From Deltaproteobacteria bacterium (GTDB lineage: Bacteria > Desulfobacterota > GWC2-55-46 > JAJCZF01): 64,000 nucleotides of DNA. The stretch lies in the NCBI GenBank assembly GCA_029262475.1, contig JAJCZG010000119.1, forward strand, positions 3,378 to 67,377, written 5' to 3'. How positions within the stretch are numbered: position 1 is the stretch's first letter; each line of letters starts with the position of its first letter. The notes beneath the pieces were generated by a model. The model worked only from the letters and a program-made list of their open reading frames with translations. It did not search any database and was not told the DNA's origin. Of this stretch, positions 1 to 64,000 are shown piece by piece. Position numbers and translations under genes: made by a program.

Positions 1-652
1 CTATGGTGCCGGTCTTTATATAACTCTCGACGAGACGAGTATATGTATCCCAGTCTTGAAAATAAAAGGGTATGCCCGCCGTTGGCAGGGTCTCAAAGAC
101 CTTTATCCTGTACGATTTCAGCCCTGTATCTTCCCCCTCCCAAAATGGCGAATTGGCGGACAAGGCAAGTATATACGGGAGGTAATAGAGCATGCGGTTC
201 ATTACGTATATGCTCTTTTCGTCGCCGTCGATGCCGACGTGGACATGCATGCCGAAGATATTAAAGCGGCGGGCGACAAACTGGAGAGTATCAAGGAGCC
301 TGTTGTAGCGTTTGTCGTCTGTTACCTTCTGGTCTCTTGCAAGAGAAAAGGGGTGTGTCCCGCCGCCACTCACAAGGGTATTGTGCTCTCCGGCGATACC
401 GATAAGCCTTCCTATTATCGCCGAGAGTTCCGCGCCGGCCTCCGAAACGCTTCGGGATACGCCAGTAATTACCTCTATATTAGAGTCCATCAGCTCGTGC
501 TTTATGGAGAGCGCCAGAGACGGGTCCTTTCTGACTTCACTGAGTATCTTGCCCGAGGTGCCGGTAAGTGCTAAAGTTTTCCTGTCTACGAGCTGGAGTT
601 CGAGCTCGATGCCGACGGTAAAATCCTTGGAAGCGTTAAATTTTATAACCAT
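1..652 (-). CDS. ybdK: Carboxylate-amine ligase, glutamate-cysteine ligase family 2 (YbdK-like). The gene runs off the window start, so it is partial.
   Basis: Minus-strand translation from the ATG at 652 reads MVIKFNASKDFTVGIELELQLVD...GTHPF...HVHVG...ALSANSPFW..., which is typical of GCS2/YbdK. It is absent from the ORF track because it runs off the window edge. The plus-strand ORFs 56..574 and 312..875 lie antisense to it. Confidence 0.75.
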   Translation of the reverse strand, partial: MVIKFNASKDFTVGIELELQLVDRKTLALTGTSGKILSEVRKDPSLALSIKHELMDSNIEVITGVSRSVSEAGAELSAIIGRLIGIAGEHNTLVSGGGTHPFSLARDQKVTDDKRYNRLLDTLQFVARRFNIFGMHVHVGIDGDEKSIYVMNRMLYYLPYILALSANSPFWEGEDTGLKSYRIKVFETLPTAGIPFYFQDWDTYTRLVESYIKTGTI

Positions 653-914
653 AGACACACCAGCGAAATACCGATTAACTATAATAAAGTTTCGAGAAAC
701 CCGGGGCCCTGCTTTAGCTTTCGGGCGACGGTACAACTATAAATTATTATATCAATTATTAATAAATATTATATCAGAACTTTCACATAAGAGGCTATTT
801 TACCGGCCTATTTCAACGAAGGCGAGTTTTAAGGGGCTCTCGCACTTGACAATAAGAGATCTTAAAGTAAAATAACTTAACGACCGCAAGAATCAAGGGG
901 ATTTCAAGGCCAAC

Positions 915-1391
915 GTGATAAAACTTATAGACGATAAGATAATAGATGCTACCACCCTCCTGGCGAAGGAGAACCCAAGGCTCAGGATGAACCATAACTT
1001 TCACGAGCTGCCGGACCCGCTCCAGAGGATGCTAAATGCCGTCCAGCCCGGGAGCTACATTCGGCCCCACCGCCACTTTACCCCGCCAAAGGTCGAAGTA
1101 TTTATAATTTTAAAGGGCCGGGGGGCGGCCATCCTCTTTAACGACGACGGTAGCATTAAAGAGATCGTCGTAATGGACGCAGGCGGGCCGGTTCGCGGTG
1201 TGGAATTCGCGCCTGGCAGTTGGCATACGATTGTCTCACTTAAGGAAGGGACCGTCTTCTTTGAGGCTAAGGACGGCCCGTACATCGCCATATCGGATAA
1301 GGACTTCGCCCCGTGGGCGCCTGAGCCGTCCGATACGGCAGGGGCGCGCTCCTACCTGAGCGAACTTACCCGCTTCACTCGGAATAGATAA
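915..1391 (+). CDS. WbuC-family cupin-fold metalloprotein
   Basis: The protein is 158 aa. The N-terminal motif ...LAKENPRLRMNHNFHELPDPLQRMLNAVQPGSYIRPHRH... matches the WbuC cupin family signature. Confidence 0.6.
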   Translation: MIKLIDDKIIDATTLLAKENPRLRMNHNFHELPDPLQRMLNAVQPGSYIRPHRHFTPPKVEVFIILKGRGAAILFNDDGSIKEIVVMDAGGPVRGVEFAPGSWHTIVSLKEGTVFFEAKDGPYIAISDKDFAPWAPEPSDTAGARSYLSELTRFTRNR

Positions 1392-1512
1392 AAACCTCCA
1401 TGCCGCTCTCACCCGGAAACACAATAGATAAATTGGATATTAAAGAAAAAAGCTGGTATAGTGTAGCACTTTTATGGGGACAAACCCCTTTTAACGGACC
1501 AAAACTATAATC

Positions 1513-2388
1513 ATGATACCAGATTACCCTGCACTCGAAGAAATAACGATAGATATGAAGGCCGCACTCGATCCTCTCTTTAAGGAGGTAACGAGCGGTA
1601 TATCGGAGTTTACCTTCGCCAATATCTTCCTCTTCCGTAAGGAGCATAACTACCGGGTGACAAGGCTCCCCGGAGATAAATTAGTCTTTACGGGCTCTGA
1701 CAGCGGGGTAAATTTCTTTATGCTCCCCTTCGGCTTGCCGCCAGAGGATATACTAGGTAAGCTCTTCAGTAACTTCGGGGCGGTCAAGAACGCATCGTGC
1801 ATTCAAGCGACAAAGCTCTCGTCTATGGGGGTTTTTACTACCGAAGAGGACAGGGCGAACTTCGACTACATCTACTGGCGCGAAAGCCTCGCCACACTCG
1901 CCGGAAGAAAGTACCATAAGAAACGTAACCTCGTTAAGCTCTTTAACGAAAATTACCGGTGCGAAGAGCGCGTCCTCACCACCGGGCTTGTAGAAGACGC
2001 CGAAAAGGTTCTGGAGAAGTGGGTGGAGGGGCGCGCTGACGACCCCGGCGACTACGAGGCCGCCAGGGACTCGCTAACGTATTTTACCGACCTTGATCTT
2101 TCGGGTCTCGTCTTCTATATCGATTCCGCGCCCGTGGCATATTCCCTCGGAGAGATACTCCCGGACGGCAAGAGTTTTATAACGCACTTCGAGAAGACCG
2201 TACCGGGCTTCAGGGGTCTCGCTCAATTTGTAAATAAAAGCTTCGCTGCCTGGCTCCCGGAAGAGATAAATATCATTAACCGCGAGCAAGACCTCGGTGA
2301 CGAGGGGCTCAGGCAGGCCAAAGAGAGCTACCGCCCCGTCTGCTTCGGCAAGAAATACAGGGTATACCGTGCCGAAGAAAAGGGTTAG
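1513..2388 (+). CDS. DUF2156 family protein (MprF C-terminal-like, aminoacyl-phosphatidylglycerol synthase-like fold)
   Basis: A 291-aa soluble protein. This is a family-level recollection only and no catalytic motif was verified. The gene's 3' end overlaps the start of the next gene. Confidence 0.4.
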   Translation: MIPDYPALEEITIDMKAALDPLFKEVTSGISEFTFANIFLFRKEHNYRVTRLPGDKLVFTGSDSGVNFFMLPFGLPPEDILGKLFSNFGAVKNASCIQATKLSSMGVFTTEEDRANFDYIYWRESLATLAGRKYHKKRNLVKLFNENYRCEERVLTTGLVEDAEKVLEKWVEGRADDPGDYEAARDSLTYFTDLDLSGLVFYIDSAPVAYSLGEILPDGKSFITHFEKTVPGFRGLAQFVNKSFAAWLPEEINIINREQDLGDEGLRQAKESYRPVCFGKKYRVYRAEEKG

Positions 2389-3358
2389 CCCAAACGAACT
2401 CAAGGGGCGCTACTACCCGCTTAAGGAATACCTCACAGAGCGCCACGGCACGGGCGCGTACAAGGTAACCATAGACGCTGGCTTTACGTGCCCGAATAAG
2501 GACGGCACACTAAAGACAGAGACCGGCGGCTGCGCCTACTGCGGCCCGGAGACGCTCTACCCGAACTCCTACGATGTTAAGACCCCATCCATAAGAGAGC
2601 AGCTCGACAAGGGCATCGAAATACTCGAAAAACGCCGTAGGGTGGAGAAGTTCATCGCCTACTTCCAGCTAAATACAAGTACACACGCCCCTCTTGAAGA
2701 ACTCAGAGCAATATACGAGGAGGCCGTAACCGATAAACGCATCTCCGGGTGGGCCGTATCAACGAGGCCCGACTGCGTACCCGACGAAACGCTCGACCTC
2801 TTTAACGAATTAAGCTTGCGAGCGAGCGGCCCGAATAAAAACCCTCTCGACTTCTGGCTTGAGCTCGGCTTACAGAGCGCAAATAACTCGACACTCGCGA
2901 GAATTGACCGGGGGCACACCCGGGAAGCCTTCGCCGACGCCGTAGTGCGCGCCGCAGGTAAGGGCATAAAGGTATGCGCCCATATTATCCTCGGCCTTCC
3001 GGGAGAGACAGAGGAAGATACGTTTGAGACTATACGCTTCATATCCGCTCTCCCGGTCTGGGGGGTAAAGTTTCACCAGCTTCAAATCATTAAAGGCACA
3101 CGCCTTGCAGAGCAGTACCTTAAGGGCTCATTCGGGCTCCTCACGCTTGATGAGTACGCAGAGCTCGTGGTTAAATGTCTGGAGAGGCTACCTGGCGAGA
3201 TCGTTATCCACCGGCTGGTAGGCGACGCTCCGCCTGGCACGCAAATAGACCCGTGGGGGCCGAAGAAGTTCGCCGTACTCGAACGTATCCACGAAAGGCT
3301 TATAGATAAAGACACCCACCAGGGATTTTTAATAGAGAAAAATAATCGCATGGCTTAG
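2369..3358 (+). CDS. TIGR01212-family radical SAM protein (YhcC-like)
   Basis: Motifs AGFTCPNKDG...GGCAYCG give the CxxxxxxC...CxxC layout seen in the TIGR01212 family, and the rest of the sequence is conserved. The ORF track starts at 2297, inside the upstream gene. The in-frame GTG at 2369 gives MPKKRVSPNELKGRYYPLKEY and is the more plausible start. Confidence 0.7.
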   Translation: MPKKRVSPNELKGRYYPLKEYLTERHGTGAYKVTIDAGFTCPNKDGTLKTETGGCAYCGPETLYPNSYDVKTPSIREQLDKGIEILEKRRRVEKFIAYFQLNTSTHAPLEELRAIYEEAVTDKRISGWAVSTRPDCVPDETLDLFNELSLRASGPNKNPLDFWLELGLQSANNSTLARIDRGHTREAFADAVVRAAGKGIKVCAHIILGLPGETEEDTFETIRFISALPVWGVKFHQLQIIKGTRLAEQYLKGSFGLLTLDEYAELVVKCLERLPGEIVIHRLVGDAPPGTQIDPWGPKKFAVLERIHERLIDKDTHQGFLIEKNNRMA

Positions 3359-3379
3359 TTAACCGCATCAGGAGGAGAG

Positions 3380-4450
3380 ATGGCTGACAAACGGATAGAG
3401 AAACTCGCTAAAATTTTAATCGGGCATTCGCTCAAGGTTAAGAAGGGCGAGACCGTAATGATAGTGGCATCGAGCGAAGCGGCCAAGCCGCTGGTGCTCG
3501 AAGTCTACCGGGAAGTGCTTAAGGCCGGAGGGCACCCGCTTACTAGCATAGGGCTTGAGGAGACTGTAAATATATTCTTCGAGCACGCGACCGACGCGCA
3601 GATAAAAAAACTTCCTGAGACAAAACTCCATGAAGCCAGAGAGATAGACTGTTTTGTAAATATCCGCGCGCCTTTAAACAAAAAATCGTTATCGAATATC
3701 GACCCCGCAAAGTCGGCCATGAGGAGCAGGGTTTTAAGCGAGATAAGCGGCATAATAGTAAACGACAAGCGCTGGGTACTGGTAAACTTCCCGACGAACG
3801 CTCTAGCCCAGGAGGCCGAGATGAGCCTCTCGGAGTACGAAGACTTCCTCTACCGGGCTACGAACGTAGACTGGAAGGCCGTTGAGGAGAGAGAAAAATC
3901 CCTTAAGCGCGTCCTCGACAAGGGTAAAATTGTCCGTATCGTCGGAGAAGATACAGACTTAACTCTTAGCATCAAGGGGAGAAAGGCCATCCCCTGCTTC
4001 GGCGAAAGGAACATGCCCGACGGAGAGGTATTTCTCTCCCCGGTAGAGGACTCTGCCGAGGGCCATATATACTACGAGATGCCAGCCATCTACCAGGGAC
4101 GAGAGGTAACGGGCATCCGCCTCGAATTCAAGAAGGGCAAGGTCGTAAACGAACGCGCCGACAAGAACGAAGCGTACCTGAAGTCAGTCCTTAATACCGA
4201 CCCGGGCGCACGCTTCCTCGGCGAGCTCGGCATAGGCGTAAACTACGGTATAAAGAATTACTCGAAAGACATACTCTTTGACGAGAAGATAGGCGGCACC
4301 GTACACCTGGCCGTCGGACGCTCCTACGAGCGCGCCGGTGGCACGAATAAATCCGCCATCCACTGGGATATGATAAAAGACCTCAGAAAAAAGGGCGAAC
4401 TATACGTGGACGGAACGCTCATACAGAAGAAGGGAAAATTTCTGATTTAA
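3380..4450 (+). CDS. ampS: M29-family aminopeptidase (AmpS / aminopeptidase T-like)
   Basis: A 356-aa protein. MADKRIEKLAKILIGHSLKVKKGETV... and the C-terminal ...GIGVNYGI...GGTVHLAVGRSYE... are typical of thermophilic M29 metalloproteases. Confidence 0.7.
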   Translation: MADKRIEKLAKILIGHSLKVKKGETVMIVASSEAAKPLVLEVYREVLKAGGHPLTSIGLEETVNIFFEHATDAQIKKLPETKLHEAREIDCFVNIRAPLNKKSLSNIDPAKSAMRSRVLSEISGIIVNDKRWVLVNFPTNALAQEAEMSLSEYEDFLYRATNVDWKAVEEREKSLKRVLDKGKIVRIVGEDTDLTLSIKGRKAIPCFGERNMPDGEVFLSPVEDSAEGHIYYEMPAIYQGREVTGIRLEFKKGKVVNERADKNEAYLKSVLNTDPGARFLGELGIGVNYGIKNYSKDILFDEKIGGTVHLAVGRSYERAGGTNKSAIHWDMIKDLRKKGELYVDGTLIQKKGKFLI

Positions 4451-4585
4451 AGACAGACCCTCTCACGCTCAAGCAACCAGCGGCGTCATTTAGTTGCTCC
4501 CGGCGGCGCTCCGAAGCATCCGCCTACAGAGGAGAGTGAGATATCCGCATCTTCTAAATCGTAATTTCAAAGAAAGGATTATGAT

Positions 4586-5746
4586 ATGGGAAAGAAGAGA
4601 ATTTTTATCAGCGATATCCACATGGGTGACGCCAGGAGCCAGGACGGGTCAGGGGGGCTCCACAGGTACGGGTGGTTTAATAAGGAACGCGAAGCGCTCC
4701 TTGCAGAGTTCCTGGAGATGGTCTCCGAAGACGCCTCCATTGACGAGCTTATAGTAATAGGCGACATATTCGACGACTGGGTCTGCCCCTCCAACTTCAC
4801 GCAACCCCCGGCAGTTGAACGATTTAAGAAGATAGCCGACTATAACGACAAGGCCATCACCGCATTCAAGAAGATAGCTACAGGGAATAAGAAGCTCATC
4901 TACCTCCCCGGAAACCACGATATGCTCCTAACAAAGGATATCCTGGAGGGTATCATCCCCGGGGTCGTCTACAAAGGTACATCTCCGGGGCTTGGGGCGT
5001 ATGAAGACCCTATTGGCTACCTTATCGCCGAACACGGAAATAAGTACGGCCTCTTTAACGCCCCTGACCCGTTCAGTAACGGTACCGCCCACTCCCTCCC
5101 ACTTGGTTATTTCATGACGAGGGCTTTAGCCTATAAGATGTCGCAGACCGGCGAGGATACCGATTACGTAAGCGCCCTCGCCGACGGCATAAAGGACCTG
5201 ATGGAGGGAGAGAAGCGCGCCAAGGCCGTCTACGAGGCCCTGGCCGAAGCGGCCGGTCTAACTGGAGCTTCGCCTATAGAGATGAACGGCGTGGACAATT
5301 ACGCTAATACGATTAAGTCATCGAAGGTCGCCGAAATATTTAAGGATATCTATAAAAAATGGGCAGACTACAGGCCGGATATCGGCATCACCAGGGATTA
5401 CGCCCAGTACGCTGACTTTATTCAGCTCTTTAAGACCGCCGAGGCCGTTCACTTTAAATTAGACGGCCCGGTAAAGATAGCTATCTTCGGCCATAGCCAC
5501 GAAGTAAGCCTGCGGCGCTATAACGCCTCATACGAAGAGTACGAAAAGCCGCAAGCCGGAGGCGTTGACTTTACTACTCCCGCCTTCATCTACGCCAATA
5601 GCGGCACATGGGTAAACGGCAAGCCCACTACCTATATCGAGACGAAGGAGATAAACGGCGACATCCCCATGCACAGGGTCCGTATAATGCGGTACAAGGC
5701 CGGAGGAGAAGAGATACTTTTAGACGAAGACAAAGTACATATCTAG
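4586..5746 (+). CDS. Calcineurin-like metallophosphoesterase
   Basis: Motifs IFISDIHMGD, IVIGDIFDDW and LPGNHD form the MPE motifs I-III. The ~200-aa C-terminal extension has no assigned function. Confidence 0.6.
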   Translation: MGKKRIFISDIHMGDARSQDGSGGLHRYGWFNKEREALLAEFLEMVSEDASIDELIVIGDIFDDWVCPSNFTQPPAVERFKKIADYNDKAITAFKKIATGNKKLIYLPGNHDMLLTKDILEGIIPGVVYKGTSPGLGAYEDPIGYLIAEHGNKYGLFNAPDPFSNGTAHSLPLGYFMTRALAYKMSQTGEDTDYVSALADGIKDLMEGEKRAKAVYEALAEAAGLTGASPIEMNGVDNYANTIKSSKVAEIFKDIYKKWADYRPDIGITRDYAQYADFIQLFKTAEAVHFKLDGPVKIAIFGHSHEVSLRRYNASYEEYEKPQAGGVDFTTPAFIYANSGTWVNGKPTTYIETKEINGDIPMHRVRIMRYKAGGEEILLDEDKVHI

Positions 5747-5806
5747 CCCGGCATTTAAGGGCGATAATAGACAGGGCTCACAGAAGGCCTCTGTAAAAGA
5801 ACTTTA

Positions 5807-5836
5807 CCGGCCCCTCCTCAACTGAGTAGGGGCCGG
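5807..5836 (+). terminator. Possible rho-independent terminator hairpin downstream of the metallophosphoesterase gene
   Basis: A 9-bp GC-rich stem, ccggcccct...aggggccgg, is followed at a distance by a short T tract (cttttc). The T tract is weak. Confidence 0.35.
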
Positions 5837-5976
5837 TCGAAAGCCGTACCTTTTCATAAGTCGACAATAAGGGGTCATTTCCAGCCATCAAGAGCCCTTT
5901 ATAGACGCAAATCACTCCAAAGCCACCCGCAAAGCCGATTCTTTAGTCATTACGGTAGAAAAACCCCTTTAAACCC

Positions 5977-6005
5977 TTGACACCAAAGGCCCTTGTGGAT
6001 AATAT
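5977..6005 (+). promoter_or_regulatory. Sigma70-type promoter for the gmhA-argH-lysA-dap operon
   Basis: TTGACA (5977-5982), a 17-nt spacer, then TAATAT (6000-6005). This lies ~30 nt upstream of the gmhA ATG at 6036. Confidence 0.5.
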
Positions 6006-6035
6006 TTAGTATTAATTTTCATTCTGAAGGACAAA

Positions 6036-6626
6036 ATGGGTAGAGATATAATAATAAAAACAGTCCTGGAGAGCATAGCGGCAAAGGAACTCTTCTTTAA
6101 TGAAGAGAATAACTCCCTTGTGCTCCGCTCGGCGGAGGCAATAGTAGAGTCCTTTAACTCCGGCGGCAAGCTCCTTATAGCCGGTAACGGCGGCTCTGCA
6201 GCCGACGCCCAGCATATGGCCGCAGAGTTCGTAAACCGCTTCGAGATTGAGAGGCCGCCGCTCCCGGCGCTCGCCCTAACGACCGATACCTCCAATATCA
6301 CGAGCATAGGCAACGACTACAGCTTCGACGAGATATTTTCAAAACAGATTAAGGCCCTCGGCCGCAGCGGCGACGTCTTTATCGCCATATCCACGAGCGG
6401 CAGCTCACCGAATATCATAAAGGCCGTGGAGGCCTCTAGAGAGATCGGCATTAAGGTCATAGGCCTTACCGGAAAGGGAGGCGGCGACCTAGCGCCACTA
6501 TCGGATATACTCTTAAACGTTGAGACCGAGACTACGGCGAGGGTACAGGAGGTGCACATCACGGTGATACATATCCTCTGCCGTCTCGTTGATGAAATGC
6601 TCTTCGGTAACTGCGGGAAGGGATAA
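6036..6626 (+). CDS. gmhA: D-sedoheptulose 7-phosphate isomerase (phosphoheptose isomerase, SIS domain)
   Basis: Motifs ...LLIAGNGGSAADAQHMAAEF... and ...DVFIAISTSGSSPNI... form the GmhA SIS signature. Confidence 0.85.
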   Translation: MGRDIIIKTVLESIAAKELFFNEENNSLVLRSAEAIVESFNSGGKLLIAGNGGSAADAQHMAAEFVNRFEIERPPLPALALTTDTSNITSIGNDYSFDEIFSKQIKALGRSGDVFIAISTSGSSPNIIKAVEASREIGIKVIGLTGKGGGDLAPLSDILLNVETETTARVQEVHITVIHILCRLVDEMLFGNCGKG

Positions 6627-6628
6627 CG

Positions 6629-7567
6629 ATGAAATACAAGCCGCTCGACACCTCCGGTATAAAGACCTACTCCGTAAAAGGAAGAACGAGCAAGGTCTCG
6701 GTCGACGACTTCGCAAGCGTCCCGAAAAAGGGGGTAAGCTTCTCGTCCTTCATGGACGGGCTACCGAATATCCTTGGCGCAAAGAACCTTAAAGCCGTCG
6801 CCGACGCCGTTATAAGTGCCAAGAAGAATAAGAAGACCGTAACGCTCGGCATGGGCGGCCACGTTATAAAGGTCGGCCTCGGGCCGCTTATAATAGACCT
6901 TATGGAGCGCGGCTACCTCGACTCCGTCGCCTTTAACGGCTCGTGCATCGTCCACGACTTCGAGACGGCCTTTAACGGCTCGACATCAGAGGACGTTGAC
7001 GCGGAGCTTGACGAAGGCGCATTCGGCATGGCCGAGGAGACCGGCGGGCTCATTAACGACGCTATTAACGCCGCCCCTGAGAAGGGTTTAGGGCGAGCGG
7101 TCGGGGAGATGATAGAGGCTTCGAACTTTCCGTACAAGGACAAATCCATCCTCGCCGCCGGCGTGAGACTGGATATCCCTGTGACGGTGCATGTGGCGAT
7201 GGGTACCGACATCGTCCATATTCACCCGCAGATGAATGGCGCGAAGACGGGCGAGGCTACTACCGTTGACTTTAAAATTTTCTGCTCGGTCGTGAGCACG
7301 CTCGAAGGCGGGGTCTATATAAACCTCGGCTCCGCGGTGCTCATGCCGGAGGTCTTCCTTAAGGCGATAACCGTAGTAAGGAACCTCGGACACGTGGTGG
7401 AAAAGTTTACAACCGCGAATATGGATTTCATACAGCACTACAGGCCGCTAACCAACGTGGTAAGGAGGCCGACGCAGCACGGGGGCAAGGGGTATAGCCT
7501 TACGGGACACCACGAGATAATGTTCCCGCTCCTCTACGCGCTAATAATCGAAGGAATGGACGACTGA
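6629..7567 (+). CDS. Deoxyhypusine synthase-like protein (DHS family; possible homospermidine synthase-like)
   Basis: Collinear resemblance to DHS: TLGMGGHVIKVGLG...DSVAFNG resembles the DHS NAD-binding block, GGVYINLGSAV resembles YAVYINTAQE, and the C-terminal HEIMFPLLYALI resembles ASLVFPLLVAETF. The similarity was recalled by eye and was not computed. Confidence 0.45.
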   Translation: MKYKPLDTSGIKTYSVKGRTSKVSVDDFASVPKKGVSFSSFMDGLPNILGAKNLKAVADAVISAKKNKKTVTLGMGGHVIKVGLGPLIIDLMERGYLDSVAFNGSCIVHDFETAFNGSTSEDVDAELDEGAFGMAEETGGLINDAINAAPEKGLGRAVGEMIEASNFPYKDKSILAAGVRLDIPVTVHVAMGTDIVHIHPQMNGAKTGEATTVDFKIFCSVVSTLEGGVYINLGSAVLMPEVFLKAITVVRNLGHVVEKFTTANMDFIQHYRPLTNVVRRPTQHGGKGYSLTGHHEIMFPLLYALIIEGMDD

Positions 7568-8952
7568 TGCCCAAAAAGAATGAAAAAAAGCTCTGGGGCG
7601 GGCGCTTTAGCCAGAAGACGAGTAAGCTCCTCGACGAATTCAACGCCTCCATCTCGTTTGACAAGAGGCTCTTCGGCGACGACATAAAGGGGTCGGTGGC
7701 GCACGCGCTCGTTCTTGAAAAGGCAGGGATACTCTCGAAGCAAGAGACGCAGAAGATAATTAGCGGCCTTATGACCGTTAGTAAGGAAATTTCCAGGGGG
7801 AAACTCCCCCTTACAGCGGATAAGGAAGATATCCATATGGCCGTCGAGGCGCGCCTTACCGAACTCGTCGGCCCGCTCGGCGGTAAGCTCCACACAGGGC
7901 GTTCACGAAACGATCAGATAGCAACCGACATCAGGCTCTACTTAAAGGACGAGATTAAAGGGATACTCACTCTCTTAAAGACACTTAAATCGGTCATCGT
8001 AAAGGTCGCCGAAGATAATATCGAGTGCATAATGCCGGGCTATACGCACCTTCAACGCGCCCAGCCCGTCCTATTTAGCCACCACATGCTCTCGTACTTT
8101 GAGATGCTTACGCGAGACGAAGAAAGATTTACCGGGGCGCTAACGAGAACCGACCGCCTCCCTCTCGGCTCCGGTGCGCTCGCCGGGAGCCCGTATAAGC
8201 TCGACAGGAAGTACGCCGCCAAGATGCTCGGCTTCTCGGAGATAACAAATAACAGCATCGACGCGGTAAGCGACAGGGATTTCGCCATAGAGTTCGTCTC
8301 CGCTTCTGCGATGCTAATGATGCACCTATCGAGGCTGAGCGAAGAGCTCATCATATGGGCGACGAGCGAGTTCGGCTTCATAGAGCTCTCGGACGCATTC
8401 TCCACCGGCTCCTCTATTATGCCGCAGAAGAAGAACCCGGATATCCCGGAGCTCGTTAGAGGAAAGACCGCCAGGGTCTACGGCAACCTTATGACCTTAC
8501 TTACGATGATGAAGGGTTTGCCGCTCGCTTACAATAAGGATATGCAGGAAGATAAGGAACCGCTCTTCGATACCGTGGATACGGTGAAGGCGGTTCTCGA
8601 AATAATGAGCCCCATGCTCTTGGAGATGAAGATAAACGCTGAAAAGATGATCGAGGCGACAAAGGAAGGGTTCCTCACCGCCACCGACGCCGCCGACTAC
8701 CTTACGGCTCGTGAGATGCCCTTTAGAGAAGCCCACGAGATTACCGGGAAGATCGTCGCCTACTCCATTAAGGAGGGTAAGACGCTCGAAGACCTTACTC
8801 TAGATGAGTGGCGCTCCTTCTCGGAGCTCTTCGATGATGATATAAAGAAGGTCGTTACGCCCAGGCACTCCTTAAACAGCAGGAAGGTCTTCGGAGGGAC
8901 GGCCCTTACCGAGGTAAAAAAACGCCTTAAACAGATCGAGAAGGAGGGTTAG
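7567..8952 (+). CDS. argH: Argininosuccinate lyase
   Basis: The N-terminus LWGGRFSQKTSKLLDEFNASISFDKRL..., then ...GRSRNDQIATD... and ...SSIMPQKKNPD... are fumarate-lyase signatures. The 461-aa length fits. Confidence 0.95.
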   Translation: MPKKNEKKLWGGRFSQKTSKLLDEFNASISFDKRLFGDDIKGSVAHALVLEKAGILSKQETQKIISGLMTVSKEISRGKLPLTADKEDIHMAVEARLTELVGPLGGKLHTGRSRNDQIATDIRLYLKDEIKGILTLLKTLKSVIVKVAEDNIECIMPGYTHLQRAQPVLFSHHMLSYFEMLTRDEERFTGALTRTDRLPLGSGALAGSPYKLDRKYAAKMLGFSEITNNSIDAVSDRDFAIEFVSASAMLMMHLSRLSEELIIWATSEFGFIELSDAFSTGSSIMPQKKNPDIPELVRGKTARVYGNLMTLLTMMKGLPLAYNKDMQEDKEPLFDTVDTVKAVLEIMSPMLLEMKINAEKMIEATKEGFLTATDAADYLTAREMPFREAHEITGKIVAYSIKEGKTLEDLTLDEWRSFSELFDDDIKKVVTPRHSLNSRKVFGGTALTEVKKRLKQIEKEG

Positions 8953-8957
8953 AGAGG

Positions 8958-9296
8958 ATGCGCCATATTCTTACTACGATAGCCGTTGTGTTTGTAATGA
9001 CGCTCACTCCGTTCATCTCCGGGTGCGGCAAAAAAGCTCCTCCGGAGAGACCTCCTTTAAGGACCGAGCCTGTTAAGCTTAAAGAAGCTTTACCAACGGC
9101 TGAAGTGACCGCGCCCGGAGAGACTACTACAGGAGAGACTCCGGGGGAGGAAGCGGTAAAGCCTGACGCGCTACCTGACGCTACTCCGGACGGTAACGGG
9201 GCGGGCTCCGAAGAGGAGGAAACGGATATCTTTCCGCCCGAGATGACCCCGAAGGAACTTTTGAGGATGGATGAAGCCCCTGAGGACTGGATTTAA
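8958..9296 (+). CDS. Small Pro/Glu-rich lipoprotein, LptM(YifL)/LppL-like
   Basis: A signal peptide plus the lipobox FISGC is followed by CGKKAPPERPP... A small lipoprotein sits between argH and lysA-dapF in many proteobacteria (lppL/yifL). The assignment rests on synteny. Confidence 0.45.
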   Translation: MRHILTTIAVVFVMTLTPFISGCGKKAPPERPPLRTEPVKLKEALPTAEVTAPGETTTGETPGEEAVKPDALPDATPDGNGAGSEEEETDIFPPEMTPKELLRMDEAPEDWI

Positions 9297-9325
9297 CCGA
9301 TCAGCAGATAGAAAGAAGACGCACT

Positions 9326-10651
9326 ATGGACTACTTTAACTTCAAAGGCAAAAACCTATACGCGGAAGATGTGCCCGTCTCACGTATCGCCAAAGAATGC
9401 GGCACCCCTATATATATATATAGTCTAAAGACACTCAGACGCCACTACAAGGCATATACGGAGTCCTTCGCAGGCGTGCCGAATATAATATGCTATTCGG
9501 TAAAAGCTAACTCGAACCTCTCGGTCCTTAACGCCTTTGCTAAAGAGGGTTCGGGCTTCGATATCGTCTCTGGCGGCGAGCTCTTCAGGGCCCTTAAGGC
9601 CGGTGCCGACCCCTCAAAGATTGTCTTTTCCGGGGTAGGCAAGAACGAAGACGAGATAGAGTACGCTTTAAAATCTTCGATACTCATGTTTAACGTAGAG
9701 AGCCCCGGAGAACTTAAAGCCGTAAACCGCGTCGCAAGGAGGCTAAAGACCAAGGCCCCTGTGGCGATAAGGATAAACCCTAATGTCGATCCGAAGACGC
9801 ATCCCTATATATCGACCGGGCTTAAGAAGAACAAATTCGGCATAGAGACCAATGAGGCTTTTAAGGAATATCTCTACGCTAAGAAGAGCCTGAAAAACCT
9901 CTCGCTCATCGGGGTGGACTGTCACATAGGCTCGCAGCTTACCGAGATCGAACCCTTCGTCGACGCCCTTAAGAAGGTTAAATCCTTTATAAAGAAACTC
10001 CGAAAAGAGGGGGTCAATATCAAATACCTCGACATGGGCGGCGGCCTCGGCATCCGGTACGACGAGGAGACCCCCCCTCACCCGAGCGACTACGGCGAGG
10101 CTATAATAAAGGAGACGAAGGCACTTGACGTAACCCTCATCTTCGAGCCGGGACGTTCGATGGTCGGTAACGCCGGCATACTCGCAACTAAAGTCCTCTA
10201 CACGAAACAGGGTTCTAAAAAGAATTTTGTCATCGTGGACGCCGCTATGAACGACCTTACGAGGCCGAGCCTCTACGGAGCATATCACGCCATAGAGCCG
10301 GTTATTTCGCCCGCCGCAGGTTCCGAGACGATACTGGCCGACGTAGTCGGCCCAATATGCGAGACCGGCGACTTCCTGGGGCAAAACATCAGCCTGCCGG
10401 TCCTAAAGGAAGGCGCGCTCCTCGCCGTAAAGAGCGCCGGGGCCTACGGCTTTACCATGTCGAGCAACTATAATTCCAGAAGGCGCGCAGCCGAGGTGAT
10501 GGTTGACGGTAAGGAGTTTAGCGTCATAAGAAAGCGCGAGGAGTTCGAAGACCTTATAAACGGAGAAGCGCTGCCGCGTATAAAGAAGTCGGTAAAAAAA
10601 CCGGTAAAGAAAGCAGCCGCTAAAAAGACTACCGCTAAGAGGGCACAGTGA
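9326..10651 (+). CDS. lysA: Diaminopimelate decarboxylase, with an unusual ~30-aa Lys/Ala-rich C-terminal tail
   Basis: Motifs YSVKANSN..., ...GLGIRYD... and ...EPGRSMVGNAG... are the PLP-dependent Orn/DAP decarboxylase fold. The C-terminus reads RIKKSVKKPVKKAAAKKTTAKRAQ. Confidence 0.95.
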   Translation: MDYFNFKGKNLYAEDVPVSRIAKECGTPIYIYSLKTLRRHYKAYTESFAGVPNIICYSVKANSNLSVLNAFAKEGSGFDIVSGGELFRALKAGADPSKIVFSGVGKNEDEIEYALKSSILMFNVESPGELKAVNRVARRLKTKAPVAIRINPNVDPKTHPYISTGLKKNKFGIETNEAFKEYLYAKKSLKNLSLIGVDCHIGSQLTEIEPFVDALKKVKSFIKKLRKEGVNIKYLDMGGGLGIRYDEETPPHPSDYGEAIIKETKALDVTLIFEPGRSMVGNAGILATKVLYTKQGSKKNFVIVDAAMNDLTRPSLYGAYHAIEPVISPAAGSETILADVVGPICETGDFLGQNISLPVLKEGALLAVKSAGAYGFTMSSNYNSRRRAAEVMVDGKEFSVIRKREEFEDLINGEALPRIKKSVKKPVKKAAAKKTTAKRAQ

Positions 10652-11472
10652 AGATAGAGTTCACAAAGATGCACGGTATTGGAAACGACTTCATCGTCCT
10701 TGACCTTACAAAAAAGTCCATACCGAAGCTTGAAGAGGCTATCATAAAGCTCGGCGACAGAAGATTCGGCGTAGGCTTTGACCAGGCCCTGATACTTAGG
10801 AAGTCAAGGAAGGCCGACTTCAGGATGGATATATATAACGGCGACGGCGGCAGAGTGGAGATGTGCGGTAACGGCATCCGCTGCTTTGCGCGCTATATCT
10901 GGGACAGGAAGCTATCGAAGAAGACGGCCCTCGATATCGAAACGCTCGCAGGCATAATGCGCCCGGAGAAGGCACCCGGCGGCCTCGTAAGGGTAGACAT
11001 GGGCGTGCCCGTACTAGACGGCCCGTCGATACCCGTAAAAACGTCTGGAGAGGTCATTGACCGCCCGCTCGCAGCCGGAGGTAAAGAGTTTAAAATTACC
11101 TGCGTATCAATGGGGAACCCGCACTGCGTTATATTCGTCGACGACGTCGCGAACTTCCCGGTCGCGGAGTACGGTCCGCTAATTGAAACACACAGGTTTT
11201 TCCCCAACAGGGCGAATGTGGAGTTCGTAGAGGTCGTTAATAACCGCCGCATTAAGATGCGCGTCTGGGAGCGCGGCGCGGGAGAGACACTCGCATGCGG
11301 CACCGGGGCATCGGCGAGCGTAGTTGCGGCGAATCTTAAAAAACTTATAAACCGTAAAGCAGTAGTGGAGCTCCTCGGCGGGGAGCTTTCGATTGAGCTA
11401 AGCAAAGAAGACGGAAGAGTGTATATGACCGGGCCTGCCGAAGAGGTATTTACAGGTACGGCTTCGGTATAG
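10648..11472 (+). CDS. dapF: Diaminopimelate epimerase
   Basis: MKIEFTKMHGIGNDFIVLD... and ...RMRVWERGAGETLACGTGA... contain the two catalytic Cys regions. Confidence 0.95.
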   Translation: MKIEFTKMHGIGNDFIVLDLTKKSIPKLEEAIIKLGDRRFGVGFDQALILRKSRKADFRMDIYNGDGGRVEMCGNGIRCFARYIWDRKLSKKTALDIETLAGIMRPEKAPGGLVRVDMGVPVLDGPSIPVKTSGEVIDRPLAAGGKEFKITCVSMGNPHCVIFVDDVANFPVAEYGPLIETHRFFPNRANVEFVEVVNNRRIKMRVWERGAGETLACGTGASASVVAANLKKLINRKAVVELLGGELSIELSKEDGRVYMTGPAEEVFTGTASV

Positions 11473-11490
11473 AAGATCAGGAGGAAGACC

Positions 11491-12363
11491 ATGTTTAAAG
11501 GCGCATTTACCGCTCTCGTAACACCGTTTAAGGACGGCGAGGTTGACGAGGCGGCGTTACGTAACTATATAGAAGAGCAGATCGCGGCTGGCATAAACGG
11601 CCTGGTGCCCTGCGGCTCAACCGGCGAGAGCGCGACCTTAACGCACGAAGAACACGACCGCGTAATCGATATAACCGTAGAGACGACCGCCGGGAGGGTG
11701 CCGGTCATTGCAGGCGCCGGCTCGAACTCTACCCGCGAGACGATAAAGCTCACGAAACACGCGGCCGATGGAGGCGCAGACGCTGCTCTCCTCATAACCC
11801 CTTACTACAATAAGCCCTCGCAGGCCGGGCTCTACGAACATTTCAAGACCGTGGCCGAGGAATGCGACATACCGATATTCCTCTATAACGTACCGGTGAG
11901 GACTGCGGTAAACCTCTCTTCGGAGACGACGGCGCGCCTCTCGGAGCTTCCTGGTATCATCGGCATAAAAGAGGCGACCGGCAATATGGAGCAGATAAGC
12001 CAGACGATACGCCTCTCAAAGGACGGATTTATCGTGCTATCAGGTGACGACGCATCGACCCTGCCGCTCCTCTCCATCGGAGGCTCGGGAGTAATAAGCG
12101 TCACATCGAATATCGCACCGGTGGATATGAGCAGCCTGTGCTCGGCATTCTTCTCCGGAGACCAGGAAGGGGCGAGGAAGATCCACGAAAAGCTCCTACC
12201 GTTATCAGCCGCCATGTTCGTCGAAACGAACCCGGTGCCGGTGAAGACCGCACTTGCGATGATGGGAAAGATAACCGAAGAATTCAGGCTACCGCTGGTA
12301 AATATCGGCGAGAGCGGCAGAAGGGCCGTCGAAGACGCGCTCAGGGAATACGGCATACTTTAA
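11491..12363 (+). CDS. dapA: 4-hydroxy-tetrahydrodipicolinate synthase
   Basis: GAFTALVTPF...INGLVPCGSTGES... is the DapA signature. Confidence 0.95.
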   Translation: MFKGAFTALVTPFKDGEVDEAALRNYIEEQIAAGINGLVPCGSTGESATLTHEEHDRVIDITVETTAGRVPVIAGAGSNSTRETIKLTKHAADGGADAALLITPYYNKPSQAGLYEHFKTVAEECDIPIFLYNVPVRTAVNLSSETTARLSELPGIIGIKEATGNMEQISQTIRLSKDGFIVLSGDDASTLPLLSIGGSGVISVTSNIAPVDMSSLCSAFFSGDQEGARKIHEKLLPLSAAMFVETNPVPVKTALAMMGKITEEFRLPLVNIGESGRRAVEDALREYGIL

Positions 12364-12394
12364 GTAAAGTCTTCCGAGAAAAAAGGAGCGGGAT

Positions 12395-13201
12395 ATGATA
12401 AGAGCGGGCATAGTCGGTGCGGGCGGAAGGATGGGACAGGCTCTCATAAGGAGCGTCCTCGAAGCAAAAGGCATTGAGATAGCCGGAGTAAGCGAGAGGC
12501 CGGGTTCGAGCCTGATAGGAAAGGACCCCGGTGAGGCCGCCTTCACAGGAAAGATCGGCATAAAGGCCAAGGACACCCCCAAAAAGGCTTTTAAGACCTC
12601 CGACGTTATAATAGACTTTTCATCTCCGGAGGCCTCCATGCATCATCTGGAGTACGCCGTCGAGACAGATAAGGCGATAGTTATAGGCACGACCGGATTT
12701 TCAAAGCAGCAGAGAAACAAGATTAAGAAGATGGGCAAGGAGACGCGCATCGTGATGGCCCCGAATATGAGCGTTGGCATAAACCTGCTCTTAAAGCTCG
12801 TAAACACAGCCGCTACCGCTCTTGGCGACCCCTACGACGTAGAAATTGTCGAGACACACCACCGCCACAAAAAAGACGCCCCCTCAGGCACGGCCATCCG
12901 CATAGCCGAGGAGGCGGCTAAAGCCCTTTCGAGGAATTTTGATGAAACAGCGGTTTACTGCCGAAAGGGCATCATAGGAGAACGCAAGACAAAAGAGATC
13001 GGCATTCAAACCCTTCGCGCCGGCGACGTAGTCGGCGACCATACAATAATATTCGCCACACCCGGAGAGCGCATCGAGCTTACGCATAAGGCCCAGTCCA
13101 GGGATACCTTCGCCAACGGTGCGGTAAAGGCCGCCATATGGCTAGTGGAAAAACCAAGGGGGCTCTACGACATGCACGACGTTCTTAACCTTAAGGACTA
13201 A
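12395..13201 (+). CDS. dapB: 4-hydroxy-tetrahydrodipicolinate reductase
   Basis: MIRAGIVGAGGRMGQALI... and ...EIVETHHRHKKDAPSGTA... are the DapB signature. Confidence 0.95.
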   Translation: MIRAGIVGAGGRMGQALIRSVLEAKGIEIAGVSERPGSSLIGKDPGEAAFTGKIGIKAKDTPKKAFKTSDVIIDFSSPEASMHHLEYAVETDKAIVIGTTGFSKQQRNKIKKMGKETRIVMAPNMSVGINLLLKLVNTAATALGDPYDVEIVETHHRHKKDAPSGTAIRIAEEAAKALSRNFDETAVYCRKGIIGERKTKEIGIQTLRAGDVVGDHTIIFATPGERIELTHKAQSRDTFANGAVKAAIWLVEKPRGLYDMHDVLNLKD

Positions 13202-13536
13202 AAAAGCCCTAAGGGCTCCGCCCGAGGATCCGGGCGAATGCGAGACGCGCCTGCCTTGCCCGTCTCGTACGGTTACAGACCTTTTCACCGCAGAGCTCGT
13301 CCGTCCACACCGAATAAAAAAGACCTTTTATAGATTAACTCTTTTGACTCCACCGGCGCTTTACGGTTAAAATATAAAACAAAGCGGGGCAAAGGAGGAG
13401 ACGGCGGGCTCGGAGCTACGGATAAAAGATGCCTGGCTGCCGTATATTGCCGAACTAACAGCCCTAATTCATATAGATTAATGACGGCACCCGGGACGAC
13501 AACGGAGTGCCTGGCGGGAAAAAGGATTTACAGTAA

Positions 13537-15636
13537 GTGATAGATTCGCTCTTTAAAAGCGCTCGTTCCATAAAATACTTCGGGGCCGCTGTCGCGTGCT
13601 TCGCGCTCTATACGGTCGTAACTTCTTTTAACGCTCTATCCCCTCTTCAGTGGGGGATAAGCCTTCTCCTTACGGCTGGCGCAGCGGGTATCTACTTCTC
13701 ACTTAACGCGCCGCCACTAAAAGCGTCCCCCGTAAAGACTTCGCTAACGGTCTTCACCTTTTACATCATAGCCGCACTCCTGGTATTTCACCCCACGATG
13801 CACAATATCTTCAGGAGTGATTACTGGCAGATATCTCTCTTATTTAATAGCATTTCGGAGTTGACCGTAGATGCCGCAAAGAGGCTCTCGCTCTTCGAAA
13901 TCTTCGGAGATATGCGCTTTCAGCCCGCCGCGCACCTCCTTATGTACTTCAGAGACCTTGCCTTCGGTAGCGAGGTCTTACTCTTTCATCTCCTTAATAT
14001 CACTCTCCACTCGGTAACCGGCTTTGCCCTATACGGCGCCCTTAACCGTTTCACGCGAGACCGGGCCTTCTCTTTCATATTCGGGCTTCTTTTTATAGTC
14101 CTCCAGAGCCACTTCGACACCGTTGTCTGGACCTATCATATCTATATAATACTCGGCTCCATACTGCTCCTCACCGCCGTTAACCTCACAAAGCGCTACA
14201 TAGACGGTGAGACGGCAGTCTCTATCTACATAGCGGCCCTCCTGTCAATAGTCTCCATCCTCCTCTACGAACCGTCGATAGCCATCCCGCTCCTCCTCTT
14301 TTTAATGGTCGGCGCGGCCTTCTTAACCAAAGATGGAGGGGTAGATAAGAAGCGGCTTATTATTGCCGGAGCCGGAGCCGCAGCAGTATATATTTTATAC
14401 GCAGGTGTTACGCTATTCGGCTTGTCGCTTACAGAAGGGGCACACAAGGTCGTCTCCGGCGGAGACCTCATAACCGTTGATAATATCTTAAAGGGGCTCG
14501 TTGCGCTCTTTAAAAGCCTCTGGCATACCATCTACCTTGAAAACATTGGCATTACGGCGGAGCTAAATATCGTAGAGATAATCTACATTCATCCGCCGGA
14601 AGAGTTAATTACGAGTTTTACTGCTGTAGTCATAATGGCCCTGTCGCTCGCCCTCTTCTCGCTCATGCGCGCAGACAAGAAGAACCGCTACTTCGCCCTA
14701 CTGCTGATACTTATTGGAATCTCCTACTTTTCGGTAATAGCGCTTGGAAGGGTCCACTCCAATTCGATAAGGTACGTTACCTCCCAGTCCCGTTACTTCT
14801 ACTTCCCGAACGCGGCCATCCTGCTCGCCTCAGGCATTCTCCTCTACCGGAAATACGGTGAGCAAAGCGCAAGGTGGATAATACTCATAATACTAACGGC
14901 CATCTTCTTCTGGAATACCTCGAATACCCAGATGGCGAATAACGCCGTCGATAGGAATATGCGCTTCCTGGACGCCCCCCACTACGAGCTAAAGGCATTT
15001 ACGGCCTCCAACCCTCAGGCGAAAGTATTTATCGACTACATCCCCTTTAACGAGGGGCGCCTCTTCCTCGGCTCCGATATTGCTCTGGAGATAATGCACA
15101 GAGGAGCGGTCACCAGGTATAAACGCCTTGCGACGCATATCTACGACGAGCGCGGTCTAAGGAAGAACCCATCCTACATGGCGGGCGCAGTACCTTCTCC
15201 GACACTCGGCGATTTTACCGTCAAGTGGACATTCCGCTTCTTCAAGCAGGCCGAGTCGTGGAAGGATATAGTCGTCATCGGCTCAGAGAATAATTACCCG
15301 CGCATTACGACCACCCTCGACGGGGTCATAAAACTTGCTCTCGTTAACGTCGAAACCGGCGCTGTAGAGGAGTTAAGCTTCCACCCGTCATACTTGCTAA
15401 AGGGCTATAACGACTGGTTCGAAGTTACCCTTGTAAAAGAAGGGGACGTTATCTGCCTCAAATACTTTGACATGATTAGCGATTCGGTGACCCTTACGTC
15501 GGAGTACGTGAACTGGCGTGCGGACGGCACGGAGCTCCTTGGCCCGCACTACTACGGAAAGGGCGCATCCTCTTACATTGCCGACCTCTTCCTGATGCTC
15601 GACGAAGCCAGGGGCGGGTGCGGAAAGCTCAAATAA
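13537..15636 (+). CDS. GT-C fold membrane glycosyltransferase, TMTC/PMT_2 (DUF1736)-like, paralog 1. It has an unassigned ~300-aa C-terminal domain and uses a GTG start.
   Basis: A multi-pass N-terminal domain carries RSDYW...RFQPAAHLL...FHLLNITLHSV...LFIVLQSHFDTVVWTY. These are collinear with the TMTC blocks DFWG...SYRPLT...YHLLNMIFHA...LFAVHPIHTEAVTGV. Compare the paralogs at 15654 and 31144. Confidence 0.6.
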   Translation: MIDSLFKSARSIKYFGAAVACFALYTVVTSFNALSPLQWGISLLLTAGAAGIYFSLNAPPLKASPVKTSLTVFTFYIIAALLVFHPTMHNIFRSDYWQISLLFNSISELTVDAAKRLSLFEIFGDMRFQPAAHLLMYFRDLAFGSEVLLFHLLNITLHSVTGFALYGALNRFTRDRAFSFIFGLLFIVLQSHFDTVVWTYHIYIILGSILLLTAVNLTKRYIDGETAVSIYIAALLSIVSILLYEPSIAIPLLLFLMVGAAFLTKDGGVDKKRLIIAGAGAAAVYILYAGVTLFGLSLTEGAHKVVSGGDLITVDNILKGLVALFKSLWHTIYLENIGITAELNIVEIIYIHPPEELITSFTAVVIMALSLALFSLMRADKKNRYFALLLILIGISYFSVIALGRVHSNSIRYVTSQSRYFYFPNAAILLASGILLYRKYGEQSARWIILIILTAIFFWNTSNTQMANNAVDRNMRFLDAPHYELKAFTASNPQAKVFIDYIPFNEGRLFLGSDIALEIMHRGAVTRYKRLATHIYDERGLRKNPSYMAGAVPSPTLGDFTVKWTFRFFKQAESWKDIVVIGSENNYPRITTTLDGVIKLALVNVETGAVEELSFHPSYLLKGYNDWFEVTLVKEGDVICLKYFDMISDSVTLTSEYVNWRADGTELLGPHYYGKGASSYIADLFLMLDEARGGCGKLK

Positions 15637-15653
15637 GCGTAGCGAGAGATTAA

Positions 15654-17759
15654 TTGAATAAAGACTATACAAATGCGATTCGCTTCACCGCGCCGGTAGG
15701 AGCTATATTTGCCATCACAGTCGCCTATACGACGTGGAGCTCGCTAAACTCGCTGCCGCCTTATCAGTGGGCTCTGGCATTCGCGCTACTAATAATTGCT
15801 CTTACGGCGCTCTTCTTTATGGAGAAGGGTCTACTAACCGCGAGGAGAGCGGCAGGCGTAACCGTCATCATCTACGCTCTCGTCGCATTTACGGCCTTTC
15901 ACTCCACAACCGGCAATATTTTCAGGAGCGACTACTGGCTAATCGCCGAGCTCTTCAACTCCTTCGACCAGGTAACCATCGATACGCTCAGGAGGATCTC
16001 TCTCTTTGAAATAATGGGCGACCCGAGGTTCCAACCTCTTGCCCACCTACTGATGTATTTACGGTTTCTCGTCTTTAAATTCAACCCGCTGGCCTTTCAT
16101 ACGCTCAATATCGCGCTCCACACTCTAACGGCCTTTCTTATTTACCTTATCGTTAAGGAGTTCACAGCCGAAAAGGGACTGGCCTTCATAACGGGGCTCA
16201 TCTTCATAGTGCTCCAGAGCCAATTCGATACCGTCGTCTGGACCTATCATATATATATTATTACCGGCGGAGCACTCCTCTTCGCCGCCATCCTCCTTGC
16301 CAGGAGATACTCAGTCACAGGAGAGAGGGCGTATTTCATATATGCGGTTCTATTCTCTCTCGCCTCGCTCCTCCTCTACGAACCGGCGGTAGCCGGGCCC
16401 GCCGCCGTAGCAGGCATAGTTTTATTTAACTGGCGACGCGACGGGCAAGCGGCGCCCCGGCGGACCATTTACTCTACTGCTCTAATCGCAATTGCCGCTT
16501 ACATCGCTTATATGTTGGTTACACTCTTCGGCACCTCTCTTACGACTACAAGCCACAAGATGGGCATGGGAGAGCTCACTACCTTATCAAATATTGGCCT
16601 TGCCGTTAAGGCGCTCTTCGTTAACTTATGGCAGAGCTCTTTTATCATAAATACCGGCATGACGGCTACGCTCGACCTCTCCGATATCGTTTACATACGG
16701 ATGCCTGAGGATATATTTACCACGATAAATATCATAAAGCTCATACCGGTCGTCTTTCTTGCGGCATCACTAAGGGCGGTAAAGGGGACGAGGGCTACCG
16801 CCGCGATAATCGCTACCATCGCCCTCTCCTACCTATTTATAATATCGCTCGGAAGGATGCATTCCAATTCGCTCGAATACTTCATAAGCCAGCCGCGTTA
16901 CCAGTACTTCCCCAATGCCGCGCTCATAATCCTTGTGGCCGTACTCCTGAGCGCAAAGTTTAAGGAGAAGATAAAAAAACCGCTTATCAGTGCCGCCCTC
17001 GCAGCTATCTTCTTCTGGAACCTGCAAAATACCCTTATAGCGAATAACAAGGTCTCAGACGGCATGGAGTTCCTCGACTCACACTATTACAGGATAAAAG
17101 ATTTTACCGCGAATGACCCGTCGAGAAAGCTATATATGAACTTTACTCCCGGCGAAGGTTTGAGGTTTGCACTCGGAGCGGATATCGCCCTCGACCTCAT
17201 GCTAGGCGAGCGCCTCAGCTCATTTCCGAGTAAAGCCACGCATATCTACACAGAGGACGATATCATGGAGAACCCTTTCAGGTCGGGCGGCGGCGTGGAG
17301 GCGGCAGAGCTCGGGAACTTCTTTGTCTCGTGGACATACCTTCCGGTCTACAAATTAACTCCGCAAGATGACGTGGAAGTGCTTGGGGGTAAGCACGGAG
17401 GGGCGCGTATATCCATTACCAACACCGGAGAAGTTAACTTCAGGGCAGTAAGGGCCGATACCGGTACTACCGATACTATTACACTAAAAAACCCTTATTT
17501 TGCCTCCTCGTACGCTTCACCGGAGGGCAAAAAAACACTCAAACATATGGCCGTCGTAAAGGACGGTAACGAGATTTGCCTTTACTTTAATAATAGACTT
17601 GCCGATAAAAAGATATTACACTATCCATATAAGAACTGGAGAGTGGACGGAAGCGAGCTCTTCGGAAGCCACTACTCAGGGAGTGGCGGTGCGGCCTACG
17701 TCCTCCGGCTCTTTAAACAGTTGGACTCCTCAGACTACTCATGCTCCAGCGAATCGTAG
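15654..17759 (+). CDS. GT-C fold membrane glycosyltransferase, TMTC/PMT_2 (DUF1736)-like, paralog 2. It is a tandem duplicate of the upstream gene.
   Basis: RSDYWLIAELFNSFDQ...RFQPLAHLL...FHTLNIALHTL...IFIVLQSQFDTVVWTYHIYII. It is collinear with paralog 1 along the whole length, including the C-terminal domain (…KNWRVDGSELFGSHY… against …VNWRADGTELLGPHY…). Confidence 0.6.
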   Translation: MNKDYTNAIRFTAPVGAIFAITVAYTTWSSLNSLPPYQWALAFALLIIALTALFFMEKGLLTARRAAGVTVIIYALVAFTAFHSTTGNIFRSDYWLIAELFNSFDQVTIDTLRRISLFEIMGDPRFQPLAHLLMYLRFLVFKFNPLAFHTLNIALHTLTAFLIYLIVKEFTAEKGLAFITGLIFIVLQSQFDTVVWTYHIYIITGGALLFAAILLARRYSVTGERAYFIYAVLFSLASLLLYEPAVAGPAAVAGIVLFNWRRDGQAAPRRTIYSTALIAIAAYIAYMLVTLFGTSLTTTSHKMGMGELTTLSNIGLAVKALFVNLWQSSFIINTGMTATLDLSDIVYIRMPEDIFTTINIIKLIPVVFLAASLRAVKGTRATAAIIATIALSYLFIISLGRMHSNSLEYFISQPRYQYFPNAALIILVAVLLSAKFKEKIKKPLISAALAAIFFWNLQNTLIANNKVSDGMEFLDSHYYRIKDFTANDPSRKLYMNFTPGEGLRFALGADIALDLMLGERLSSFPSKATHIYTEDDIMENPFRSGGGVEAAELGNFFVSWTYLPVYKLTPQDDVEVLGGKHGGARISITNTGEVNFRAVRADTGTTDTITLKNPYFASSYASPEGKKTLKHMAVVKDGNEICLYFNNRLADKKILHYPYKNWRVDGSELFGSHYSGSGGAAYVLRLFKQLDSSDYSCSSES

Positions 17760-17826
17760 TCTGGAGCTACTACCCATAGGTTATAAGGTATTCCTTGAAC
17801 CACTAACTTTTGAAAGGATCTAAAAT

Positions 17827-18606
17827 ATGATACGCAAAGCCCTGCCAATCTTCTTATTCTTCTTACTCGTAACGCTTATGGCGGCCCTCGCACCTTCCTC
17901 GCAAGCCTTTACCGGTGCCGGGTGCGCTGAAGACTGCACAAGCTGTCATACCCTTGATATAGACGAGGCGAATAAACTCCTTAAAACCGAGAAGTTCGGC
18001 GCAAAGGTGACCGGCGTCAAGATGAGCCCCATTAAGGGTCTATGGGATGTGACCATCGAGAAGAACGGTAAAGAGATGGCTGCCTACGTCGACTTCGCAA
18101 AGCAATTCCTCGTCGAAGGGCGTTTCACACCGCTTGAGAATATTGGAAAGCAGCCGGAAGCGAAGAAACTTGATACATCAACAATACCCCTTGCCGACGC
18201 CGTGGTGATGGGCGACCCGAATGCTGCGCTTAAGGTCATCGTATTCGACGACCCGGATTGCCCGTACTGTAAAAAACTTCACAACGAGATAAAGACGATC
18301 ATTTCAAAAAGAAAGGATATCGCCTTCTACATCAAACTCTACCCGCTCGCCATGCACCCGGCGGCATATGCTAAGAGCAAGGCGATAGTCTGCGAAAGGT
18401 CCGTTAAACTCCTCGACGACGCCTTTAACGGCGTAGAGCTCCCGAAGCCTGAGTGCGATACCGACGATGTGGACAAGACCATAACGCTCGCTAAAAGCCT
18501 CGGCATTAACGGCACCCCCGGCATAGTGCTCCCGAACGGAACCCTCATACCCGGTTATGTAGTGGCTGATACGCTCATAAAAATGATAGACGAAAATACA
18601 AAATAA
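17827..18606 (+). CDS. Periplasmic thiol:disulfide interchange protein, DsbC/DsbG-like
   Basis: A signal peptide is followed by a DsbC-type N-terminal dimerisation region and a thioredoxin fold with DDPDCPYCKKLH (CPYC active site). There is an extra N-terminal GCAEDCTSCH motif. Confidence 0.7.
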   Translation: MIRKALPIFLFFLLVTLMAALAPSSQAFTGAGCAEDCTSCHTLDIDEANKLLKTEKFGAKVTGVKMSPIKGLWDVTIEKNGKEMAAYVDFAKQFLVEGRFTPLENIGKQPEAKKLDTSTIPLADAVVMGDPNAALKVIVFDDPDCPYCKKLHNEIKTIISKRKDIAFYIKLYPLAMHPAAYAKSKAIVCERSVKLLDDAFNGVELPKPECDTDDVDKTITLAKSLGINGTPGIVLPNGTLIPGYVVADTLIKMIDENTK

Positions 18607-18644
18607 CTTTTATTTCAATAGAGATTTCATAGGCACGTTAAAAG

Positions 18645-18686
18645 CCATTGCCGGGTAGATGCTTCTACCCGGTAAAGGCTTTTTTG
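18645..18686 (+). terminator. Rho-independent terminator of the dsbC-like gene
   Basis: The hairpin ccgggtag-atgctt-ctacccgg is followed by taaaggc and then TTTTTT. Confidence 0.5.
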
Positions 18687-18817
18687 ATATCATAAAGGTA
18701 TGAGGGAGACGGTTTGAGGCCCGGGCAGCTAATAAAAAAACCCCTTCCCCGGCCTCCCATTCACACTCTCTCCGGGTAATGGCTTCGCTCCCTCACCTTA
18801 TTAGATACATACAATCC

Positions 18818-18850
18818 AAAAAAACCCCGGCTCTCCAAGAAGGGCCGGGG
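18818..18850 (-). terminator. Rho-independent terminator of the minus-strand 829-aa TPR gene
   Basis: Read on the minus strand, a ~10-bp GC-rich stem (ccccggccct...agggccgggg on the plus strand) is followed by a U7 tract (A7 at 18818-18824 on the plus strand). It lies ~70 nt past the stop at 18917. Confidence 0.75.
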
Positions 18851-18916
18851 CGACTAAATATCACTAAGTAAATCTTTAATATAAATAAGCACGATACAAA
18901 GAGTAGCCGAAGACTG

Positions 18917-21406
18917 CTACTCTTTAGCGCTCTTATCCTCTTTCATATAGAATTTTTTCAGGTTAAATCTGGCGTTGACGTGCTCGGGATCAATCTTCAG
19001 GGCTTCTTTATATGACTTCTCCGCCTCTTTCGTTCTGCCTACCTTTTCATAGAGGATACCGAGGTTATTTAAGGCATAGGCATGTTTCGGGTCGGAACGC
19101 AGAGCCTCCTTGTATGCCTGCTCAGCCTCGGTAAGCAGGCCCATCTTGCCGTATATAATACCCTGGTTATAATAGCCGTTGGCGTAGTCCGGGTCAAGCT
19201 TCAGGGCCTCTTTATAAACATCGACGGCCGAGCGGTGCTCGCCCATCTTGCTGTAGAGATTTCCGAGGTTATTGTAGGTATAGGCATAGCCGGAGTCGAG
19301 CTTTATCGACCTCTTATAGGCCCTCTCAGCCAATTTGAACTTACCTGTCTTGGAGTATAGGTTGCCGAGGTAGTAATAAGGCCACGAGAAGTCAGGGTCG
19401 AGTTCGCTGGCCTTATTGTACTGTTCTATGGCCATCTCACTCTTCTTCATATCGTCGTAGATGGTGCCTAGCCTCAGTGTAAGTGTGGCCTTGACCTTCT
19501 TGTCGTCATGGTCCAGCGCGAGACCCTGAAAGACGTCTTCAAGCGCCTGGTGGAAGTTCTTACCCCTCCAGGCATCGGTTGAGAGAACAAGATAGTCCTC
19601 CGGAGCCCTGAGCTTCGCGTTTCTAAGCTCCGCCTCCTGAACCAGCTCAACGAGGGCCCTTGCGTCCTTCTCCGATGGTTTGTCCTGCGCCGCGCTCAGG
19701 GCAAGCGCCCTCTTCTCAGAGGTAAATGGAATGTAGGTCGGGTCAGTATTTTTGACGTAAAACCTATCCCTTAGATAGGGCTTTGCCACCAGGCCCGCTA
19801 CAGCGAGGATGCACACTATCAAGAGATAAAATATCACTGAGTGGGCCCACTCGCTTCCCTTCTTCTTCGTTGAAACGCTGCTGGGGGCCGGAGCGATATG
19901 GATCCTGCTGTCCATCCTTGAAGGGGCCTTTGGAGGGACGTACGCTCCCGGAGTCGACGGCAGGATTATGCATCGAGCCTCTCCTCGGTTCATCCTGCTT
20001 GATGGCGCCGCCTTGTTAACGGGCGGGGCCATCCACGAAGCGGTCTTCCTTGTGGTAGTCGTAACGGAACTTACCGATGGAGATACGGCGGGGGTATTGT
20101 CTTTAGACGGAGGGGTGCCGGGAGAAGAGACGGCAGGGGCAACATCAATACCTGAAGCTTCTCTTTTAACAGCGACCTTTGCGCTAATGGGCGTTACTCC
20201 TGCGCCATTGCCGCCAGGCTCCACGGAGAGCGCATCCCGTCTACCCTTCTTCTTTGTATAGAGAAAATCCTCTGGAAACCCGGCGCTATCCGTCCCTTCG
20301 AGCGTCTCTTCACCCTCCATTTCAGGCATATCGGACGAATCCAGTTCGTGGAGGTAAGGCACCCTGTGTTCGGCAAAATAAGGCTCTTTAGGCTCAGGGG
20401 CTTCCTTTGCCGCCAGAGCGCTATTTTCTTTGATACCCCTGCTGGAATGCTCTTCCGCTTCAAAGCCTTGTGACTTTTCATCACTTGTCGAGATTCTCCT
20501 CTTCCTCTCGGAGGCGGGGAATTTTTCAATATTTATCACAACGGCATCAGACTTCCAGGCTTTATCATCGGCATCTACGGCAGCCTCTGTAGTCACAGAC
20601 TCATCTTTGCGCCCAGATGAGCCCCCCGTGACATCTTCGGCGGCAGAGGAGGCTAGTACCACCGCAGGTGGTATGATCTCAACTTTACCGGCAGGGAACT
20701 CTTCAATCTTGATTGGAGATCTTTGCTCCGCCGTGGCGGCTTCTCCCGGAGCCTTTAAAGAAGGACGCGAGTGCGCGCACTCATCTTCACTAGCAAGAAC
20801 GGCAGGAAATTTCTCTATATTTATTATACTAGAAGCAAAGCTTTTTACGGAATCAGACCTCTCCGACTCTTCTTCATTCGAAGCGGTTGGCGTTTCTTTC
20901 CCGGTGGAGCGAAATTCTTCTATTACTATCGGCTGGCGCTTAGTGCTCATCACTGAAACCTCGTTGTCGTTATAATCCGCTACCGACTCTTCACGAGCCT
21001 CTCCGGCCTCCTCGGCAGCAGCGTCTTCGATAAGACCTGCTTCGGGAGCCTTCAGCTCCTCGCACTCATCAACTTCACCCGGGAGCCCTACCTCTGCAAT
21101 GATAATGGCGCTCGGGTCCGGGACTTCGATTGGCGAGGCTACCTGGAGATTCTCACTAGCTCCGGACTCAGCCATATCCTCTGTATTAGACGTCTCTGCA
21201 AGTGCACTATCTGGTGCAGCGGATATGGGGGCTTGAGCATTCTCCATAAGCTCATCAGAGAGCACGATAGCGTTATCCCACCTTCCTGCATAACCGCATC
21301 TCAGGCAATACATTACATTTCTGGCGATATTAATTCGCAGATGTGCGCCGGTGTCCGGAGCCATACCGGTATCCTGACAATAAGGACAATTACACTGTTT
21401 ATCCAT
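18917..21406 (-). CDS. Zinc-ribbon / TPR-repeat membrane protein of 829 aa. Layout: cytoplasmic CxxC...CxxC N-terminus, an acidic low-complexity linker with four I(N/E)IE(K/E)F(P/R) motifs, one transmembrane helix, then a C-terminal TPR array.
   Basis: The N-terminus reads MDKQCNCPYCQDTGM...YCLRCGYAG. Four motifs occur: QPIVIEEFRS, SIINIEKFPA, SPIKIEEFPA, AVVINIEKFPA. The transmembrane helix is SVIFYLLIVCILAVAGLVA. At least six TPR units follow, for example AYTYNNLGNLYSKMGEHRSAVDVYKEALKLDP. Confidence 0.7.
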   Translation of the reverse strand: MDKQCNCPYCQDTGMAPDTGAHLRINIARNVMYCLRCGYAGRWDNAIVLSDELMENAQAPISAAPDSALAETSNTEDMAESGASENLQVASPIEVPDPSAIIIAEVGLPGEVDECEELKAPEAGLIEDAAAEEAGEAREESVADYNDNEVSVMSTKRQPIVIEEFRSTGKETPTASNEEESERSDSVKSFASSIINIEKFPAVLASEDECAHSRPSLKAPGEAATAEQRSPIKIEEFPAGKVEIIPPAVVLASSAAEDVTGGSSGRKDESVTTEAAVDADDKAWKSDAVVINIEKFPASERKRRISTSDEKSQGFEAEEHSSRGIKENSALAAKEAPEPKEPYFAEHRVPYLHELDSSDMPEMEGEETLEGTDSAGFPEDFLYTKKKGRRDALSVEPGGNGAGVTPISAKVAVKREASGIDVAPAVSSPGTPPSKDNTPAVSPSVSSVTTTTRKTASWMAPPVNKAAPSSRMNRGEARCIILPSTPGAYVPPKAPSRMDSRIHIAPAPSSVSTKKKGSEWAHSVIFYLLIVCILAVAGLVAKPYLRDRFYVKNTDPTYIPFTSEKRALALSAAQDKPSEKDARALVELVQEAELRNAKLRAPEDYLVLSTDAWRGKNFHQALEDVFQGLALDHDDKKVKATLTLRLGTIYDDMKKSEMAIEQYNKASELDPDFSWPYYYLGNLYSKTGKFKLAERAYKRSIKLDSGYAYTYNNLGNLYSKMGEHRSAVDVYKEALKLDPDYANGYYNQGIIYGKMGLLTEAEQAYKEALRSDPKHAYALNNLGILYEKVGRTKEAEKSYKEALKIDPEHVNARFNLKKFYMKEDKSAKE

Positions 21407-21544
21407 GAAATTCCTCTAAGCTGTAGTCCTGAGAAGATTCCAAAAGAATCGACCGACTGCTCTTAAACCACTTTCCCAGGCAGTTCATAAGATGCAATGT
21501 TGCTAATTTCAACTATTTTTAGACTAAAAACGCAGGAGGAATTA

Positions 21545-21566
21545 AGCATATGCTGTGCATATGCTA
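21545..21566. promoter_or_regulatory. Tandem palindromic element AGCATATGCT-GT-GCATATGCTA, a candidate dimeric transcription-factor operator
   Basis: Two copies of the self-complementary GCATATGC core are separated by 2 nt. They sit ~140 nt upstream of the TPR gene start at 21406. Confidence 0.35.
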
Positions 21567-22030
21567 AGATTGTAATGTTTTTTATAGGCGAGAGTCAACT
21601 TTTATTTCGTATTTTTGAGTTTATTGTACAATAGCGACAAACCAGTTGTCCTTAGAGAGGGAGTTTTATAAGTGCATGAATCTATAGCAGATACTCCTGC
21701 CAGTGGCTTTGATAGTATCTCTTGTTGGCATTATTGTGTCTGAAAAAGATGGTAGAGAGCAATAAAAAGACTGTGCCCTCCCGGTAAAAGGTTACCGGCT
21801 TGCTCTGGAACTAAAATACCCCGGTCTTTCGTCTGATAGAGAGATTTGCATACGAGTTTCGCCAGTAAACGTATATCCGGAGAAATCGCTCGATATAAGG
21901 TTTTGGCTATCTTGCGTAGACCGGAGCTTAAAGATTGTGCGAATCGAAAGATAAAGGATTTGGCAAGGATTTAGTTAGGATCTATTTTGAAGAAGGGAAG
22001 GCTTAGCTGCTTGCAAGTGGTTGTTTTTAT

Positions 22031-22105
22031 TGGAGCCGGAGGGGAGAGTCGAACTCCCGACCAACTGATTACGAATCAGTTGCTCTACCCCTGAGCTACT
22101 CCGGC
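22031..22105 (-). tRNA. tRNA-Thr (anticodon CGU)
   Basis: The minus-strand sequence GCCGGAGTAGCTCAGGGGTAGAGCAACTGATTCGTAATCAGTTGGTCGGGAGTTCGACTCTCCCCTCCGGCTCCA folds into a cloverleaf. It has a 7-bp acceptor stem, a D arm GCTC/GAGC, an anticodon loop TTCGTAA (CGT) and a T arm GGGAG-TTCGACT-CTCCC. The CCA end is encoded. Confidence 0.9.
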
Positions 22106-22116
22106 GACAATTTAAA

Positions 22117-22145
22117 AGATTAAGGGATTAGCATTGTTTTGTCAA
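22117..22145 (-). promoter_or_regulatory. Promoter of tRNA-Thr
   Basis: On the minus strand, TTGACA is followed by a 17-nt spacer and TAATCT, ending ~11 nt before the mature tRNA 5' end. Confidence 0.45.
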
Positions 22146-22279
22146 GCATTTTAAGCCATTCGAGTATCTCAAAAAATCAAAACCACACTTATCTTCAACC
22201 GTTAAATTCCAGAGCAGGCTCTTGTAATAGATTGTACTCTGAAGGCACTCAAGGTTTGGGTAAAATCAGATTTTTTCTG

Positions 22280-22308
22280 TTGACACGTCGCATAAAGAAT
22301 GCTATATG
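22280..22308 (+). promoter_or_regulatory. Near-consensus sigma70 promoter with no downstream ORF. It may drive an ncRNA or a long leader of the GGDEF gene.
   Basis: TTGACA (22280-22285), a 17-nt spacer, then TATATG (22303-22308). The next credible CDS starts at 23123, ~800 nt downstream. Confidence 0.5.
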
Positions 22309-23122
22309 TATTACAGTCAAACAGAGTAAAGTTATCGCATCAGACTACTCAAACACACCACGTTACTGCATCCTGAGATTTGACAACCCGGTCTGAAATA
22401 TACTAATTGAAGACCAGCCATACGAAAAACTGCTCTCGCATCATAAGCTCTTTGAGATAACTCACGAGTTTAGGGTCGCCTAACCAGAATGTGAGATATT
22501 TCATACATTAAATCAACTAGATAAGGGCTTTGACCCCGGTCCGTTTTTCATGCAGGAATCGGGCATTAAGACGCCATCAATAATAGTCAATTTAAGCCGC
22601 TTGAATTCATGACGGACTCAAGCCCTTCTAGTGAAGATACCGTACTCTCACGTTTCATTGTGACCTTGCGGCTTTTTTCTGTAACATATTACTCTAATAC
22701 AAAAGCTATATAGTGGTTAACTCTGATATGATCGAAAAAGTTAGTCGATTATTTCTATAAATAGCTCTAAAACTGGCGGGGCCTCACTCAATATAGAACT
22801 CAAGGATAGCAGGCCTTACTCCTTGACAACACTACATATAGCAGCTAACATTAACGTTACCGTAAAATATATAATTATACAGGCGGACGTCAGCTCCTCG
22901 GTAAATATACATCTATCTGCCTGAATGGAGCCATAAACCGGCCAGTTTTTTAATTTTATCTATAACGGCCTTCAGTATTGCCGTTTGGAGGACGAGCTAG
23001 ACGTATATTTTTAAAAGAAATACGTATGGATTGCGGTTCATTTTACTCTTAAAGTAAAGATATTTTTGCTCTACCAAATATTTCACATCGCATTTTGAGC
23101 AAAATCAATCGTCCTTGTAACG

Positions 23123-24748
23123 ATGAAAGTACCTATGAAAAAAGAAACTCCAAAAGATATTACGGAGATCAGGTCTGAAAAAGAGGCCGGGAGTACCGAT
23201 AAAATTCTAGTTGTGGATGGTACGGATAAGACCCTTGACACTTCCCACAAGGAGGGTTTTGACATCCACTACGCACCCGATCTACAGGAAGCATCCAGGC
23301 TCGCCGAAGAGTTCGAGCAGTGTCTGGTTCTAGGCACCCTTACGACAGAGAAGAAGGTTCCAACCGGCACCGCCGCCCACATGAGCGGGATCACAAAGAT
23401 AAGTAAATCCCTCCAAAGCGCCCTTACGACTGTACACGAGGCCATGAGCCTGGAGGCCGCGCGCCTTGTGGAAAACAACAACGTCGGCTCCGATCAGCTC
23501 GCCTTGATAAGCACCGTCAACAAGTCTCTTCAAGAAGCCCTGACGACCGTCTACGAAGCGATGAATAACGAATCCGACAGGCTTGTGGAGTGCGACTCAG
23601 GCGAAAACTATGTGATTAAACCCTTCGAGGATGCAGAGCTTGCCGTAAGGCTAAGGGGGCTTTTAAGCTCATCGAAGGAGGTCGCCGAGCTACAGGAAGA
23701 GAAACATCGCCTTGAGAGCCTTCTTTCAATCATAAAGTCCGTACTCTCAAGCCTAAATATTGCAGACATCAGGAACGTAATCGTCACCAAACTAGCCGAG
23801 GCGATACAGACAAAAGACTGTTCGGTCCTGCTCCTTAAAAAGGATTACGATGAGTGCTTTGTCCTGGATAGCGCAAGGGGGCTCCCCAATAGCGAACTGA
23901 GGGTAGATCTCAACAACTACCCGGAACTAAAGAAGGTGCTCGACACAAAGGAGCCTCTCGCCATCAGAAATATACTCGAGCACCCCCTGATGTCAGAGGT
24001 AAAGGACTCCATCAAGGACAAGATCGAGACAAGCTCCATGGTCATACCGATAGTCTTTGACGACCCGGTCCTCGGAACGATATTCCTTAAGCTCAACAGG
24101 GGCGGAACCGAGTTCAGCGAAGAAGAGATGACGCTCTGCAGCGCGGTAGCCGAGGCATCATTTTTCGCCATGAAGAACGCCATCATCCACGAGGAGGTTC
24201 AAAAAGAGAAGGACCGCCTTAAGAAGATCGCCATAACCGACCACCTTACCAATATCTATAACCATAACTACTTCTATAAACGTCTTGCCGAGGAGTTCTC
24301 AAGGGCATCTCGTTACGATTCACCACTAAGCCTTATAATGATGGATATTGACGATTTCAAGCAGATAAACGACCTCTACGGCCACAGGGTCGGAGACGTA
24401 GTACTTCAGCAAATTGCAGGGCTACTTAAGGATTCGGTGAGGAAGGCCGATATCGTCGCCAGGTACGGCGGCGAGGAGTTTGCGGCGATCCTCCCGTCTA
24501 CGAGTATTGAAGGGGCGATTGAAGAGGCGGAGAGGATCCGTGAGAGGCTCGAAAGGCACTCCTTTGACGAGATACCTCAAAAGAAGATAACCATAAGCAT
24601 CGGCATAGCCGCTTATGACAAGAAGACCGTCATGAACCTTGGCCAGTTCGTAAATATGGCCGACCGCGCCCTCTACGAAGCCAAGAAGTGCGGCAAGAAC
24701 TGCGTTCGCGTCTCTCCTCCTGCGGACGAAATGAGGCGGCACGCTTAG
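23123..24748 (+). CDS. Diguanylate cyclase with a degenerate, split receiver-like N-terminus, a GAF-like middle region and a C-terminal GGDEF domain
   Basis: The C-terminus has ...RYGGEEFAAILP... (an intact GGEEF) together with the ...YEAKKCGKNCVRV-type ending. Receiver-domain fragments are KILVVDG... and ...NYVIKPFEDAELAVRLRGLL. They are separated by an insert carrying the repeat SLQSALTTVHEAMSLEAARLVE / SLQEALTTVYEAMNNESDRLVE. Confidence 0.8.
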   Translation: MKVPMKKETPKDITEIRSEKEAGSTDKILVVDGTDKTLDTSHKEGFDIHYAPDLQEASRLAEEFEQCLVLGTLTTEKKVPTGTAAHMSGITKISKSLQSALTTVHEAMSLEAARLVENNNVGSDQLALISTVNKSLQEALTTVYEAMNNESDRLVECDSGENYVIKPFEDAELAVRLRGLLSSSKEVAELQEEKHRLESLLSIIKSVLSSLNIADIRNVIVTKLAEAIQTKDCSVLLLKKDYDECFVLDSARGLPNSELRVDLNNYPELKKVLDTKEPLAIRNILEHPLMSEVKDSIKDKIETSSMVIPIVFDDPVLGTIFLKLNRGGTEFSEEEMTLCSAVAEASFFAMKNAIIHEEVQKEKDRLKKIAITDHLTNIYNHNYFYKRLAEEFSRASRYDSPLSLIMMDIDDFKQINDLYGHRVGDVVLQQIAGLLKDSVRKADIVARYGGEEFAAILPSTSIEGAIEEAERIRERLERHSFDEIPQKKITISIGIAAYDKKTVMNLGQFVNMADRALYEAKKCGKNCVRVSPPADEMRRHA

Positions 24749-24766
24749 CCGGCCCCGGCCTTTTTT
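24748..24766 (+). terminator. Short GC hairpin plus T6 terminator after the GGDEF gene
   Basis: gccgg-ccc-ccggc followed by TTTTTT, immediately after the TAG stop. Confidence 0.45.
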
Positions 24767-24971
24767 ACTACAGCAGCGCCGTCACCCTAGATCACCCCAG
24801 TAAATTTACCGCGATAATACCTGATCTTTAGGTGCATCTTCGCCTACCCCCCCCCTTTGCGCGACCCTATCAAAAACGGGAAGATAGAAATACAAATAAA
24901 TATTAATCTAAGCAGACTATCCGGCGCCCTCTCCCCAACCAAACGAAGCGGAGAAGGCGAGCCTTATATTA

Positions 24972-26288
24972 TTATATCGCAGCCTCGTTGGTAATCTTTA
25001 TGGCGCAGAGGCTACCGCACATCGTACAAACGTCTGAGTCTCCGGGCGCGCTCGATTCCCTTAGCGCCCTTGCACGCTCCGGGTTTATCGAGAGCTCAAT
25101 TTGAGTATTCCAATCGAGCGCCTTCCTGGCTCTTGACATCTTTAAGTCCATCTCCATTGCACCGGGGACTCCGTTTACCAGGTCTGCTGCGTGGGCGGCT
25201 ATACGAGAAGCAATGACGCCTTCGGTAACGTCCTCGGCCGTCGGGAGCCTCAGGTGTTCGCTAGGGGTAACGTAGCAGAGGAAGTCGGCACCGCTCTTTG
25301 CGGCTATCGCCCCGCCAATGGCTGAGGTTATGTGGTCGTAGCCCGGCGCGATATCGGTCACCAGAGGACCAAGCACATAGAATGGCGCACCGTTACACAG
25401 CCTCTTCTGGAGGAGCATATTCGCCTCAATCTGGTCCATCGGCATATGCCCAGGACCCTCGACCATAACTTGAACGCCCTTGTCTACGGCCCTCTTCGTA
25501 AGCTCCCCTAAAATAATAAGCTCTTCTATCTGCCCCTTATCGGTTGCGTCGGCAAGCGAGCCCGGCCTAAGCCCGTCTCCGAGGCTAAGAGACATATCGT
25601 ATTTTTTTGCGATCTCAATAAGACGGTCGTACTCTTCAAATAAAGGGTTTTCTTTCTTATTAAATTCCATCCATTCGGCGGTGAGCGCTCCTCCCCGGCT
25701 TACTATCCCCATTACCCTGCCCTCGATCTTTATGCGCTCCACCGACCTCCTCGTCACTCCGCAGTGAACGGTAACAAAATCTACCCCCTCTTTTGCCTGC
25801 TCTTCTATGACCGCGAAGATATCGTCGGCGGTAAGTTCCACAAAAGATTTGCCTTTGAGCCCGGAGTCGTGGGCGGCCTGGTATATCGGCACGGTGCCGA
25901 GCGGGATAGTCGCCTCCGCGAGTATCGCCCTTCTTATGGCGTTTATGTCGCCTCCGGTTGAAAGGTCCATCACGGCGTCGGCACCGGCGTCTATCGCGGC
26001 CCTTAGCTTAACAAGCTCTTCAGCCGGGTCGAGCACATCCTCGGATGAGCCGATATTGGCGTTGACCTTGGTCCTTAAACCTTTGCCTACGGCGAGCGGC
26101 TTTAGGTCGGTGCGCTGTGTATTTCTTGTTATGATTACCGTTCCATCGGCTATTCGGTCTCGAATATACTCGGGGGTTACGCCTTCGGCCAGCGCCACTT
26201 CCGTCATCTCTTCAGTTATAATACCCTTACGGGCGCTTTCTAGTCTCGTCATCTCGGTCCCCTCCTTTATATCCATAAATACAGGCAA
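24972..26288 (-). CDS. thiC: Phosphomethylpyrimidine synthase
   Basis: A 438-aa protein. The blocks ...DLSTGGDI..., ...VTVHCGV..., ...GIVSRGG... and the C-terminal Cys cluster CTMCGSLCAIK are ThiC signatures. Confidence 0.9.
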   Translation of the reverse strand: MPVFMDIKEGTEMTRLESARKGIITEEMTEVALAEGVTPEYIRDRIADGTVIITRNTQRTDLKPLAVGKGLRTKVNANIGSSEDVLDPAEELVKLRAAIDAGADAVMDLSTGGDINAIRRAILAEATIPLGTVPIYQAAHDSGLKGKSFVELTADDIFAVIEEQAKEGVDFVTVHCGVTRRSVERIKIEGRVMGIVSRGGALTAEWMEFNKKENPLFEEYDRLIEIAKKYDMSLSLGDGLRPGSLADATDKGQIEELIILGELTKRAVDKGVQVMVEGPGHMPMDQIEANMLLQKRLCNGAPFYVLGPLVTDIAPGYDHITSAIGGAIAAKSGADFLCYVTPSEHLRLPTAEDVTEGVIASRIAAHAADLVNGVPGAMEMDLKMSRARKALDWNTQIELSINPERARALRESSAPGDSDVCTMCGSLCAIKITNEAAI

Positions 26289-26303
26289 AATTAAATTCTA
26301 TAT

Positions 26304-26969
26304 CTAATACAATTTATTTAGAAATTCTCTAGCGCTCGATTCAACATCGTCTGTGGCCAGTATCCCGGATATAAGTGCAATGCCGTGAGCCCCGTTACCA
26401 GTGACCATCCCGGCGTTACCCGGCTTTATGCCGCCGAGGCCGAAGACCGGTATGGTAAGGGTCTCTACTACATCCTTAAGGGGGGTTAGCCCAACAGGGT
26501 CCCCGTACCGTGCCTTCGACGGCGTAAAGAATGCCGGCCCGAAGGTTATAAAATCCGCACCGGCGGCCTCTGCCTTCCTCGCCTCCGAGATTCCGTGAGT
26601 CGATACGCTTATGAGGCCGTGTTTCCAGTAAGGCCTTATATCACGGGGCGAAAAGCCGCTCTGCGGAAGGTGAACTCCGTCTGCGCCGCAGGCGAGGGCC
26701 ACATCCAGCCTGTCGTTTATAAAAAGCTTTGCTCCGTAACGCTTCGTAATATCTAGAAGCTTACTGGCCGCGTAAAGGAGAGAGCGTCCACGAAGGGCTT
26801 TTTCCCTGAGTTGAACGGCCTTTACACCGGCTTTTAGTGCCTTCTCAACCGCGCTGAGCTTTTCCGCCAGGCGCTCTTCAAATCCCTCCCCGTCCGTAAG
26901 CGTACCGTCGGTTATGAGATAGAGCTTAAAATCTACCTTTACGCCTCCTTCGACCACAGCCTCTTCCAT
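26304..26969 (-). CDS. thiE: Thiamine-phosphate synthase
   Basis: LYLITDG..., ...VQLREK... and ...GADGVHL... form the ThiE TIM-barrel motifs. The start may be later, because of a 31-nt overlap with lgt. Confidence 0.85.
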   Translation of the reverse strand: MEEAVVEGGVKVDFKLYLITDGTLTDGEGFEERLAEKLSAVEKALKAGVKAVQLREKALRGRSLLYAASKLLDITKRYGAKLFINDRLDVALACGADGVHLPQSGFSPRDIRPYWKHGLISVSTHGISEARKAEAAGADFITFGPAFFTPSKARYGDPVGLTPLKDVVETLTIPVFGLGGIKPGNAGMVTGNGAHGIALISGILATDDVESSAREFLNKLY

Positions 26970-27712
26970 AGTATTATCGCGACCATCAACGCGATGAGCG
27001 CGAGGCTTACGAGCTGTGCCGCCTTTAAGGGCCCGAACATCAGGCTGTCGGCCCTGAAATGCTCAACAATAAACCTCCCAACCGAGTAGAGCATGAAGTA
27101 GAGGGCAAATATAAAGCCGTCCTTATGCTCCCTCTTCCTCACCACGAACCAGAGGAAGCAGAATATCGTAACGTTAAAAAGGAGCTCGTAGAGCATGGTA
27201 GGGTGCGTCGGCATCCCCGGGAACTGGCTCCCGGCCGGAGTGTTGAGCGGAAAGACCACGCCCCAGGGCATATCCGTCACCCTGCCGTGGGCATCGCCGT
27301 TCATGAAATTACCGAAACGCCCGAATGCCTGCCCTATTATTAGCGACGGGGCCACGGCGTCGCTCATTTTCCAGAACGGCACCGTCTTCCTCCTTAGATA
27401 TAACCACGCCCCTGACACTCCGCCGATAAGGCCGCCGTGTATGGCAAGCCCCCCATGCCATATTGCCGGAATCTCGGCAGGGTGCGCCAGATATACGTCG
27501 AGGTTAAATACGACGTAATAGAGACGCGCTACGAGTATGCCCCCTATCACGCACCAGGTGATGAGGTTTGGAAGCTCATCTTCTGTAAGTGGGATTGACT
27601 TTCTCTTAACCTCGTGCTTTATAATTATCCAAGCCGAAATGATAGCCACAACGTACATGAGGCCGTAGAAGCGGATAACTATCGGGCCGAATTCAAATAG
27701 TATTGGGTGCAA
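26939..27712 (-). CDS. lgt: Prolipoprotein diacylglyceryl transferase
   Basis: MHPILFEFGPIVIRFYGLMYVVAI..., ...HGGLAIHGGLIGG... and ...GRFGNFMNGD...G form the Lgt signature. The gene is embedded in the thi operon. Confidence 0.85.
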   Translation of the reverse strand: MHPILFEFGPIVIRFYGLMYVVAIISAWIIIKHEVKRKSIPLTEDELPNLITWCVIGGILVARLYYVVFNLDVYLAHPAEIPAIWHGGLAIHGGLIGGVSGAWLYLRRKTVPFWKMSDAVAPSLIIGQAFGRFGNFMNGDAHGRVTDMPWGVVFPLNTPAGSQFPGMPTHPTMLYELLFNVTIFCFLWFVVRKREHKDGFIFALYFMLYSVGRFIVEHFRADSLMFGPLKAAQLVSLALIALMVAIILWKRLWSKEA

Positions 27713-27738
27713 GGGGTCTTCCTCTTTCTTTTATCTAA

Positions 27739-28515
27739 CTAACCTATAAGTCCGTCCAGGGGGCTCGAAGCAGTGGCATAGAGCTTCCTCGGTATCCTGC
27801 CGGAGAGGTAAGCGAGCCTCCCGGCCTCTACGGCACAGTTCATGGCGCGCGCCATCCGTACCGGGTCCCTGGCCCCGGCGATACCGGTATTCATGAGGAG
27901 AGCGTCGCAGCCTAGCTCCATTGCGATAGCAGCGTCCGATGCCGTGCCGACCCCTGCGTCAACGATCACCGGCACGCTGACCGTCTCCATTATAATCCGT
28001 ATATTATACGGGTTCCTTATGCCGAGCCCCGATCCTATAGGGGCCGCAAGCGGCATTACAGCGGCGCAGCCCGCGTCTTCGAGCTTCCTTGCCATAATCG
28101 GGTCGTCGGTCGTATACGGAAGCACCGTAAAACCTTCTTTAACGAGTATGCGGGCCGCCACAAGTAGCGCCTCGTTATCGGGGAATAACGTCTTCTCGTC
28201 CCCTATTACCTCAAGCTTTACGAGATCGGTATCCATCGCCTCCCTTGCGAGCATCGACGTCCTTACCGCATCGTCTGCGGTAAAGCACGCTGCGGTATTC
28301 GGTAGCAGCGTATACTTATCAGTATCTATATGGTCTAAGAGGGATTCCTTTGTCCTGTCGAGGTTAACCCTTCGTACGGCTACCGTTACTATCTCGGCGC
28401 CCGAGGCGTCAAGGGCTGCTATCATCTCTTCGTTCGTTTTGTACTTACCGGTTCCGACCATGAGCCTCGAGCGAAAGACCCTGTCGCCAATCTTAAAAGT
28501 ATCATCACCCGTCAT
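27739..28515 (-). CDS. thiG: Thiazole synthase
   Basis: [25 protein letters not shown]... and ...TVLPY... give ThiG TIM-barrel conservation. Confidence 0.9.
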
Positions 28516-28549
28516 CTCTTATCTCCTCCATTATTCCAGTAGAAATTTA

Positions 28550-28750
28550 TTAGCCTCCGCCGACCATGCGTATCACTTCGACGGTGTCGCCTTCCTTTAA
28601 GCGCGTCTCCTCGTGGCGTCCCTTGGGGACTACCTCTCTATTTAGTTCAACGGCTATGCCCCTCCGTTCTATCTCAAGGGCGTTTAACATATCAAGGACC
28701 GATATGCCGTCGGCCAAAACCTTTTCTTCTCCGTTAAGTAGAAGCTTCAT
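28550..28750 (-). CDS. thiS: Sulfur-carrier protein ThiS
   Basis: A 66-aa protein with the MKLLLNGEE... beta-grasp fold that ends in ...VGGG, i.e. a C-terminal Gly-Gly. Confidence 0.85.
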   Translation of the reverse strand: MKLLLNGEEKVLADGISVLDMLNALEIERRGIAVELNREVVPKGRHEETRLKEGDTVEVIRMVGGG

Positions 28751-28765
28751 AGCATATACCCCCCC

Positions 28766-30151
28766 CTAAAAATAAATATCCCTCTTTCCGTCCTTAAGCT
28801 CTTTGAACTTTTTCTTGAGCTCTTCTTTCACGGCCTCGTTCTTTACTTCACTTAGGGCGTCGTCAATCGAGCCGTTAAATACTGGGGCTGTGCCATTGGC
28901 CCTGCCGTCGAGCAAGTATTCCTTTAAGGTCAGTATGGCGTTTGCGCCGCAAAAGTGGCCCATCTCCCCGGAGGTGGTAATTTGCGTAAACTCCTCACCT
29001 ACCCTGCCGACGCGGTAACATGCCGTACATAAGCTCGGTATATGCCCCGACTTCGCAATCGAGGCCATCACCTCGTCGAGCGAGCGCTCGTCGCTCGTCG
29101 TAAACTGCTTTAAGGTCTCCTCCTTGGCGCCGTCCTTCGGGTTATAGCCGCCGGGGTCGGTGCGTGAAGCGGCACTCACCTGAGAAGCCCCGCACTCTAT
29201 TAGCCTCGCCCTGAGTTCGGCAGACTCCCTGGTAGTAGCCACTACTCCGGCCGAAGGCACCGATAATCTGTAAATACTTACGATTTGCTCCATATCGTCG
29301 TCGGTGACAGTAAACGTCCTATCCTCCATGAGGCTCCCGGTAGCGGGCTTTAACCTCGGGATGGATATCGTATGAGCGTGCGCAGAGAACCTCTCGTATA
29401 GATGGTACGAGTGTGCAACGGTAGCGAGCACCTCGAAGCGCCAGTCGTAGAGCCCTAAGAGAGAGCCTATGCCAACGTCGCCGAAGCCTGCGGTAAGGGC
29501 GCGGTCCATGACCGAGATCCTATAGTCGTAGTCCCGTTTCTTACCTGTAGGGTGCACCTCTTCGTAAGTTGGCCTGTGATACGTCTCCTGAAAGACCTGA
29601 AAGAGGCCGACCCCGGCGCTCTTTAGCTCTCTTAACTCTTCGGTATCCATCGGAGGGGCGTTCACGTGGACTATCCTTATGCCGGTATTTGCGTATATAG
29701 CACGAACCGCATCCTTTATATAGGAGAGCGGCCACCTGGAGTCCTCCCCGAGGACCAAAAGGAGCCTCTTAAAACCCTTTTCTTCAAGAGAGCGAGCCTC
29801 GCTTATTATCTCTTCCGTCGTAAGGGCTTTTCTCTCCACACCGGTATTGGAGCTCCTAAAACCACAGTAGATGCAGCCGTTGGTGCAGTAATTAGTGAGG
29901 TAAAGCGGGGCAAAGAGGACGACACGTTTACCAAAGACTTTTGTCTTCACCTCTGAGGCGGCGGCCCTTATTAGAGCTCTATCCGCCTCACCTGTAGCGT
30001 TTAGGAGGGTAGCGGTCTCCTCTAGCGTTATCCCGCCGGCCTCTTCGGCCTTACTGAGTATTTTCTTTATATCCCCTGTGGAAGGAGCATGGGTTCTCTC
30101 CAGAAGGCTCTCTATTCGATTAGTATCAACTATCATGATCTTATCCCGCAC
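28766..30151 (-). CDS. thiH: Radical SAM tyrosine lyase, ThiH/HydG family, carrying a HydG-type C-terminal CX2CX22C domain
   Basis: A 461-aa protein. LYLTNYCTNGCIYCGF has the CxxxCxxC motif. Near the C-terminus, SLCTACYRVGRVGEEFTQITTSGEMGHFCG has exactly C-x2-C-x22-C, the HydG auxiliary-cluster spacing. The gene lies between a TPP riboswitch and thiS-thiG. Confidence 0.75.
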   Translation of the reverse strand: MRDKIMIVDTNRIESLLERTHAPSTGDIKKILSKAEEAGGITLEETATLLNATGEADRALIRAAASEVKTKVFGKRVVLFAPLYLTNYCTNGCIYCGFRSSNTGVERKALTTEEIISEARSLEEKGFKRLLLVLGEDSRWPLSYIKDAVRAIYANTGIRIVHVNAPPMDTEELRELKSAGVGLFQVFQETYHRPTYEEVHPTGKKRDYDYRISVMDRALTAGFGDVGIGSLLGLYDWRFEVLATVAHSYHLYERFSAHAHTISIPRLKPATGSLMEDRTFTVTDDDMEQIVSIYRLSVPSAGVVATTRESAELRARLIECGASQVSAASRTDPGGYNPKDGAKEETLKQFTTSDERSLDEVMASIAKSGHIPSLCTACYRVGRVGEEFTQITTSGEMGHFCGANAILTLKEYLLDGRANGTAPVFNGSIDDALSEVKNEAVKEELKKKFKELKDGKRDIYF

Positions 30152-30261
30152 GTTATATTCAAAGACGCCCTCTCTCGAGGCGCATGAAGACGAAAAAAGC
30201 CGCCCTGATTAAAAGGCGGCTTGTCGGAGAGAAGGAATAATCTCTCTAAAACAATTTATAT

Positions 30262-30350
30262 AAAGCCGCTTCCCTACGCCGGCATTACCCGGTTCAGGTC
30301 GAAAGGGTCATTCAAACAAGAAACTCTCAGTCCGTGAAGGACTCCCCTAG
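30262..30350 (-). ncRNA. TPP (THI-box) riboswitch in the leader of the thi operon
   Basis: The minus strand reads GGGGAGUCCUUCACGGACUGAGAGUUUCUUGUUUGAAUGACCCUUUCGACCUGAACCGGGUAAUGCCGGCGUAGGGAA. It contains CUGAGA, ACCCUU, GAACCUGA...GGNUAAUGCC and GCGUAGGGA, all in the THI-element order. Confidence 0.85.
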
Positions 30351-30364
30351 CGATTATCGAATAT

Positions 30365-30967
30365 CTACATAAGTTTGCTAGCCGAAATTACCGACTCGGC
30401 GATCTCGTGCATCTTCTTATTCTCCTTCTGAGAATGGCTTTGAAGGAGCTTAAAGGCCTCCTCCTCGCTTATATTACAGCGCTTCATTACGATGCCCTTG
30501 GCCCTCTCGATGAGCTTTCTCGTCTCGATGGCCTGCTTTAAATCCTTTACTTCGTCCTTCAGGCCAAGGAACTGCTCGAAACGCGCCAGGGCGACCTTTA
30601 TCGCCGGCTCAAGGTGTTTCTTTGTGATGGGTTTTACGAGATATGCGAAGACCCCTGCCTCAACAGCCTTATTGGCAAGCTCGTCTGTTGATACTCCCGT
30701 AACGAGGATCACCGGCACGGGATTTTCCTTCGTGATCTCATATGCGGCCTCAATGCCGTCCATCTTCGGCATCTTTACGTCCATTATTACCAGCGAAGGC
30801 ATGTGCTCTTCTGCGAGGGAAACCGCCTCTTCTCCGTTGGATGCGGCACCCACCACTACATAACCAAGCGCCTCCAGATGCCCCTTGAGGCACTTTCTCG
30901 TCTGGGCGTGATCCTCTGCTATAAGTACAGTCTTTCCGTTCTGATGCTGCTTAATTTCTTTGGCCAT
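30365..30967 (-). CDS. ANTAR-domain response regulator (REC + ANTAR RNA-binding antiterminator, AmiR/PdtaR-like)
   Basis: A 200-aa protein. The receiver part has VLIAEDHAQTRK..., ...LVIMDVKMPKMDG... and ...AYLVKP... The ANTAR part has ...RKLIERAKGIVMKRCNISEEEAFKLLQSHSQKENKKMHEIAESVI... Confidence 0.8.
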   Translation of the reverse strand: MAKEIKQHQNGKTVLIAEDHAQTRKCLKGHLEALGYVVVGAASNGEEAVSLAEEHMPSLVIMDVKMPKMDGIEAAYEITKENPVPVILVTGVSTDELANKAVEAGVFAYLVKPITKKHLEPAIKVALARFEQFLGLKDEVKDLKQAIETRKLIERAKGIVMKRCNISEEEAFKLLQSHSQKENKKMHEIAESVISASKLM

Positions 30968-31143
30968 TCTTCACCCGGTATACTGTGTACGTTAAGATTC
31001 ACCAGACCCGTGCGTCGGGTCGATCGCTTATTTGTATTCACTACCTAGTCTATTAAAAATAACCTATATTTAATAGCCCTGTCAAGATAGTTTTTTAGCT
31101 TTAAATGCACTCAGTTAAGATTAAAAGAATATTAAAGTAACTC

Positions 31144-32550
31144 TTATCGCCTAAAGCTACTTGCCCCGTTCTCCCCCCGGCGATCAAGTGAGGTGAATAT
31201 CCTCTCCGAGAGAGTAACGATGGCAAGCACACCCACCACGAAGAACCCGAGGGAGGCGAGATAAAGCCTGTGCTCGAAGATAACGTCTATGATCGGTATA
31301 AAGCTCGAAGTAGGTGATAATGTTATGAAAAACCAGAATATAAAAAATGACGCTACTGCCCCTGTCCCCCGGACGCCGCCAGAAAGCTTGCTGCTTTCGG
31401 CCTCGCCTGTGGCAGGCCCAACGGAGTGGCGAGCGAGGTAAAAGGCCGCGCACAAGATCAACGCCAGTATAAGAAGAGAGACCACGGACGGGGGCTGAGG
31501 GTAATTCAGCACGGTGCCTCCCTTTACCTTCGGGGCCTTGAAGAGTGAGGTTGAAACCGGGAAATCATAATCGATATTCTGGTTAACCGGAACCGCAAGG
31601 AGCGTTATATAATACGTCAGCACGTTTAACTGTGTGTACATATACTCGCTCGGGCTCAGTCCCTTCACGTTAAAACCGGCGCTCTCCCACGACTCCCTTG
31701 GAGCGACACCTTCCGAGGAGACGACCCCGGCGGCGGCTGAGAGACCATCCGAGCCGATGGCTCCGTCACTGAGGTCGCCAAAACCGCCTAGCGGGATGAT
31801 AGTAGAGACGGCGAAGTAGATGAGGAGCGTTAGGAGCAGGGCGTAGAAGGGCGCTCTCTTAACGAGCCCTCTTAGCCCAAAACCACTAAGGAAGTAATAG
31901 TCGTAGAGTATGATAAGGGCTGGGAGCGTAATGGCTATCTCCTTGGAGTAAAAGGCCATTACATAAGTAAATAATACGCCGAAGTAGAGGAGTATCTTCG
32001 ATTGCAGCCGCTTTACTCCGTCGGCGAAGATAAAGAGGAGCAGCGCCAGGAGGCAAAATAATGCGCTAAGGCTCTCCATGCGCTGCACTATATAGGTAAC
32101 CGACTGCGTTTGAACCGGATGAAGGGCGAAGAGGAGCGCGGAGAAAAATGCAACGGCCCTTACCCTCGGCACGGGCCAAGAGAGGCGCGTAAATGTAGCG
32201 GCAAGCACAAAGTACGAGAGTATGGAGCTTATTATGTGTATAAGGGTATTAACCAGATGAAACCCGGTAACGTCTAGCCCGGAGGCCAGGTAATTTAGGG
32301 CGAATGTATGAAAGGTTACGCCGCGTAGCTCCTGAAAGAGTATATACGGCAAGTAGGTGAGGTTCCTTATGCGCGGGTTTCCCGCAATCTGCCTGAAGTC
32401 GTCTAAGTGAAAGGCCGAGGTAAAGGTATTGGAATAGACTACGATAACCGAGGCGCATATGATGGCGGCGGCTACAACGGGAAACAGTCTCGCTGAGAAG
32501 AAGCTACGCATCTCTTCCCTTCTTATCGCTATCTGACACCGCGCTTCCAC
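31144..32550 (-). CDS. GT-C fold membrane glycosyltransferase, TMTC/PMT_2 (DUF1736)-like, with no extra C-terminal domain
   Basis: FHLDDFRQIAGNPRIRN...FHLVNTLIHIISS...ALLFALHPVQTQSVTYIVQR is collinear with the TMTC/PMT_2 motif blocks. The protein is 468 aa and entirely polytopic. Confidence 0.6.
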   Translation of the reverse strand: MEARCQIAIRREEMRSFFSARLFPVVAAAIICASVIVVYSNTFTSAFHLDDFRQIAGNPRIRNLTYLPYILFQELRGVTFHTFALNYLASGLDVTGFHLVNTLIHIISSILSYFVLAATFTRLSWPVPRVRAVAFFSALLFALHPVQTQSVTYIVQRMESLSALFCLLALLLFIFADGVKRLQSKILLYFGVLFTYVMAFYSKEIAITLPALIILYDYYFLSGFGLRGLVKRAPFYALLLTLLIYFAVSTIIPLGGFGDLSDGAIGSDGLSAAAGVVSSEGVAPRESWESAGFNVKGLSPSEYMYTQLNVLTYYITLLAVPVNQNIDYDFPVSTSLFKAPKVKGGTVLNYPQPPSVVSLLILALILCAAFYLARHSVGPATGEAESSKLSGGVRGTGAVASFFIFWFFITLSPTSSFIPIIDVIFEHRLYLASLGFFVVGVLAIVTLSERIFTSLDRRGENGASSFRR

Positions 32551-33175
32551 CAGACGGCTTGGCGCTTCTATTGGACGGCTTACCTGCTGCCCTGCCGGAA
32601 GATTTATTTAATCTCCCGGCGGACGGCCTGGCGCTTCCACCGGACGGCCCGGACTTAGGAGCTCTACCCTTAGCCGAAGGGGATGGCTCACTACTACTAC
32701 CACTACCTGCTTCGTCCGGCTTTGAGGCGGCCTTACCTCTATAGCCGCCTCCTCTTCCTACCCTTCCGGAGCTACTCCTTCCAGTCGGCTTGGCCCCGGA
32801 CGTTCTTCTATCCCTGCCCTTCACCTCACCCGGCTTCCCGTCTCTTGCAAGCTTCTCCTTTAAGAGAGAGAGCTCCTGGGTAAGGACCTTATTCTTGTCA
32901 TAGAGGATGGAGATTACGACAGAGAAGTGAAGGAGTATCAGGATAACGAATATAAAGGCTACCAGGAAGAGCAGCGAGGGGGCGTATGAGACGCCGACCA
33001 TCCCTGCAATCCTGTCCAGAAGGCCGCGCCAGAGCGACAAGATGATAACGACTACGGAGAGCGCGAGCCAGAGGACGGAGTACTTCTCCTTTAGAAGATT
33101 TCGCCTTACGAAGTCCACTACCACTGCGAATAAGAAGACGCTCGCAAGTATGGAAATAATTTGAACGGTATTCAT
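32504..33175 (-). CDS. DUF2304-family small membrane protein with a ~110-aa Gly/Ser/Arg/Lys/Pro-rich C-terminal tail
   Basis: The N-terminal ~110 aa form 3-4 transmembrane helices (…ISILASVFLFAVVVDFVRRNLL…), as in DUF2304 proteins found beside GtrB-like GT2 genes. The tail reads …GRSSSGRVGRGGGYRGKAASKPDEAGSGS…. Confidence 0.55.
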   Translation of the reverse strand: MNTVQIISILASVFLFAVVVDFVRRNLLKEKYSVLWLALSVVVIILSLWRGLLDRIAGMVGVSYAPSLLFLVAFIFVILILLHFSVVISILYDKNKVLTQELSLLKEKLARDGKPGEVKGRDRRTSGAKPTGRSSSGRVGRGGGYRGKAASKPDEAGSGSSSEPSPSAKGRAPKSGPSGGSARPSAGRLNKSSGRAAGKPSNRSAKPSGGSAVSDSDKKGRDA

Positions 33176-33241
33176 AAGCCTCCGAAGCGGAAAACACTGG
33201 TATCTTTATCCATTAAATGTACCATGAGCCGCGCTCTATTT

Positions 33242-33955
33242 CTACTTGTCGGGCCTCCTAAGGAGGTCGACGAAGATGGCGAATAGGACTTTTAGCATAT
33301 AATAGACAGACCACATGGGGGTAATAGAGCTGCTCCCCCCCTTTCTGCCGGTCATCTTAACGGGCACTTCCATTATGCGGAAACCCTTCTTGTGGAGCAT
33401 AACGAGCACCTCGACCTCCGGGTAATCCTCCGGGTAATTCGTGCAATAATACTCTATCACACGCCTCCCGACGGCCCTGAAGCCTGATGTCGTATCCGTA
33501 AGGCGCTCCTTAATGATAAAAGAGACGACCCTTGAAAATATCGCAATACCCGCCCCGCGTGGTATCGACGGCCTGTAGTCCCCGGTCCCCAGGAAGCGTG
33601 AGCCGACGACGACGTCCGCCTCGCCTCTAACGACAGGGGCGACGATCTCTCTAATCTGAATGGCCGGGTGTTGACCGTCGCCGTCCACCTGCACGGCTAT
33701 ATCGTAGCCGTTATCGCGCGCGTATTTATACCCGGTCTGAACGGCGCCGCCTATTCCGAGGTTATAGGCGAGGGTAAGTACCTTCGCACCGCGAGAAGTG
33801 GCAATTTTACCGGTCTCATCCGAGGAGCCGTCGTCTATAACGACAATATCGCCTTCGGGGAAGCCGTCCCTGACCGAATCTATTACAGCTCCGATGGTCG
33901 CCTCTTCCTGAAATGCAGGTACTATAATCAGTGTTTTAGGGATTTTGGGGCTCAT
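33242..33955 (-). CDS. GT2 polyprenyl-phosphate sugar synthase (GtrB / DPM1-like)
   Basis: A 237-aa protein. LIIVPAFQEEATIGAVIDSV...IVVIDDGSSDETG... and ...VQVDGDGQH... are the GT-A DxD/DXDD signature of dolichyl/undecaprenyl-phosphate hexose synthases. Confidence 0.8.
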   Translation of the reverse strand: MSPKIPKTLIIVPAFQEEATIGAVIDSVRDGFPEGDIVVIDDGSSDETGKIATSRGAKVLTLAYNLGIGGAVQTGYKYARDNGYDIAVQVDGDGQHPAIQIREIVAPVVRGEADVVVGSRFLGTGDYRPSIPRGAGIAIFSRVVSFIIKERLTDTTSGFRAVGRRVIEYYCTNYPEDYPEVEVLVMLHKKGFRIMEVPVKMTGRKGGSSSITPMWSVYYMLKVLFAIFVDLLRRPDK

Positions 33956-34028
33956 ATCTGAAGGCCCTTAGAAAGTAAGGTAAATTAACGAGTTACACAA
34001 GAGGGATACAAATACGGTCACAGTAGCC

Positions 34029-34115
34029 GAATGCTTTTTGGTGCCGAAGGGGGGACTCGAACCCCCACAGGCTTTCACCCACTAGAACCTGAATCTAGCG
34101 CGTCTACCAATTCCG
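34029..34115 (-). tRNA. tRNA-Leu (anticodon CAG)
   Basis: The minus strand reads GCCGAAGTGGCGGAATTGGTAGACGCGCTAGATTCAGGTTCTAGTGGGTGAAAGCCTGTGGGGGTTCGAGTCCCCCCTTCGGCACCA. It has a long variable arm, the anticodon loop TTCAGGT (CAG) and an encoded CCA. Confidence 0.9.
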
Positions 34116-34291
34116 CCACTTCGGCCCTTAAAACCCTCTAATTTTGCTTGCAAAAGAGGGTAAATAAAGCTATATTCAGAAGGTCCGGAGCCCTGCTTCG
34201 AAACCTTATCACAATCAACTTCAATCTTAAATATTCGCATACAATCTTTTTTTAGTCAATATATTTCACAGCCGGAGAAAGGGAGACACCG

Positions 34292-34939
34292 ATGAAGTTT
34301 TTTATAGATACGGCCAACATAGAAGAGATCAAAACAGCCGAAGACTGGGGGCTCCTCGACGGCGTCACCACGAACCCTACGCTCATAAGCAGGGAAAACA
34401 GGAGTTTTGAGGAGACGATAAAAGAAATTTGCAGCGTAGTGGACGGGCCGGTTAGCGCCGAGGCCGTGAGCCTCGACTCGGATGGGCTTATAAAAGAGGC
34501 CCATACGCTCGCGGCGATGGACGAAAAGATCGTCGTAAAGATCCCGATGACCCTCGAAGGGCTAAAGGCCGTAAAGGCCGTCTCAAAGGACGGCATAAAG
34601 ACCAACGTTACACTTTGCTTCTCCCCGCTCCAGGCGCTCCTCGCCGCAAAGGCCGGGGCCACATACATAAGCCCTTTTGTCGGACGCCTCGATGATATCT
34701 CCCACACCGGCATGGATCTAATAGAGCAGATAGTCTCCATATACGAGAACTACAACTTCATGACCGAGGTCATCGTCGCAAGCGTTAGAAGCCCGCTCCA
34801 TGTACTTGAGGCCGCCCTCGGCGGCGCCGATATCTCCACCATACCCTTTAACGTCTTAAAGCAACTCGCAAACCACCCCCTTACCGACTCAGGCATAGAA
34901 AAGTTTTTAAAGGACTGGGAGTCGGTGCCCAAAGGCTAG
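34292..34939 (+). CDS. tal: Fructose-6-phosphate aldolase / short transaldolase (Tal/Fsa, MipB family)
   Basis: A 215-aa protein. [14 protein letters not shown]...GVTTNPTL... and ...VKIPMT.EG... give the conserved catalytic Lys region. Confidence 0.85.
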
Positions 34940-34967
34940 AAGCCCCCAAGAGGAGAATTGAACCACC

Positions 34968-36704
34968 TTGTCAGCCCCGGAGACACAAAAGACCATACCA
35001 TACGGCCTCTTCTCTACTACTAAAACCTTTAACAGGGACAAAGTAAGGCTCCTTACCCGAGACGGAACGGCACTCACCCACCGGGAGACCGAGCAGCGCG
35101 TAAGGGGGCTCGCCAGAGGGCTTTTATCCCTTGGTATCCAGCCGGGCGAGAGGGTGGCGATACTCCAGCACAACTCACCGGAATGGATCATAACCGACCT
35201 CGCCGTCGCCTCCATAGGCGCGGTAAGCGTACCCGTCTACTGTGCCCAGAGCAGAGACGAGATCATCTATATCCTTAACGACTCCGCCGTTCGCTCTATA
35301 GTCTTTACCGAAGACGAAGCCCGTAAGGCCCTATCGATAAACAAAGCCGTCCCGATGCTTAAGGAACTCATAAGCACCACAGATAAGAGCGAAGAAGGAG
35401 TTTTGACCGTATCCGCTCTCAGTACCGAAGGAGCAAACGGAGCCTTCGACGAGGAGCTATCCAAGCGGCTCGCCGCCCTTAAACCGGAAGACCTCTTCTC
35501 CATAATCTATACATCAGGCACCACGGGCCGCCCCAAGGGCGTGATGCTTAGCCACGGCAATATCATCTCCAATATCGATTCGGCCCTTAAATCCATAGAT
35601 ATCACAGAAGCGGACCTTTACCTCTCATACCTGCCGCTAAGCCACATCATGGAGCGCATGGTGAACCACCTCCTTATTCGCTCCGGCGCAAAGATTGCCT
35701 ACTCCACCGGCTTTGCCTTCGTCGGGGCCGACGCAGCGCACTTTAAGCCGACCATTATGGCAGGCGTGCCATTCTTCTTCGAGAGGATTAAGGAAAAGAT
35801 TCTGGAAGCGGCCAATGCCTCAGGGCCGATCAAGAAGAAGCTCTTCTACACGGCCATCGGCAGCGGGAAGGAAACTGCGGCGGGAAAAAAATCCGCCGGA
35901 GCGGGCTTTATCCACTCGATGGTGACCAAAAAGGTCCGTGAAAAGGCCGGGCCGAATATCCGCTTCTTCATCTCCGGCGGAGCGGCGCTCTCGAAGGCTA
36001 CGGCGGACTTTTTCTTTGCTTTAGGTTTGCCGGTCCTGGAAGGCTACGGACTAACCGAGACCTCACCGGTTATTAGCTTTAACACCCTTGAGCTGGTAAA
36101 GACCGGAACGGTCGGGAAGCCAATCGACGGCGTAGAGGTAAATATCGCTAAAGACGGAGAGATACTCGTAAAAGGCCCCGGCGTAATGTCGGGCTACCTT
36201 GGTATGCCCGAAGAGAGTAGAAGGGCGCTCAGGGACGGCTGGTTTCACACCGGGGATGTCGGGGATATAGACGATGAGGGCTTCCTTACGATAACAGACA
36301 GGAAGAAGGATATAATCGTAACGAGCGTCGGTAAGAACATCTCTCCGCAAAAGATTGAGACTCTCCTCAGGAGCGACCCGCAGATAAAAGAAGCGCTGGT
36401 CTACGGTAGCGGCAGGGCGCATCTCGTAGCGCTCATCGTTGCCGAGCCGGAGAGGTTTAGGGAATTAGCCGCCGAAGCCGGCGTGGCTGAAGAGAATATA
36501 CTTACGGACGAGCGCATGGTAAAATATTTCGAGAAGATCATCCACGAAAAGCTTAAGGGACTTTCGAGATACGAGCAAATTCGACGTTTCGCCCTCATCG
36601 AAGATACGATAACAATAGAAGCAGGCGAGCTCACCCCTACGATGAAGGTCAAGAGGGAGAAGGTCGGAGAGCGCCTTAAGGCCGCTATCGACGCCCTCTA
36701 CTAA
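34968..36704 (+). CDS. Long-chain fatty-acid--CoA ligase (AMP-dependent synthetase, FadD-like)
   Basis: The AMP-binding motif IIYTSGTTGRPKGVMLSHGNI is followed by the ...GYGLTETS... and ...GWFHTGD... blocks. Confidence 0.85.
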   Translation: MSAPETQKTIPYGLFSTTKTFNRDKVRLLTRDGTALTHRETEQRVRGLARGLLSLGIQPGERVAILQHNSPEWIITDLAVASIGAVSVPVYCAQSRDEIIYILNDSAVRSIVFTEDEARKALSINKAVPMLKELISTTDKSEEGVLTVSALSTEGANGAFDEELSKRLAALKPEDLFSIIYTSGTTGRPKGVMLSHGNIISNIDSALKSIDITEADLYLSYLPLSHIMERMVNHLLIRSGAKIAYSTGFAFVGADAAHFKPTIMAGVPFFFERIKEKILEAANASGPIKKKLFYTAIGSGKETAAGKKSAGAGFIHSMVTKKVREKAGPNIRFFISGGAALSKATADFFFALGLPVLEGYGLTETSPVISFNTLELVKTGTVGKPIDGVEVNIAKDGEILVKGPGVMSGYLGMPEESRRALRDGWFHTGDVGDIDDEGFLTITDRKKDIIVTSVGKNISPQKIETLLRSDPQIKEALVYGSGRAHLVALIVAEPERFRELAAEAGVAEENILTDERMVKYFEKIIHEKLKGLSRYEQIRRFALIEDTITIEAGELTPTMKVKREKVGERLKAAIDALY

Positions 36705-36744
36705 CGCTTCGCACCAGCCGGTAAATGGAGAAAGGAGTTTCCCC

Positions 36745-38190
36745 GTGCGGAAATCTATAAAGTTTCTCATTCTCGCTGCCATGATTACCCTAACCCTGCC
36801 TTTACTCTCTCCGGGGGGCTGCAAGGTTATGGCGGCTGAACTAAAACACTCGACTACGGAGGCGGACCGGAGGTCCGTAACGCTTACAATCTATAGTAGT
36901 GGGCCTGCCCTTATAGCCGATACTAGAGATATTAAAGTCGCCTCGCCCCGTGGCGCCCTTACCATGCTCGACGTACCGAAGACCATCCGCCCGGAGACGC
37001 TTCAGGTAGTAGCCAGGGACAAACGTGGTGGCGCTATAGACGGCTTAAAAGTCCTGGAAGCGAATTTCACATACGACCTCGCCTCAAATAGCAAGATACT
37101 TAAAAAGTTCATTGGCGAAGAGGTTACGCTCGTTGAAGATAACGATTTCCAGGATAGGACGAAGACAACGAAGGCAAGGCTCCTTAGATTTGACGGCGGG
37201 CCGGTATTTCTTATAGACGGAGAAGTTCACATAGGTCATCCGGGACGAATCGTACTCCCTGAAACTAAAGGCTTAACGCTAGCTCCGGCACTTAGCGTCA
37301 GGTACTCATCGCCAAGGCCCACGGCAGTTGACCTTACCGCCGTATATCAGGCGATGAGTATTGACTGGTCTGCGGACTATTCGCTTACACTCTCTAACTC
37401 CGGGACAAGCGCAAAGCTTTCAAGCTGGATAACGGTCGGAAACAATAGCGGCACGGACTTTAGAGGAGCCGGTATTACTGTCGTCGCCGGGGATATAAAC
37501 CGCGCACCCGAGGCGAATTATCCACGCATGAAGAGGTCCATGGTGATGATGGAGGCTTCAAGCGAACCCGTAACTAAGGGCGTCTTTGAATATTACCAAA
37601 TCAAAGTCCCGGGAAAAAAGACAATTCTGGACGGTGAGTCCAGGCACTTCGCTTATATGGCTTCGACCATTACCGGCGTAAAGAAGGAATATACGATCCG
37701 TGACAGAGCGGATTATAGTGGTCAGGCGGACGGGAAGACTAAACTTCCGGTCGAAGTCTCGGTTAAATTTAAGAACTCCAAAGAAAATAACGCTGGCGTC
37801 GCCCTCCCAGCCGGTATAATGCGTATTTACCATAAGAAAGGGAAAGAAGCTCCATTCTTTATCGGGGAAGAGCGCATAGGTAACACCCCGGAAGGCGAGG
37901 CTGTTAAGGTAAAGGCCGGTAGCGCTTTCGACATAACTGCGACGCGCACCGTAACCGACTTTAAGCGCATAAGGACCAGGCTCCATGAAGAGGCTGTAAG
38001 CGTCGCAATTAAAAACAGCAAGAAAGAGCCGGTTACCGTAACGGTAAAGAGTTCGCTAAGCGGCAGCTGGGAAATACTCGCCAGCTCCGAGCCATATAAG
38101 AAACTCGACGCCTATACCATAGGTTTTGATTTGACACTCCCCCCGGGCGGTGAGACGGAGCTTAGCTACCGTTACCGTACCGAACAGTAA
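36745..38190 (+). CDS. Secreted DUF4139 (with N-terminal DUF4140) protein, mucoidy-inhibitor MuiA-like family
   Basis: A signal peptide is followed by a beta-rich 480-aa protein. The family assignment is from memory of the TIGR02231-type architecture. Confidence 0.4.
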   Translation: MRKSIKFLILAAMITLTLPLLSPGGCKVMAAELKHSTTEADRRSVTLTIYSSGPALIADTRDIKVASPRGALTMLDVPKTIRPETLQVVARDKRGGAIDGLKVLEANFTYDLASNSKILKKFIGEEVTLVEDNDFQDRTKTTKARLLRFDGGPVFLIDGEVHIGHPGRIVLPETKGLTLAPALSVRYSSPRPTAVDLTAVYQAMSIDWSADYSLTLSNSGTSAKLSSWITVGNNSGTDFRGAGITVVAGDINRAPEANYPRMKRSMVMMEASSEPVTKGVFEYYQIKVPGKKTILDGESRHFAYMASTITGVKKEYTIRDRADYSGQADGKTKLPVEVSVKFKNSKENNAGVALPAGIMRIYHKKGKEAPFFIGEERIGNTPEGEAVKVKAGSAFDITATRTVTDFKRIRTRLHEEAVSVAIKNSKKEPVTVTVKSSLSGSWEILASSEPYKKLDAYTIGFDLTLPPGGETELSYRYRTEQ

Positions 38191-38220
38191 TATGGTGGAG
38201 CGCTCCGGGAAAGAAACAGC

Positions 38221-40443
38221 ATGCATGATTTAAAGACTGAAATAACCGCCTTTCTGACGGATGAGGCCACGAGGCCTGTCTCAATAAAGGAACTTATACG
38301 CGCCTTCGGCGTGCCGAGGGACGAGCGCGACGCCTTTAAGAGCTTCGTTAAGTCAATGGTCGCGGACGGCACGCTCATGAAGATACAGGGAGGCCGGTAC
38401 GGCCTCCCCTCGAAGATGAACCTCATAAACGGGACGATCACCTGTAACCCGTCCGGCTTCGGCTTCGTAATCCCGGACGAGGGTGGGGACGACTTATTTA
38501 TCGACAGGCGCCGCCTGAAGGGGGCGATGCACGGCGATAAGGTAGTCGCAAGGGTCGAGCGGTTGAAACGCGACGGAAAGAAAGAGGGTTCCATCATACG
38601 TATAACCGACCGCGCGGTAAAGAGCCTCGTTGGGCGGTTTACCAGGAGCAAAGGGTTTTCACTCGTCATCCCCTCAAATGAGCGCATACTCGACGATATC
38701 ATTATACCTCCCCGCATGGCCGGAGGCGCAAAGGACGGCCAGATAGTCGTAGCCGAGATCACACGATGGCCAGCCGAAAGACAGGCCCCGTCGGGAAAGG
38801 TAACCGAGATACTCGGTGACCCGGACGACCCGGATGTCGAGATAGAAGTTCTTGTCCGTAAGTTCAACCTCCCGCTCCTCTTCCCCACTGACGTTCAAAA
38901 GGCCGCCGAAGCCGTTCCGGATACCGTAAGCGAGGCCGAGATAAAAGGCAGAACAGACCTGAGGGGAAAGACCCTCGTCACCATAGACGGCGAGACGGCC
39001 AAAGACTTCGACGACGCTGTCGGGGTTAAGAAGGACGACGACGGCTTCACGCTCTATGTCTCCATAGCCGACGTCAGCCACTACGTTACCCCCGGCTCCG
39101 CGCTCGACACCGAGGCATACGAGCGTTCGACGAGCGTCTACTTCCCCGACCGATGCGTGCCGATGCTCCCGGAAAGGCTCTCTAACGGAATATGCAGCCT
39201 GAACCCCAAAGTGGACCGCCTCACCATGACGGCAGAGCTCTCTTTTAACTCATCGGGTGAAGTGACGAAGAGGAAATTCTACAAGAGCATTATAAGAAGT
39301 AAAGAGCGCCTCACCTACACCGTCGTAAACCATATTCTTAACGGTGACGAGCTTGCAACGAAACGCTACTCGAATGTCGCACGCGATATACTCCTCATGG
39401 GTGAGCTTGCTACACTCCTCGCCGAGGGGAGGAAGAGAGAGGGCTCCATAGACTTCGATCTCCCGGAGCCACAGATAATAATCGATATCGAAGGGCAGAT
39501 TGAGGATATCGTCCGCTCGGAGAGGAACGCGGCGCACCGGCTAATTGAAGAGTTCATGCTAGCGGCCAATAAGGCCGTGGCGCTCGAGTTCTCGCGCCCC
39601 GAGCTCCCCTTCATATACAGGATACACGCCGAGCCGAATGCCGAGAAGATTACGGATTTCATGGAGTTCATAGCGGCCTTCGGATGCGTTGGCCCTCCGA
39701 GGAGTAAAGGCCCCGGCGGGCTGCACAAGTATTTTCAGGCAGTGCTTAAGGATTTCGAGGATAAGCCCGCTGAGAGGCTCGTAAACCACGTCCTCCTGCG
39801 CTCGATGCAGAAGGCCGAGTACTCCGCATCGAATACCGGTCACTTCGGCCTGGCCTTTACGGACTACACTCACTTTACCTCTCCCATAAGACGCTATCCG
39901 GACTTAATCGTCCACAGGCTCCTCACCAAATTCCTCACCAAAAAATACGACTCTAAACTTCAAGAAGAGTACGCTGCCCGGCTGCCGGTGGTCGCAACAC
40001 ACACCTCGGCGATGGAGAGGCGCGCCATGGAGGCGGAGCGCGAGATAACGGACTTAAAGAAGGCCCAGTTCATGAAGGACAAGGTCGGTAACACCTACGA
40101 CGGCTTCGTCTCAGGCGTAACGGGTTTCGGGGTCTTTGTTGAGCTTACCGAGTACTTCGTGGAGGGGCTCGTGCATATTACGACGCTCCTTGACGACTAC
40201 TATATCTTTATGGAGAAGGAACACTACCTTATAGGCGAGAATACAAAACGCGTCTTCCGTGTTGGCGACCCGGTTAAGATAGTTATAAAAAGCGTTGACC
40301 TGGCGCTCAGAAGGATAGAGATGGCCCTCGCTGAGGAAAAAAAGCCCTCAAAGAAACCGGGAGAGAAGAAGAGAGCTAATGGTGGATATAAGAAAAAAGC
40401 CTCAGCAGATAGAAAACGCGGCGGCAAGGGCAAAAGAAGATGA
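38221..40443 (+). CDS. rnr: Ribonuclease R (RNase II/R family 3'-5' exoribonuclease) with a Lys-rich C-terminal tail
   Basis: The RNB domain is conserved across the central region (…DLRGKTLVTIDGETAKDFDDAVGV…YVSIADVSHYV…). An S1 domain and a C-terminal KKPSKKPGEKKRANGGYKKK tail follow. Confidence 0.9.
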   Translation: MHDLKTEITAFLTDEATRPVSIKELIRAFGVPRDERDAFKSFVKSMVADGTLMKIQGGRYGLPSKMNLINGTITCNPSGFGFVIPDEGGDDLFIDRRRLKGAMHGDKVVARVERLKRDGKKEGSIIRITDRAVKSLVGRFTRSKGFSLVIPSNERILDDIIIPPRMAGGAKDGQIVVAEITRWPAERQAPSGKVTEILGDPDDPDVEIEVLVRKFNLPLLFPTDVQKAAEAVPDTVSEAEIKGRTDLRGKTLVTIDGETAKDFDDAVGVKKDDDGFTLYVSIADVSHYVTPGSALDTEAYERSTSVYFPDRCVPMLPERLSNGICSLNPKVDRLTMTAELSFNSSGEVTKRKFYKSIIRSKERLTYTVVNHILNGDELATKRYSNVARDILLMGELATLLAEGRKREGSIDFDLPEPQIIIDIEGQIEDIVRSERNAAHRLIEEFMLAANKAVALEFSRPELPFIYRIHAEPNAEKITDFMEFIAAFGCVGPPRSKGPGGLHKYFQAVLKDFEDKPAERLVNHVLLRSMQKAEYSASNTGHFGLAFTDYTHFTSPIRRYPDLIVHRLLTKFLTKKYDSKLQEEYAARLPVVATHTSAMERRAMEAEREITDLKKAQFMKDKVGNTYDGFVSGVTGFGVFVELTEYFVEGLVHITTLLDDYYIFMEKEHYLIGENTKRVFRVGDPVKIVIKSVDLALRRIEMALAEEKKPSKKPGEKKRANGGYKKKASADRKRGGKGKRR

Positions 40444-42122
40444 ATGTCATTAAACTCCATATGGGGCTACGCAATATCAAGAGGCTCAGGTTTATTACCT
40501 CGACACTGGTAAAGCACGGCTTCTACCCCCTTCTTGACGCCATAGGACTAAGTAAACTCATAAAGGTCAGCGACAGGCTCAGCGGGGGCAAGCGTTATGA
40601 AAGCGAAGAGTACTCGCCTCAGGTTCGCCTAAGGCTCGCCTTCGAGGAGCTCGGGCCGACTTTCATAAAACTTGGGCAGATACTCTCGACCAGACCTGAT
40701 ATCATCCCCGAAGAGTTCATCTCGGAGCTGTTGAAGCTACAAGACGAGGTGCCGCGCCTTCCGTACGAAGAGATAAAAGAGGCGATAGAGACGGAGTTCA
40801 AAAGACCGGTAAGTGAGCTCTTTATATCCATCGACCGCGAGCCGATAGCCGCGGCAAGCATAGCGCAGGTGCACGGTGCAATAACGCCGGACGGAAAAAA
40901 GGCCGTTGTAAAGGTCAGAAGGCCCGGCATAGAGAGGATACTGGAGACGGATGTCTCCATCGTAAAATATCTCGCCTCGCTCATAGAACGCTACATTCCG
41001 GAGAGCCGCATCTACGACCCGACGGGGATTGCCGACGACTTCGCCATATTCATGAAGAAAGAGCTCGACTTTACGCTGGAAGCGAGCCACTCGGAAAAGT
41101 TCAGAAGTAACTTCAGAGACGACCCCTGCGTAAAGATACCGAAGGTATACTGGGAACTCTCTAGGAAGAGCGTGCTGACGATGGAGAGAATCGACGGCAC
41201 CAAGATCGACAACATCAAGGCCCTTAAAGAGAAGGGCATCGATACGGAGAAGACAGCGAGACTTCTGGCGGAGATATTTTTCAGACAAGTCTTTGAACAA
41301 AACCTCTTCCACGGAGACCTCCACTCCGGAAATATCTTCGTCATCAGTGAAAAGACACTTGGCTTCGTGGACTTCGGACTCGTCGGGTGGGTCGACAGGG
41401 AGATGCAGGATAACCTCGCCGATATACTGATAGGGCTAATAAAGGAGGATTTTGACGCCCTTACCAAGACCTACCTGAAGATGGGCATGCTGCCGGATGA
41501 TATCGACGTGGCCGAATTTAAACGCGAGCACACGGATATGCTCCAGCACTACCTTGGGCGCCCCTTCAAGGAGGTAAATATCGGCGACCTCTTCCTCGAC
41601 TACATAAAGCTTGCGAGCAGGCACAAGGTGAGGCTCCCGAGGGAGCTTATACTTCTCGATAAGTGCCTCCTTGAGCTCGAAGGGCTAATAAAGGTACTGC
41701 ATCCGGGCATGAACCTCATTCAGGAGGCCGAGCCGTACGCAAAGAAACTTGTAATGAGACGCCTTAACCCGGCCAGGTTTGCAAAAGAAGGTTTAGAGAC
41801 CTTCTCCGAGCTAACGGAGCTCTTAAAGGAGCTCCCGAGGCAGACTAACCTTATAATAAGAAAGCTTTTGACGGACAAGCTCACCTTTGAGATGAACCAC
41901 CGGGGGCTTGAAGAGCTTACGGGCGAGATAGACAGGGGCTCCAACAGGCTTACCTTCGCCCTTATACTCGCGGCCCTTATCGTTGGCTCTTCTCTCGTGA
42001 TTGCCTTTAAGGCCCCGCCGCTCGTCTACGGATACCCCCTCCTCGGCATCCTCGGCTTTGGCATCTCCGGCTTCCTTGGCGTCTGGCTCGCGTTCCTTAT
42101 ACTTAAATCAGGGAAGTACTGA
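40440..42122 (+). CDS. ubiB: ABC1/UbiB-family atypical kinase
   Basis: ...LGPTFIKLGQILSTRPDIIPEEFISEL..., ...EPIAAASIAQVH... and ...HGDLHSGNIF... are ABC1 kinase motifs. Two C-terminal transmembrane helices are present. Confidence 0.8.
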   Translation: MNVIKLHMGLRNIKRLRFITSTLVKHGFYPLLDAIGLSKLIKVSDRLSGGKRYESEEYSPQVRLRLAFEELGPTFIKLGQILSTRPDIIPEEFISELLKLQDEVPRLPYEEIKEAIETEFKRPVSELFISIDREPIAAASIAQVHGAITPDGKKAVVKVRRPGIERILETDVSIVKYLASLIERYIPESRIYDPTGIADDFAIFMKKELDFTLEASHSEKFRSNFRDDPCVKIPKVYWELSRKSVLTMERIDGTKIDNIKALKEKGIDTEKTARLLAEIFFRQVFEQNLFHGDLHSGNIFVISEKTLGFVDFGLVGWVDREMQDNLADILIGLIKEDFDALTKTYLKMGMLPDDIDVAEFKREHTDMLQHYLGRPFKEVNIGDLFLDYIKLASRHKVRLPRELILLDKCLLELEGLIKVLHPGMNLIQEAEPYAKKLVMRRLNPARFAKEGLETFSELTELLKELPRQTNLIIRKLLTDKLTFEMNHRGLEELTGEIDRGSNRLTFALILAALIVGSSLVIAFKAPPLVYGYPLLGILGFGISGFLGVWLAFLILKSGKY

Positions 42123-42245
42123 GAATCTGTAAATTTTATTTAACGGCCACGGCGCTGAGAGTATTGATTGAACCGGTCATCATGTTGCATGGTATGATTG
42201 ACGTTTATTTCACGGCGTCTTATCTTTAAAATGAATTAAAGGTAT

Positions 42246-43166
42246 ATGAAGATACTTGAGAACGGAAAGATAACTTCCATCACCGGCTCGGTCGTAACAC
42301 TCGGGAACTTCGACGGACTCCACCTCGGGCACAGGCGGATACTTAAGAAGGTTATAAGGAGATCGGCTGAGCTAGGCCTTCCGTCTCTCCTCTATACCTT
42401 CGACCCGCACCCGCTGAAGGTAATACGCCCGGACAAAAGCCCGCAGCTCATTACGACGCGCGAAGACAAAGCCTCACTTATTGAAGCGGCTGGGATAGAG
42501 TACCTTGTATTTGCCCGCTTCACGGCAGATTTCGCCTCAAAGCACCCGCGAGAGTTCGCCGAAGAGGTATTAGCGGGCGAGCTCTCGGCCAGAGAGGTGA
42601 TAGTCGGCCACGACTACGCCTTCGGCAGAGAAAAGCGCGGCACCATAGAGCACCTAAAGGAGCTCGGCGAGAGCCTTGGTTTTACTGTATCTGTCGTAGA
42701 CGCCTACCGGAAAGGCGGGGGCGTGGTATCGAGCTCCAGAATACGGGAGCTTGTGGCAAGGGGCGCTCTAAGGGAGGCGGCGGGGCTCCTCGGGAGGGAT
42801 TTCACGCTTAGCGGGACGGTTATCAGAGGCAGTGACATTGGCGCTAAGATCGGCTTTCCGACCGCGAACATCGAGACCGGGAACGAACTGATACCGGCTA
42901 CCGGTGTATATGCTGTTTATGTTACAATCGAAGGGACTATGCACAGGGGTGTAGCCAATATTGGCATCTCGCCGACCTTTAAAGATAAAAAATTCACTAT
43001 AGAGGCCCATATATTTGGCTTTAATGGCGACATATATGGCAGTACCATTACCCTCTCCTTCATAAGGCGGCTTCGCGGAGAAAGGAAGTTCCGCTCCGTA
43101 GAGGCCCTTGTAGACAGGATAAGGTTTGATATAATACGCGCCGAAGCAATACTAGGAAAAAGATAA
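42246..43166 (+). CDS. ribF: Bifunctional riboflavin kinase / FMN adenylyltransferase
   Basis: TLGNFDGLHLGHRRIL (the FAD synthetase HxGH-like motif), with ...GFPTANI... and ...EAHIF.F.GD.YG... in the riboflavin kinase domain. Confidence 0.9.
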   Translation: MKILENGKITSITGSVVTLGNFDGLHLGHRRILKKVIRRSAELGLPSLLYTFDPHPLKVIRPDKSPQLITTREDKASLIEAAGIEYLVFARFTADFASKHPREFAEEVLAGELSAREVIVGHDYAFGREKRGTIEHLKELGESLGFTVSVVDAYRKGGGVVSSSRIRELVARGALREAAGLLGRDFTLSGTVIRGSDIGAKIGFPTANIETGNELIPATGVYAVYVTIEGTMHRGVANIGISPTFKDKKFTIEAHIFGFNGDIYGSTITLSFIRRLRGERKFRSVEALVDRIRFDIIRAEAILGKR

Positions 43167-43179
43167 GGAGTTTTTACAT

Positions 43180-44052
43180 ATGATCGACTCGGAGACAAAA
43201 GTGCTTGGAATATTCGGCGACCCGATAGGGCACACCCTTTCGCCGATTATACAGAATGCCGCTATAAAAGAGCTGGGGCTAAAGATGGTCTACGTCCCGT
43301 TCCACGTTACACCCGGTAACCTGAAAGACGCCGTCGCCTCAATAAAGGCCCTTGGCATGCCCGGGGTTAATATTACCATCCCGCATAAGGAACGCGTCAT
43401 GGAATTCCTGGACGCTACGACCGACGAAGCAAGGAAGATAGGCGCGGTAAATACTATCGTCAACCGGGACGGACACCTCACCGGTCACAATACCGACGGC
43501 GCAGGCTATATAACCAGCCTCAAGGCGGAGACGGGCTTTGAGTGCAGTGGTAAAAATATCGTCATCCTCGGAGCCGGGGGTGCTGCACGCGGGATAATGG
43601 CCGCTATACTGGCCGAAGCTCCCGCCTCCGTCACGCTGGTAAACAGGACAGTCGATAGGGCCGACTCTCTCGCCGAAGACCTGGGCTCGGAGTGCGCGGA
43701 GGTTAAGATCCATACCGTACCACTCGAAAAGGGACCGCTCCAGCCCCGTATCGAAGCTGCAGATCTACTTATAAACTCAACTAGCGTCGGCATGGGCGGC
43801 AAAGTCCCTTTTAACCCGCTTGTTCTCTCCCTTGATAAGCTGCCCTCGGAGGCGATAGTCTCTGATATAGTATATAAACCACTTAACACTGCGCTCCTGC
43901 GCTCTGCAAAGATGACGGGGCACACGGTACACAAGGGGCTCGGGATGCTTATACATCAGGGCGCTCTCGGCTTTGAACTGTGGACCGGGGAGAAGGCACC
44001 TGTGGAGACGATGCGCAAGGCCGCCTTAAAAGCCCTCGATATAACAGAATAA
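43180..44052 (+). CDS. aroE: Shikimate dehydrogenase
   Basis: ...LGIFGDPIGHTLSPIIQNAA... and ...VLGAGGAARG... are the AroE signature. Confidence 0.9.
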   Translation: MIDSETKVLGIFGDPIGHTLSPIIQNAAIKELGLKMVYVPFHVTPGNLKDAVASIKALGMPGVNITIPHKERVMEFLDATTDEARKIGAVNTIVNRDGHLTGHNTDGAGYITSLKAETGFECSGKNIVILGAGGAARGIMAAILAEAPASVTLVNRTVDRADSLAEDLGSECAEVKIHTVPLEKGPLQPRIEAADLLINSTSVGMGGKVPFNPLVLSLDKLPSEAIVSDIVYKPLNTALLRSAKMTGHTVHKGLGMLIHQGALGFELWTGEKAPVETMRKAALKALDITE

Positions 44053-44067
44053 CGGAAAAACGAAAAA

Positions 44068-44778
44068 ATGAAGATAATCTTTATAGGCGACGCGCACATT
44101 AATGGGCTCGGCGACCCGGGCATGGCACCACTGTGCTCCTTTATAGACTCTCTCTGGCCGATTAACACCCTCGTCATAATGGGCGATCTCTTCGACGTAT
44201 GGACCGGAACCAATAAGGTCACAATGCACGAGTACGGACCACTCTTACAAAGGCTCAGGGTCTTAAAATGCAAGGGGACGCGGATCATCTACCTCGAAGG
44301 CAACCACGACTTCTCCATGGGGCATTTCTTTACGGGAGACCTAATGGCAGATGTTTACCCGGAGAACCATACCCTTGAGATAGACGGCAAGAAGTTATAC
44401 CTCTCGCACGGAGACACCGTCCGCATGAGCGCTAGTGATAAACTCTGGCGCGCTTTTCTCAGGAGCGCCCTCTTTACTATCATCTCAAAACTCCTCGGAC
44501 CGAGGAAGGTCTGGCAGATAGCCAAAAAGCTCTCGAATAAGAGCCGCTACTACGGCGCAAAGAAAGAGGTAGAATCCGCAATAAAGGAGTTTGCAACGAA
44601 GAAACTTATGGACGGGTACGATGGGGTAGTATTCGGTCACTCGCACGTAGGCGGCGTCCTGGAAGAGGCCACAGGCCCCGGCACCGGCTTTTACGCCAAC
44701 CCCGGCGGGTGGGTAAACGAGAGGAGCTATCTAATCTACGAAGAGGGTAAGCTTAGAATGGAAAAGTTCGACGGCTAG
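44068..44778 (+). CDS. lpxH: UDP-2,3-diacylglucosamine diphosphatase (LpxH family metallophosphoesterase)
   Basis: IFIGDAHI..., ...IMGDLFDVWTG..., ...LEGNHDF..., ...SHGDTV... and ...FGHSHV... are collinear with the E. coli LpxH motifs. Confidence 0.7.
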   Translation: MKIIFIGDAHINGLGDPGMAPLCSFIDSLWPINTLVIMGDLFDVWTGTNKVTMHEYGPLLQRLRVLKCKGTRIIYLEGNHDFSMGHFFTGDLMADVYPENHTLEIDGKKLYLSHGDTVRMSASDKLWRAFLRSALFTIISKLLGPRKVWQIAKKLSNKSRYYGAKKEVESAIKEFATKKLMDGYDGVVFGHSHVGGVLEEATGPGTGFYANPGGWVNERSYLIYEEGKLRMEKFDG

Positions 44779-45737
44779 TCGGTCTTCCGAGGCTCCGGTG
44801 GCTCGAAAATTTCGTCTGCTTCGTCTTCACCGGCACCGGACTCGATAACCCGTGTACCGGCTAGCGTATCTCCGATACGGGTCGAGTCGCTCGCCTTATA
44901 GAGCAGCGATGCCTCGTAGGCGACTACGGCAAGGGCCACCACAAAGACGATTAATTTCCCGAAGTACGGTATCCATCCGAGCAGGTAGAATGCCGCCACC
45001 AGTATCCCGAAGATAGAATTTCTAAGAATCGAATCCCTGAAGTCGCACGCTTCTTTGACCATTATTGTGCTCACGACCCTTAGCCCGCCTGCTGCCCTCT
45101 TACCGGGGCTTCCCCCGCTTATGCCGTCTGCCAGGCAAATATAGGCTACCGCCGCTACGGGGCCAACAACTCCCGGCACCTGATAGAGGATGGCGGCGAT
45201 GAGAAAGTCTATAAGTTTAGCGGAGAAACGCTTTGTTACGCGCCTTATGAGCTCCTCCGGGGCTTCAAGGTTTCCCGTATCCCCCGGGTCCGGTTCTTCT
45301 TCCGCGTCACCCGGGTCGGGAGTTGTCTCTTCTGCTTCGCTATCGTCACCTGAAGCACCGGCTTCGTTCTCTTCAGTTGAACTTCCGCCGTAGAGTGAGA
45401 GGATATCGTGTGGCACGCCACCCTCTTCGGCGCACGATTCATCACCGGCGACGTCAGGGTCGCTACTGCTGCCCGCGCCTCTGGATTCCGGCGAAGAAGC
45501 TTGCTCTTCCTCGGGCTCTTCTTTCACGAGAATATCATATTCGGTATCTGAAAAGTCTACTGGTATTTCGTGAGGTGGGGTTATATCGTCAAGAGGATGG
45601 TAGACCCCGGAGTGGCCGCCGGTCTCACTGTCACCGGGCAGTGCGCCTCCTCTCACCTCGCCGGAGGCGGGTTTTTTAGAGGGGGTCTCTACCTCTTTAG
45701 TAGGATCTTGTTTTTCTTTTTCGCCGGAGATAGTCAC
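44775..45737 (-). CDS. RDD-family membrane protein with a ~130-aa acidic, disordered N-terminal region
   Basis: The C-terminal half has transmembrane helices and RDD-like ...LGWIPYFG... The ORF track starts at 45839, but that frame overlaps the upstream DUF4177 gene. The GTG at 45737 overlaps the DUF4177 stop (TAGTG), which suggests coupled translation from there. Confidence 0.55.
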   Translation of the reverse strand: MTISGEKEKQDPTKEVETPSKKPASGEVRGGALPGDSETGGHSGVYHPLDDITPPHEIPVDFSDTEYDILVKEEPEEEQASSPESRGAGSSSDPDVAGDESCAEEGGVPHDILSLYGGSSTEENEAGASGDDSEAEETTPDPGDAEEEPDPGDTGNLEAPEELIRRVTKRFSAKLIDFLIAAILYQVPGVVGPVAAVAYICLADGISGGSPGKRAAGGLRVVSTIMVKEACDFRDSILRNSIFGILVAAFYLLGWIPYFGKLIVFVVALAVVAYEASLLYKASDSTRIGDTLAGTRVIESGAGEDEADEIFEPPEPRKTD

Positions 45738-45922
45738 TAGCCGCCGTCTTCTTCGCCGTTTCTTGTAAAGATGATAAAGGCCATGGATGGACGCTTTGAG
45801 GAGTCCCTCATGGCGAAGGTCATACCATCGTAGGTCCATCCCTCGCGTACCCGGGTATTAATGGCCCGCTCGATATCCTCGTCGGTTACGGTGCTGAGCT
45901 CTACTACTTTATATTCTATCAT
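45737..45922 (-). CDS. DUF4177-family small protein
   Basis: A 61-aa protein. MIEYKVVEL......REGWTYDGM...FIIFTR has the DUF4177 pattern. It is paired with an RDD protein. Confidence 0.5.
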   Translation of the reverse strand: MIEYKVVELSTVTDEDIERAINTRVREGWTYDGMTFAMRDSSKRPSMAFIIFTRNGEEDGG

Positions 45923-45983
45923 AAGCTGGTAATTCCCCCTCCGGCCATAGTCGCCACGCGACCGGAGAGGGAAGAGGTTTCAC

Positions 45984-46901
45984 CTAGTCCTTCTTATCTT
46001 CCTCGACACTGCTCTGCCATATGGCCCTGCCAACGAAGAAGGGTCCCATCTCTTCAATATAGGTCGAGGTCTGCTTTGTGGAACGCATCCTCTGAACGAG
46101 CGCTGAGAGAGGGAAGAGTTCCTTCCCGATAAGACCTATCACGAAGTCGTTGTCATTTTGATCGAGCCCGTTACTGATAAGCCTTATGTCGCGCCCCAGA
46201 CCCTCACTGCCGAAAGCGCGGCCAATCATGCCGTGCTCCATAAGTATCTCGCCCTGCTCTCTTGGCGGGAGCATTGCAAAAGAGCCTTTTCTCCTAAGCG
46301 GATACCAGACGGCCCACTTCATCTCCGGGTCCATTGTAACCCTGGGGGTACGGTCTATTAGCCAGTCCTTCAGGTTCTGCTCGTGTCCGATGGCGTATGT
46401 GCGGCCAAGCATGGTATACTCGTGCCTTTGCGTAAGGTTTTGGAAAGATGCCTTCTTAAGAAAACGCCTGAGATCGTTTACAAAGAAATCAGGGTCCTCG
46501 CTCATGGTGAGGAGTCCGATTCCGTTTGGATTATTTATGTCGCGGTAGAGCACCGATCCAAAGTTGGCATCTTCTTTAAGTTCATTAACAAGCACACTGG
46601 TATTCGGCGAATTGTCGAATACCAGGAGCTGGACGAATATCCTTCTGTCGAGCACTTGGCGCTTGCCGTCTATAGGGGCACCCTTCTCACTTAAATCTAC
46701 GGAGATATTCTGACCCGCACTACCCGGCCCGCCGGGAATGCCTGCGGGGTGTCCACCGCCCGGTTTAGCCCCAGGTCCACCAGGAATTCCCGCAGGATGT
46801 CCGCCGCCGGTTTTAGGTATTCCCGCGGGGTGTCCGCCGCCAGGTTTAGCGCCGGTTTTAGGTATCCCTGCCGGGTGTCCGCCTTCTTTCTTATCTGTCA
46901 T
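45984..46901 (-). CDS. Chlorite-dismutase-family protein, HemQ-like (coproheme decarboxylase-like), with an N-terminal Gly/His/Pro repeat extension
   Basis: WYPLRRKGSFAMLPPREQGEILMEHGMIGRAFG...FVIGLIGKELFPLSALVQRMRSTKQTSTYIEEMGPFFVGRAI is collinear with Bacillus HemQ [38 protein letters not shown]...FGEFGSFFVGTRL. The N-terminus carries 4 x GGHPAGIP(K/G)xG. Confidence 0.75.
   Translation of the reverse strand: MTDKKEGGHPAGIPKTGAKPGGGHPAGIPKTGGGHPAGIPGGPGAKPGGGHPAGIPGGPGSAGQNISVDLSEKGAPIDGKRQVLDRRIFVQLLVFDNSPNTSVLVNELKEDANFGSVLYRDINNPNGIGLLTMSEDPDFFVNDLRRFLKKASFQNLTQRHEYTMLGRTYAIGHEQNLKDWLIDRTPRVTMDPEMKWAVWYPLRRKGSFAMLPPREQGEILMEHGMIGRAFGSEGLGRDIRLISNGLDQNDNDFVIGLIGKELFPLSALVQRMRSTKQTSTYIEEMGPFFVGRAIWQSSVEEDKKD
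46738..46870 (-). repeat. Imperfect tandem ~33-nt coding repeats (4 units) that encode GGHPAGIPKTG-type repeats at the HemQ-like N-terminus
   Basis: DNA units of the form ggtattcccgcggggtgtccgccgccaggtttagc are visibly reiterated. On the plus strand they appear as the spurious Pro/Gly ORF 46738..46953. Confidence 0.7.
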
Positions 46902-46918
46902 TATCCTTCTCCAGCAAT

Positions 46919-48199
46919 CTAGCCTTTTCCGGCCAGCCGCTTTGCCTTCTTAGCTTCATTTGCCGCTTTAGCGACGTCACTCGGCTGATAGGTACAGAAC
47001 GGCTCTTCATCCATATAGTTTTCAGTGAACGCATAGGCCCTAGCCCTGCATCCGCCGCACGAACTCTTATATTCGCAGTAACCGCACCTGCCGTTATAGT
47101 CGTCCCAGGCGCGCATCTCTTTAAAGACACTCGATGTCTGCCAGATCTTACTAAACGGTTCCTCCCTTATGTCGCCGCAAGGGACGTCAAGGAAGCCGCA
47201 TATCTGTACCACTCCCCTGTGGCCGACGAAGGCAAAGGATTGTCCGCCCATACAGCCCTTGCTCATGGCGTCCAGGCCGTGGGTCTGGGGAGTTACTTTT
47301 ATGCCCTTCTCCTTCTCCTTCTGTCTAAATATTCTATAGTAGTGAGGAGCGCAGGTGGGTTTAAACTGGATCGGAGACTTGTCGCGCATCTCGTAGAACC
47401 AGGTAAGTGTCTTTTCGTAATCCTCGGGGCTTATCTCCTGATCCTTCAGGTTAGCGCCCCTTCCGGTTGGCACGAGGAGGAAGGGGTGATAGGCCTTTGC
47501 GCCGAGCTTTACCACGAGGTCCAGAAGCTCCGGAAGCTCGTGGAGGTTGTGCTTGGTAATGGTGGTATTGACCTGGAAATCAAGGCCGACCTTGTTGGCG
47601 TTATCGATTGCCTTCATGACACTTGCGTAAGCGCCCTTTACGCGCCTGAAATTATCGTGGCTCTCTTCGGTAAGACCGTCGATGGAAAAGCTTACCCTCT
47701 GGATGCCTACGTCTATCATCCTCTGAGCCGTCTCCTCGGTTACGAGGAAGCCGCAAGGGGCCATGACCATCCTCAGCCCGAGATCGGTGCCCCTCTGGGC
47801 GATATCCCAGATGTCGTCGCGGAGCATCGGCTCGCCGCCGGTCATAATCATGATGGGCTTGGCAAAGGAAGCAACATCCTCCATAAAGGTCATACACTCT
47901 TCAGTGTTAAGCTCGTTCGGGTACGGTCCGAAGCGCGCAGCGGCCCGGCAGTGAACGCAGTCGAGGTTACAGCTACGTGTGAGCTCCCAGGCAATAAGCC
48001 TCGGCGTCCAAATCTTTTCTCCCGGCTTCTCACCGGGTCTTCCGCCCGGATGGGCCATCGGGTCGCCCGTGCCGGGATGATTTACCGGATGGTCGCCCGG
48101 ATCTCCTGCTCTCTCTTCCATATCTTCTCCGGCGCCAGGATGGCCGCCCTCTATCATCGGGCCGCTACCTGGGTGCCCAGTTGGTGTATTTCCACTCAT
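46919..48199 (-). CDS. ahbD: Radical SAM / SPASM protein of the NirJ / AhbC-AhbD family (alternative heme biosynthesis), with a His-Pro-Gly-rich N-terminal extension
   Basis: SCNLDCVHC is the CxxxCxxC motif. The C-terminal twitch/SPASM cysteines are ...GRCGYCEYKSSCGGCRARAY... The N-terminal 55 aa read MSGNTPTGHPGSGPMIEGGHPGAGEDM...GDHPVNHPGTGDPMAHPGGRPGEKPGEK. The gene sits in the hem operon. Confidence 0.65.
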   Translation of the reverse strand: MSGNTPTGHPGSGPMIEGGHPGAGEDMEERAGDPGDHPVNHPGTGDPMAHPGGRPGEKPGEKIWTPRLIAWELTRSCNLDCVHCRAAARFGPYPNELNTEECMTFMEDVASFAKPIMIMTGGEPMLRDDIWDIAQRGTDLGLRMVMAPCGFLVTEETAQRMIDVGIQRVSFSIDGLTEESHDNFRRVKGAYASVMKAIDNANKVGLDFQVNTTITKHNLHELPELLDLVVKLGAKAYHPFLLVPTGRGANLKDQEISPEDYEKTLTWFYEMRDKSPIQFKPTCAPHYYRIFRQKEKEKGIKVTPQTHGLDAMSKGCMGGQSFAFVGHRGVVQICGFLDVPCGDIREEPFSKIWQTSSVFKEMRAWDDYNGRCGYCEYKSSCGGCRARAYAFTENYMDEEPFCTYQPSDVAKAANEAKKAKRLAGKG

Positions 48200-48281
48200 A
48201 ATCGTTTCTCCTTAGAAAATAGTTCGTGAAGCACTTGCCCGAAGCCCCGGCCTCTTCAAGAGACGCCTTACCAAAAAGGCT

Positions 48282-49253
48282 CTAGCCAAGCAATTTTGCC
48301 GCTTCCTTTGCGAAATAAGTAATTACGAGATCTGCGCCGGCGCGCTTGATGCCCATAAGGGATTCCATCATAACGCGGTCGCCGTCGATCCAGCCCTTTT
48401 CAGCCGCAGCCTTGACCATTGAAAACTCGCCGCTTACGTTGTACGCCGCTACCGGGTAGCGTGTTTCATCCTTGATTCTTCTAATTATATCGAGATAAGG
48501 GAGCGCGGGTTTTACCATAATAATATCCGCGCCCTCGGAGATATCAAGCAACACTTCCCTTATTGCCTCGTCGGAGTTAGGTGCGTCCATCTGGTAGGTG
48601 CGCCTGTCGCCGAACTCCGGCACAGACTCCGCCGCGTCGCGAAACGGCCCGTAGAAGGCGCTTGCGTACTTGGCCGCATAACTCATGATCGGAATATTTT
48701 GGAAGCCGTTCTCGTCGAGCATCGACCTTATCGCCCCGACACGCCCGTCCATCATATCCGACGGGGCCACCATATCGGCTCCGGCTTCAGCGTGCGAGAG
48801 CGCTTCGGCAGCGAGGAGCGTAAGGGTCGAATCGTTATCGACATCGCCATTTTTTATGATACCACAGTGCCCATGTGAAGTATACTCGCACATACAGACA
48901 TCGGTCACTACGACCATCTCCGGAATGGCCGCCTTTATTGCTCTTACAGAGCGTTGTACAGGCCCATCGGGGTCGAATGCGCTCGAACCTGTCTCGTCCT
49001 TCTCCTCGGGTATGCCGAATAGAATTACAGACGGTATGCCGAGCGACCACGCCTCCTCGGCGTCCTTTACGATATTCTCTACGGATAACTGGTAGTGGCC
49101 CGGCATGGAAGCTATCGGGTTCCTTACCCCCTCGCCGTATATGGCGAATAACGGGAGAATAAAATCGTTTGGAGTAAGCACCGTCTCGCTAAGCATCCTC
49201 CTTAGTGTCGGCGTCCCCCTGAGCCTTCTTAAACGTGTAACCGGGAAATCCAT
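48282..49253 (-). CDS. hemB: Porphobilinogen synthase (delta-aminolevulinate dehydratase)
   Basis: ...RRLRGTPTLRRM... and the metal-site region ...DVCMCEYTSHGHCG... are HemB signatures. Confidence 0.95.
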   Translation of the reverse strand: MDFPVTRLRRLRGTPTLRRMLSETVLTPNDFILPLFAIYGEGVRNPIASMPGHYQLSVENIVKDAEEAWSLGIPSVILFGIPEEKDETGSSAFDPDGPVQRSVRAIKAAIPEMVVVTDVCMCEYTSHGHCGIIKNGDVDNDSTLTLLAAEALSHAEAGADMVAPSDMMDGRVGAIRSMLDENGFQNIPIMSYAAKYASAFYGPFRDAAESVPEFGDRRTYQMDAPNSDEAIREVLLDISEGADIIMVKPALPYLDIIRRIKDETRYPVAAYNVSGEFSMVKAAAEKGWIDGDRVMMESLMGIKRAGADLVITYFAKEAAKLLG

Positions 49254-49255
49254 CT

Positions 49256-50818
49256 CTAAACTTCCTTTCTCATCTCGTCAGTTGAGTAAAAGCGTTCCAT
49301 CTCTTCGGTAAGACCGTCGATGGTATAATTTTTTGGCATGATATCCACAGTAATGCCGAACTCTCTGGCCGTATCTGCCGTAACCGGCCCTATGCAGGCG
49401 ACTTTAGTCCCTTTAAGTATCTCTTTAAGGCTCCTCTTGCCGATGATGCTAACGAAGTTCTTAACCGTACTCGATGAAGTAAATGTCACGACGTCGATAC
49501 CTCCGGCGAGGAACTCTTCCTTTATCTCACTAGCCCGCTTCCTGGGAGCAATAGTTCTGTAGGCATCTACTACGTCAATCTTGCCGCCGTGCTTTTTAAT
49601 CTCTACGGGGATTACATCCCTTGCAACGGCAGCGCGCGGGAGGAGAAATTTCTTTCCCTTTATCCCCTCCTTGGAGAGCGCGTCTATAACCGCTTCGGCG
49701 ATAAACTCCCTCGGCGTCAGGTCAACGCCTATATTTTCGTCCAGTACGGCCCGGGCCGTCATCGGCCCTATGGCGCATATCTTAACGCCCTTTAGCTCCC
49801 TTACGTCTAAGCCAAGCTTCGTTAGCCTCGAAAAGAAATGCTTAACACCGTTAACGCTCGTAAAGAGAATCCAGTCGTATGTTGAAAGGCGTTTTATCAC
49901 TCTATCGAGCCCATTGAAGCTCTCCGGGTCCGTTATCTTTATCGTCGGGAAGCTTACCGGGGCCGCCCCCCGCTCCGATAAAATCTTTAAAAAACTCCCG
50001 GCCTGCTCAAGGGTTCTCGTAACGAGCACGCGCCTTCCGAAGAGCGGTTTCGACTCGAACCAGTTAAGGCGCTCCCGTAGTCTTACTACGCTTCCGATAA
50101 CGATCATCACCGGGGTCTGGACCTTTGCCTTTGTAGCAAGTGTAGCTATCGACTCTACCGGGCCGGTAATCGTCTGCTGCGCGCTGGTGGTGCCGTCGCG
50201 AACGAGCGCTACGGGCGTATCCGGGGCCATGCCGCCGCTCATGAGCTTATCGGCAATTAACTTCAGGTTCCTCCGCCCCATGAGGATAACTATCGTCTCC
50301 GAGGCCGTAGCAAGCGCGCTCCACTCCTCGTCTGTCCTTTTATTTACCGCCCCCCTGTGCCCCGATATTACCGTAACCGAAGAGGAATAGTCCCTGTGTG
50401 TAAGGGATATTCCGGCGTATGCCGGGGCCGCCACGACACTCGTCACGCCGGGGATGACCTCGAAGTCTATGCCGTCGGCTGTGAGCCGTTCGCACTCTTC
50501 AGCGCCCCTGCCGAAGAGGAACGGGTCTCCACCCTTCAGGCGAAGGACAATTTTTCCTTGCCGTGCCTTCCTGGAGAGGAGCTTACTGATTTCAATCTGG
50601 TTTGCGCTCTCGTCGCCGCCGTTCTTGCCGACAAATATCAGCTCGGTGTCTTTGCGGGCGTATTCGAGCAGTTCGTTATTAGCCAGGAGATCGTAGACGA
50701 TACAGTCGGCTCTCTTTAGTGCCTCGACCGCCTTCACCGTAACGAGCCCCGGGTCTCCCGGGCCCGCGCCGGTAATATAAACCTTGCCGGTCTTTTTCTT
50801 GAGAGTCTTCGGCGGCAC
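49256..50818 (-). CDS. cobA: Fused uroporphyrinogen-III C-methyltransferase / uroporphyrinogen-III synthase (CobA-HemD)
   Basis: The N-terminal VYITGAGPGDPGLVTVKAVEALKRADCIVYD is the SUMT motif. The C-terminal ~250 aa are HemD-like. Total length is 520 aa. Confidence 0.9.
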   Translation of the reverse strand: MPPKTLKKKTGKVYITGAGPGDPGLVTVKAVEALKRADCIVYDLLANNELLEYARKDTELIFVGKNGGDESANQIEISKLLSRKARQGKIVLRLKGGDPFLFGRGAEECERLTADGIDFEVIPGVTSVVAAPAYAGISLTHRDYSSSVTVISGHRGAVNKRTDEEWSALATASETIVILMGRRNLKLIADKLMSGGMAPDTPVALVRDGTTSAQQTITGPVESIATLATKAKVQTPVMIVIGSVVRLRERLNWFESKPLFGRRVLVTRTLEQAGSFLKILSERGAAPVSFPTIKITDPESFNGLDRVIKRLSTYDWILFTSVNGVKHFFSRLTKLGLDVRELKGVKICAIGPMTARAVLDENIGVDLTPREFIAEAVIDALSKEGIKGKKFLLPRAAVARDVIPVEIKKHGGKIDVVDAYRTIAPRKRASEIKEEFLAGGIDVVTFTSSSTVKNFVSIIGKRSLKEILKGTKVACIGPVTADTAREFGITVDIMPKNYTIDGLTEEMERFYSTDEMRKEV

Positions 50819-50821
50819 CCT

Positions 50822-51763
50822 CTACTCCGAGGCCGGCTCTACGTCGTAGAGCTCCTTCAGTATCTCGTAGGCTCCGTCTTTAAGAAGCTTCTCCGCAAGG
50901 CATATACCGAGAGGTTCGGCCTCACTGACCTTGCCAGTAACTTTATCCTTAATTATCCTCTCGCCATCGGTGCTGGCGACCAAACCTCTAAGGGTTAGCG
51001 AGTCTCTGTCTACCGTGGCGAATGCGGCTATCGGCACCTGACACCCGCCCTCTAACCTCCTTAGGAGCGCACGTTCTGCCGTGACAGCGGCGTCAGTATC
51101 GGGGTGGTTAAAGAAGGCCGCCATCTCGTTAGTTTCGTCGTCGCCAATGCGCGTCTCTATGCCGAGTGCGCCCTGGCCTATAGCCGGGAGCATCACCTCG
51201 GGGTCGAAGTATTCCGTAATGGATTCACCCCAACCGAGCCTCCTAAGACCTGCTCCGGCGAGGACTATCGCGTCGTAGACACCTTCCTTAGCCTTACGGA
51301 GGCGCGTGTCGATATTCCCGCGTAAATCTTCAATCTTTATATCCGGCCTGAGCGCCAGTATCTGCGACTTCCGCCTGAGGCTTGACGTCCCTATGACCGC
51401 GCCCTGCGGGAGCTCTTTAAAAGACTTATAATCTCTCGATATTAACGCGTCCCTCGGGTCTTCCCTCTCAGTCGTGAAGGCGAGCTTTAAGCCCTCGGGG
51501 AAGAAGGTCGGCACGTCCTTCATGGAGTGGACCGCAAGGTGCGCTTCGTTTGCCAGGAGGGCTTCTTCTATCTCCTTGGTAAAGAGCCCCTTGCCGCCAA
51601 CTTGAGCGAGAGGTACGTCGGTAATTTTATCGCCCGTCGTCTTTATCTTATTTAGTTCGACTTCGACCCCGGGGTATCTCTTTAGTAACTCCGAACGAAC
51701 CCACTCGGCCTGCCAGAGCGCGAGCTGGCTGCCGCGCGTAGCTATAATAATCTTTTTACTCAA
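50822..51763 (-). CDS. hemC: Hydroxymethylbilane synthase (porphobilinogen deaminase)
   Basis: IIIATRGSQLALWQAEWV... and ...HSMKDVP... are HemC signatures. Confidence 0.95.
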   Translation of the reverse strand: MSKKIIIATRGSQLALWQAEWVRSELLKRYPGVEVELNKIKTTGDKITDVPLAQVGGKGLFTKEIEEALLANEAHLAVHSMKDVPTFFPEGLKLAFTTEREDPRDALISRDYKSFKELPQGAVIGTSSLRRKSQILALRPDIKIEDLRGNIDTRLRKAKEGVYDAIVLAGAGLRRLGWGESITEYFDPEVMLPAIGQGALGIETRIGDDETNEMAAFFNHPDTDAAVTAERALLRRLEGGCQVPIAAFATVDRDSLTLRGLVASTDGERIIKDKVTGKVSEAEPLGICLAEKLLKDGAYEILKELYDVEPASE

Positions 51764-51842
51764 TCTCTTGCCGCCTTCCTTGGTTTAATAGTCCGCCGGA
51801 AGCTACTACAAGCTCCGGTGGGCCGCCCGTTGATAAAAACCC

Positions 51843-53150
51843 TTAATCCTCAGAGTTCTGGGCCTTCTTCTGTTTATCCAATTCTTCGCTGAGGTCAAAT
51901 AGTTTCCTCGAAGCCTCGATATAGAAATCCCCGTCCACTGTGTCGGCCTCGCGCTTAAGGTGCTGCACGGGGTTATGGAGTATCTTCTTTATGATAGCCA
52001 CCGTCATGGCGTCTATCGTTTCTCGCTGCTTGTCGGTAAGGTCGTCGTTCATCATGGAGAATGCTTTTTGCATCTCGCTTTTTCTTATATCGTTAAAGCT
52101 ATTTTTTAGCGCGATGATAGTCGGAACGACGTTAAGGGACTTGACCCACTGATAGAATACATCTATCTCCTCGTCGATTATCGTCTCGGCCTCGCCTGCC
52201 TCCTTGGAGCGTTCCTTAAGGTTTGCGTTAACGACATTTTCAAGGTCGTCAACGTCGTAGACGTACGAGCCGTCAACGTTATTAACGAGCGGGTCGATAT
52301 TTCTCGGCACGGAGATATCTATAAAGAACATCGGGGCGTATTTTCTCTCACGCATTACCTCGCGCACCATCTCGGGCTTTATGATAAATTTAGGTGAGGC
52401 GGTCGAAGCCACTACGATATCGACCTCTTTAAGGAAGTGCGGAAACTCGCGAAGCATTATCGCCGTACCGTTAAAAGTCCGCGATAACTCGACCGCGCGC
52501 TCGTAGGTACGGTTGGTGATCATTATTTCTCGTACGCCGGCGTTAAGGAAGTGACGGGCCGCAAGCTCGGCCATCTCACCCGCGCCGATGAGCATGACGG
52601 TCTTCCCGGTGATGTCGCCGAATATCTTCTTGCCTAACTCAACAGCCGCAAAACTTATGGATACCGCCGCGGCCCCTATCCTCGTCTCGGTCCTTATCCT
52701 CTTTGCAACGGAAAAGGTCTTGTGATAGAGCTTATTTAGTACCACTCCGGCGGTATCGAAGTGAACGGCGTTACCGTAGGCGTCCTTTACCTGTCCGAGT
52801 ATCTGCGGCTCTCCGACGACCATGGAGTCGAGCCCTGCGGCCACCCTGAATAGGTGTCTTACGGCGTCTTGACCCTTGTGGACATAGAGGTGCTCGTCTA
52901 GCTCCTCAAGCGGGATCTTGCTGGACTCGGCGAGAAAACGTTTCACCTCCCAGACACCCTTCTCGATATCGCTTGAGACAGCTGAGATCTCGACCCTGTT
53001 ACAGGTAGAGAGTATGACGCACTCGTTAACGCCGTATGAGCCGCAAAGAGCCTTTAAGGAGTCTCCGAGGATTTCATCGGAGTAGGATAGCTTTTCCCTG
53101 ATCTCAACCGTTGCCGATTTATGGTTAAGTCCGACTATTACAAGGTTCAT
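51843..53150 (-). CDS. hemA: Glutamyl-tRNA reductase
   Basis: MNLVIVGLNHKSATVEIRE... has the STCNRVE catalytic Cys motif (…ILSTCNRVEI…), and ...GAGEMAE... is the NADPH-binding region. Confidence 0.95.
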   Translation of the reverse strand: MNLVIVGLNHKSATVEIREKLSYSDEILGDSLKALCGSYGVNECVILSTCNRVEISAVSSDIEKGVWEVKRFLAESSKIPLEELDEHLYVHKGQDAVRHLFRVAAGLDSMVVGEPQILGQVKDAYGNAVHFDTAGVVLNKLYHKTFSVAKRIRTETRIGAAAVSISFAAVELGKKIFGDITGKTVMLIGAGEMAELAARHFLNAGVREIMITNRTYERAVELSRTFNGTAIMLREFPHFLKEVDIVVASTASPKFIIKPEMVREVMRERKYAPMFFIDISVPRNIDPLVNNVDGSYVYDVDDLENVVNANLKERSKEAGEAETIIDEEIDVFYQWVKSLNVVPTIIALKNSFNDIRKSEMQKAFSMMNDDLTDKQRETIDAMTVAIIKKILHNPVQHLKREADTVDGDFYIEASRKLFDLSEELDKQKKAQNSED

Positions 53151-53183
53151 CTAAAAAAAATCCTTTTAAAAAAGACGTAACGT

Positions 53184-54002
53184 TTACCTGAGGAGCCCGT
53201 GAGCCCCACCCGCAAGTATATTAATAATAAAGTACGAGCATATCATCACGCAAAACGCGGCAGTTGACAAAAGCGCCGCCTTTCTCCCCCGCCACCCGAC
53301 TGTAAGCCTGCCGTGGAGGAGAGCCGCGTAGAGGAGCCACTCAATTAGCGAAAAGATCTGGCGGTGCTTCCACTCCCAGTAGTTTCCGGTTGCGTATTCA
53401 CTCCATATCGCGCCGGTTATCATCGCGAGCGTAAGGAGCGTAAACCCGTAGCTTATGCATCTGTATCCAACCTCATCGAGCACCTCTAGTGACGGGAGGA
53501 GAAAATATGTCCCGCCAAGCTTTCGGCTCTTAAGGTAGTGGTTCTGTATCAAATACATAAGCGCAAAGAAGAAGGCCAGCGCAAAGCTCGCATTACCGAG
53601 AAACGCGAGAAGTATATGAAACGGCAGCCAGTAGCTCTCTAGCACCGGCGCAAGAGGCACGATCTCCTTTGGCATAAACGACGCCGTTAAAATAAGCATC
53701 AGCGAAAACGGCGCAACGAACGCCCCCAGGACCGAAAGCCTGTACTTATAGAGGATCACGAAGTAGAGCCCCACCGTGACCCAGGCAAAGAGTATGAGCG
53801 ACTCGTGAAAGCTCGCTGCAGGCGTCCTCCCTGCCTCCATCCAGCGTCCGAGTATCGTTATCGTATTCACCGAGAATGCGCCTATAAGGGCGTACTTCCC
53901 GAAGTCGAGAAGCCTTTCGCGGTGGGTGGTCAGATACCCGAAGTACAAGACCGTCGATACTATATAGACAGCTACCGTTATGTAGAAAAAGATTAAACTC
54001 AT
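53184..54002 (-). CDS. ccsA: Cytochrome c assembly protein CcsA/HemX-like (ResC family)
   Basis: A polytopic protein with ...WLPFHILLAFLGNASFALA... and the ...WSEYATGNYWEWKHRQIFSLIEW... Trp-rich region. The chosen start is the internal ATG at 54002, which avoids a 50-nt overlap with the upstream gene. Confidence 0.7.
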   Translation of the reverse strand: MSLIFFYITVAVYIVSTVLYFGYLTTHRERLLDFGKYALIGAFSVNTITILGRWMEAGRTPAASFHESLILFAWVTVGLYFVILYKYRLSVLGAFVAPFSLMLILTASFMPKEIVPLAPVLESYWLPFHILLAFLGNASFALAFFFALMYLIQNHYLKSRKLGGTYFLLPSLEVLDEVGYRCISYGFTLLTLAMITGAIWSEYATGNYWEWKHRQIFSLIEWLLYAALLHGRLTVGWRGRKAALLSTAAFCVMICSYFIINILAGGAHGLLR

Positions 54003-54006
54003 CTGG

Positions 54007-54675
54007 TTATTTCTTCCAATCGACCCCGAGGCCGGATACGGTGAAACCCTCCCCAAAAAGTCCTTTAAGGAGGCCGTTTACCTTATCCTCCGCCCCGTGA
54101 CGGATCCACCCGAGTGCAGTGGGGGTGAGTAGAGAGTCGTATAATCTTTTCAGTTTAACCTCTTTCTGCTTATCTTTCAATAACTTAATGCGTACTGCCC
54201 CGGCAACTTCCAGGAGCCTTGAGTACTCGGGCCCTATCTCGCCTTCGAGTTCTTCTCTTATATGTTTAGCCAGGTACGGGCTCTTTCCCGAGGTCGATAC
54301 GGCTATCTTAAGCGGGCCGCGCTCTATTACAGAGGGGACCAGAAAGTCGCATCCCTCCGGGTCGTCGGCGATATTTACCGGCATCCCGGCGGCCTTGGCA
54401 ATACCGGCGACCCTCTGATTTACGCTCCTCGTAGAGGAGGCTGCGAATACGAGGAAAGCCCCGTCCATATCATCGGCGGAGAAACGTTTTTGCCTGTGGC
54501 TAATACGTCCCCCGGCGAGAAGCTCCGTAAGCCCCGGCGTAAGCCTCGGGCTTACGACCGTTACCGAAGCCCCGCAACCAACAAGGGAGCGGACCTTTCT
54601 CTCGGCCACCTTCCCGCCACCAACTACGAGGCACGGTCTGCCGTCGACTTCGAAGAAGAGCGGGTAGTAGGACAT
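54007..54675 (-). CDS. sirC: Precorrin-2 dehydrogenase / sirohydrochlorin ferrochelatase (siroheme synthase N-terminal module, SirC/Met8-like)
   Basis: FFEVDGRPCLVVGGGKVAERKVRSLVGCGASVTVVSP is the Rossmann NAD site, followed by ...VNIADDPEGCDFLVPSVIERGPLKIAVSTSGKSP... Confidence 0.85.
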   Translation of the reverse strand: MSYYPLFFEVDGRPCLVVGGGKVAERKVRSLVGCGASVTVVSPRLTPGLTELLAGGRISHRQKRFSADDMDGAFLVFAASSTRSVNQRVAGIAKAAGMPVNIADDPEGCDFLVPSVIERGPLKIAVSTSGKSPYLAKHIREELEGEIGPEYSRLLEVAGAVRIKLLKDKQKEVKLKRLYDSLLTPTALGWIRHGAEDKVNGLLKGLFGEGFTVSGLGVDWKK

Positions 54676-54862
54676 CCTTACACTCCAATCAGGTAAACTT
54701 TAATAATTTTAGCACTTGGGCTTATAATTATCCTTAAACGAGTATTAAAATAATTTCACATTCCAAGTGCCAGCCCGACCTGGAGACCTACGGCTATCCC
54801 TAATAGTATATATCGGACTAATTGATAGAGAATTTAAGGAAAAAAGGAGAAGCGCATAGACC

Positions 54863-56110
54863 CTACCGGGTAATTAACCCCTCCAGGTCGCTGCCGGAAG
54901 GGCTTTGGAAGGCCCTGAGGTCGAATTCCCCCAGGACCGCGAGGAGATGATCGAATATATCTGATTGAATATCTTCATAATTCACCCAGTCCTTATCCTT
55001 GCTGAAGACGTATATCTCTATCGGAAGCCCCTTATCGGCAGGGGCAAGCTGCCGTACGAGGAGCGTCATCTCTTTATTAATCATGGGATGATTTTTTAAG
55101 TACGATAAAACGTAAGCCCTGAATGTTCCGACATTTGTAAGCCTTCTGCCGTTTACAGGGCTTTTGTCATCTACCCCCTTGGAGGCGTTATAGTTACTTA
55201 CCTCCTTCTCTTTGGCGTCTATATAGGCGGATATATACTGGACCTTTCTGAAACGGTCGAGCATCTCCGGAGTACAGAGCTTTATCGTGCCGATATCGAC
55301 GTATATGGACCTCTTGATGCGCCTTCCGTCCGACTCGTCCATGCCGCGCCAGTTCTTAAACGAACCGCTTATGAGGGCGTACGTCGGCACCGTGGTGATG
55401 GTCTTGTCGAAGTTTTGCACCTTTACGGTAGTAAGCGTTATCTCCAAAACGTCCCCGTCGGCCCCGTACTGCGGCACCTCTACCCAGTCCCCCGTGGCTA
55501 TCATCCTGTTGGTGATGAGCTGTATGCCGGCGACGAAGCCAAGGATAGAGTCCTTGAAGACGAGCATCAGGACAGCCGTAAGGGCGCCTAGGCCGCTAAG
55601 TATATAGAGCGGCGTCTTACCGAGAATTACGGAGACGACGACTATGGCGCCGAGGAAGAAGATGATTATCTTAAAGACCTGGATAAAACCCTTGATGGGG
55701 ATATTCCTGGAGACCTCATAGGAGCGGTATATATCGACGACGGCGTTAAGAAACGAGTCTATAACAAGGAGTAGAACTATTATCAGGTAGATTAGCGTAA
55801 TGGAGACTACGGCGGCCGAGGCCCTCTCGTATCCGGTAAGCGCCTCTGAGGCCATCAGGTATACGACAAGCCCCGGGGCCAGGTGGGAGAGCTTATTAAA
55901 GACCTTCCTGTCGAGAATTGCGTCGTCCCAGGACGTTCTGGTGCGGCCGATGATACGCGCCACACAGGTGACGATAATACGCCTTGCCACGAAATCGGCG
56001 ACAATGCAGAGAATTATTATTATCGCTACCGCAGCGATACGGACGGTGAGATATGCGGCTACTCCGTCAAGGCCGAGAAGCGTAGCGTATTGTATCAATA
56101 ATTCTAACAT
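54863..56110 (-). CDS. Mechanosensitive ion channel, MscS family
   Basis: N-terminal transmembrane helices are followed by ...GIQLITNRMIATGDWVEV...GDVLEITLTTVKVQNFDKTITTVPTYALISGSFKNW..., the MscS beta-domain signature. Confidence 0.85.
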   Translation of the reverse strand: MLELLIQYATLLGLDGVAAYLTVRIAAVAIIIILCIVADFVARRIIVTCVARIIGRTRTSWDDAILDRKVFNKLSHLAPGLVVYLMASEALTGYERASAAVVSITLIYLIIVLLLVIDSFLNAVVDIYRSYEVSRNIPIKGFIQVFKIIIFFLGAIVVVSVILGKTPLYILSGLGALTAVLMLVFKDSILGFVAGIQLITNRMIATGDWVEVPQYGADGDVLEITLTTVKVQNFDKTITTVPTYALISGSFKNWRGMDESDGRRIKRSIYVDIGTIKLCTPEMLDRFRKVQYISAYIDAKEKEVSNYNASKGVDDKSPVNGRRLTNVGTFRAYVLSYLKNHPMINKEMTLLVRQLAPADKGLPIEIYVFSKDKDWVNYEDIQSDIFDHLLAVLGEFDLRAFQSPSGSDLEGLITR

Positions 56111-56262
56111 CGTAATCCTTAATAAAGATTCATGGCCGCCGGTGACCGTAAGGCTTTAAGCTACCGCCGTCTAACCTGAATTATCATCTGGTTCTGATTT
56201 ACTTTAGAATTTAACATGAGATCAAGCTGAGACCGGGTCTTTAGGCCGCCTTTAGAGCGCCT

Positions 56263-57132
56263 TTAGTAAAATGCGGAACATTCCTTCTCGTAGACCTCGC
56301 CGACTTCGCTGACGAGACCTTCGATCCTGTCGGGCTTTACGCCAAGGAAGGAGGTTGATTCCAATTCTTCGATCACCACAGATTCGTTGGGGATGCGGTA
56401 GCCTATGCCGAGCATTTTACAGATATTATCCGCGAGGTTAATGCAGGCTACCGCCCTCGCCGTAAACATATCCTCAATATCCTCAAGCGCGGATCTCTTC
56501 AGGTGGTGCCTCGCCATAATATCGGAGAAGATCCGGGGAAAACCCCACACCGCTACGACCCTGGAGCCGACCTCGGCATGGTCGTATCCGAAGACCTCCT
56601 GCTCGGCGCATATAGACTCGACATCCTCGTTATAGGTAAGCTTCATTACATCGACATAGGCCTCGGGTATCTCGTTGTTCATTATCACCTTTCCGAGGTC
56701 GTGCATAAGGCCGCCTAAGAAGGCAATATCCTTTAACTCAGCACAGCACATATCGCTTACCTTCTTGGAGGCGATGGCCGTGCCTATGGAGTGGTCCCAC
56801 ATCATCTGCTCGGTTATGCCGAAGCGTTTATACTGGGAACGCGTCGAGATGGTTATTACGAGGTCTTTGATGGAGTTAAAACCGAGGACGAGTATAGCCT
56901 GCCTGAGGCTCGTGACTTCGTGGGCCAGCCCGTAGAAGGGGCTGTTGGCGATCTTGAGTATCTTTGTGGCTATGGACTGATCCTTCTCAATGGTGCTGCT
57001 CAGCTCCTGGATCGAGGTATTGTCGTCGGCCACCATGCCGATAACCTTTCGCGCGACAAAGGGCAGTACCTTCTGGTCCGCGGTATTTTGTATCAGTTCA
57101 TCAATTGTTGGGACTTCCAATGTCGCCTCCAT
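56263..57132 (-). CDS. HDOD-domain signalling protein
   Basis: ...ILKIANSPFYGLAHEVTSLRQAILVLGFNSIKDLVI... and ...GGLMHDLGKVIM... form the HDOD motif. Confidence 0.8.
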   Translation of the reverse strand: MEATLEVPTIDELIQNTADQKVLPFVARKVIGMVADDNTSIQELSSTIEKDQSIATKILKIANSPFYGLAHEVTSLRQAILVLGFNSIKDLVITISTRSQYKRFGITEQMMWDHSIGTAIASKKVSDMCCAELKDIAFLGGLMHDLGKVIMNNEIPEAYVDVMKLTYNEDVESICAEQEVFGYDHAEVGSRVVAVWGFPRIFSDIMARHHLKRSALEDIEDMFTARAVACINLADNICKMLGIGYRIPNESVVIEELESTSFLGVKPDRIEGLVSEVGEVYEKECSAFY

Positions 57133-57310
57133 AAGTAAATGCGGGGTACAGACCGCCTCTGATGCCGGTACATAACAAAAGTGGAAGAATCACAGTAATT
57201 GAGGTATAAATAATATACACCCTTCAAGAGAAATACACAATATTATTTGACTTTTTCGCATATACGCCTGCTTCGGATCTGACCCGGGCTAAGAACGCGC
57301 CAGATGCTTT

Positions 57311-57733
57311 TCAGGAAACTTTCGACCTCTCCTTCAGGAGCAGTTCCCTTCCTTCGAGCGCAAGCTCAGCCATATTCATGCTCTCCAGAGCCTCGATGAA
57401 CTTCTCCTGAGCATGTTTCCAGACAAACGTAGTAGGGCATAAGACCTCCCTTGAACACTCTCCCTTGACGCAGAGGTTAAGAGAGACCGGACCCTCGATA
57501 ATCTCTATTATCTCGCGTACGGTTATAAGGGACGGGTCACGGGCAATCTCAAAGCCTCCGCCGGCGCCCCTCATCGACTTTGCTATGCCTGCCTTTACAA
57601 GATCCTGCATTATTTTGGCCAGATATGTCTTTGGTATATCCTGGGCCTCGCTTATTTCGCTTACCAGAGATACCCCGCCTGCTTCGCGCGAAGAGAGGTA
57701 AAGGACCGCCCTCACAGCATACTCGGCTCGCAT
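57311..57733 (-). CDS. Rrf2-family transcriptional regulator (IscR/NsrR-like, 3-Cys)
   Basis: MRAEYAVRAVLYLS... is a winged helix. ...LCVKGECSREVLCPTTFVW... has Cys residues spaced as in Fe-S-binding Rrf2 members. The start is taken at the internal ATG (57733) rather than the ORF-track start at 57772. Confidence 0.75.
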   Translation of the reverse strand: MRAEYAVRAVLYLSSREAGGVSLVSEISEAQDIPKTYLAKIMQDLVKAGIAKSMRGAGGGFEIARDPSLITVREIIEIIEGPVSLNLCVKGECSREVLCPTTFVWKHAQEKFIEALESMNMAELALEGRELLLKERSKVS

Positions 57734-57897
57734 TGAAATTTTAAACACAGTCTCCCCGCCTTTCTGGTACATTCTCCAAAATTGACATATGGCTCCCCTC
57801 GAGCCCCCCAGTTGCGACGAATGGAGGCGGTAAGAACCGCCTTCACTTAATACGTACCGCTTACTTGAAGCAGCGGTTTATATTAACTCGCCGGGCC

Positions 57898-59337
57898 CTA
57901 CCCTCCGAGCTTCTCTTTAAGCAGCTTATTTATGAGGCCCGGGTTTCCCTGCCCCCTCGTCGCCTTCATAGTCTGCCCTACGAAGAAGCCCATAAGCTTC
58001 GTCTCGCCGCCCCTGAATCTCTCCACCTCGTCAGGGTTGGCGCTAAGCACTTTGTCTATCGCGCCCGAAAGCTCGCCGGTATCGGATATCTGAGTTAGCC
58101 CCTTCTCCTTAACCACGGCTTCGGCAGACTTTTTACTCTTATACATCTCCTCGAAGACGTCTTTCCCGACCTTATTGCTTATAGCACCCTTCTTTATCAT
58201 CCCTATGAGCTCCGTTAAGGCCTCGGGGCCTACCGGACAATCCTCTATGGAGCGGTTCTCCTCGTTAAGGAGCCTTAGAAGTTCGCCCATGATCCAGTTC
58301 GATGCTACCTTGGCGTCTCCGGCGAGCTTTACCGTCTCCTCATAGTAATCGGCAAGTGGGCGCTCCGACGTTAGCACCCCGGCGTCGTAGGGGGGTAAAT
58401 TGTACTCCTCTATGAAGCGCACCTTCTTCGCCGCCGGAAGCTCCGGGAGAGAATCCTTAAGATCCGAAATCATCTCTTCGGTAACTACGAGAGGCATAAG
58501 GTCAGGCTCCGGGAAGTACCGGTAATCGTGGGCCTCTTCCTTGCTCCTCATCGATACCGTAACGCCCCTTTGGGAATCCCATAGCCTCGTCTCCTGCACG
58601 ATCTTCTCACCGTCCTCGATGGCCTCTATCTGACGGTCTATCTCGTAGCTTATGGCGTCCTTTACGAACTTAAACGAGTTTATATTCTTCATCTCCGTAC
58701 GTGTGCCGAACTCCTCCTGCCCAACGGGCCTTACCGAAACATTGGCGTCGCACCTAAAACTTCCCTCATCCATGTTACCGTCCGAGATGCCAAGGTATAC
58801 GACTATGTCGTGGATGGCCTTCAGGTATGCGCTCGCCTCGTCGGGGGTGCGTATATCCGGCTCGCTTACGATCTCTATAAGGGGTACGCAGGTCCTGTTG
58901 AGGTCAACAAAACTCGACCCCGCCTCTTCGGCGGTAGCGCCGTGATTGAGCTTACCCGCGTCCTCTTCCATATGTATACGCGTTATGCCGATGCGTTTGG
59001 TCGCGGCGTCCACCTCGATATCCATGTGGCCGTCTTCGACGAGCGGCTCTTCGTACTGGGATATCTGGTAGCCCTTGGGGAGGTCGGGATAAAAATAATT
59101 TTTCCTTGCGAATACGCTCTCGTGGTTGATGCGGCTCCCTGTGGCGAGCCCCATCATTACTGCATACTCCACGGCGCGCCTATTTAAGACCGGCAGCACG
59201 CCGGGCATCCCAAGGCATACCGGGCAGACCTGGCTGTTTGGCCCGGCGCCGTACTTCGTCGAGCACCCGCAAAAGAGTTTTGATTCGGTCTTGAGCTGGA
59301 CATGTACTTCAAGACCTATTACCGGTTCATAGTTCAT
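57898..59337 (-). CDS. gatB: Asp-tRNA(Asn)/Glu-tRNA(Gln) amidotransferase subunit B
   Basis: [26 protein letters not shown]... matches GatB. Confidence 0.95.
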
Positions 59338-59407
59338 TTAGCCATCCTGATATTTTTATTAATCCGTATAATAGCGTTCCTTATTAACAATCTATACACT
59401 GGCTACC

Positions 59408-60859
59408 CTAGAGCTTCGCCCTCTTCTGGTGCCACTCGGTCCCGGTCTCGTAAGCGTGCGCCGCCCTTAGGACCGTCGCCTCGTCTAACGTATTACCTAT
59501 AATCTGAAGCCCTATCGGGAGCCCCTCGGTGGTAAATCCGCAGGGAAGAGAGATCGCAGGAATACCGGCAAGGCTCGAAGAAATTGTAAATATATCCGAT
59601 AGGTACATCGTGAGCGGGTCGCTGGTCTTCTCGCCAATTTTAAAGGCCGCCGTCGGTGCCGTTGGAGTTAGCATTATATCGCACTCCTTAAAGGCAAGGT
59701 CGAAGTCGCGTTTTATGAGCGCCCTTACCTGGCTTGCCTTCTTGTAGTAGGCGTCGTAGTACCCGGAAGAGAGCGCGTAGGTTCCGAGCATAATCCGCCT
59801 CTTCACCTCCGCCCCGAAGCCCCGGTCGCGCGTCTTCTTATACATCTCAAGGAGCCCGTCTCCGTCGTCCACCCTCTGGCCGTACCTAACTCCGTCGTAG
59901 CGGGCGAGGTTACTTGAGGCCTCGGCCGTGGCGACTATATAATAGACGCTTACGGCGTACTCCGTATGCGGGAGGCTTATATCGACAATTTCGGCGCCCT
60001 GATCCTTAAAGAAGTTAATCGCATTCTGTACGGCGGTCGAGACCTCGCCGTCTATCCCGTCTATGAAATACTCTCCGGGTATGCCTACGCGAAGTCCCTT
60101 TACCCCACCGCCGAGACCGGCGGTATAGTCCGGGACAGGGAGGTCTATGGATGTGGATTCCCTGGGGTCGAAGCCCGCTATCACGCCAAGGAGCTCGGCT
60201 GCGTCCCTCACGTTCCTCGTAATAGGACCGGCCTGGTCGAGTGAAGATGCGAAGGCTATCATGCCGTACCTCGATACCCTTCCGTATGTGGGTTTTAAGC
60301 CCACCACGCCGCAGCATGCAGCCGGCTGTCTTATGGAACCTCCTGTGTCGGTCCCGATGCTCGCAATGCACTCGCCCGCCGCAACCGATGCCGCCGAGCC
60401 GCCGCTTGAGCCGCCCGGAACCCTCGTAAGATCCCAAGGGTTCTTCGTCTTCTTGTAGGCGGAATTCTCCGTGGAAGAGCCCATTGCGAACTCGTCCATG
60501 TTATTTTTGCCGATTATTACCGCACCGGCCTCTTTGAGCTTCCTTACGACCGTCGCGTCGTATGGAGGCACAAAACCTTCGAGTATCCTGGAGCCGCATG
60601 TAGTCGGCGTGCCTTTTGTACAGAAGATATCCTTTACGGATACCGGTATGCCTGTCAAAGAGGTGATTTCTCCGTCGCCGTTCATGCGGTTATCGGCTGT
60701 ATCCGAAGCCTCAAGGGCCTCGTCTTTCGAAACAGTGATGAAAGCGCCGACACTATCATCGACTTCGTCGATGCGGCGAAGGAAGGCTTCCGTAAGCCCC
60801 TTTGAAGTAAGCTCCCTGTTTCTAAACCTTTCCTGCAATTCTTCTATAGTTCCAAGCAA
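59408..60859 (-). CDS. gatA: Asp-tRNA(Asn)/Glu-tRNA(Gln) amidotransferase subunit A
   Basis: The amidase signature ...[14 protein letters not shown]... is present and the 483-aa length fits. Confidence 0.95.
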
Positions 60860-60900
60860 TTTATAATCCCCTGTCTGTACTTGACTTCGTTATAAAAAAT

Positions 60901-61188
60901 TTATTCGATTATCTTCGGCACCTTGAACGAATCCCGCGCGCTCAGTGGAGAGTTCTTGAGGGCGTCTTCGTTCATAAGCCCTTTTATCACGACATCCTCA
61001 CGCATCCTTCCACTTACCGGCGCGGTCGTCGTAATCGGCTCCACACCCTCGGTGTCGAGCTCGGATATCTTCTCTACATGGGCGAGTATTCTCTGGAGCT
61101 GGCCGGTATAGAGTTCGACATCCTCGTCGGTCGGGCTAAGGCGCGCAAGGGCGGCCACGTGCCTGACGTCTTTACTTGTAATTGCCAT
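60901..61188 (-). CDS. gatC: Asp-tRNA(Asn)/Glu-tRNA(Gln) amidotransferase subunit C
   Basis: A 95-aa protein. MAITSKDVRHVAALARLSPTDEDVELYTGQLQRILAHVEKISELDTEGVEP matches GatC. Confidence 0.9.
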   Translation of the reverse strand: MAITSKDVRHVAALARLSPTDEDVELYTGQLQRILAHVEKISELDTEGVEPITTTAPVSGRMREDVVIKGLMNEDALKNSPLSARDSFKVPKIIE

Positions 61189-61396
61189 CTTCTACCACCT
61201 TTTACCTTTTGTTTTATATAATACAGATTTTAATGAATCTACCATATTATAGCAAGCCTTTCAAGGACTGAGGCTTGCGGCGGCTTCTTCCACCCGGGCC
61301 TTCTTTCCCCTCCGGCATGACGCTCCGGCGGGCCGGGTGGATGAAAAGAGGCACGCTTGACCCTACCATCACGGCCCGTACGCCACGCCTTTGAGC

Positions 61397-62632
61397 TTAA
61401 TCCCGGAAGAGAAACTCCCGCCTCTCCTCCGCGGTCTCTACGTAAAGCGCGTCTATCGCCGCCACTGTATCCGGGTGGGCGCGGTAGAGGGCGTCGCGCT
61501 CCTTCCTCAAGGCCAGAAGATGAGCTTCGATATTACGGCTGTCTATCCTGACGCCGAAGCCGCTGCCTGCGGGTGCGCTCCCGGAGGCCGGCTCATCCGG
61601 GGCCTCAAATAAACGCCTAAGTATAAGTTCCCCGAGTTCGCTTCTATAATGGCTTGGTTCCCAGTACCAGCGCATCTCTACCTCCGGGTCTTCGGCCGCG
61701 CCGAAATTTTCGCTATTTACGGGATTGTAGCCAGAAAAATCCCATAGCGCCAAAGGCTCCTTACCGGGGCCGGTTGAAGCCTCTTCGGCCAGAATCGACG
61801 TAAGCTCCCTCTTCCAGCGTTCGAACTCGGAATACGCCCCGGAGACTCTCATGATCTCAAGCTGAAAGGCGTGGACGGGTGAGATGAAGATCTTTAGCTC
61901 CACGCCAGAGTCCCTCGCCCTCTTTACGGCCTTTTTGAAGAGGGCGACCGGCTCGGGTGTATAGGAAACCCTGGAATAAAAGCTCTTCTTTATGATCGAA
62001 CTGCGTAGTATCGCCATAAAGCTGCGCCTCTCCTTACCGGGCCTGTTAAAGTCCATATCCTTCTTATGCCCAAGCAGCGTATAGTCGGCCCTTCGCCCCC
62101 TCGTGTTGTCCTTAACTGTGGCTATACTCCTTTGAAATTCGTCTATGGAAATAAGGCGCGTTAGCCGCCCGGCGCCTGCATCGCCGGAGAAGGCGGACTG
62201 GTAGAAATCCCCTATCCCCTTCATATCCACTAAAAAATTAAAGAAATCGAGCGAGAGAACGATCAATTTCACCTCACCTCTTGATAAAGCCAGGTCAAGG
62301 GCCCGCTCCACCTCATAGAATGTTGAGCCCAGGAGCGAGGCGTTATAGACCTTACGCCCCCCGAAGAAGGGGCTAAGGGGATCCAACCCTATCTCGGCCC
62401 TTGAGGTGCCTACTATTACGGTATTAAAATCACCGGATAAAAGGGCCGTGGCCTTGTCGTACCTCCCGCCGCCCTCCATAAGCTCGGTCTTTTCGTGGTT
62501 AAACCCCTCTATATCCACGTAGCCGTATACCCCGGCCGGGTCCACGATGAGCGTAAAGGCCGCCATGAAGATAAGGCCACCGAATAAAATGACGAGGAGA
62601 GCGGCTATATACTTTTTAAATGACTTTTCCAT
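61397..62632 (-). CDS. MBOAT-associated membrane-anchored periplasmic protein (DltD/AlgJ-like accessory, putative O-acyltransferase partner)
   Basis: An N-terminal transmembrane anchor (…IAALLVILFGGLIFMAAFTLIV…) is followed by a ~380-aa soluble domain. The gene lies immediately downstream of an AlgI/DltB-type MBOAT. The assignment comes from gene context, not a verified motif. Confidence 0.4.
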   Translation of the reverse strand: MEKSFKKYIAALLVILFGGLIFMAAFTLIVDPAGVYGYVDIEGFNHEKTELMEGGGRYDKATALLSGDFNTVIVGTSRAEIGLDPLSPFFGGRKVYNASLLGSTFYEVERALDLALSRGEVKLIVLSLDFFNFLVDMKGIGDFYQSAFSGDAGAGRLTRLISIDEFQRSIATVKDNTRGRRADYTLLGHKKDMDFNRPGKERRSFMAILRSSIIKKSFYSRVSYTPEPVALFKKAVKRARDSGVELKIFISPVHAFQLEIMRVSGAYSEFERWKRELTSILAEEASTGPGKEPLALWDFSGYNPVNSENFGAAEDPEVEMRWYWEPSHYRSELGELILRRLFEAPDEPASGSAPAGSGFGVRIDSRNIEAHLLALRKERDALYRAHPDTVAAIDALYVETAEERREFLFRD

Positions 62633-62638
62633 AACTCC

Positions 62639-64000
62639 CTAAAACTGAAAATACAGGAACTCGCTCACCCTTACGAGGTTGGCGATCGAAACCAGGCAGA
62701 GAACCCCTGTAATGACGGCCCATAGAATAGACGGCTTCCACGCTTGCCAGCTCCGAAGCTCCTCGGGGCGGCGCATCTCGCCGGTTATGGCGGGGCTAAA
62801 GCGTCTCATAACCTCCTGGGTATTCGGAAATACCCATGCGATAAGCAATACGGCAATGATCCATATCAGGGCGTCGTCCCCCTCGAAGAGCCTGTACCCG
62901 GTGAATTTAACGCCCCACTCCGCAAGCGTAGGGCCGAAGGAGTCCCACTTCTCAAGATAGGTTTTATAGAGGGCCACGCCGTTTAGACCCGCCATGCCCT
63001 TTAAAATCTCTTTGGCGGCGCCAAAGGATTCGGCCCTGAAGAAGACCCATGAGACGACAACGGCAAGGAAAGTGAGGAGCGTTCCAGCGTAGCGTCCGGC
63101 AGTAGTGCTCCTGGTAAGGTCGTGGCCGAAGAGACCCTTTCTCGCGGCCTGCCATGCGTGGTTAATGACGAGGTATACGCCGTGGAGCACGCCCCAGAAG
63201 ACGAAGGTCCAGCCCGCTCCGTGCCAGAGCCCGGCTAAGAACATCGTAACGAAGAGGTTAATGAGCGTCACGTATCCCCCCCTTCTGCTGCCGCCGAGCG
63301 GGAAGTAGATATAATCCCTGAAAAAGCGCGAGAGCGTTATGTGCCATCTCCGCCAGAAGTCTATAATATTTACGGCCTTATAAGGCGAGTTAAAGTTTAT
63401 CGGTAGCTTTACGCCGAATAACCTGGCGAGCCCTATGGCCATATCCGAATAGCCCGAAAAGTCGAAGTAGAGCTGCATGGTATAGCCGAGCGCCGCGCTC
63501 CAGGACTCGAAGAACGTCGGGTGAGCGCCGGCCAGAGCGGCGTCGAAGACGGGAGAGGAGAAGAGCGCGATGTTATCGGCGATTATCACCTTCTTAAAGA
63601 GCCCTATGGAGAAGATCGTTAACCCGACGGCGATATCCTCGCCCCTAAGGTTGAAACCACCCTCCCTCTCAGACGTTTCAAATTGGGGCATCATCTCCTT
63701 ATGATGCACTATCGGGCCCGCGATAAGCTGCGGGAAAAACGTCACGAAGAGACAGTACCCGTAGAAATTATACTCGCTCGCCTCCCCCCTGTAGGCGTCT
63801 ATGAGATAGGCTATCTGCTGAAAGGTAAAGAACGATATCCCTAGCGGTAGCACGATCGGCGCAAGCTCCATAAACGAGCCGTCCGACACGGCGTTTAGAT
63901 TATCGACGAAGAAGTTCGCGTACTTAAAGTAACCGATAAGCGCAAGGTTTACGAATATACCGAAGTAAAGGGGCCACTTTGAGGTGGCTGAAGCAAGGCG
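62639..64000 (-). CDS. Membrane-bound O-acyltransferase (MBOAT; AlgI/DltB/PatA-like). The N-terminus lies beyond the window end.
   Basis: ...LGISFFTFQQIAYLIDAYRGE..., ...HITLSRFFRDYIYFPLGGSR... and ...GLWHGAGWTFVFWGVLHG... include the MBOAT catalytic His region. The reading frame continues open upstream of the tracked GTG through position 64000 (…ALIGYFKYANFFVDNLNAVSDG…), so the gene is 5'-truncated by the window. Confidence 0.85.
   Translation of the reverse strand, partial: RLASATSKWPLYFGIFVNLALIGYFKYANFFVDNLNAVSDGSFMELAPIVLPLGISFFTFQQIAYLIDAYRGEASEYNFYGYCLFVTFFPQLIAGPIVHHKEMMPQFETSEREGGFNLRGEDIAVGLTIFSIGLFKKVIIADNIALFSSPVFDAALAGAHPTFFESWSAALGYTMQLYFDFSGYSDMAIGLARLFGVKLPINFNSPYKAVNIIDFWRRWHITLSRFFRDYIYFPLGGSRRGGYVTLINLFVTMFLAGLWHGAGWTFVFWGVLHGVYLVINHAWQAARKGLFGHDLTRSTTAGRYAGTLLTFLAVVVSWVFFRAESFGAAKEILKGMAGLNGVALYKTYLEKWDSFGPTLAEWGVKFTGYRLFEGDDALIWIIAVLLIAWVFPNTQEVMRRFSPAITGEMRRPEELRSWQAWKPSILWAVITGVLCLVSIANLVRVSEFLYFQF

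Follow-up and report, generated by a model that had tools for sequence, protein, structure and literature searches.

Two alternative enzymes that carry out the final step in making heme within one organism are known from Haloferax volcanii, which lacks PgoX and CpfC, makes coproheme by way of AhbABC, and completes heme either with AhbD (anaerobically) or with the ChdC-type protein PitA (aerobically) (PMC5746218). The idea of a hybrid that joins the siroheme route to a ChdC is therefore not new. The presence of AhbD in coproporphyrin-pathway organisms is likewise textbook knowledge: either AhbD or ChdC can close that pathway (PMC7242693), and AhbD occurs in such organisms without other Ahb genes (PMC13564367). 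Here we examine a 64 kb window (the whole stretch of DNA analysed, 64,000 nucleotides) from an uncultured deltaproteobacterium (Thermodesulfobacteriota), in which genes for both kinds of terminal enzyme stand next to each other in a heme-precursor operon. We consider it reasonably probable that this operon supplies the tetrapyrrole trunk, the enzymes of the siroheme/B12 branch and two alternative coproheme-to-heme enzymes, with coproheme coming from a coproporphyrin pathway encoded elsewhere in the genome. Because backup by two terminal enzymes is already known, the finding is mostly ordinary; an invariant distal Asp-x-Arg pair in the ChdC-type protein and His/Pro/Gly repeat tails on both terminal enzymes are minor new points.

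The operon consists of eight co-directional minus-strand ORFs spanning 45984-54675 with intergenic gaps of at most 82 nt, as the earlier note had listed it, and the gene identities come from Pfam and NCBIfam profile matches (Table 1). The sirC product matches NAD_binding_7 and Sirohm_synth_M in Pfam as well as TIGR01470 (169 bits against a cutoff of 62), and is predicted to be a precorrin-2 dehydrogenase, possibly with a ferrochelatase role too. The ccsA/CcsB-like gene occupies the hemX position upstream of hemA; its real start probably lies about 18 codons 3' of the listed TTG, and the orthologue in the closed genome CP129479.1 is called at 272 aa. The fusion gene joins uroporphyrinogen-III C-methyltransferase to uroporphyrinogen-III synthase. 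Directly downstream of the ChdC-type gene lies a DUF4177-like ORF whose membership of the operon is uncertain (a gene is called there in locus L001 and in CP129479.1). It is followed by an RDD-family gene whose CP129479.1 orthologue matches PF06271 and whose downstream placement is kept in nine loci; its connection to heme is unproven. As a single transcription unit, the genes from sirC to the ChdC-type gene would carry the trunk from glutamyl-tRNA to uroporphyrinogen III through HemA, HemB, HemC and HemD, with HemL encoded elsewhere, and would add CobA and SirC, which act at the siroheme/B12 branch point. AhbD and the ChdC-type enzyme, which are unrelated, would each yield heme b by decarboxylating the two propionates of coproheme (Fe-coproporphyrin III).

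Table 1. Features of the heme-precursor operon and its downstream flank (positions in the window)
Feature	Coordinates	Strand	Description or evidence
sirC	54007..54675	-	homologue of siroheme synthase N-terminal domain
ccsA/CcsB-like membrane protein gene	53184..54056	-	PF01578; TIGR03144 198 bits (cutoff 187.6)
hemA, glutamyl-tRNA reductase	51843..53150	-	TIGR01035 478 bits
hemC, hydroxymethylbilane synthase	50822..51763	-	TIGR00212 373 bits
cobA-hemD fusion	49256..50818	-	PF00590 residues 12-224; PF02602 residues 279-505
hemB, porphobilinogen synthase	48282..49253	-	PF00490 512 bits; NF006762 520 bits
ahbD, radical SAM/SPASM heme b synthase	46919..48199	-	TIGR04545 510.8 bits (cutoff 500)
ChdC-type (Cld-family) protein gene	45984..46901	-	Chlor_dismutase family (Pfam)
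N-terminal tail of ChdC-type protein	46707..46901	-	four GGHPAGIP repeats, residues 1-65
DUF4177-like ORF, 61 aa	45737..45922	-	Pfam DUF4177 20 bits, below cutoff
RDD-family membrane protein gene	44775..45736	-	weak RDD match; downstream, same strand

The identity of the radical SAM enzyme decides between the two readings that the earlier note had offered. Its profile matches identify it as AhbD and not AhbC: the AhbD model TIGR04545 aligns over its full length (model positions 1-339, residues 68-406) and passes its cutoff, by a small margin only, whereas the AhbC model TIGR04546 scores 185 bits, its cutoff being 650, and NirJ2 (326 bits), NirJ (190) and NirJ1 (183) each stay below their own cutoffs. 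The protein combines PF04055 (radical SAM) with PF13186 (SPASM), and its translation contains CNLDCVHC, the radical SAM CX3CX2C motif, and a C-terminal SPASM cysteine cluster. Using AhbD as a tblastn query, we found one AhbD-type gene in the window, consistent with the single NirJ-like gene reported before, and one in each syntenic Thermodesulfobacteriota locus; the sole further match, in the acidobacterial locus L054, was weak and not of the AhbD type. That there is only one such gene in the window could suit the first reading, in which it is AhbC and a HemQ-like protein takes the place of AhbD. Since only the AhbD equivalog model is passed, that reading is refuted, and with Chloroflexota homologues of the radical SAM enzyme adjoining hemY in coproporphyrin-pathway loci we regard it as extremely improbable. 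As AhbD, the enzyme would turn coproheme into heme b without oxygen. It shares TIGR04545, the CX3CX2C motif and the SPASM auxiliary-cluster cysteines with AhbD of Desulfovibrio vulgaris and Methanosarcina barkeri, but its gene has no flanking ahbA or ahbC, and about 60 His/Gly/Pro-rich residues extend its product at the N-terminus.

The neighbouring protein has a core (residues ~66-305) with the fold of a Cld/ChdC-type dimeric alpha+beta barrel subunit made of two ferredoxin-like halves. It had been described as aligning closely with HemQ, which overstates the likeness: the Pfam Chlor_dismutase match covers the C-terminal half only (54.7 bits), and the curated HemQ models, which represent the actinobacterial and firmicute subfamilies only, score 34.4 bits (NF042928, cutoff 235) and 34.6 bits (NF008913, cutoff 253). 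The best PDB sequence matches reach about 30 bits; within the Cld/ChdC family all are ChdCs and none a true Cld, and three weak matches to unrelated proteins were set aside as chance. Structure-based identity to the ChdC/HemQ proteins compared (from Listeria, Staphylococcus, Geobacillus, Corynebacterium and Streptomyces; PDB 5LOQ, 1T0T/5T2K, 6XUB and 9MIQ) is 14-21%. The earlier note had proposed looking for the proximal His and the distal catalytic Tyr, and both are kept. His223 aligns with His174 of LmChdC, a residue shared by 67 of 67 homologues, and Y200-P-L-R-R204 aligns with LmChdC Y147-P-M-S-K151, with the Tyr, Pro, Leu and Arg204 invariant among homologues. The third position thus holds Leu, where the ChdC catalytic Tyr motif reportedly reads Y-P-[MF]-x-[KR]. 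The family forms one tight orthologous group, in which the identity of the window protein is 55-58% with Chloroflexota members and 56-67% within its own synteny group. By analogy with characterised ChdCs, we suggest that it is an oxidant-dependent coproheme decarboxylase of a diderm-type clade, which would work with H2O2 or a different oxidant by way of a Tyr200 radical, its coproheme being ligated by His223; we know of no assayed member of this clade.

One feature sets the clade apart from the ChdCs of Firmicutes, whose distal residue is Gln. In the HMMER alignment the invariant Arg240, in the strand after the His helix, aligns with Gln187 of LmChdC, a position that we take to be where chlorite dismutases carry their catalytic Arg, and an invariant Asp238 lies two residues earlier in the same strand. 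ChdCs are said to lack this distal catalytic Arg (PMC7611857). The Asp-x-Arg pair, together with the His/Pro repeat tails and PCP_red fusions that suggest tetrapyrrole or metal binding, could indicate that the protein is not a decarboxylase at all, acting instead as a coproheme or heme carrier or regulator alongside AhbD, or detoxifying peroxide or chlorite through Asp238-x-Arg240. An archaeal ChdC homologue with an intact motif is reportedly inactive, which also counts in this direction. Against such a role, fold and sequence both place the protein nearer ChdC than Cld or DyP, and there is no variation at the catalytic Tyr or at the basic +4 residue. A chlorite dismutase proper, of the same superfamily (NdCld, 3NN1; AoCld, 2VXH), was rejected: every Cld ranks below every ChdC in the comparison. 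Gene context in relatives points the same way. In six Chloroflexota loci the order is hemA-hemC-hemD-hemB-[ChdC-type gene]-hemE-hemH-hemY-hemL, so that the gene fills the hemQ slot of coproporphyrin-pathway operons; AhbD is nearby in two, and in the other four, within up to 10 kb on each side (less at contig ends), the ChdC-type gene is the only candidate terminal enzyme. The window also carries no perchlorate or chlorate reduction genes, and we judge a non-decarboxylase role quite unlikely.

Genes for making coproheme from uroporphyrinogen III are missing from the window. The locus had been called a siroheme-dependent Ahb heme operon, a label that finds no support here: as already remarked for ahbA and ahbB, neither occurs among those window ORFs that were put through Pfam, nor among the annotated recurrent neighbour gene clusters of about 20 syntenic relatives, and tblastn gave no AhbC in the 64 kb. 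Those relatives, CP129479.1 included, also show no second NirJ-type radical SAM, the AhbC candidate, within 10 kb of the gene. The sirC/cobA context, once read as indicating heme made through siroheme, is no proof of that route, because Chloroflexota coproporphyrin-pathway operons carry these genes too (some begin with sirC, and cobA heads L064); sirC and cobA thus mark the siroheme/B12 branch and not the route to heme. Most likely, we infer, coproheme is made through coproporphyrin-pathway hemE-hemH-hemY encoded elsewhere, and not through AhbABC. Chloroflexota orthologues of the ChdC-type protein, about 57% identical to it, are associated with hemE/hemH/hemY; MAGs of Thermodesulfobacteriota/Deltaproteobacteria commonly contain operons of hemE-hemH-hemY; and one MAG of a relative, JBHHXU01, carries both hemE-hemH-hemY (L084) and a ChdC-type gene (L012), the latter not next to ahbD.

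Several features speak against a coproporphyrin supply and for a bacterial hybrid resembling that of H. volcanii, the experimental precedent, in which AhbA/B and AhbC, their genes lying elsewhere, would convert siroheme to coproheme, and AhbD under anoxia or the ChdC-type enzyme with oxidants would then complete heme. The operon encodes siroheme-precursor enzymes beside ahbD, and hemE, hemH and hemY are found neither in the window, which encodes no UroD, CgoX/CgoN or CpfC, nor near the gene in the ~20 syntenic relatives; within the hemB-ahbD-chdC synteny group they are linked to no MAG. The cobA-hemD fusion is shared with Desulfovibrio, which reportedly uses the siroheme route, and the hemB-ahbD adjacency resembles its ahb cluster. 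Weighing these points against the missing ahbA/B/C and second radical SAM genes, and against the Chloroflexota and Thermodesulfobacteriota contexts above, we find the hybrid doubtful, if conceivable.

A more specific version concerns the tails. That of the ChdC-type protein lies outside the catalytic fold, is underlain by DNA repeat families at 46735-46898, and occurs in some homologues only; that of AhbD (60 residues) is present in all examined syntenic Thermodesulfobacteriota homologues with an intact N-terminus and absent from the Chloroflexota ones. The two proteins might form a dedicated two-enzyme module, pairing AhbD with a ChdC clade whose distal Asp-x-Arg is DyP-like; both would share homologous His-Pro repeat tails for capturing coproheme, heme or metal, or for docking a common partner, and siroheme could feed the module via AhbABC. 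This is an unlikely proposal; if true, bacteria would here show their first siroheme-to-ChdC hybrid, a living intermediate that links the siroheme pathway with the coproporphyrin pathway.

We thus favour the second reading of the earlier note, redundant anaerobic (AhbD) and oxidative (ChdC-type) finishing enzymes, which the retained His and Tyr support; with the two together, an anaerobe or microaerophile could complete heme with or without oxidants, an oxic/anoxic division of labour that, like both activities, we infer from what the analysis shows: gene identities, the fold, conserved residues and gene contexts in relatives. Compared with described ChdC/HemQ proteins, many members of the window clade bear variable N-terminal add-ons (HP repeats, PCP_red, AKR), the host bacteria are diderms and mostly anaerobes, and the gene shares an operon with ahbD in this case. 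AhbD-using coproporphyrin-pathway organisms, in which AhbD replaces or accompanies ChdC with no other Ahb genes nearby (PMC7242693, PMC13564367), have been described mainly among Gram-positive bacteria, whereas the host here is an uncultured member of the Thermodesulfobacteriota with ahbD and chdC as neighbours in a trunk operon. Like the H. volcanii system, the locus provides a single organism with two alternative terminal coproheme decarboxylases, and its ChdC domain likewise bears a His-rich flexible segment. That archaeon has its genes scattered, its PitA carries a fused ABM domain and gene content there demonstrates the siroheme route, whereas in the window ahbD and the ChdC-type gene are adjacent and the upstream route is a putative one.

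Matches to Pfam and NCBIfam profiles identify the eight co-directional minus-strand ORFs that occupy 45984-54675 with inter-ORF gaps of at most 82 nt (see table), and the gene list and coordinates that a first reading of the sequence had given for this stretch are correct. Promoter and terminator scans were uninformative. Downstream of the last gene, on the same strand, lie a 61-aa DUF4177-like ORF (45737-45922) and a gene for an RDD-family membrane protein (44775-45736), a pair that is kept in nine related loci and in CP129479.1.

Genes of the minus-strand heme operon and the profile matches that identify them
Gene	Position	Strand	Match
sirC	54007-54675	-	TIGR01470, 169 bits
ccsA/CcsB-like, hemX position	53184-54056	-	TIGR03144, 198 bits
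hemA	51843-53150	-	Pfam/NCBIfam
hemC	50822-51763	-	Pfam/NCBIfam
cobA-hemD fusion	49256-50818	-	Pfam/NCBIfam
hemB	48282-49253	-	Pfam/NCBIfam
radical SAM/SPASM gene	46919-48199	-	Pfam/NCBIfam
Chlor_dismutase family gene	45984-46901	-	Pfam/NCBIfam

We assign the radical SAM/SPASM enzyme as AhbD, which converts coproheme to heme b independently of oxygen, a call decided by curated equivalog models: it scores 510.8 bits over the whole of TIGR04545 (heme b synthase AhbD; cutoff 500) versus 185 bits for the AhbC model TIGR04546 (cutoff 650), and it stays under the cutoff of each of the NirJ, NirJ1 and NirJ2 models. A tblastn search with AhbD as query found no second paralogue in the 64-kb window, in agreement with the single NirJ-like gene counted in the earlier note. 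Because the AhbD model decides the assignment and the window holds no second paralogue, we reject the first of the two readings offered there, in which this gene would be AhbC and a HemQ-like protein would stand in for AhbD. The other reading, two redundant finishing enzymes, gains support from the TIGR04545 match and from the Tyr200 and His223 that the product of the last gene retains. The PDB contains no AhbD structure. An apparent radical SAM–Cld fusion of 609 aa (P0251) proved to be a high-GC frameshift artefact without real similarity to AhbD, and was therefore dropped as Rosetta-stone evidence.

That the product of the last gene, a putative oxidant-dependent coproheme decarboxylase of ChdC type, aligns closely with HemQ was an overstatement: its Pfam match is confined to the C-terminal half (54.7 bits), it reaches about 34 bits against each of two NCBIfam HemQ models with cutoffs of 235 and 253, and its best PDB sequence matches lie at about 30 bits. 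Both the catalytic Tyr and the proximal His are in place. HMMER aligns Tyr200-Pro-Leu-Arg-Arg204 with Tyr147-Pro-Met-Ser-Lys151 of Listeria ChdC (LmChdC), where Tyr147 is the catalytic tyrosine and Lys151 the propionate-binding lysine, and His223 with the proximal His174; Tyr200, the Pro and Leu that follow it, Arg204 and His223 are invariant across 67 homologues. Equally invariant are Asp238 and Arg240 of an Asp238-Ile-Arg240 motif (46179-46187, minus strand) on the strand that follows the helix of the proximal His, with Arg240 aligning to LmChdC Gln187, where chlorite dismutases have their catalytic Arg. With the orientation of Arg240 as suggested by the strand register, we posit that Asp238-x-Arg240 may serve as a peroxide-activating pair with a DyP-like acid/base role. 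Among the ChdC clades, the window family may fall in clade 4.

The family is large and tight, with more than 6,400 matches, the best 120 of which all score at least 310 bits, but only 89 clusters at 50% identity that reach E ≤1e-30. GTDB species representatives that carry it include Thermodesulfobacteriota/'Deltaproteobacteria' MAGs, Nitrospinota, Acidobacteriota, Chloroflexota, Phycisphaerae and Elusimicrobia; its database label is only 'chlorite dismutase family protein', and the curated HemQ models miss it. Other members bear at their N-terminal end a PCP_red domain (PF08369, named for the C-terminal domain of a protochlorophyllide reductase subunit; proteins P0100, P0104, P0110 and P0117) or an aldo/keto reductase (P0128, P0140). 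One member carries Clp_N there instead (P0122), and two are long, low-complexity homologues of eukaryotic appearance (P0154, P0156).

Clustering of the neighbouring ORFs of 80 loci, followed by tblastn checks, reveals two recurrent gene contexts: an ahbD type in Thermodesulfobacteriota and a coproporphyrin-dependent (CPD) type in Chloroflexota. The former comprises about 20 loci that share the window's order, (sirC-ccsA-hemA-hemC-)cobA/hemD-hemB-ahbD-[ChdC-type gene], among them a closed 2.75 Mb genome, CP129479.1 (338600-359403), which has the same operon in the same flanks; we found no mention of CP129479 or its assembly accession in the literature. The latter comprises six loci with the CPD gene set ([cobA]-sirC-)hemA-hemC-hemD-hemB-[ChdC-type gene]-hemE-hemH-hemY-hemL, and AhbD was found close to the ChdC-type gene in only two of them. 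Since the window protein shares 55-58% identity with the Chloroflexota members, about as much as with its more distant synteny-group members, we treat them as one putatively isofunctional family in the hemQ slot.

Convergent on the operon, at 42246-44778 and 38221-42122 (plus strand), lie ribF (FAD synthetase/riboflavin kinase), aroE and genes for a metallophosphoesterase, a ubiB-like kinase and RNase R; these genes are syntenic in about 17 loci, and CP129479.1 shares metallophosphoesterase, aroE, ribF, ubiB, rnr, Dabb and tal with the window. ChdC has been reported to be able to use FMN, and ribF could hint at its supply; we read the proximity as probably reflecting lineage synteny, not functional linkage.

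The window carries no genes that would take uroporphyrinogen III to coproheme: among its ORFs scanned with Pfam there was no ahbA, ahbB or ahbC, bearing out the earlier note as to the first two, and tblastn found no hemE, hemH, hemY or hemL. Syntenic relatives, searched with tblastn to 10 kb from the ChdC-type gene, show no second NirJ-type radical SAM gene; for ahbA/B the survey of those loci covers the annotated recurrent neighbour clusters, and none of these is an ahb gene. Because sirC and cobA also head clear CPD operons in Chloroflexota, they mark the siroheme/B12 branch point, not the route to heme, and the proposal of an Ahb (siroheme-dependent) operon, which drew on their presence, is left unsupported. 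A siroheme route with AhbABC encoded elsewhere would fit the fused cobA-hemD gene and the position of ahbD next to hemB, both of which resemble Desulfovibrio; given the lack of ahbA/B/C in the window and the Chloroflexota precedent for sirC/cobA, we consider it possible but less likely. Our search for ferrochelatases found hemE-hemH-hemY operons in many Thermodesulfobacteriota/Deltaproteobacteria MAGs, and all eight contigs looked up carry these genes except L091 (hemE-hemH only). Being so widespread in the phylum, such operons imply that many of its members are not siroheme-route organisms. One MAG, JBHHXU01, combines hemE-hemH-hemY (L084) with a ChdC-type gene (L012), the latter outside the ahbD synteny group; among the best 120 ferrochelatase matches and the eight contigs, no link of hemE/H/Y to a MAG of that group was found. 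Taken together, we lean towards the CPD route as the source of coproheme. The hemE-hemH-hemY operons occur at loci L083, L084, L086, L087, L089, L092, L094 and L098-L107, several adjoining multihaem cytochrome c7-type genes.

Both terminal enzymes begin with His/Gly/Pro-rich tails. That of the ChdC-type protein (46707-46901, minus strand) starts with four GGHPAGIP repeats, and that of AhbD (48020-48199, minus strand) is GHPG-rich and about 60 residues long; every syntenic Thermodesulfobacteriota AhbD examined whose N-terminus is intact has such a tail, and the Chloroflexota AhbDs lack it. At L004, a locus with homologues, a 61-nt repeat of 72% identity recurs at the 5' end of each gene (8494-8554 and 10003-10063), which suggests a module common to neighbouring ahbD and ChdC-type genes. 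The tails parallel the His-rich linker of Haloferax volcanii PitA, which binds Co2+ (PMC5746218); that they bind heme or metal is our speculation.

Elsewhere in the window, a TPP riboswitch that scores 75 bits (30254-30358, minus strand) is located upstream of a thiH-like radical SAM gene (28766-30151); thiG, a TMP synthase gene and thiC come next, and lgt is interspersed among them. At 13537-15636 and 15654-17759 (plus strand), two neighbouring ORFs, each about 700 aa long, lack a significant Pfam match and precede a thioredoxin/DsbA-like gene (17827-18606). A low-GC (0.44) gap at 21406-23123 holds tRNA-Thr (22031-22105, minus strand), and tRNA-Leu lies at 34039-34125 (minus strand).

Mildly new here are the adjacency of ahbD and a ChdC-type gene where the trunk operon ends, seen across an uncultured, presumably anaerobic Thermodesulfobacteriota lineage, the tails on both terminal enzymes, the PCP_red and aldo/keto reductase modules of other members and the candidate Asp238-x-Arg240 pair. 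For annotation, a family of more than 6,400 matches can be read as a putative diderm-type coproheme decarboxylase, and a siroheme route should not be deduced from sirC or cobA beside hemA. The distal Asp-x-Arg and the shared tails may be relevant to the way in which strict or facultative anaerobes complete heme synthesis when oxidants are present in traces. Conceptually, our main reading, if true, adds little: a further instance in which AhbD and a ChdC-type enzyme are alternatives for closing heme synthesis, here encoded side by side. Organisms are known to differ in the enzyme of the last CPD step, some using AhbD and others ChdC (PMC7242693), and AhbD occurs in CPD organisms without other Ahb genes (PMC13564367). 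H. volcanii has nirDL/GH, ahbC and ahbD and lacks PgoX and CpfC; deletion of its ahbD impairs only anaerobic growth, and its aerobic growth is impaired when the ChdC-type pitA is deleted (PMC5746218). Among diderm phyla, HemQ has been recorded in Acidobacteria, Planctomycetes and Deinococcus-Thermus (PMC5095920), and ChdC clades with diderm members have been described (PMC7611857). Since both hybrid versions and diderm HemQ/ChdC are thus already in the literature, the window locus represents a further case of a known arrangement.
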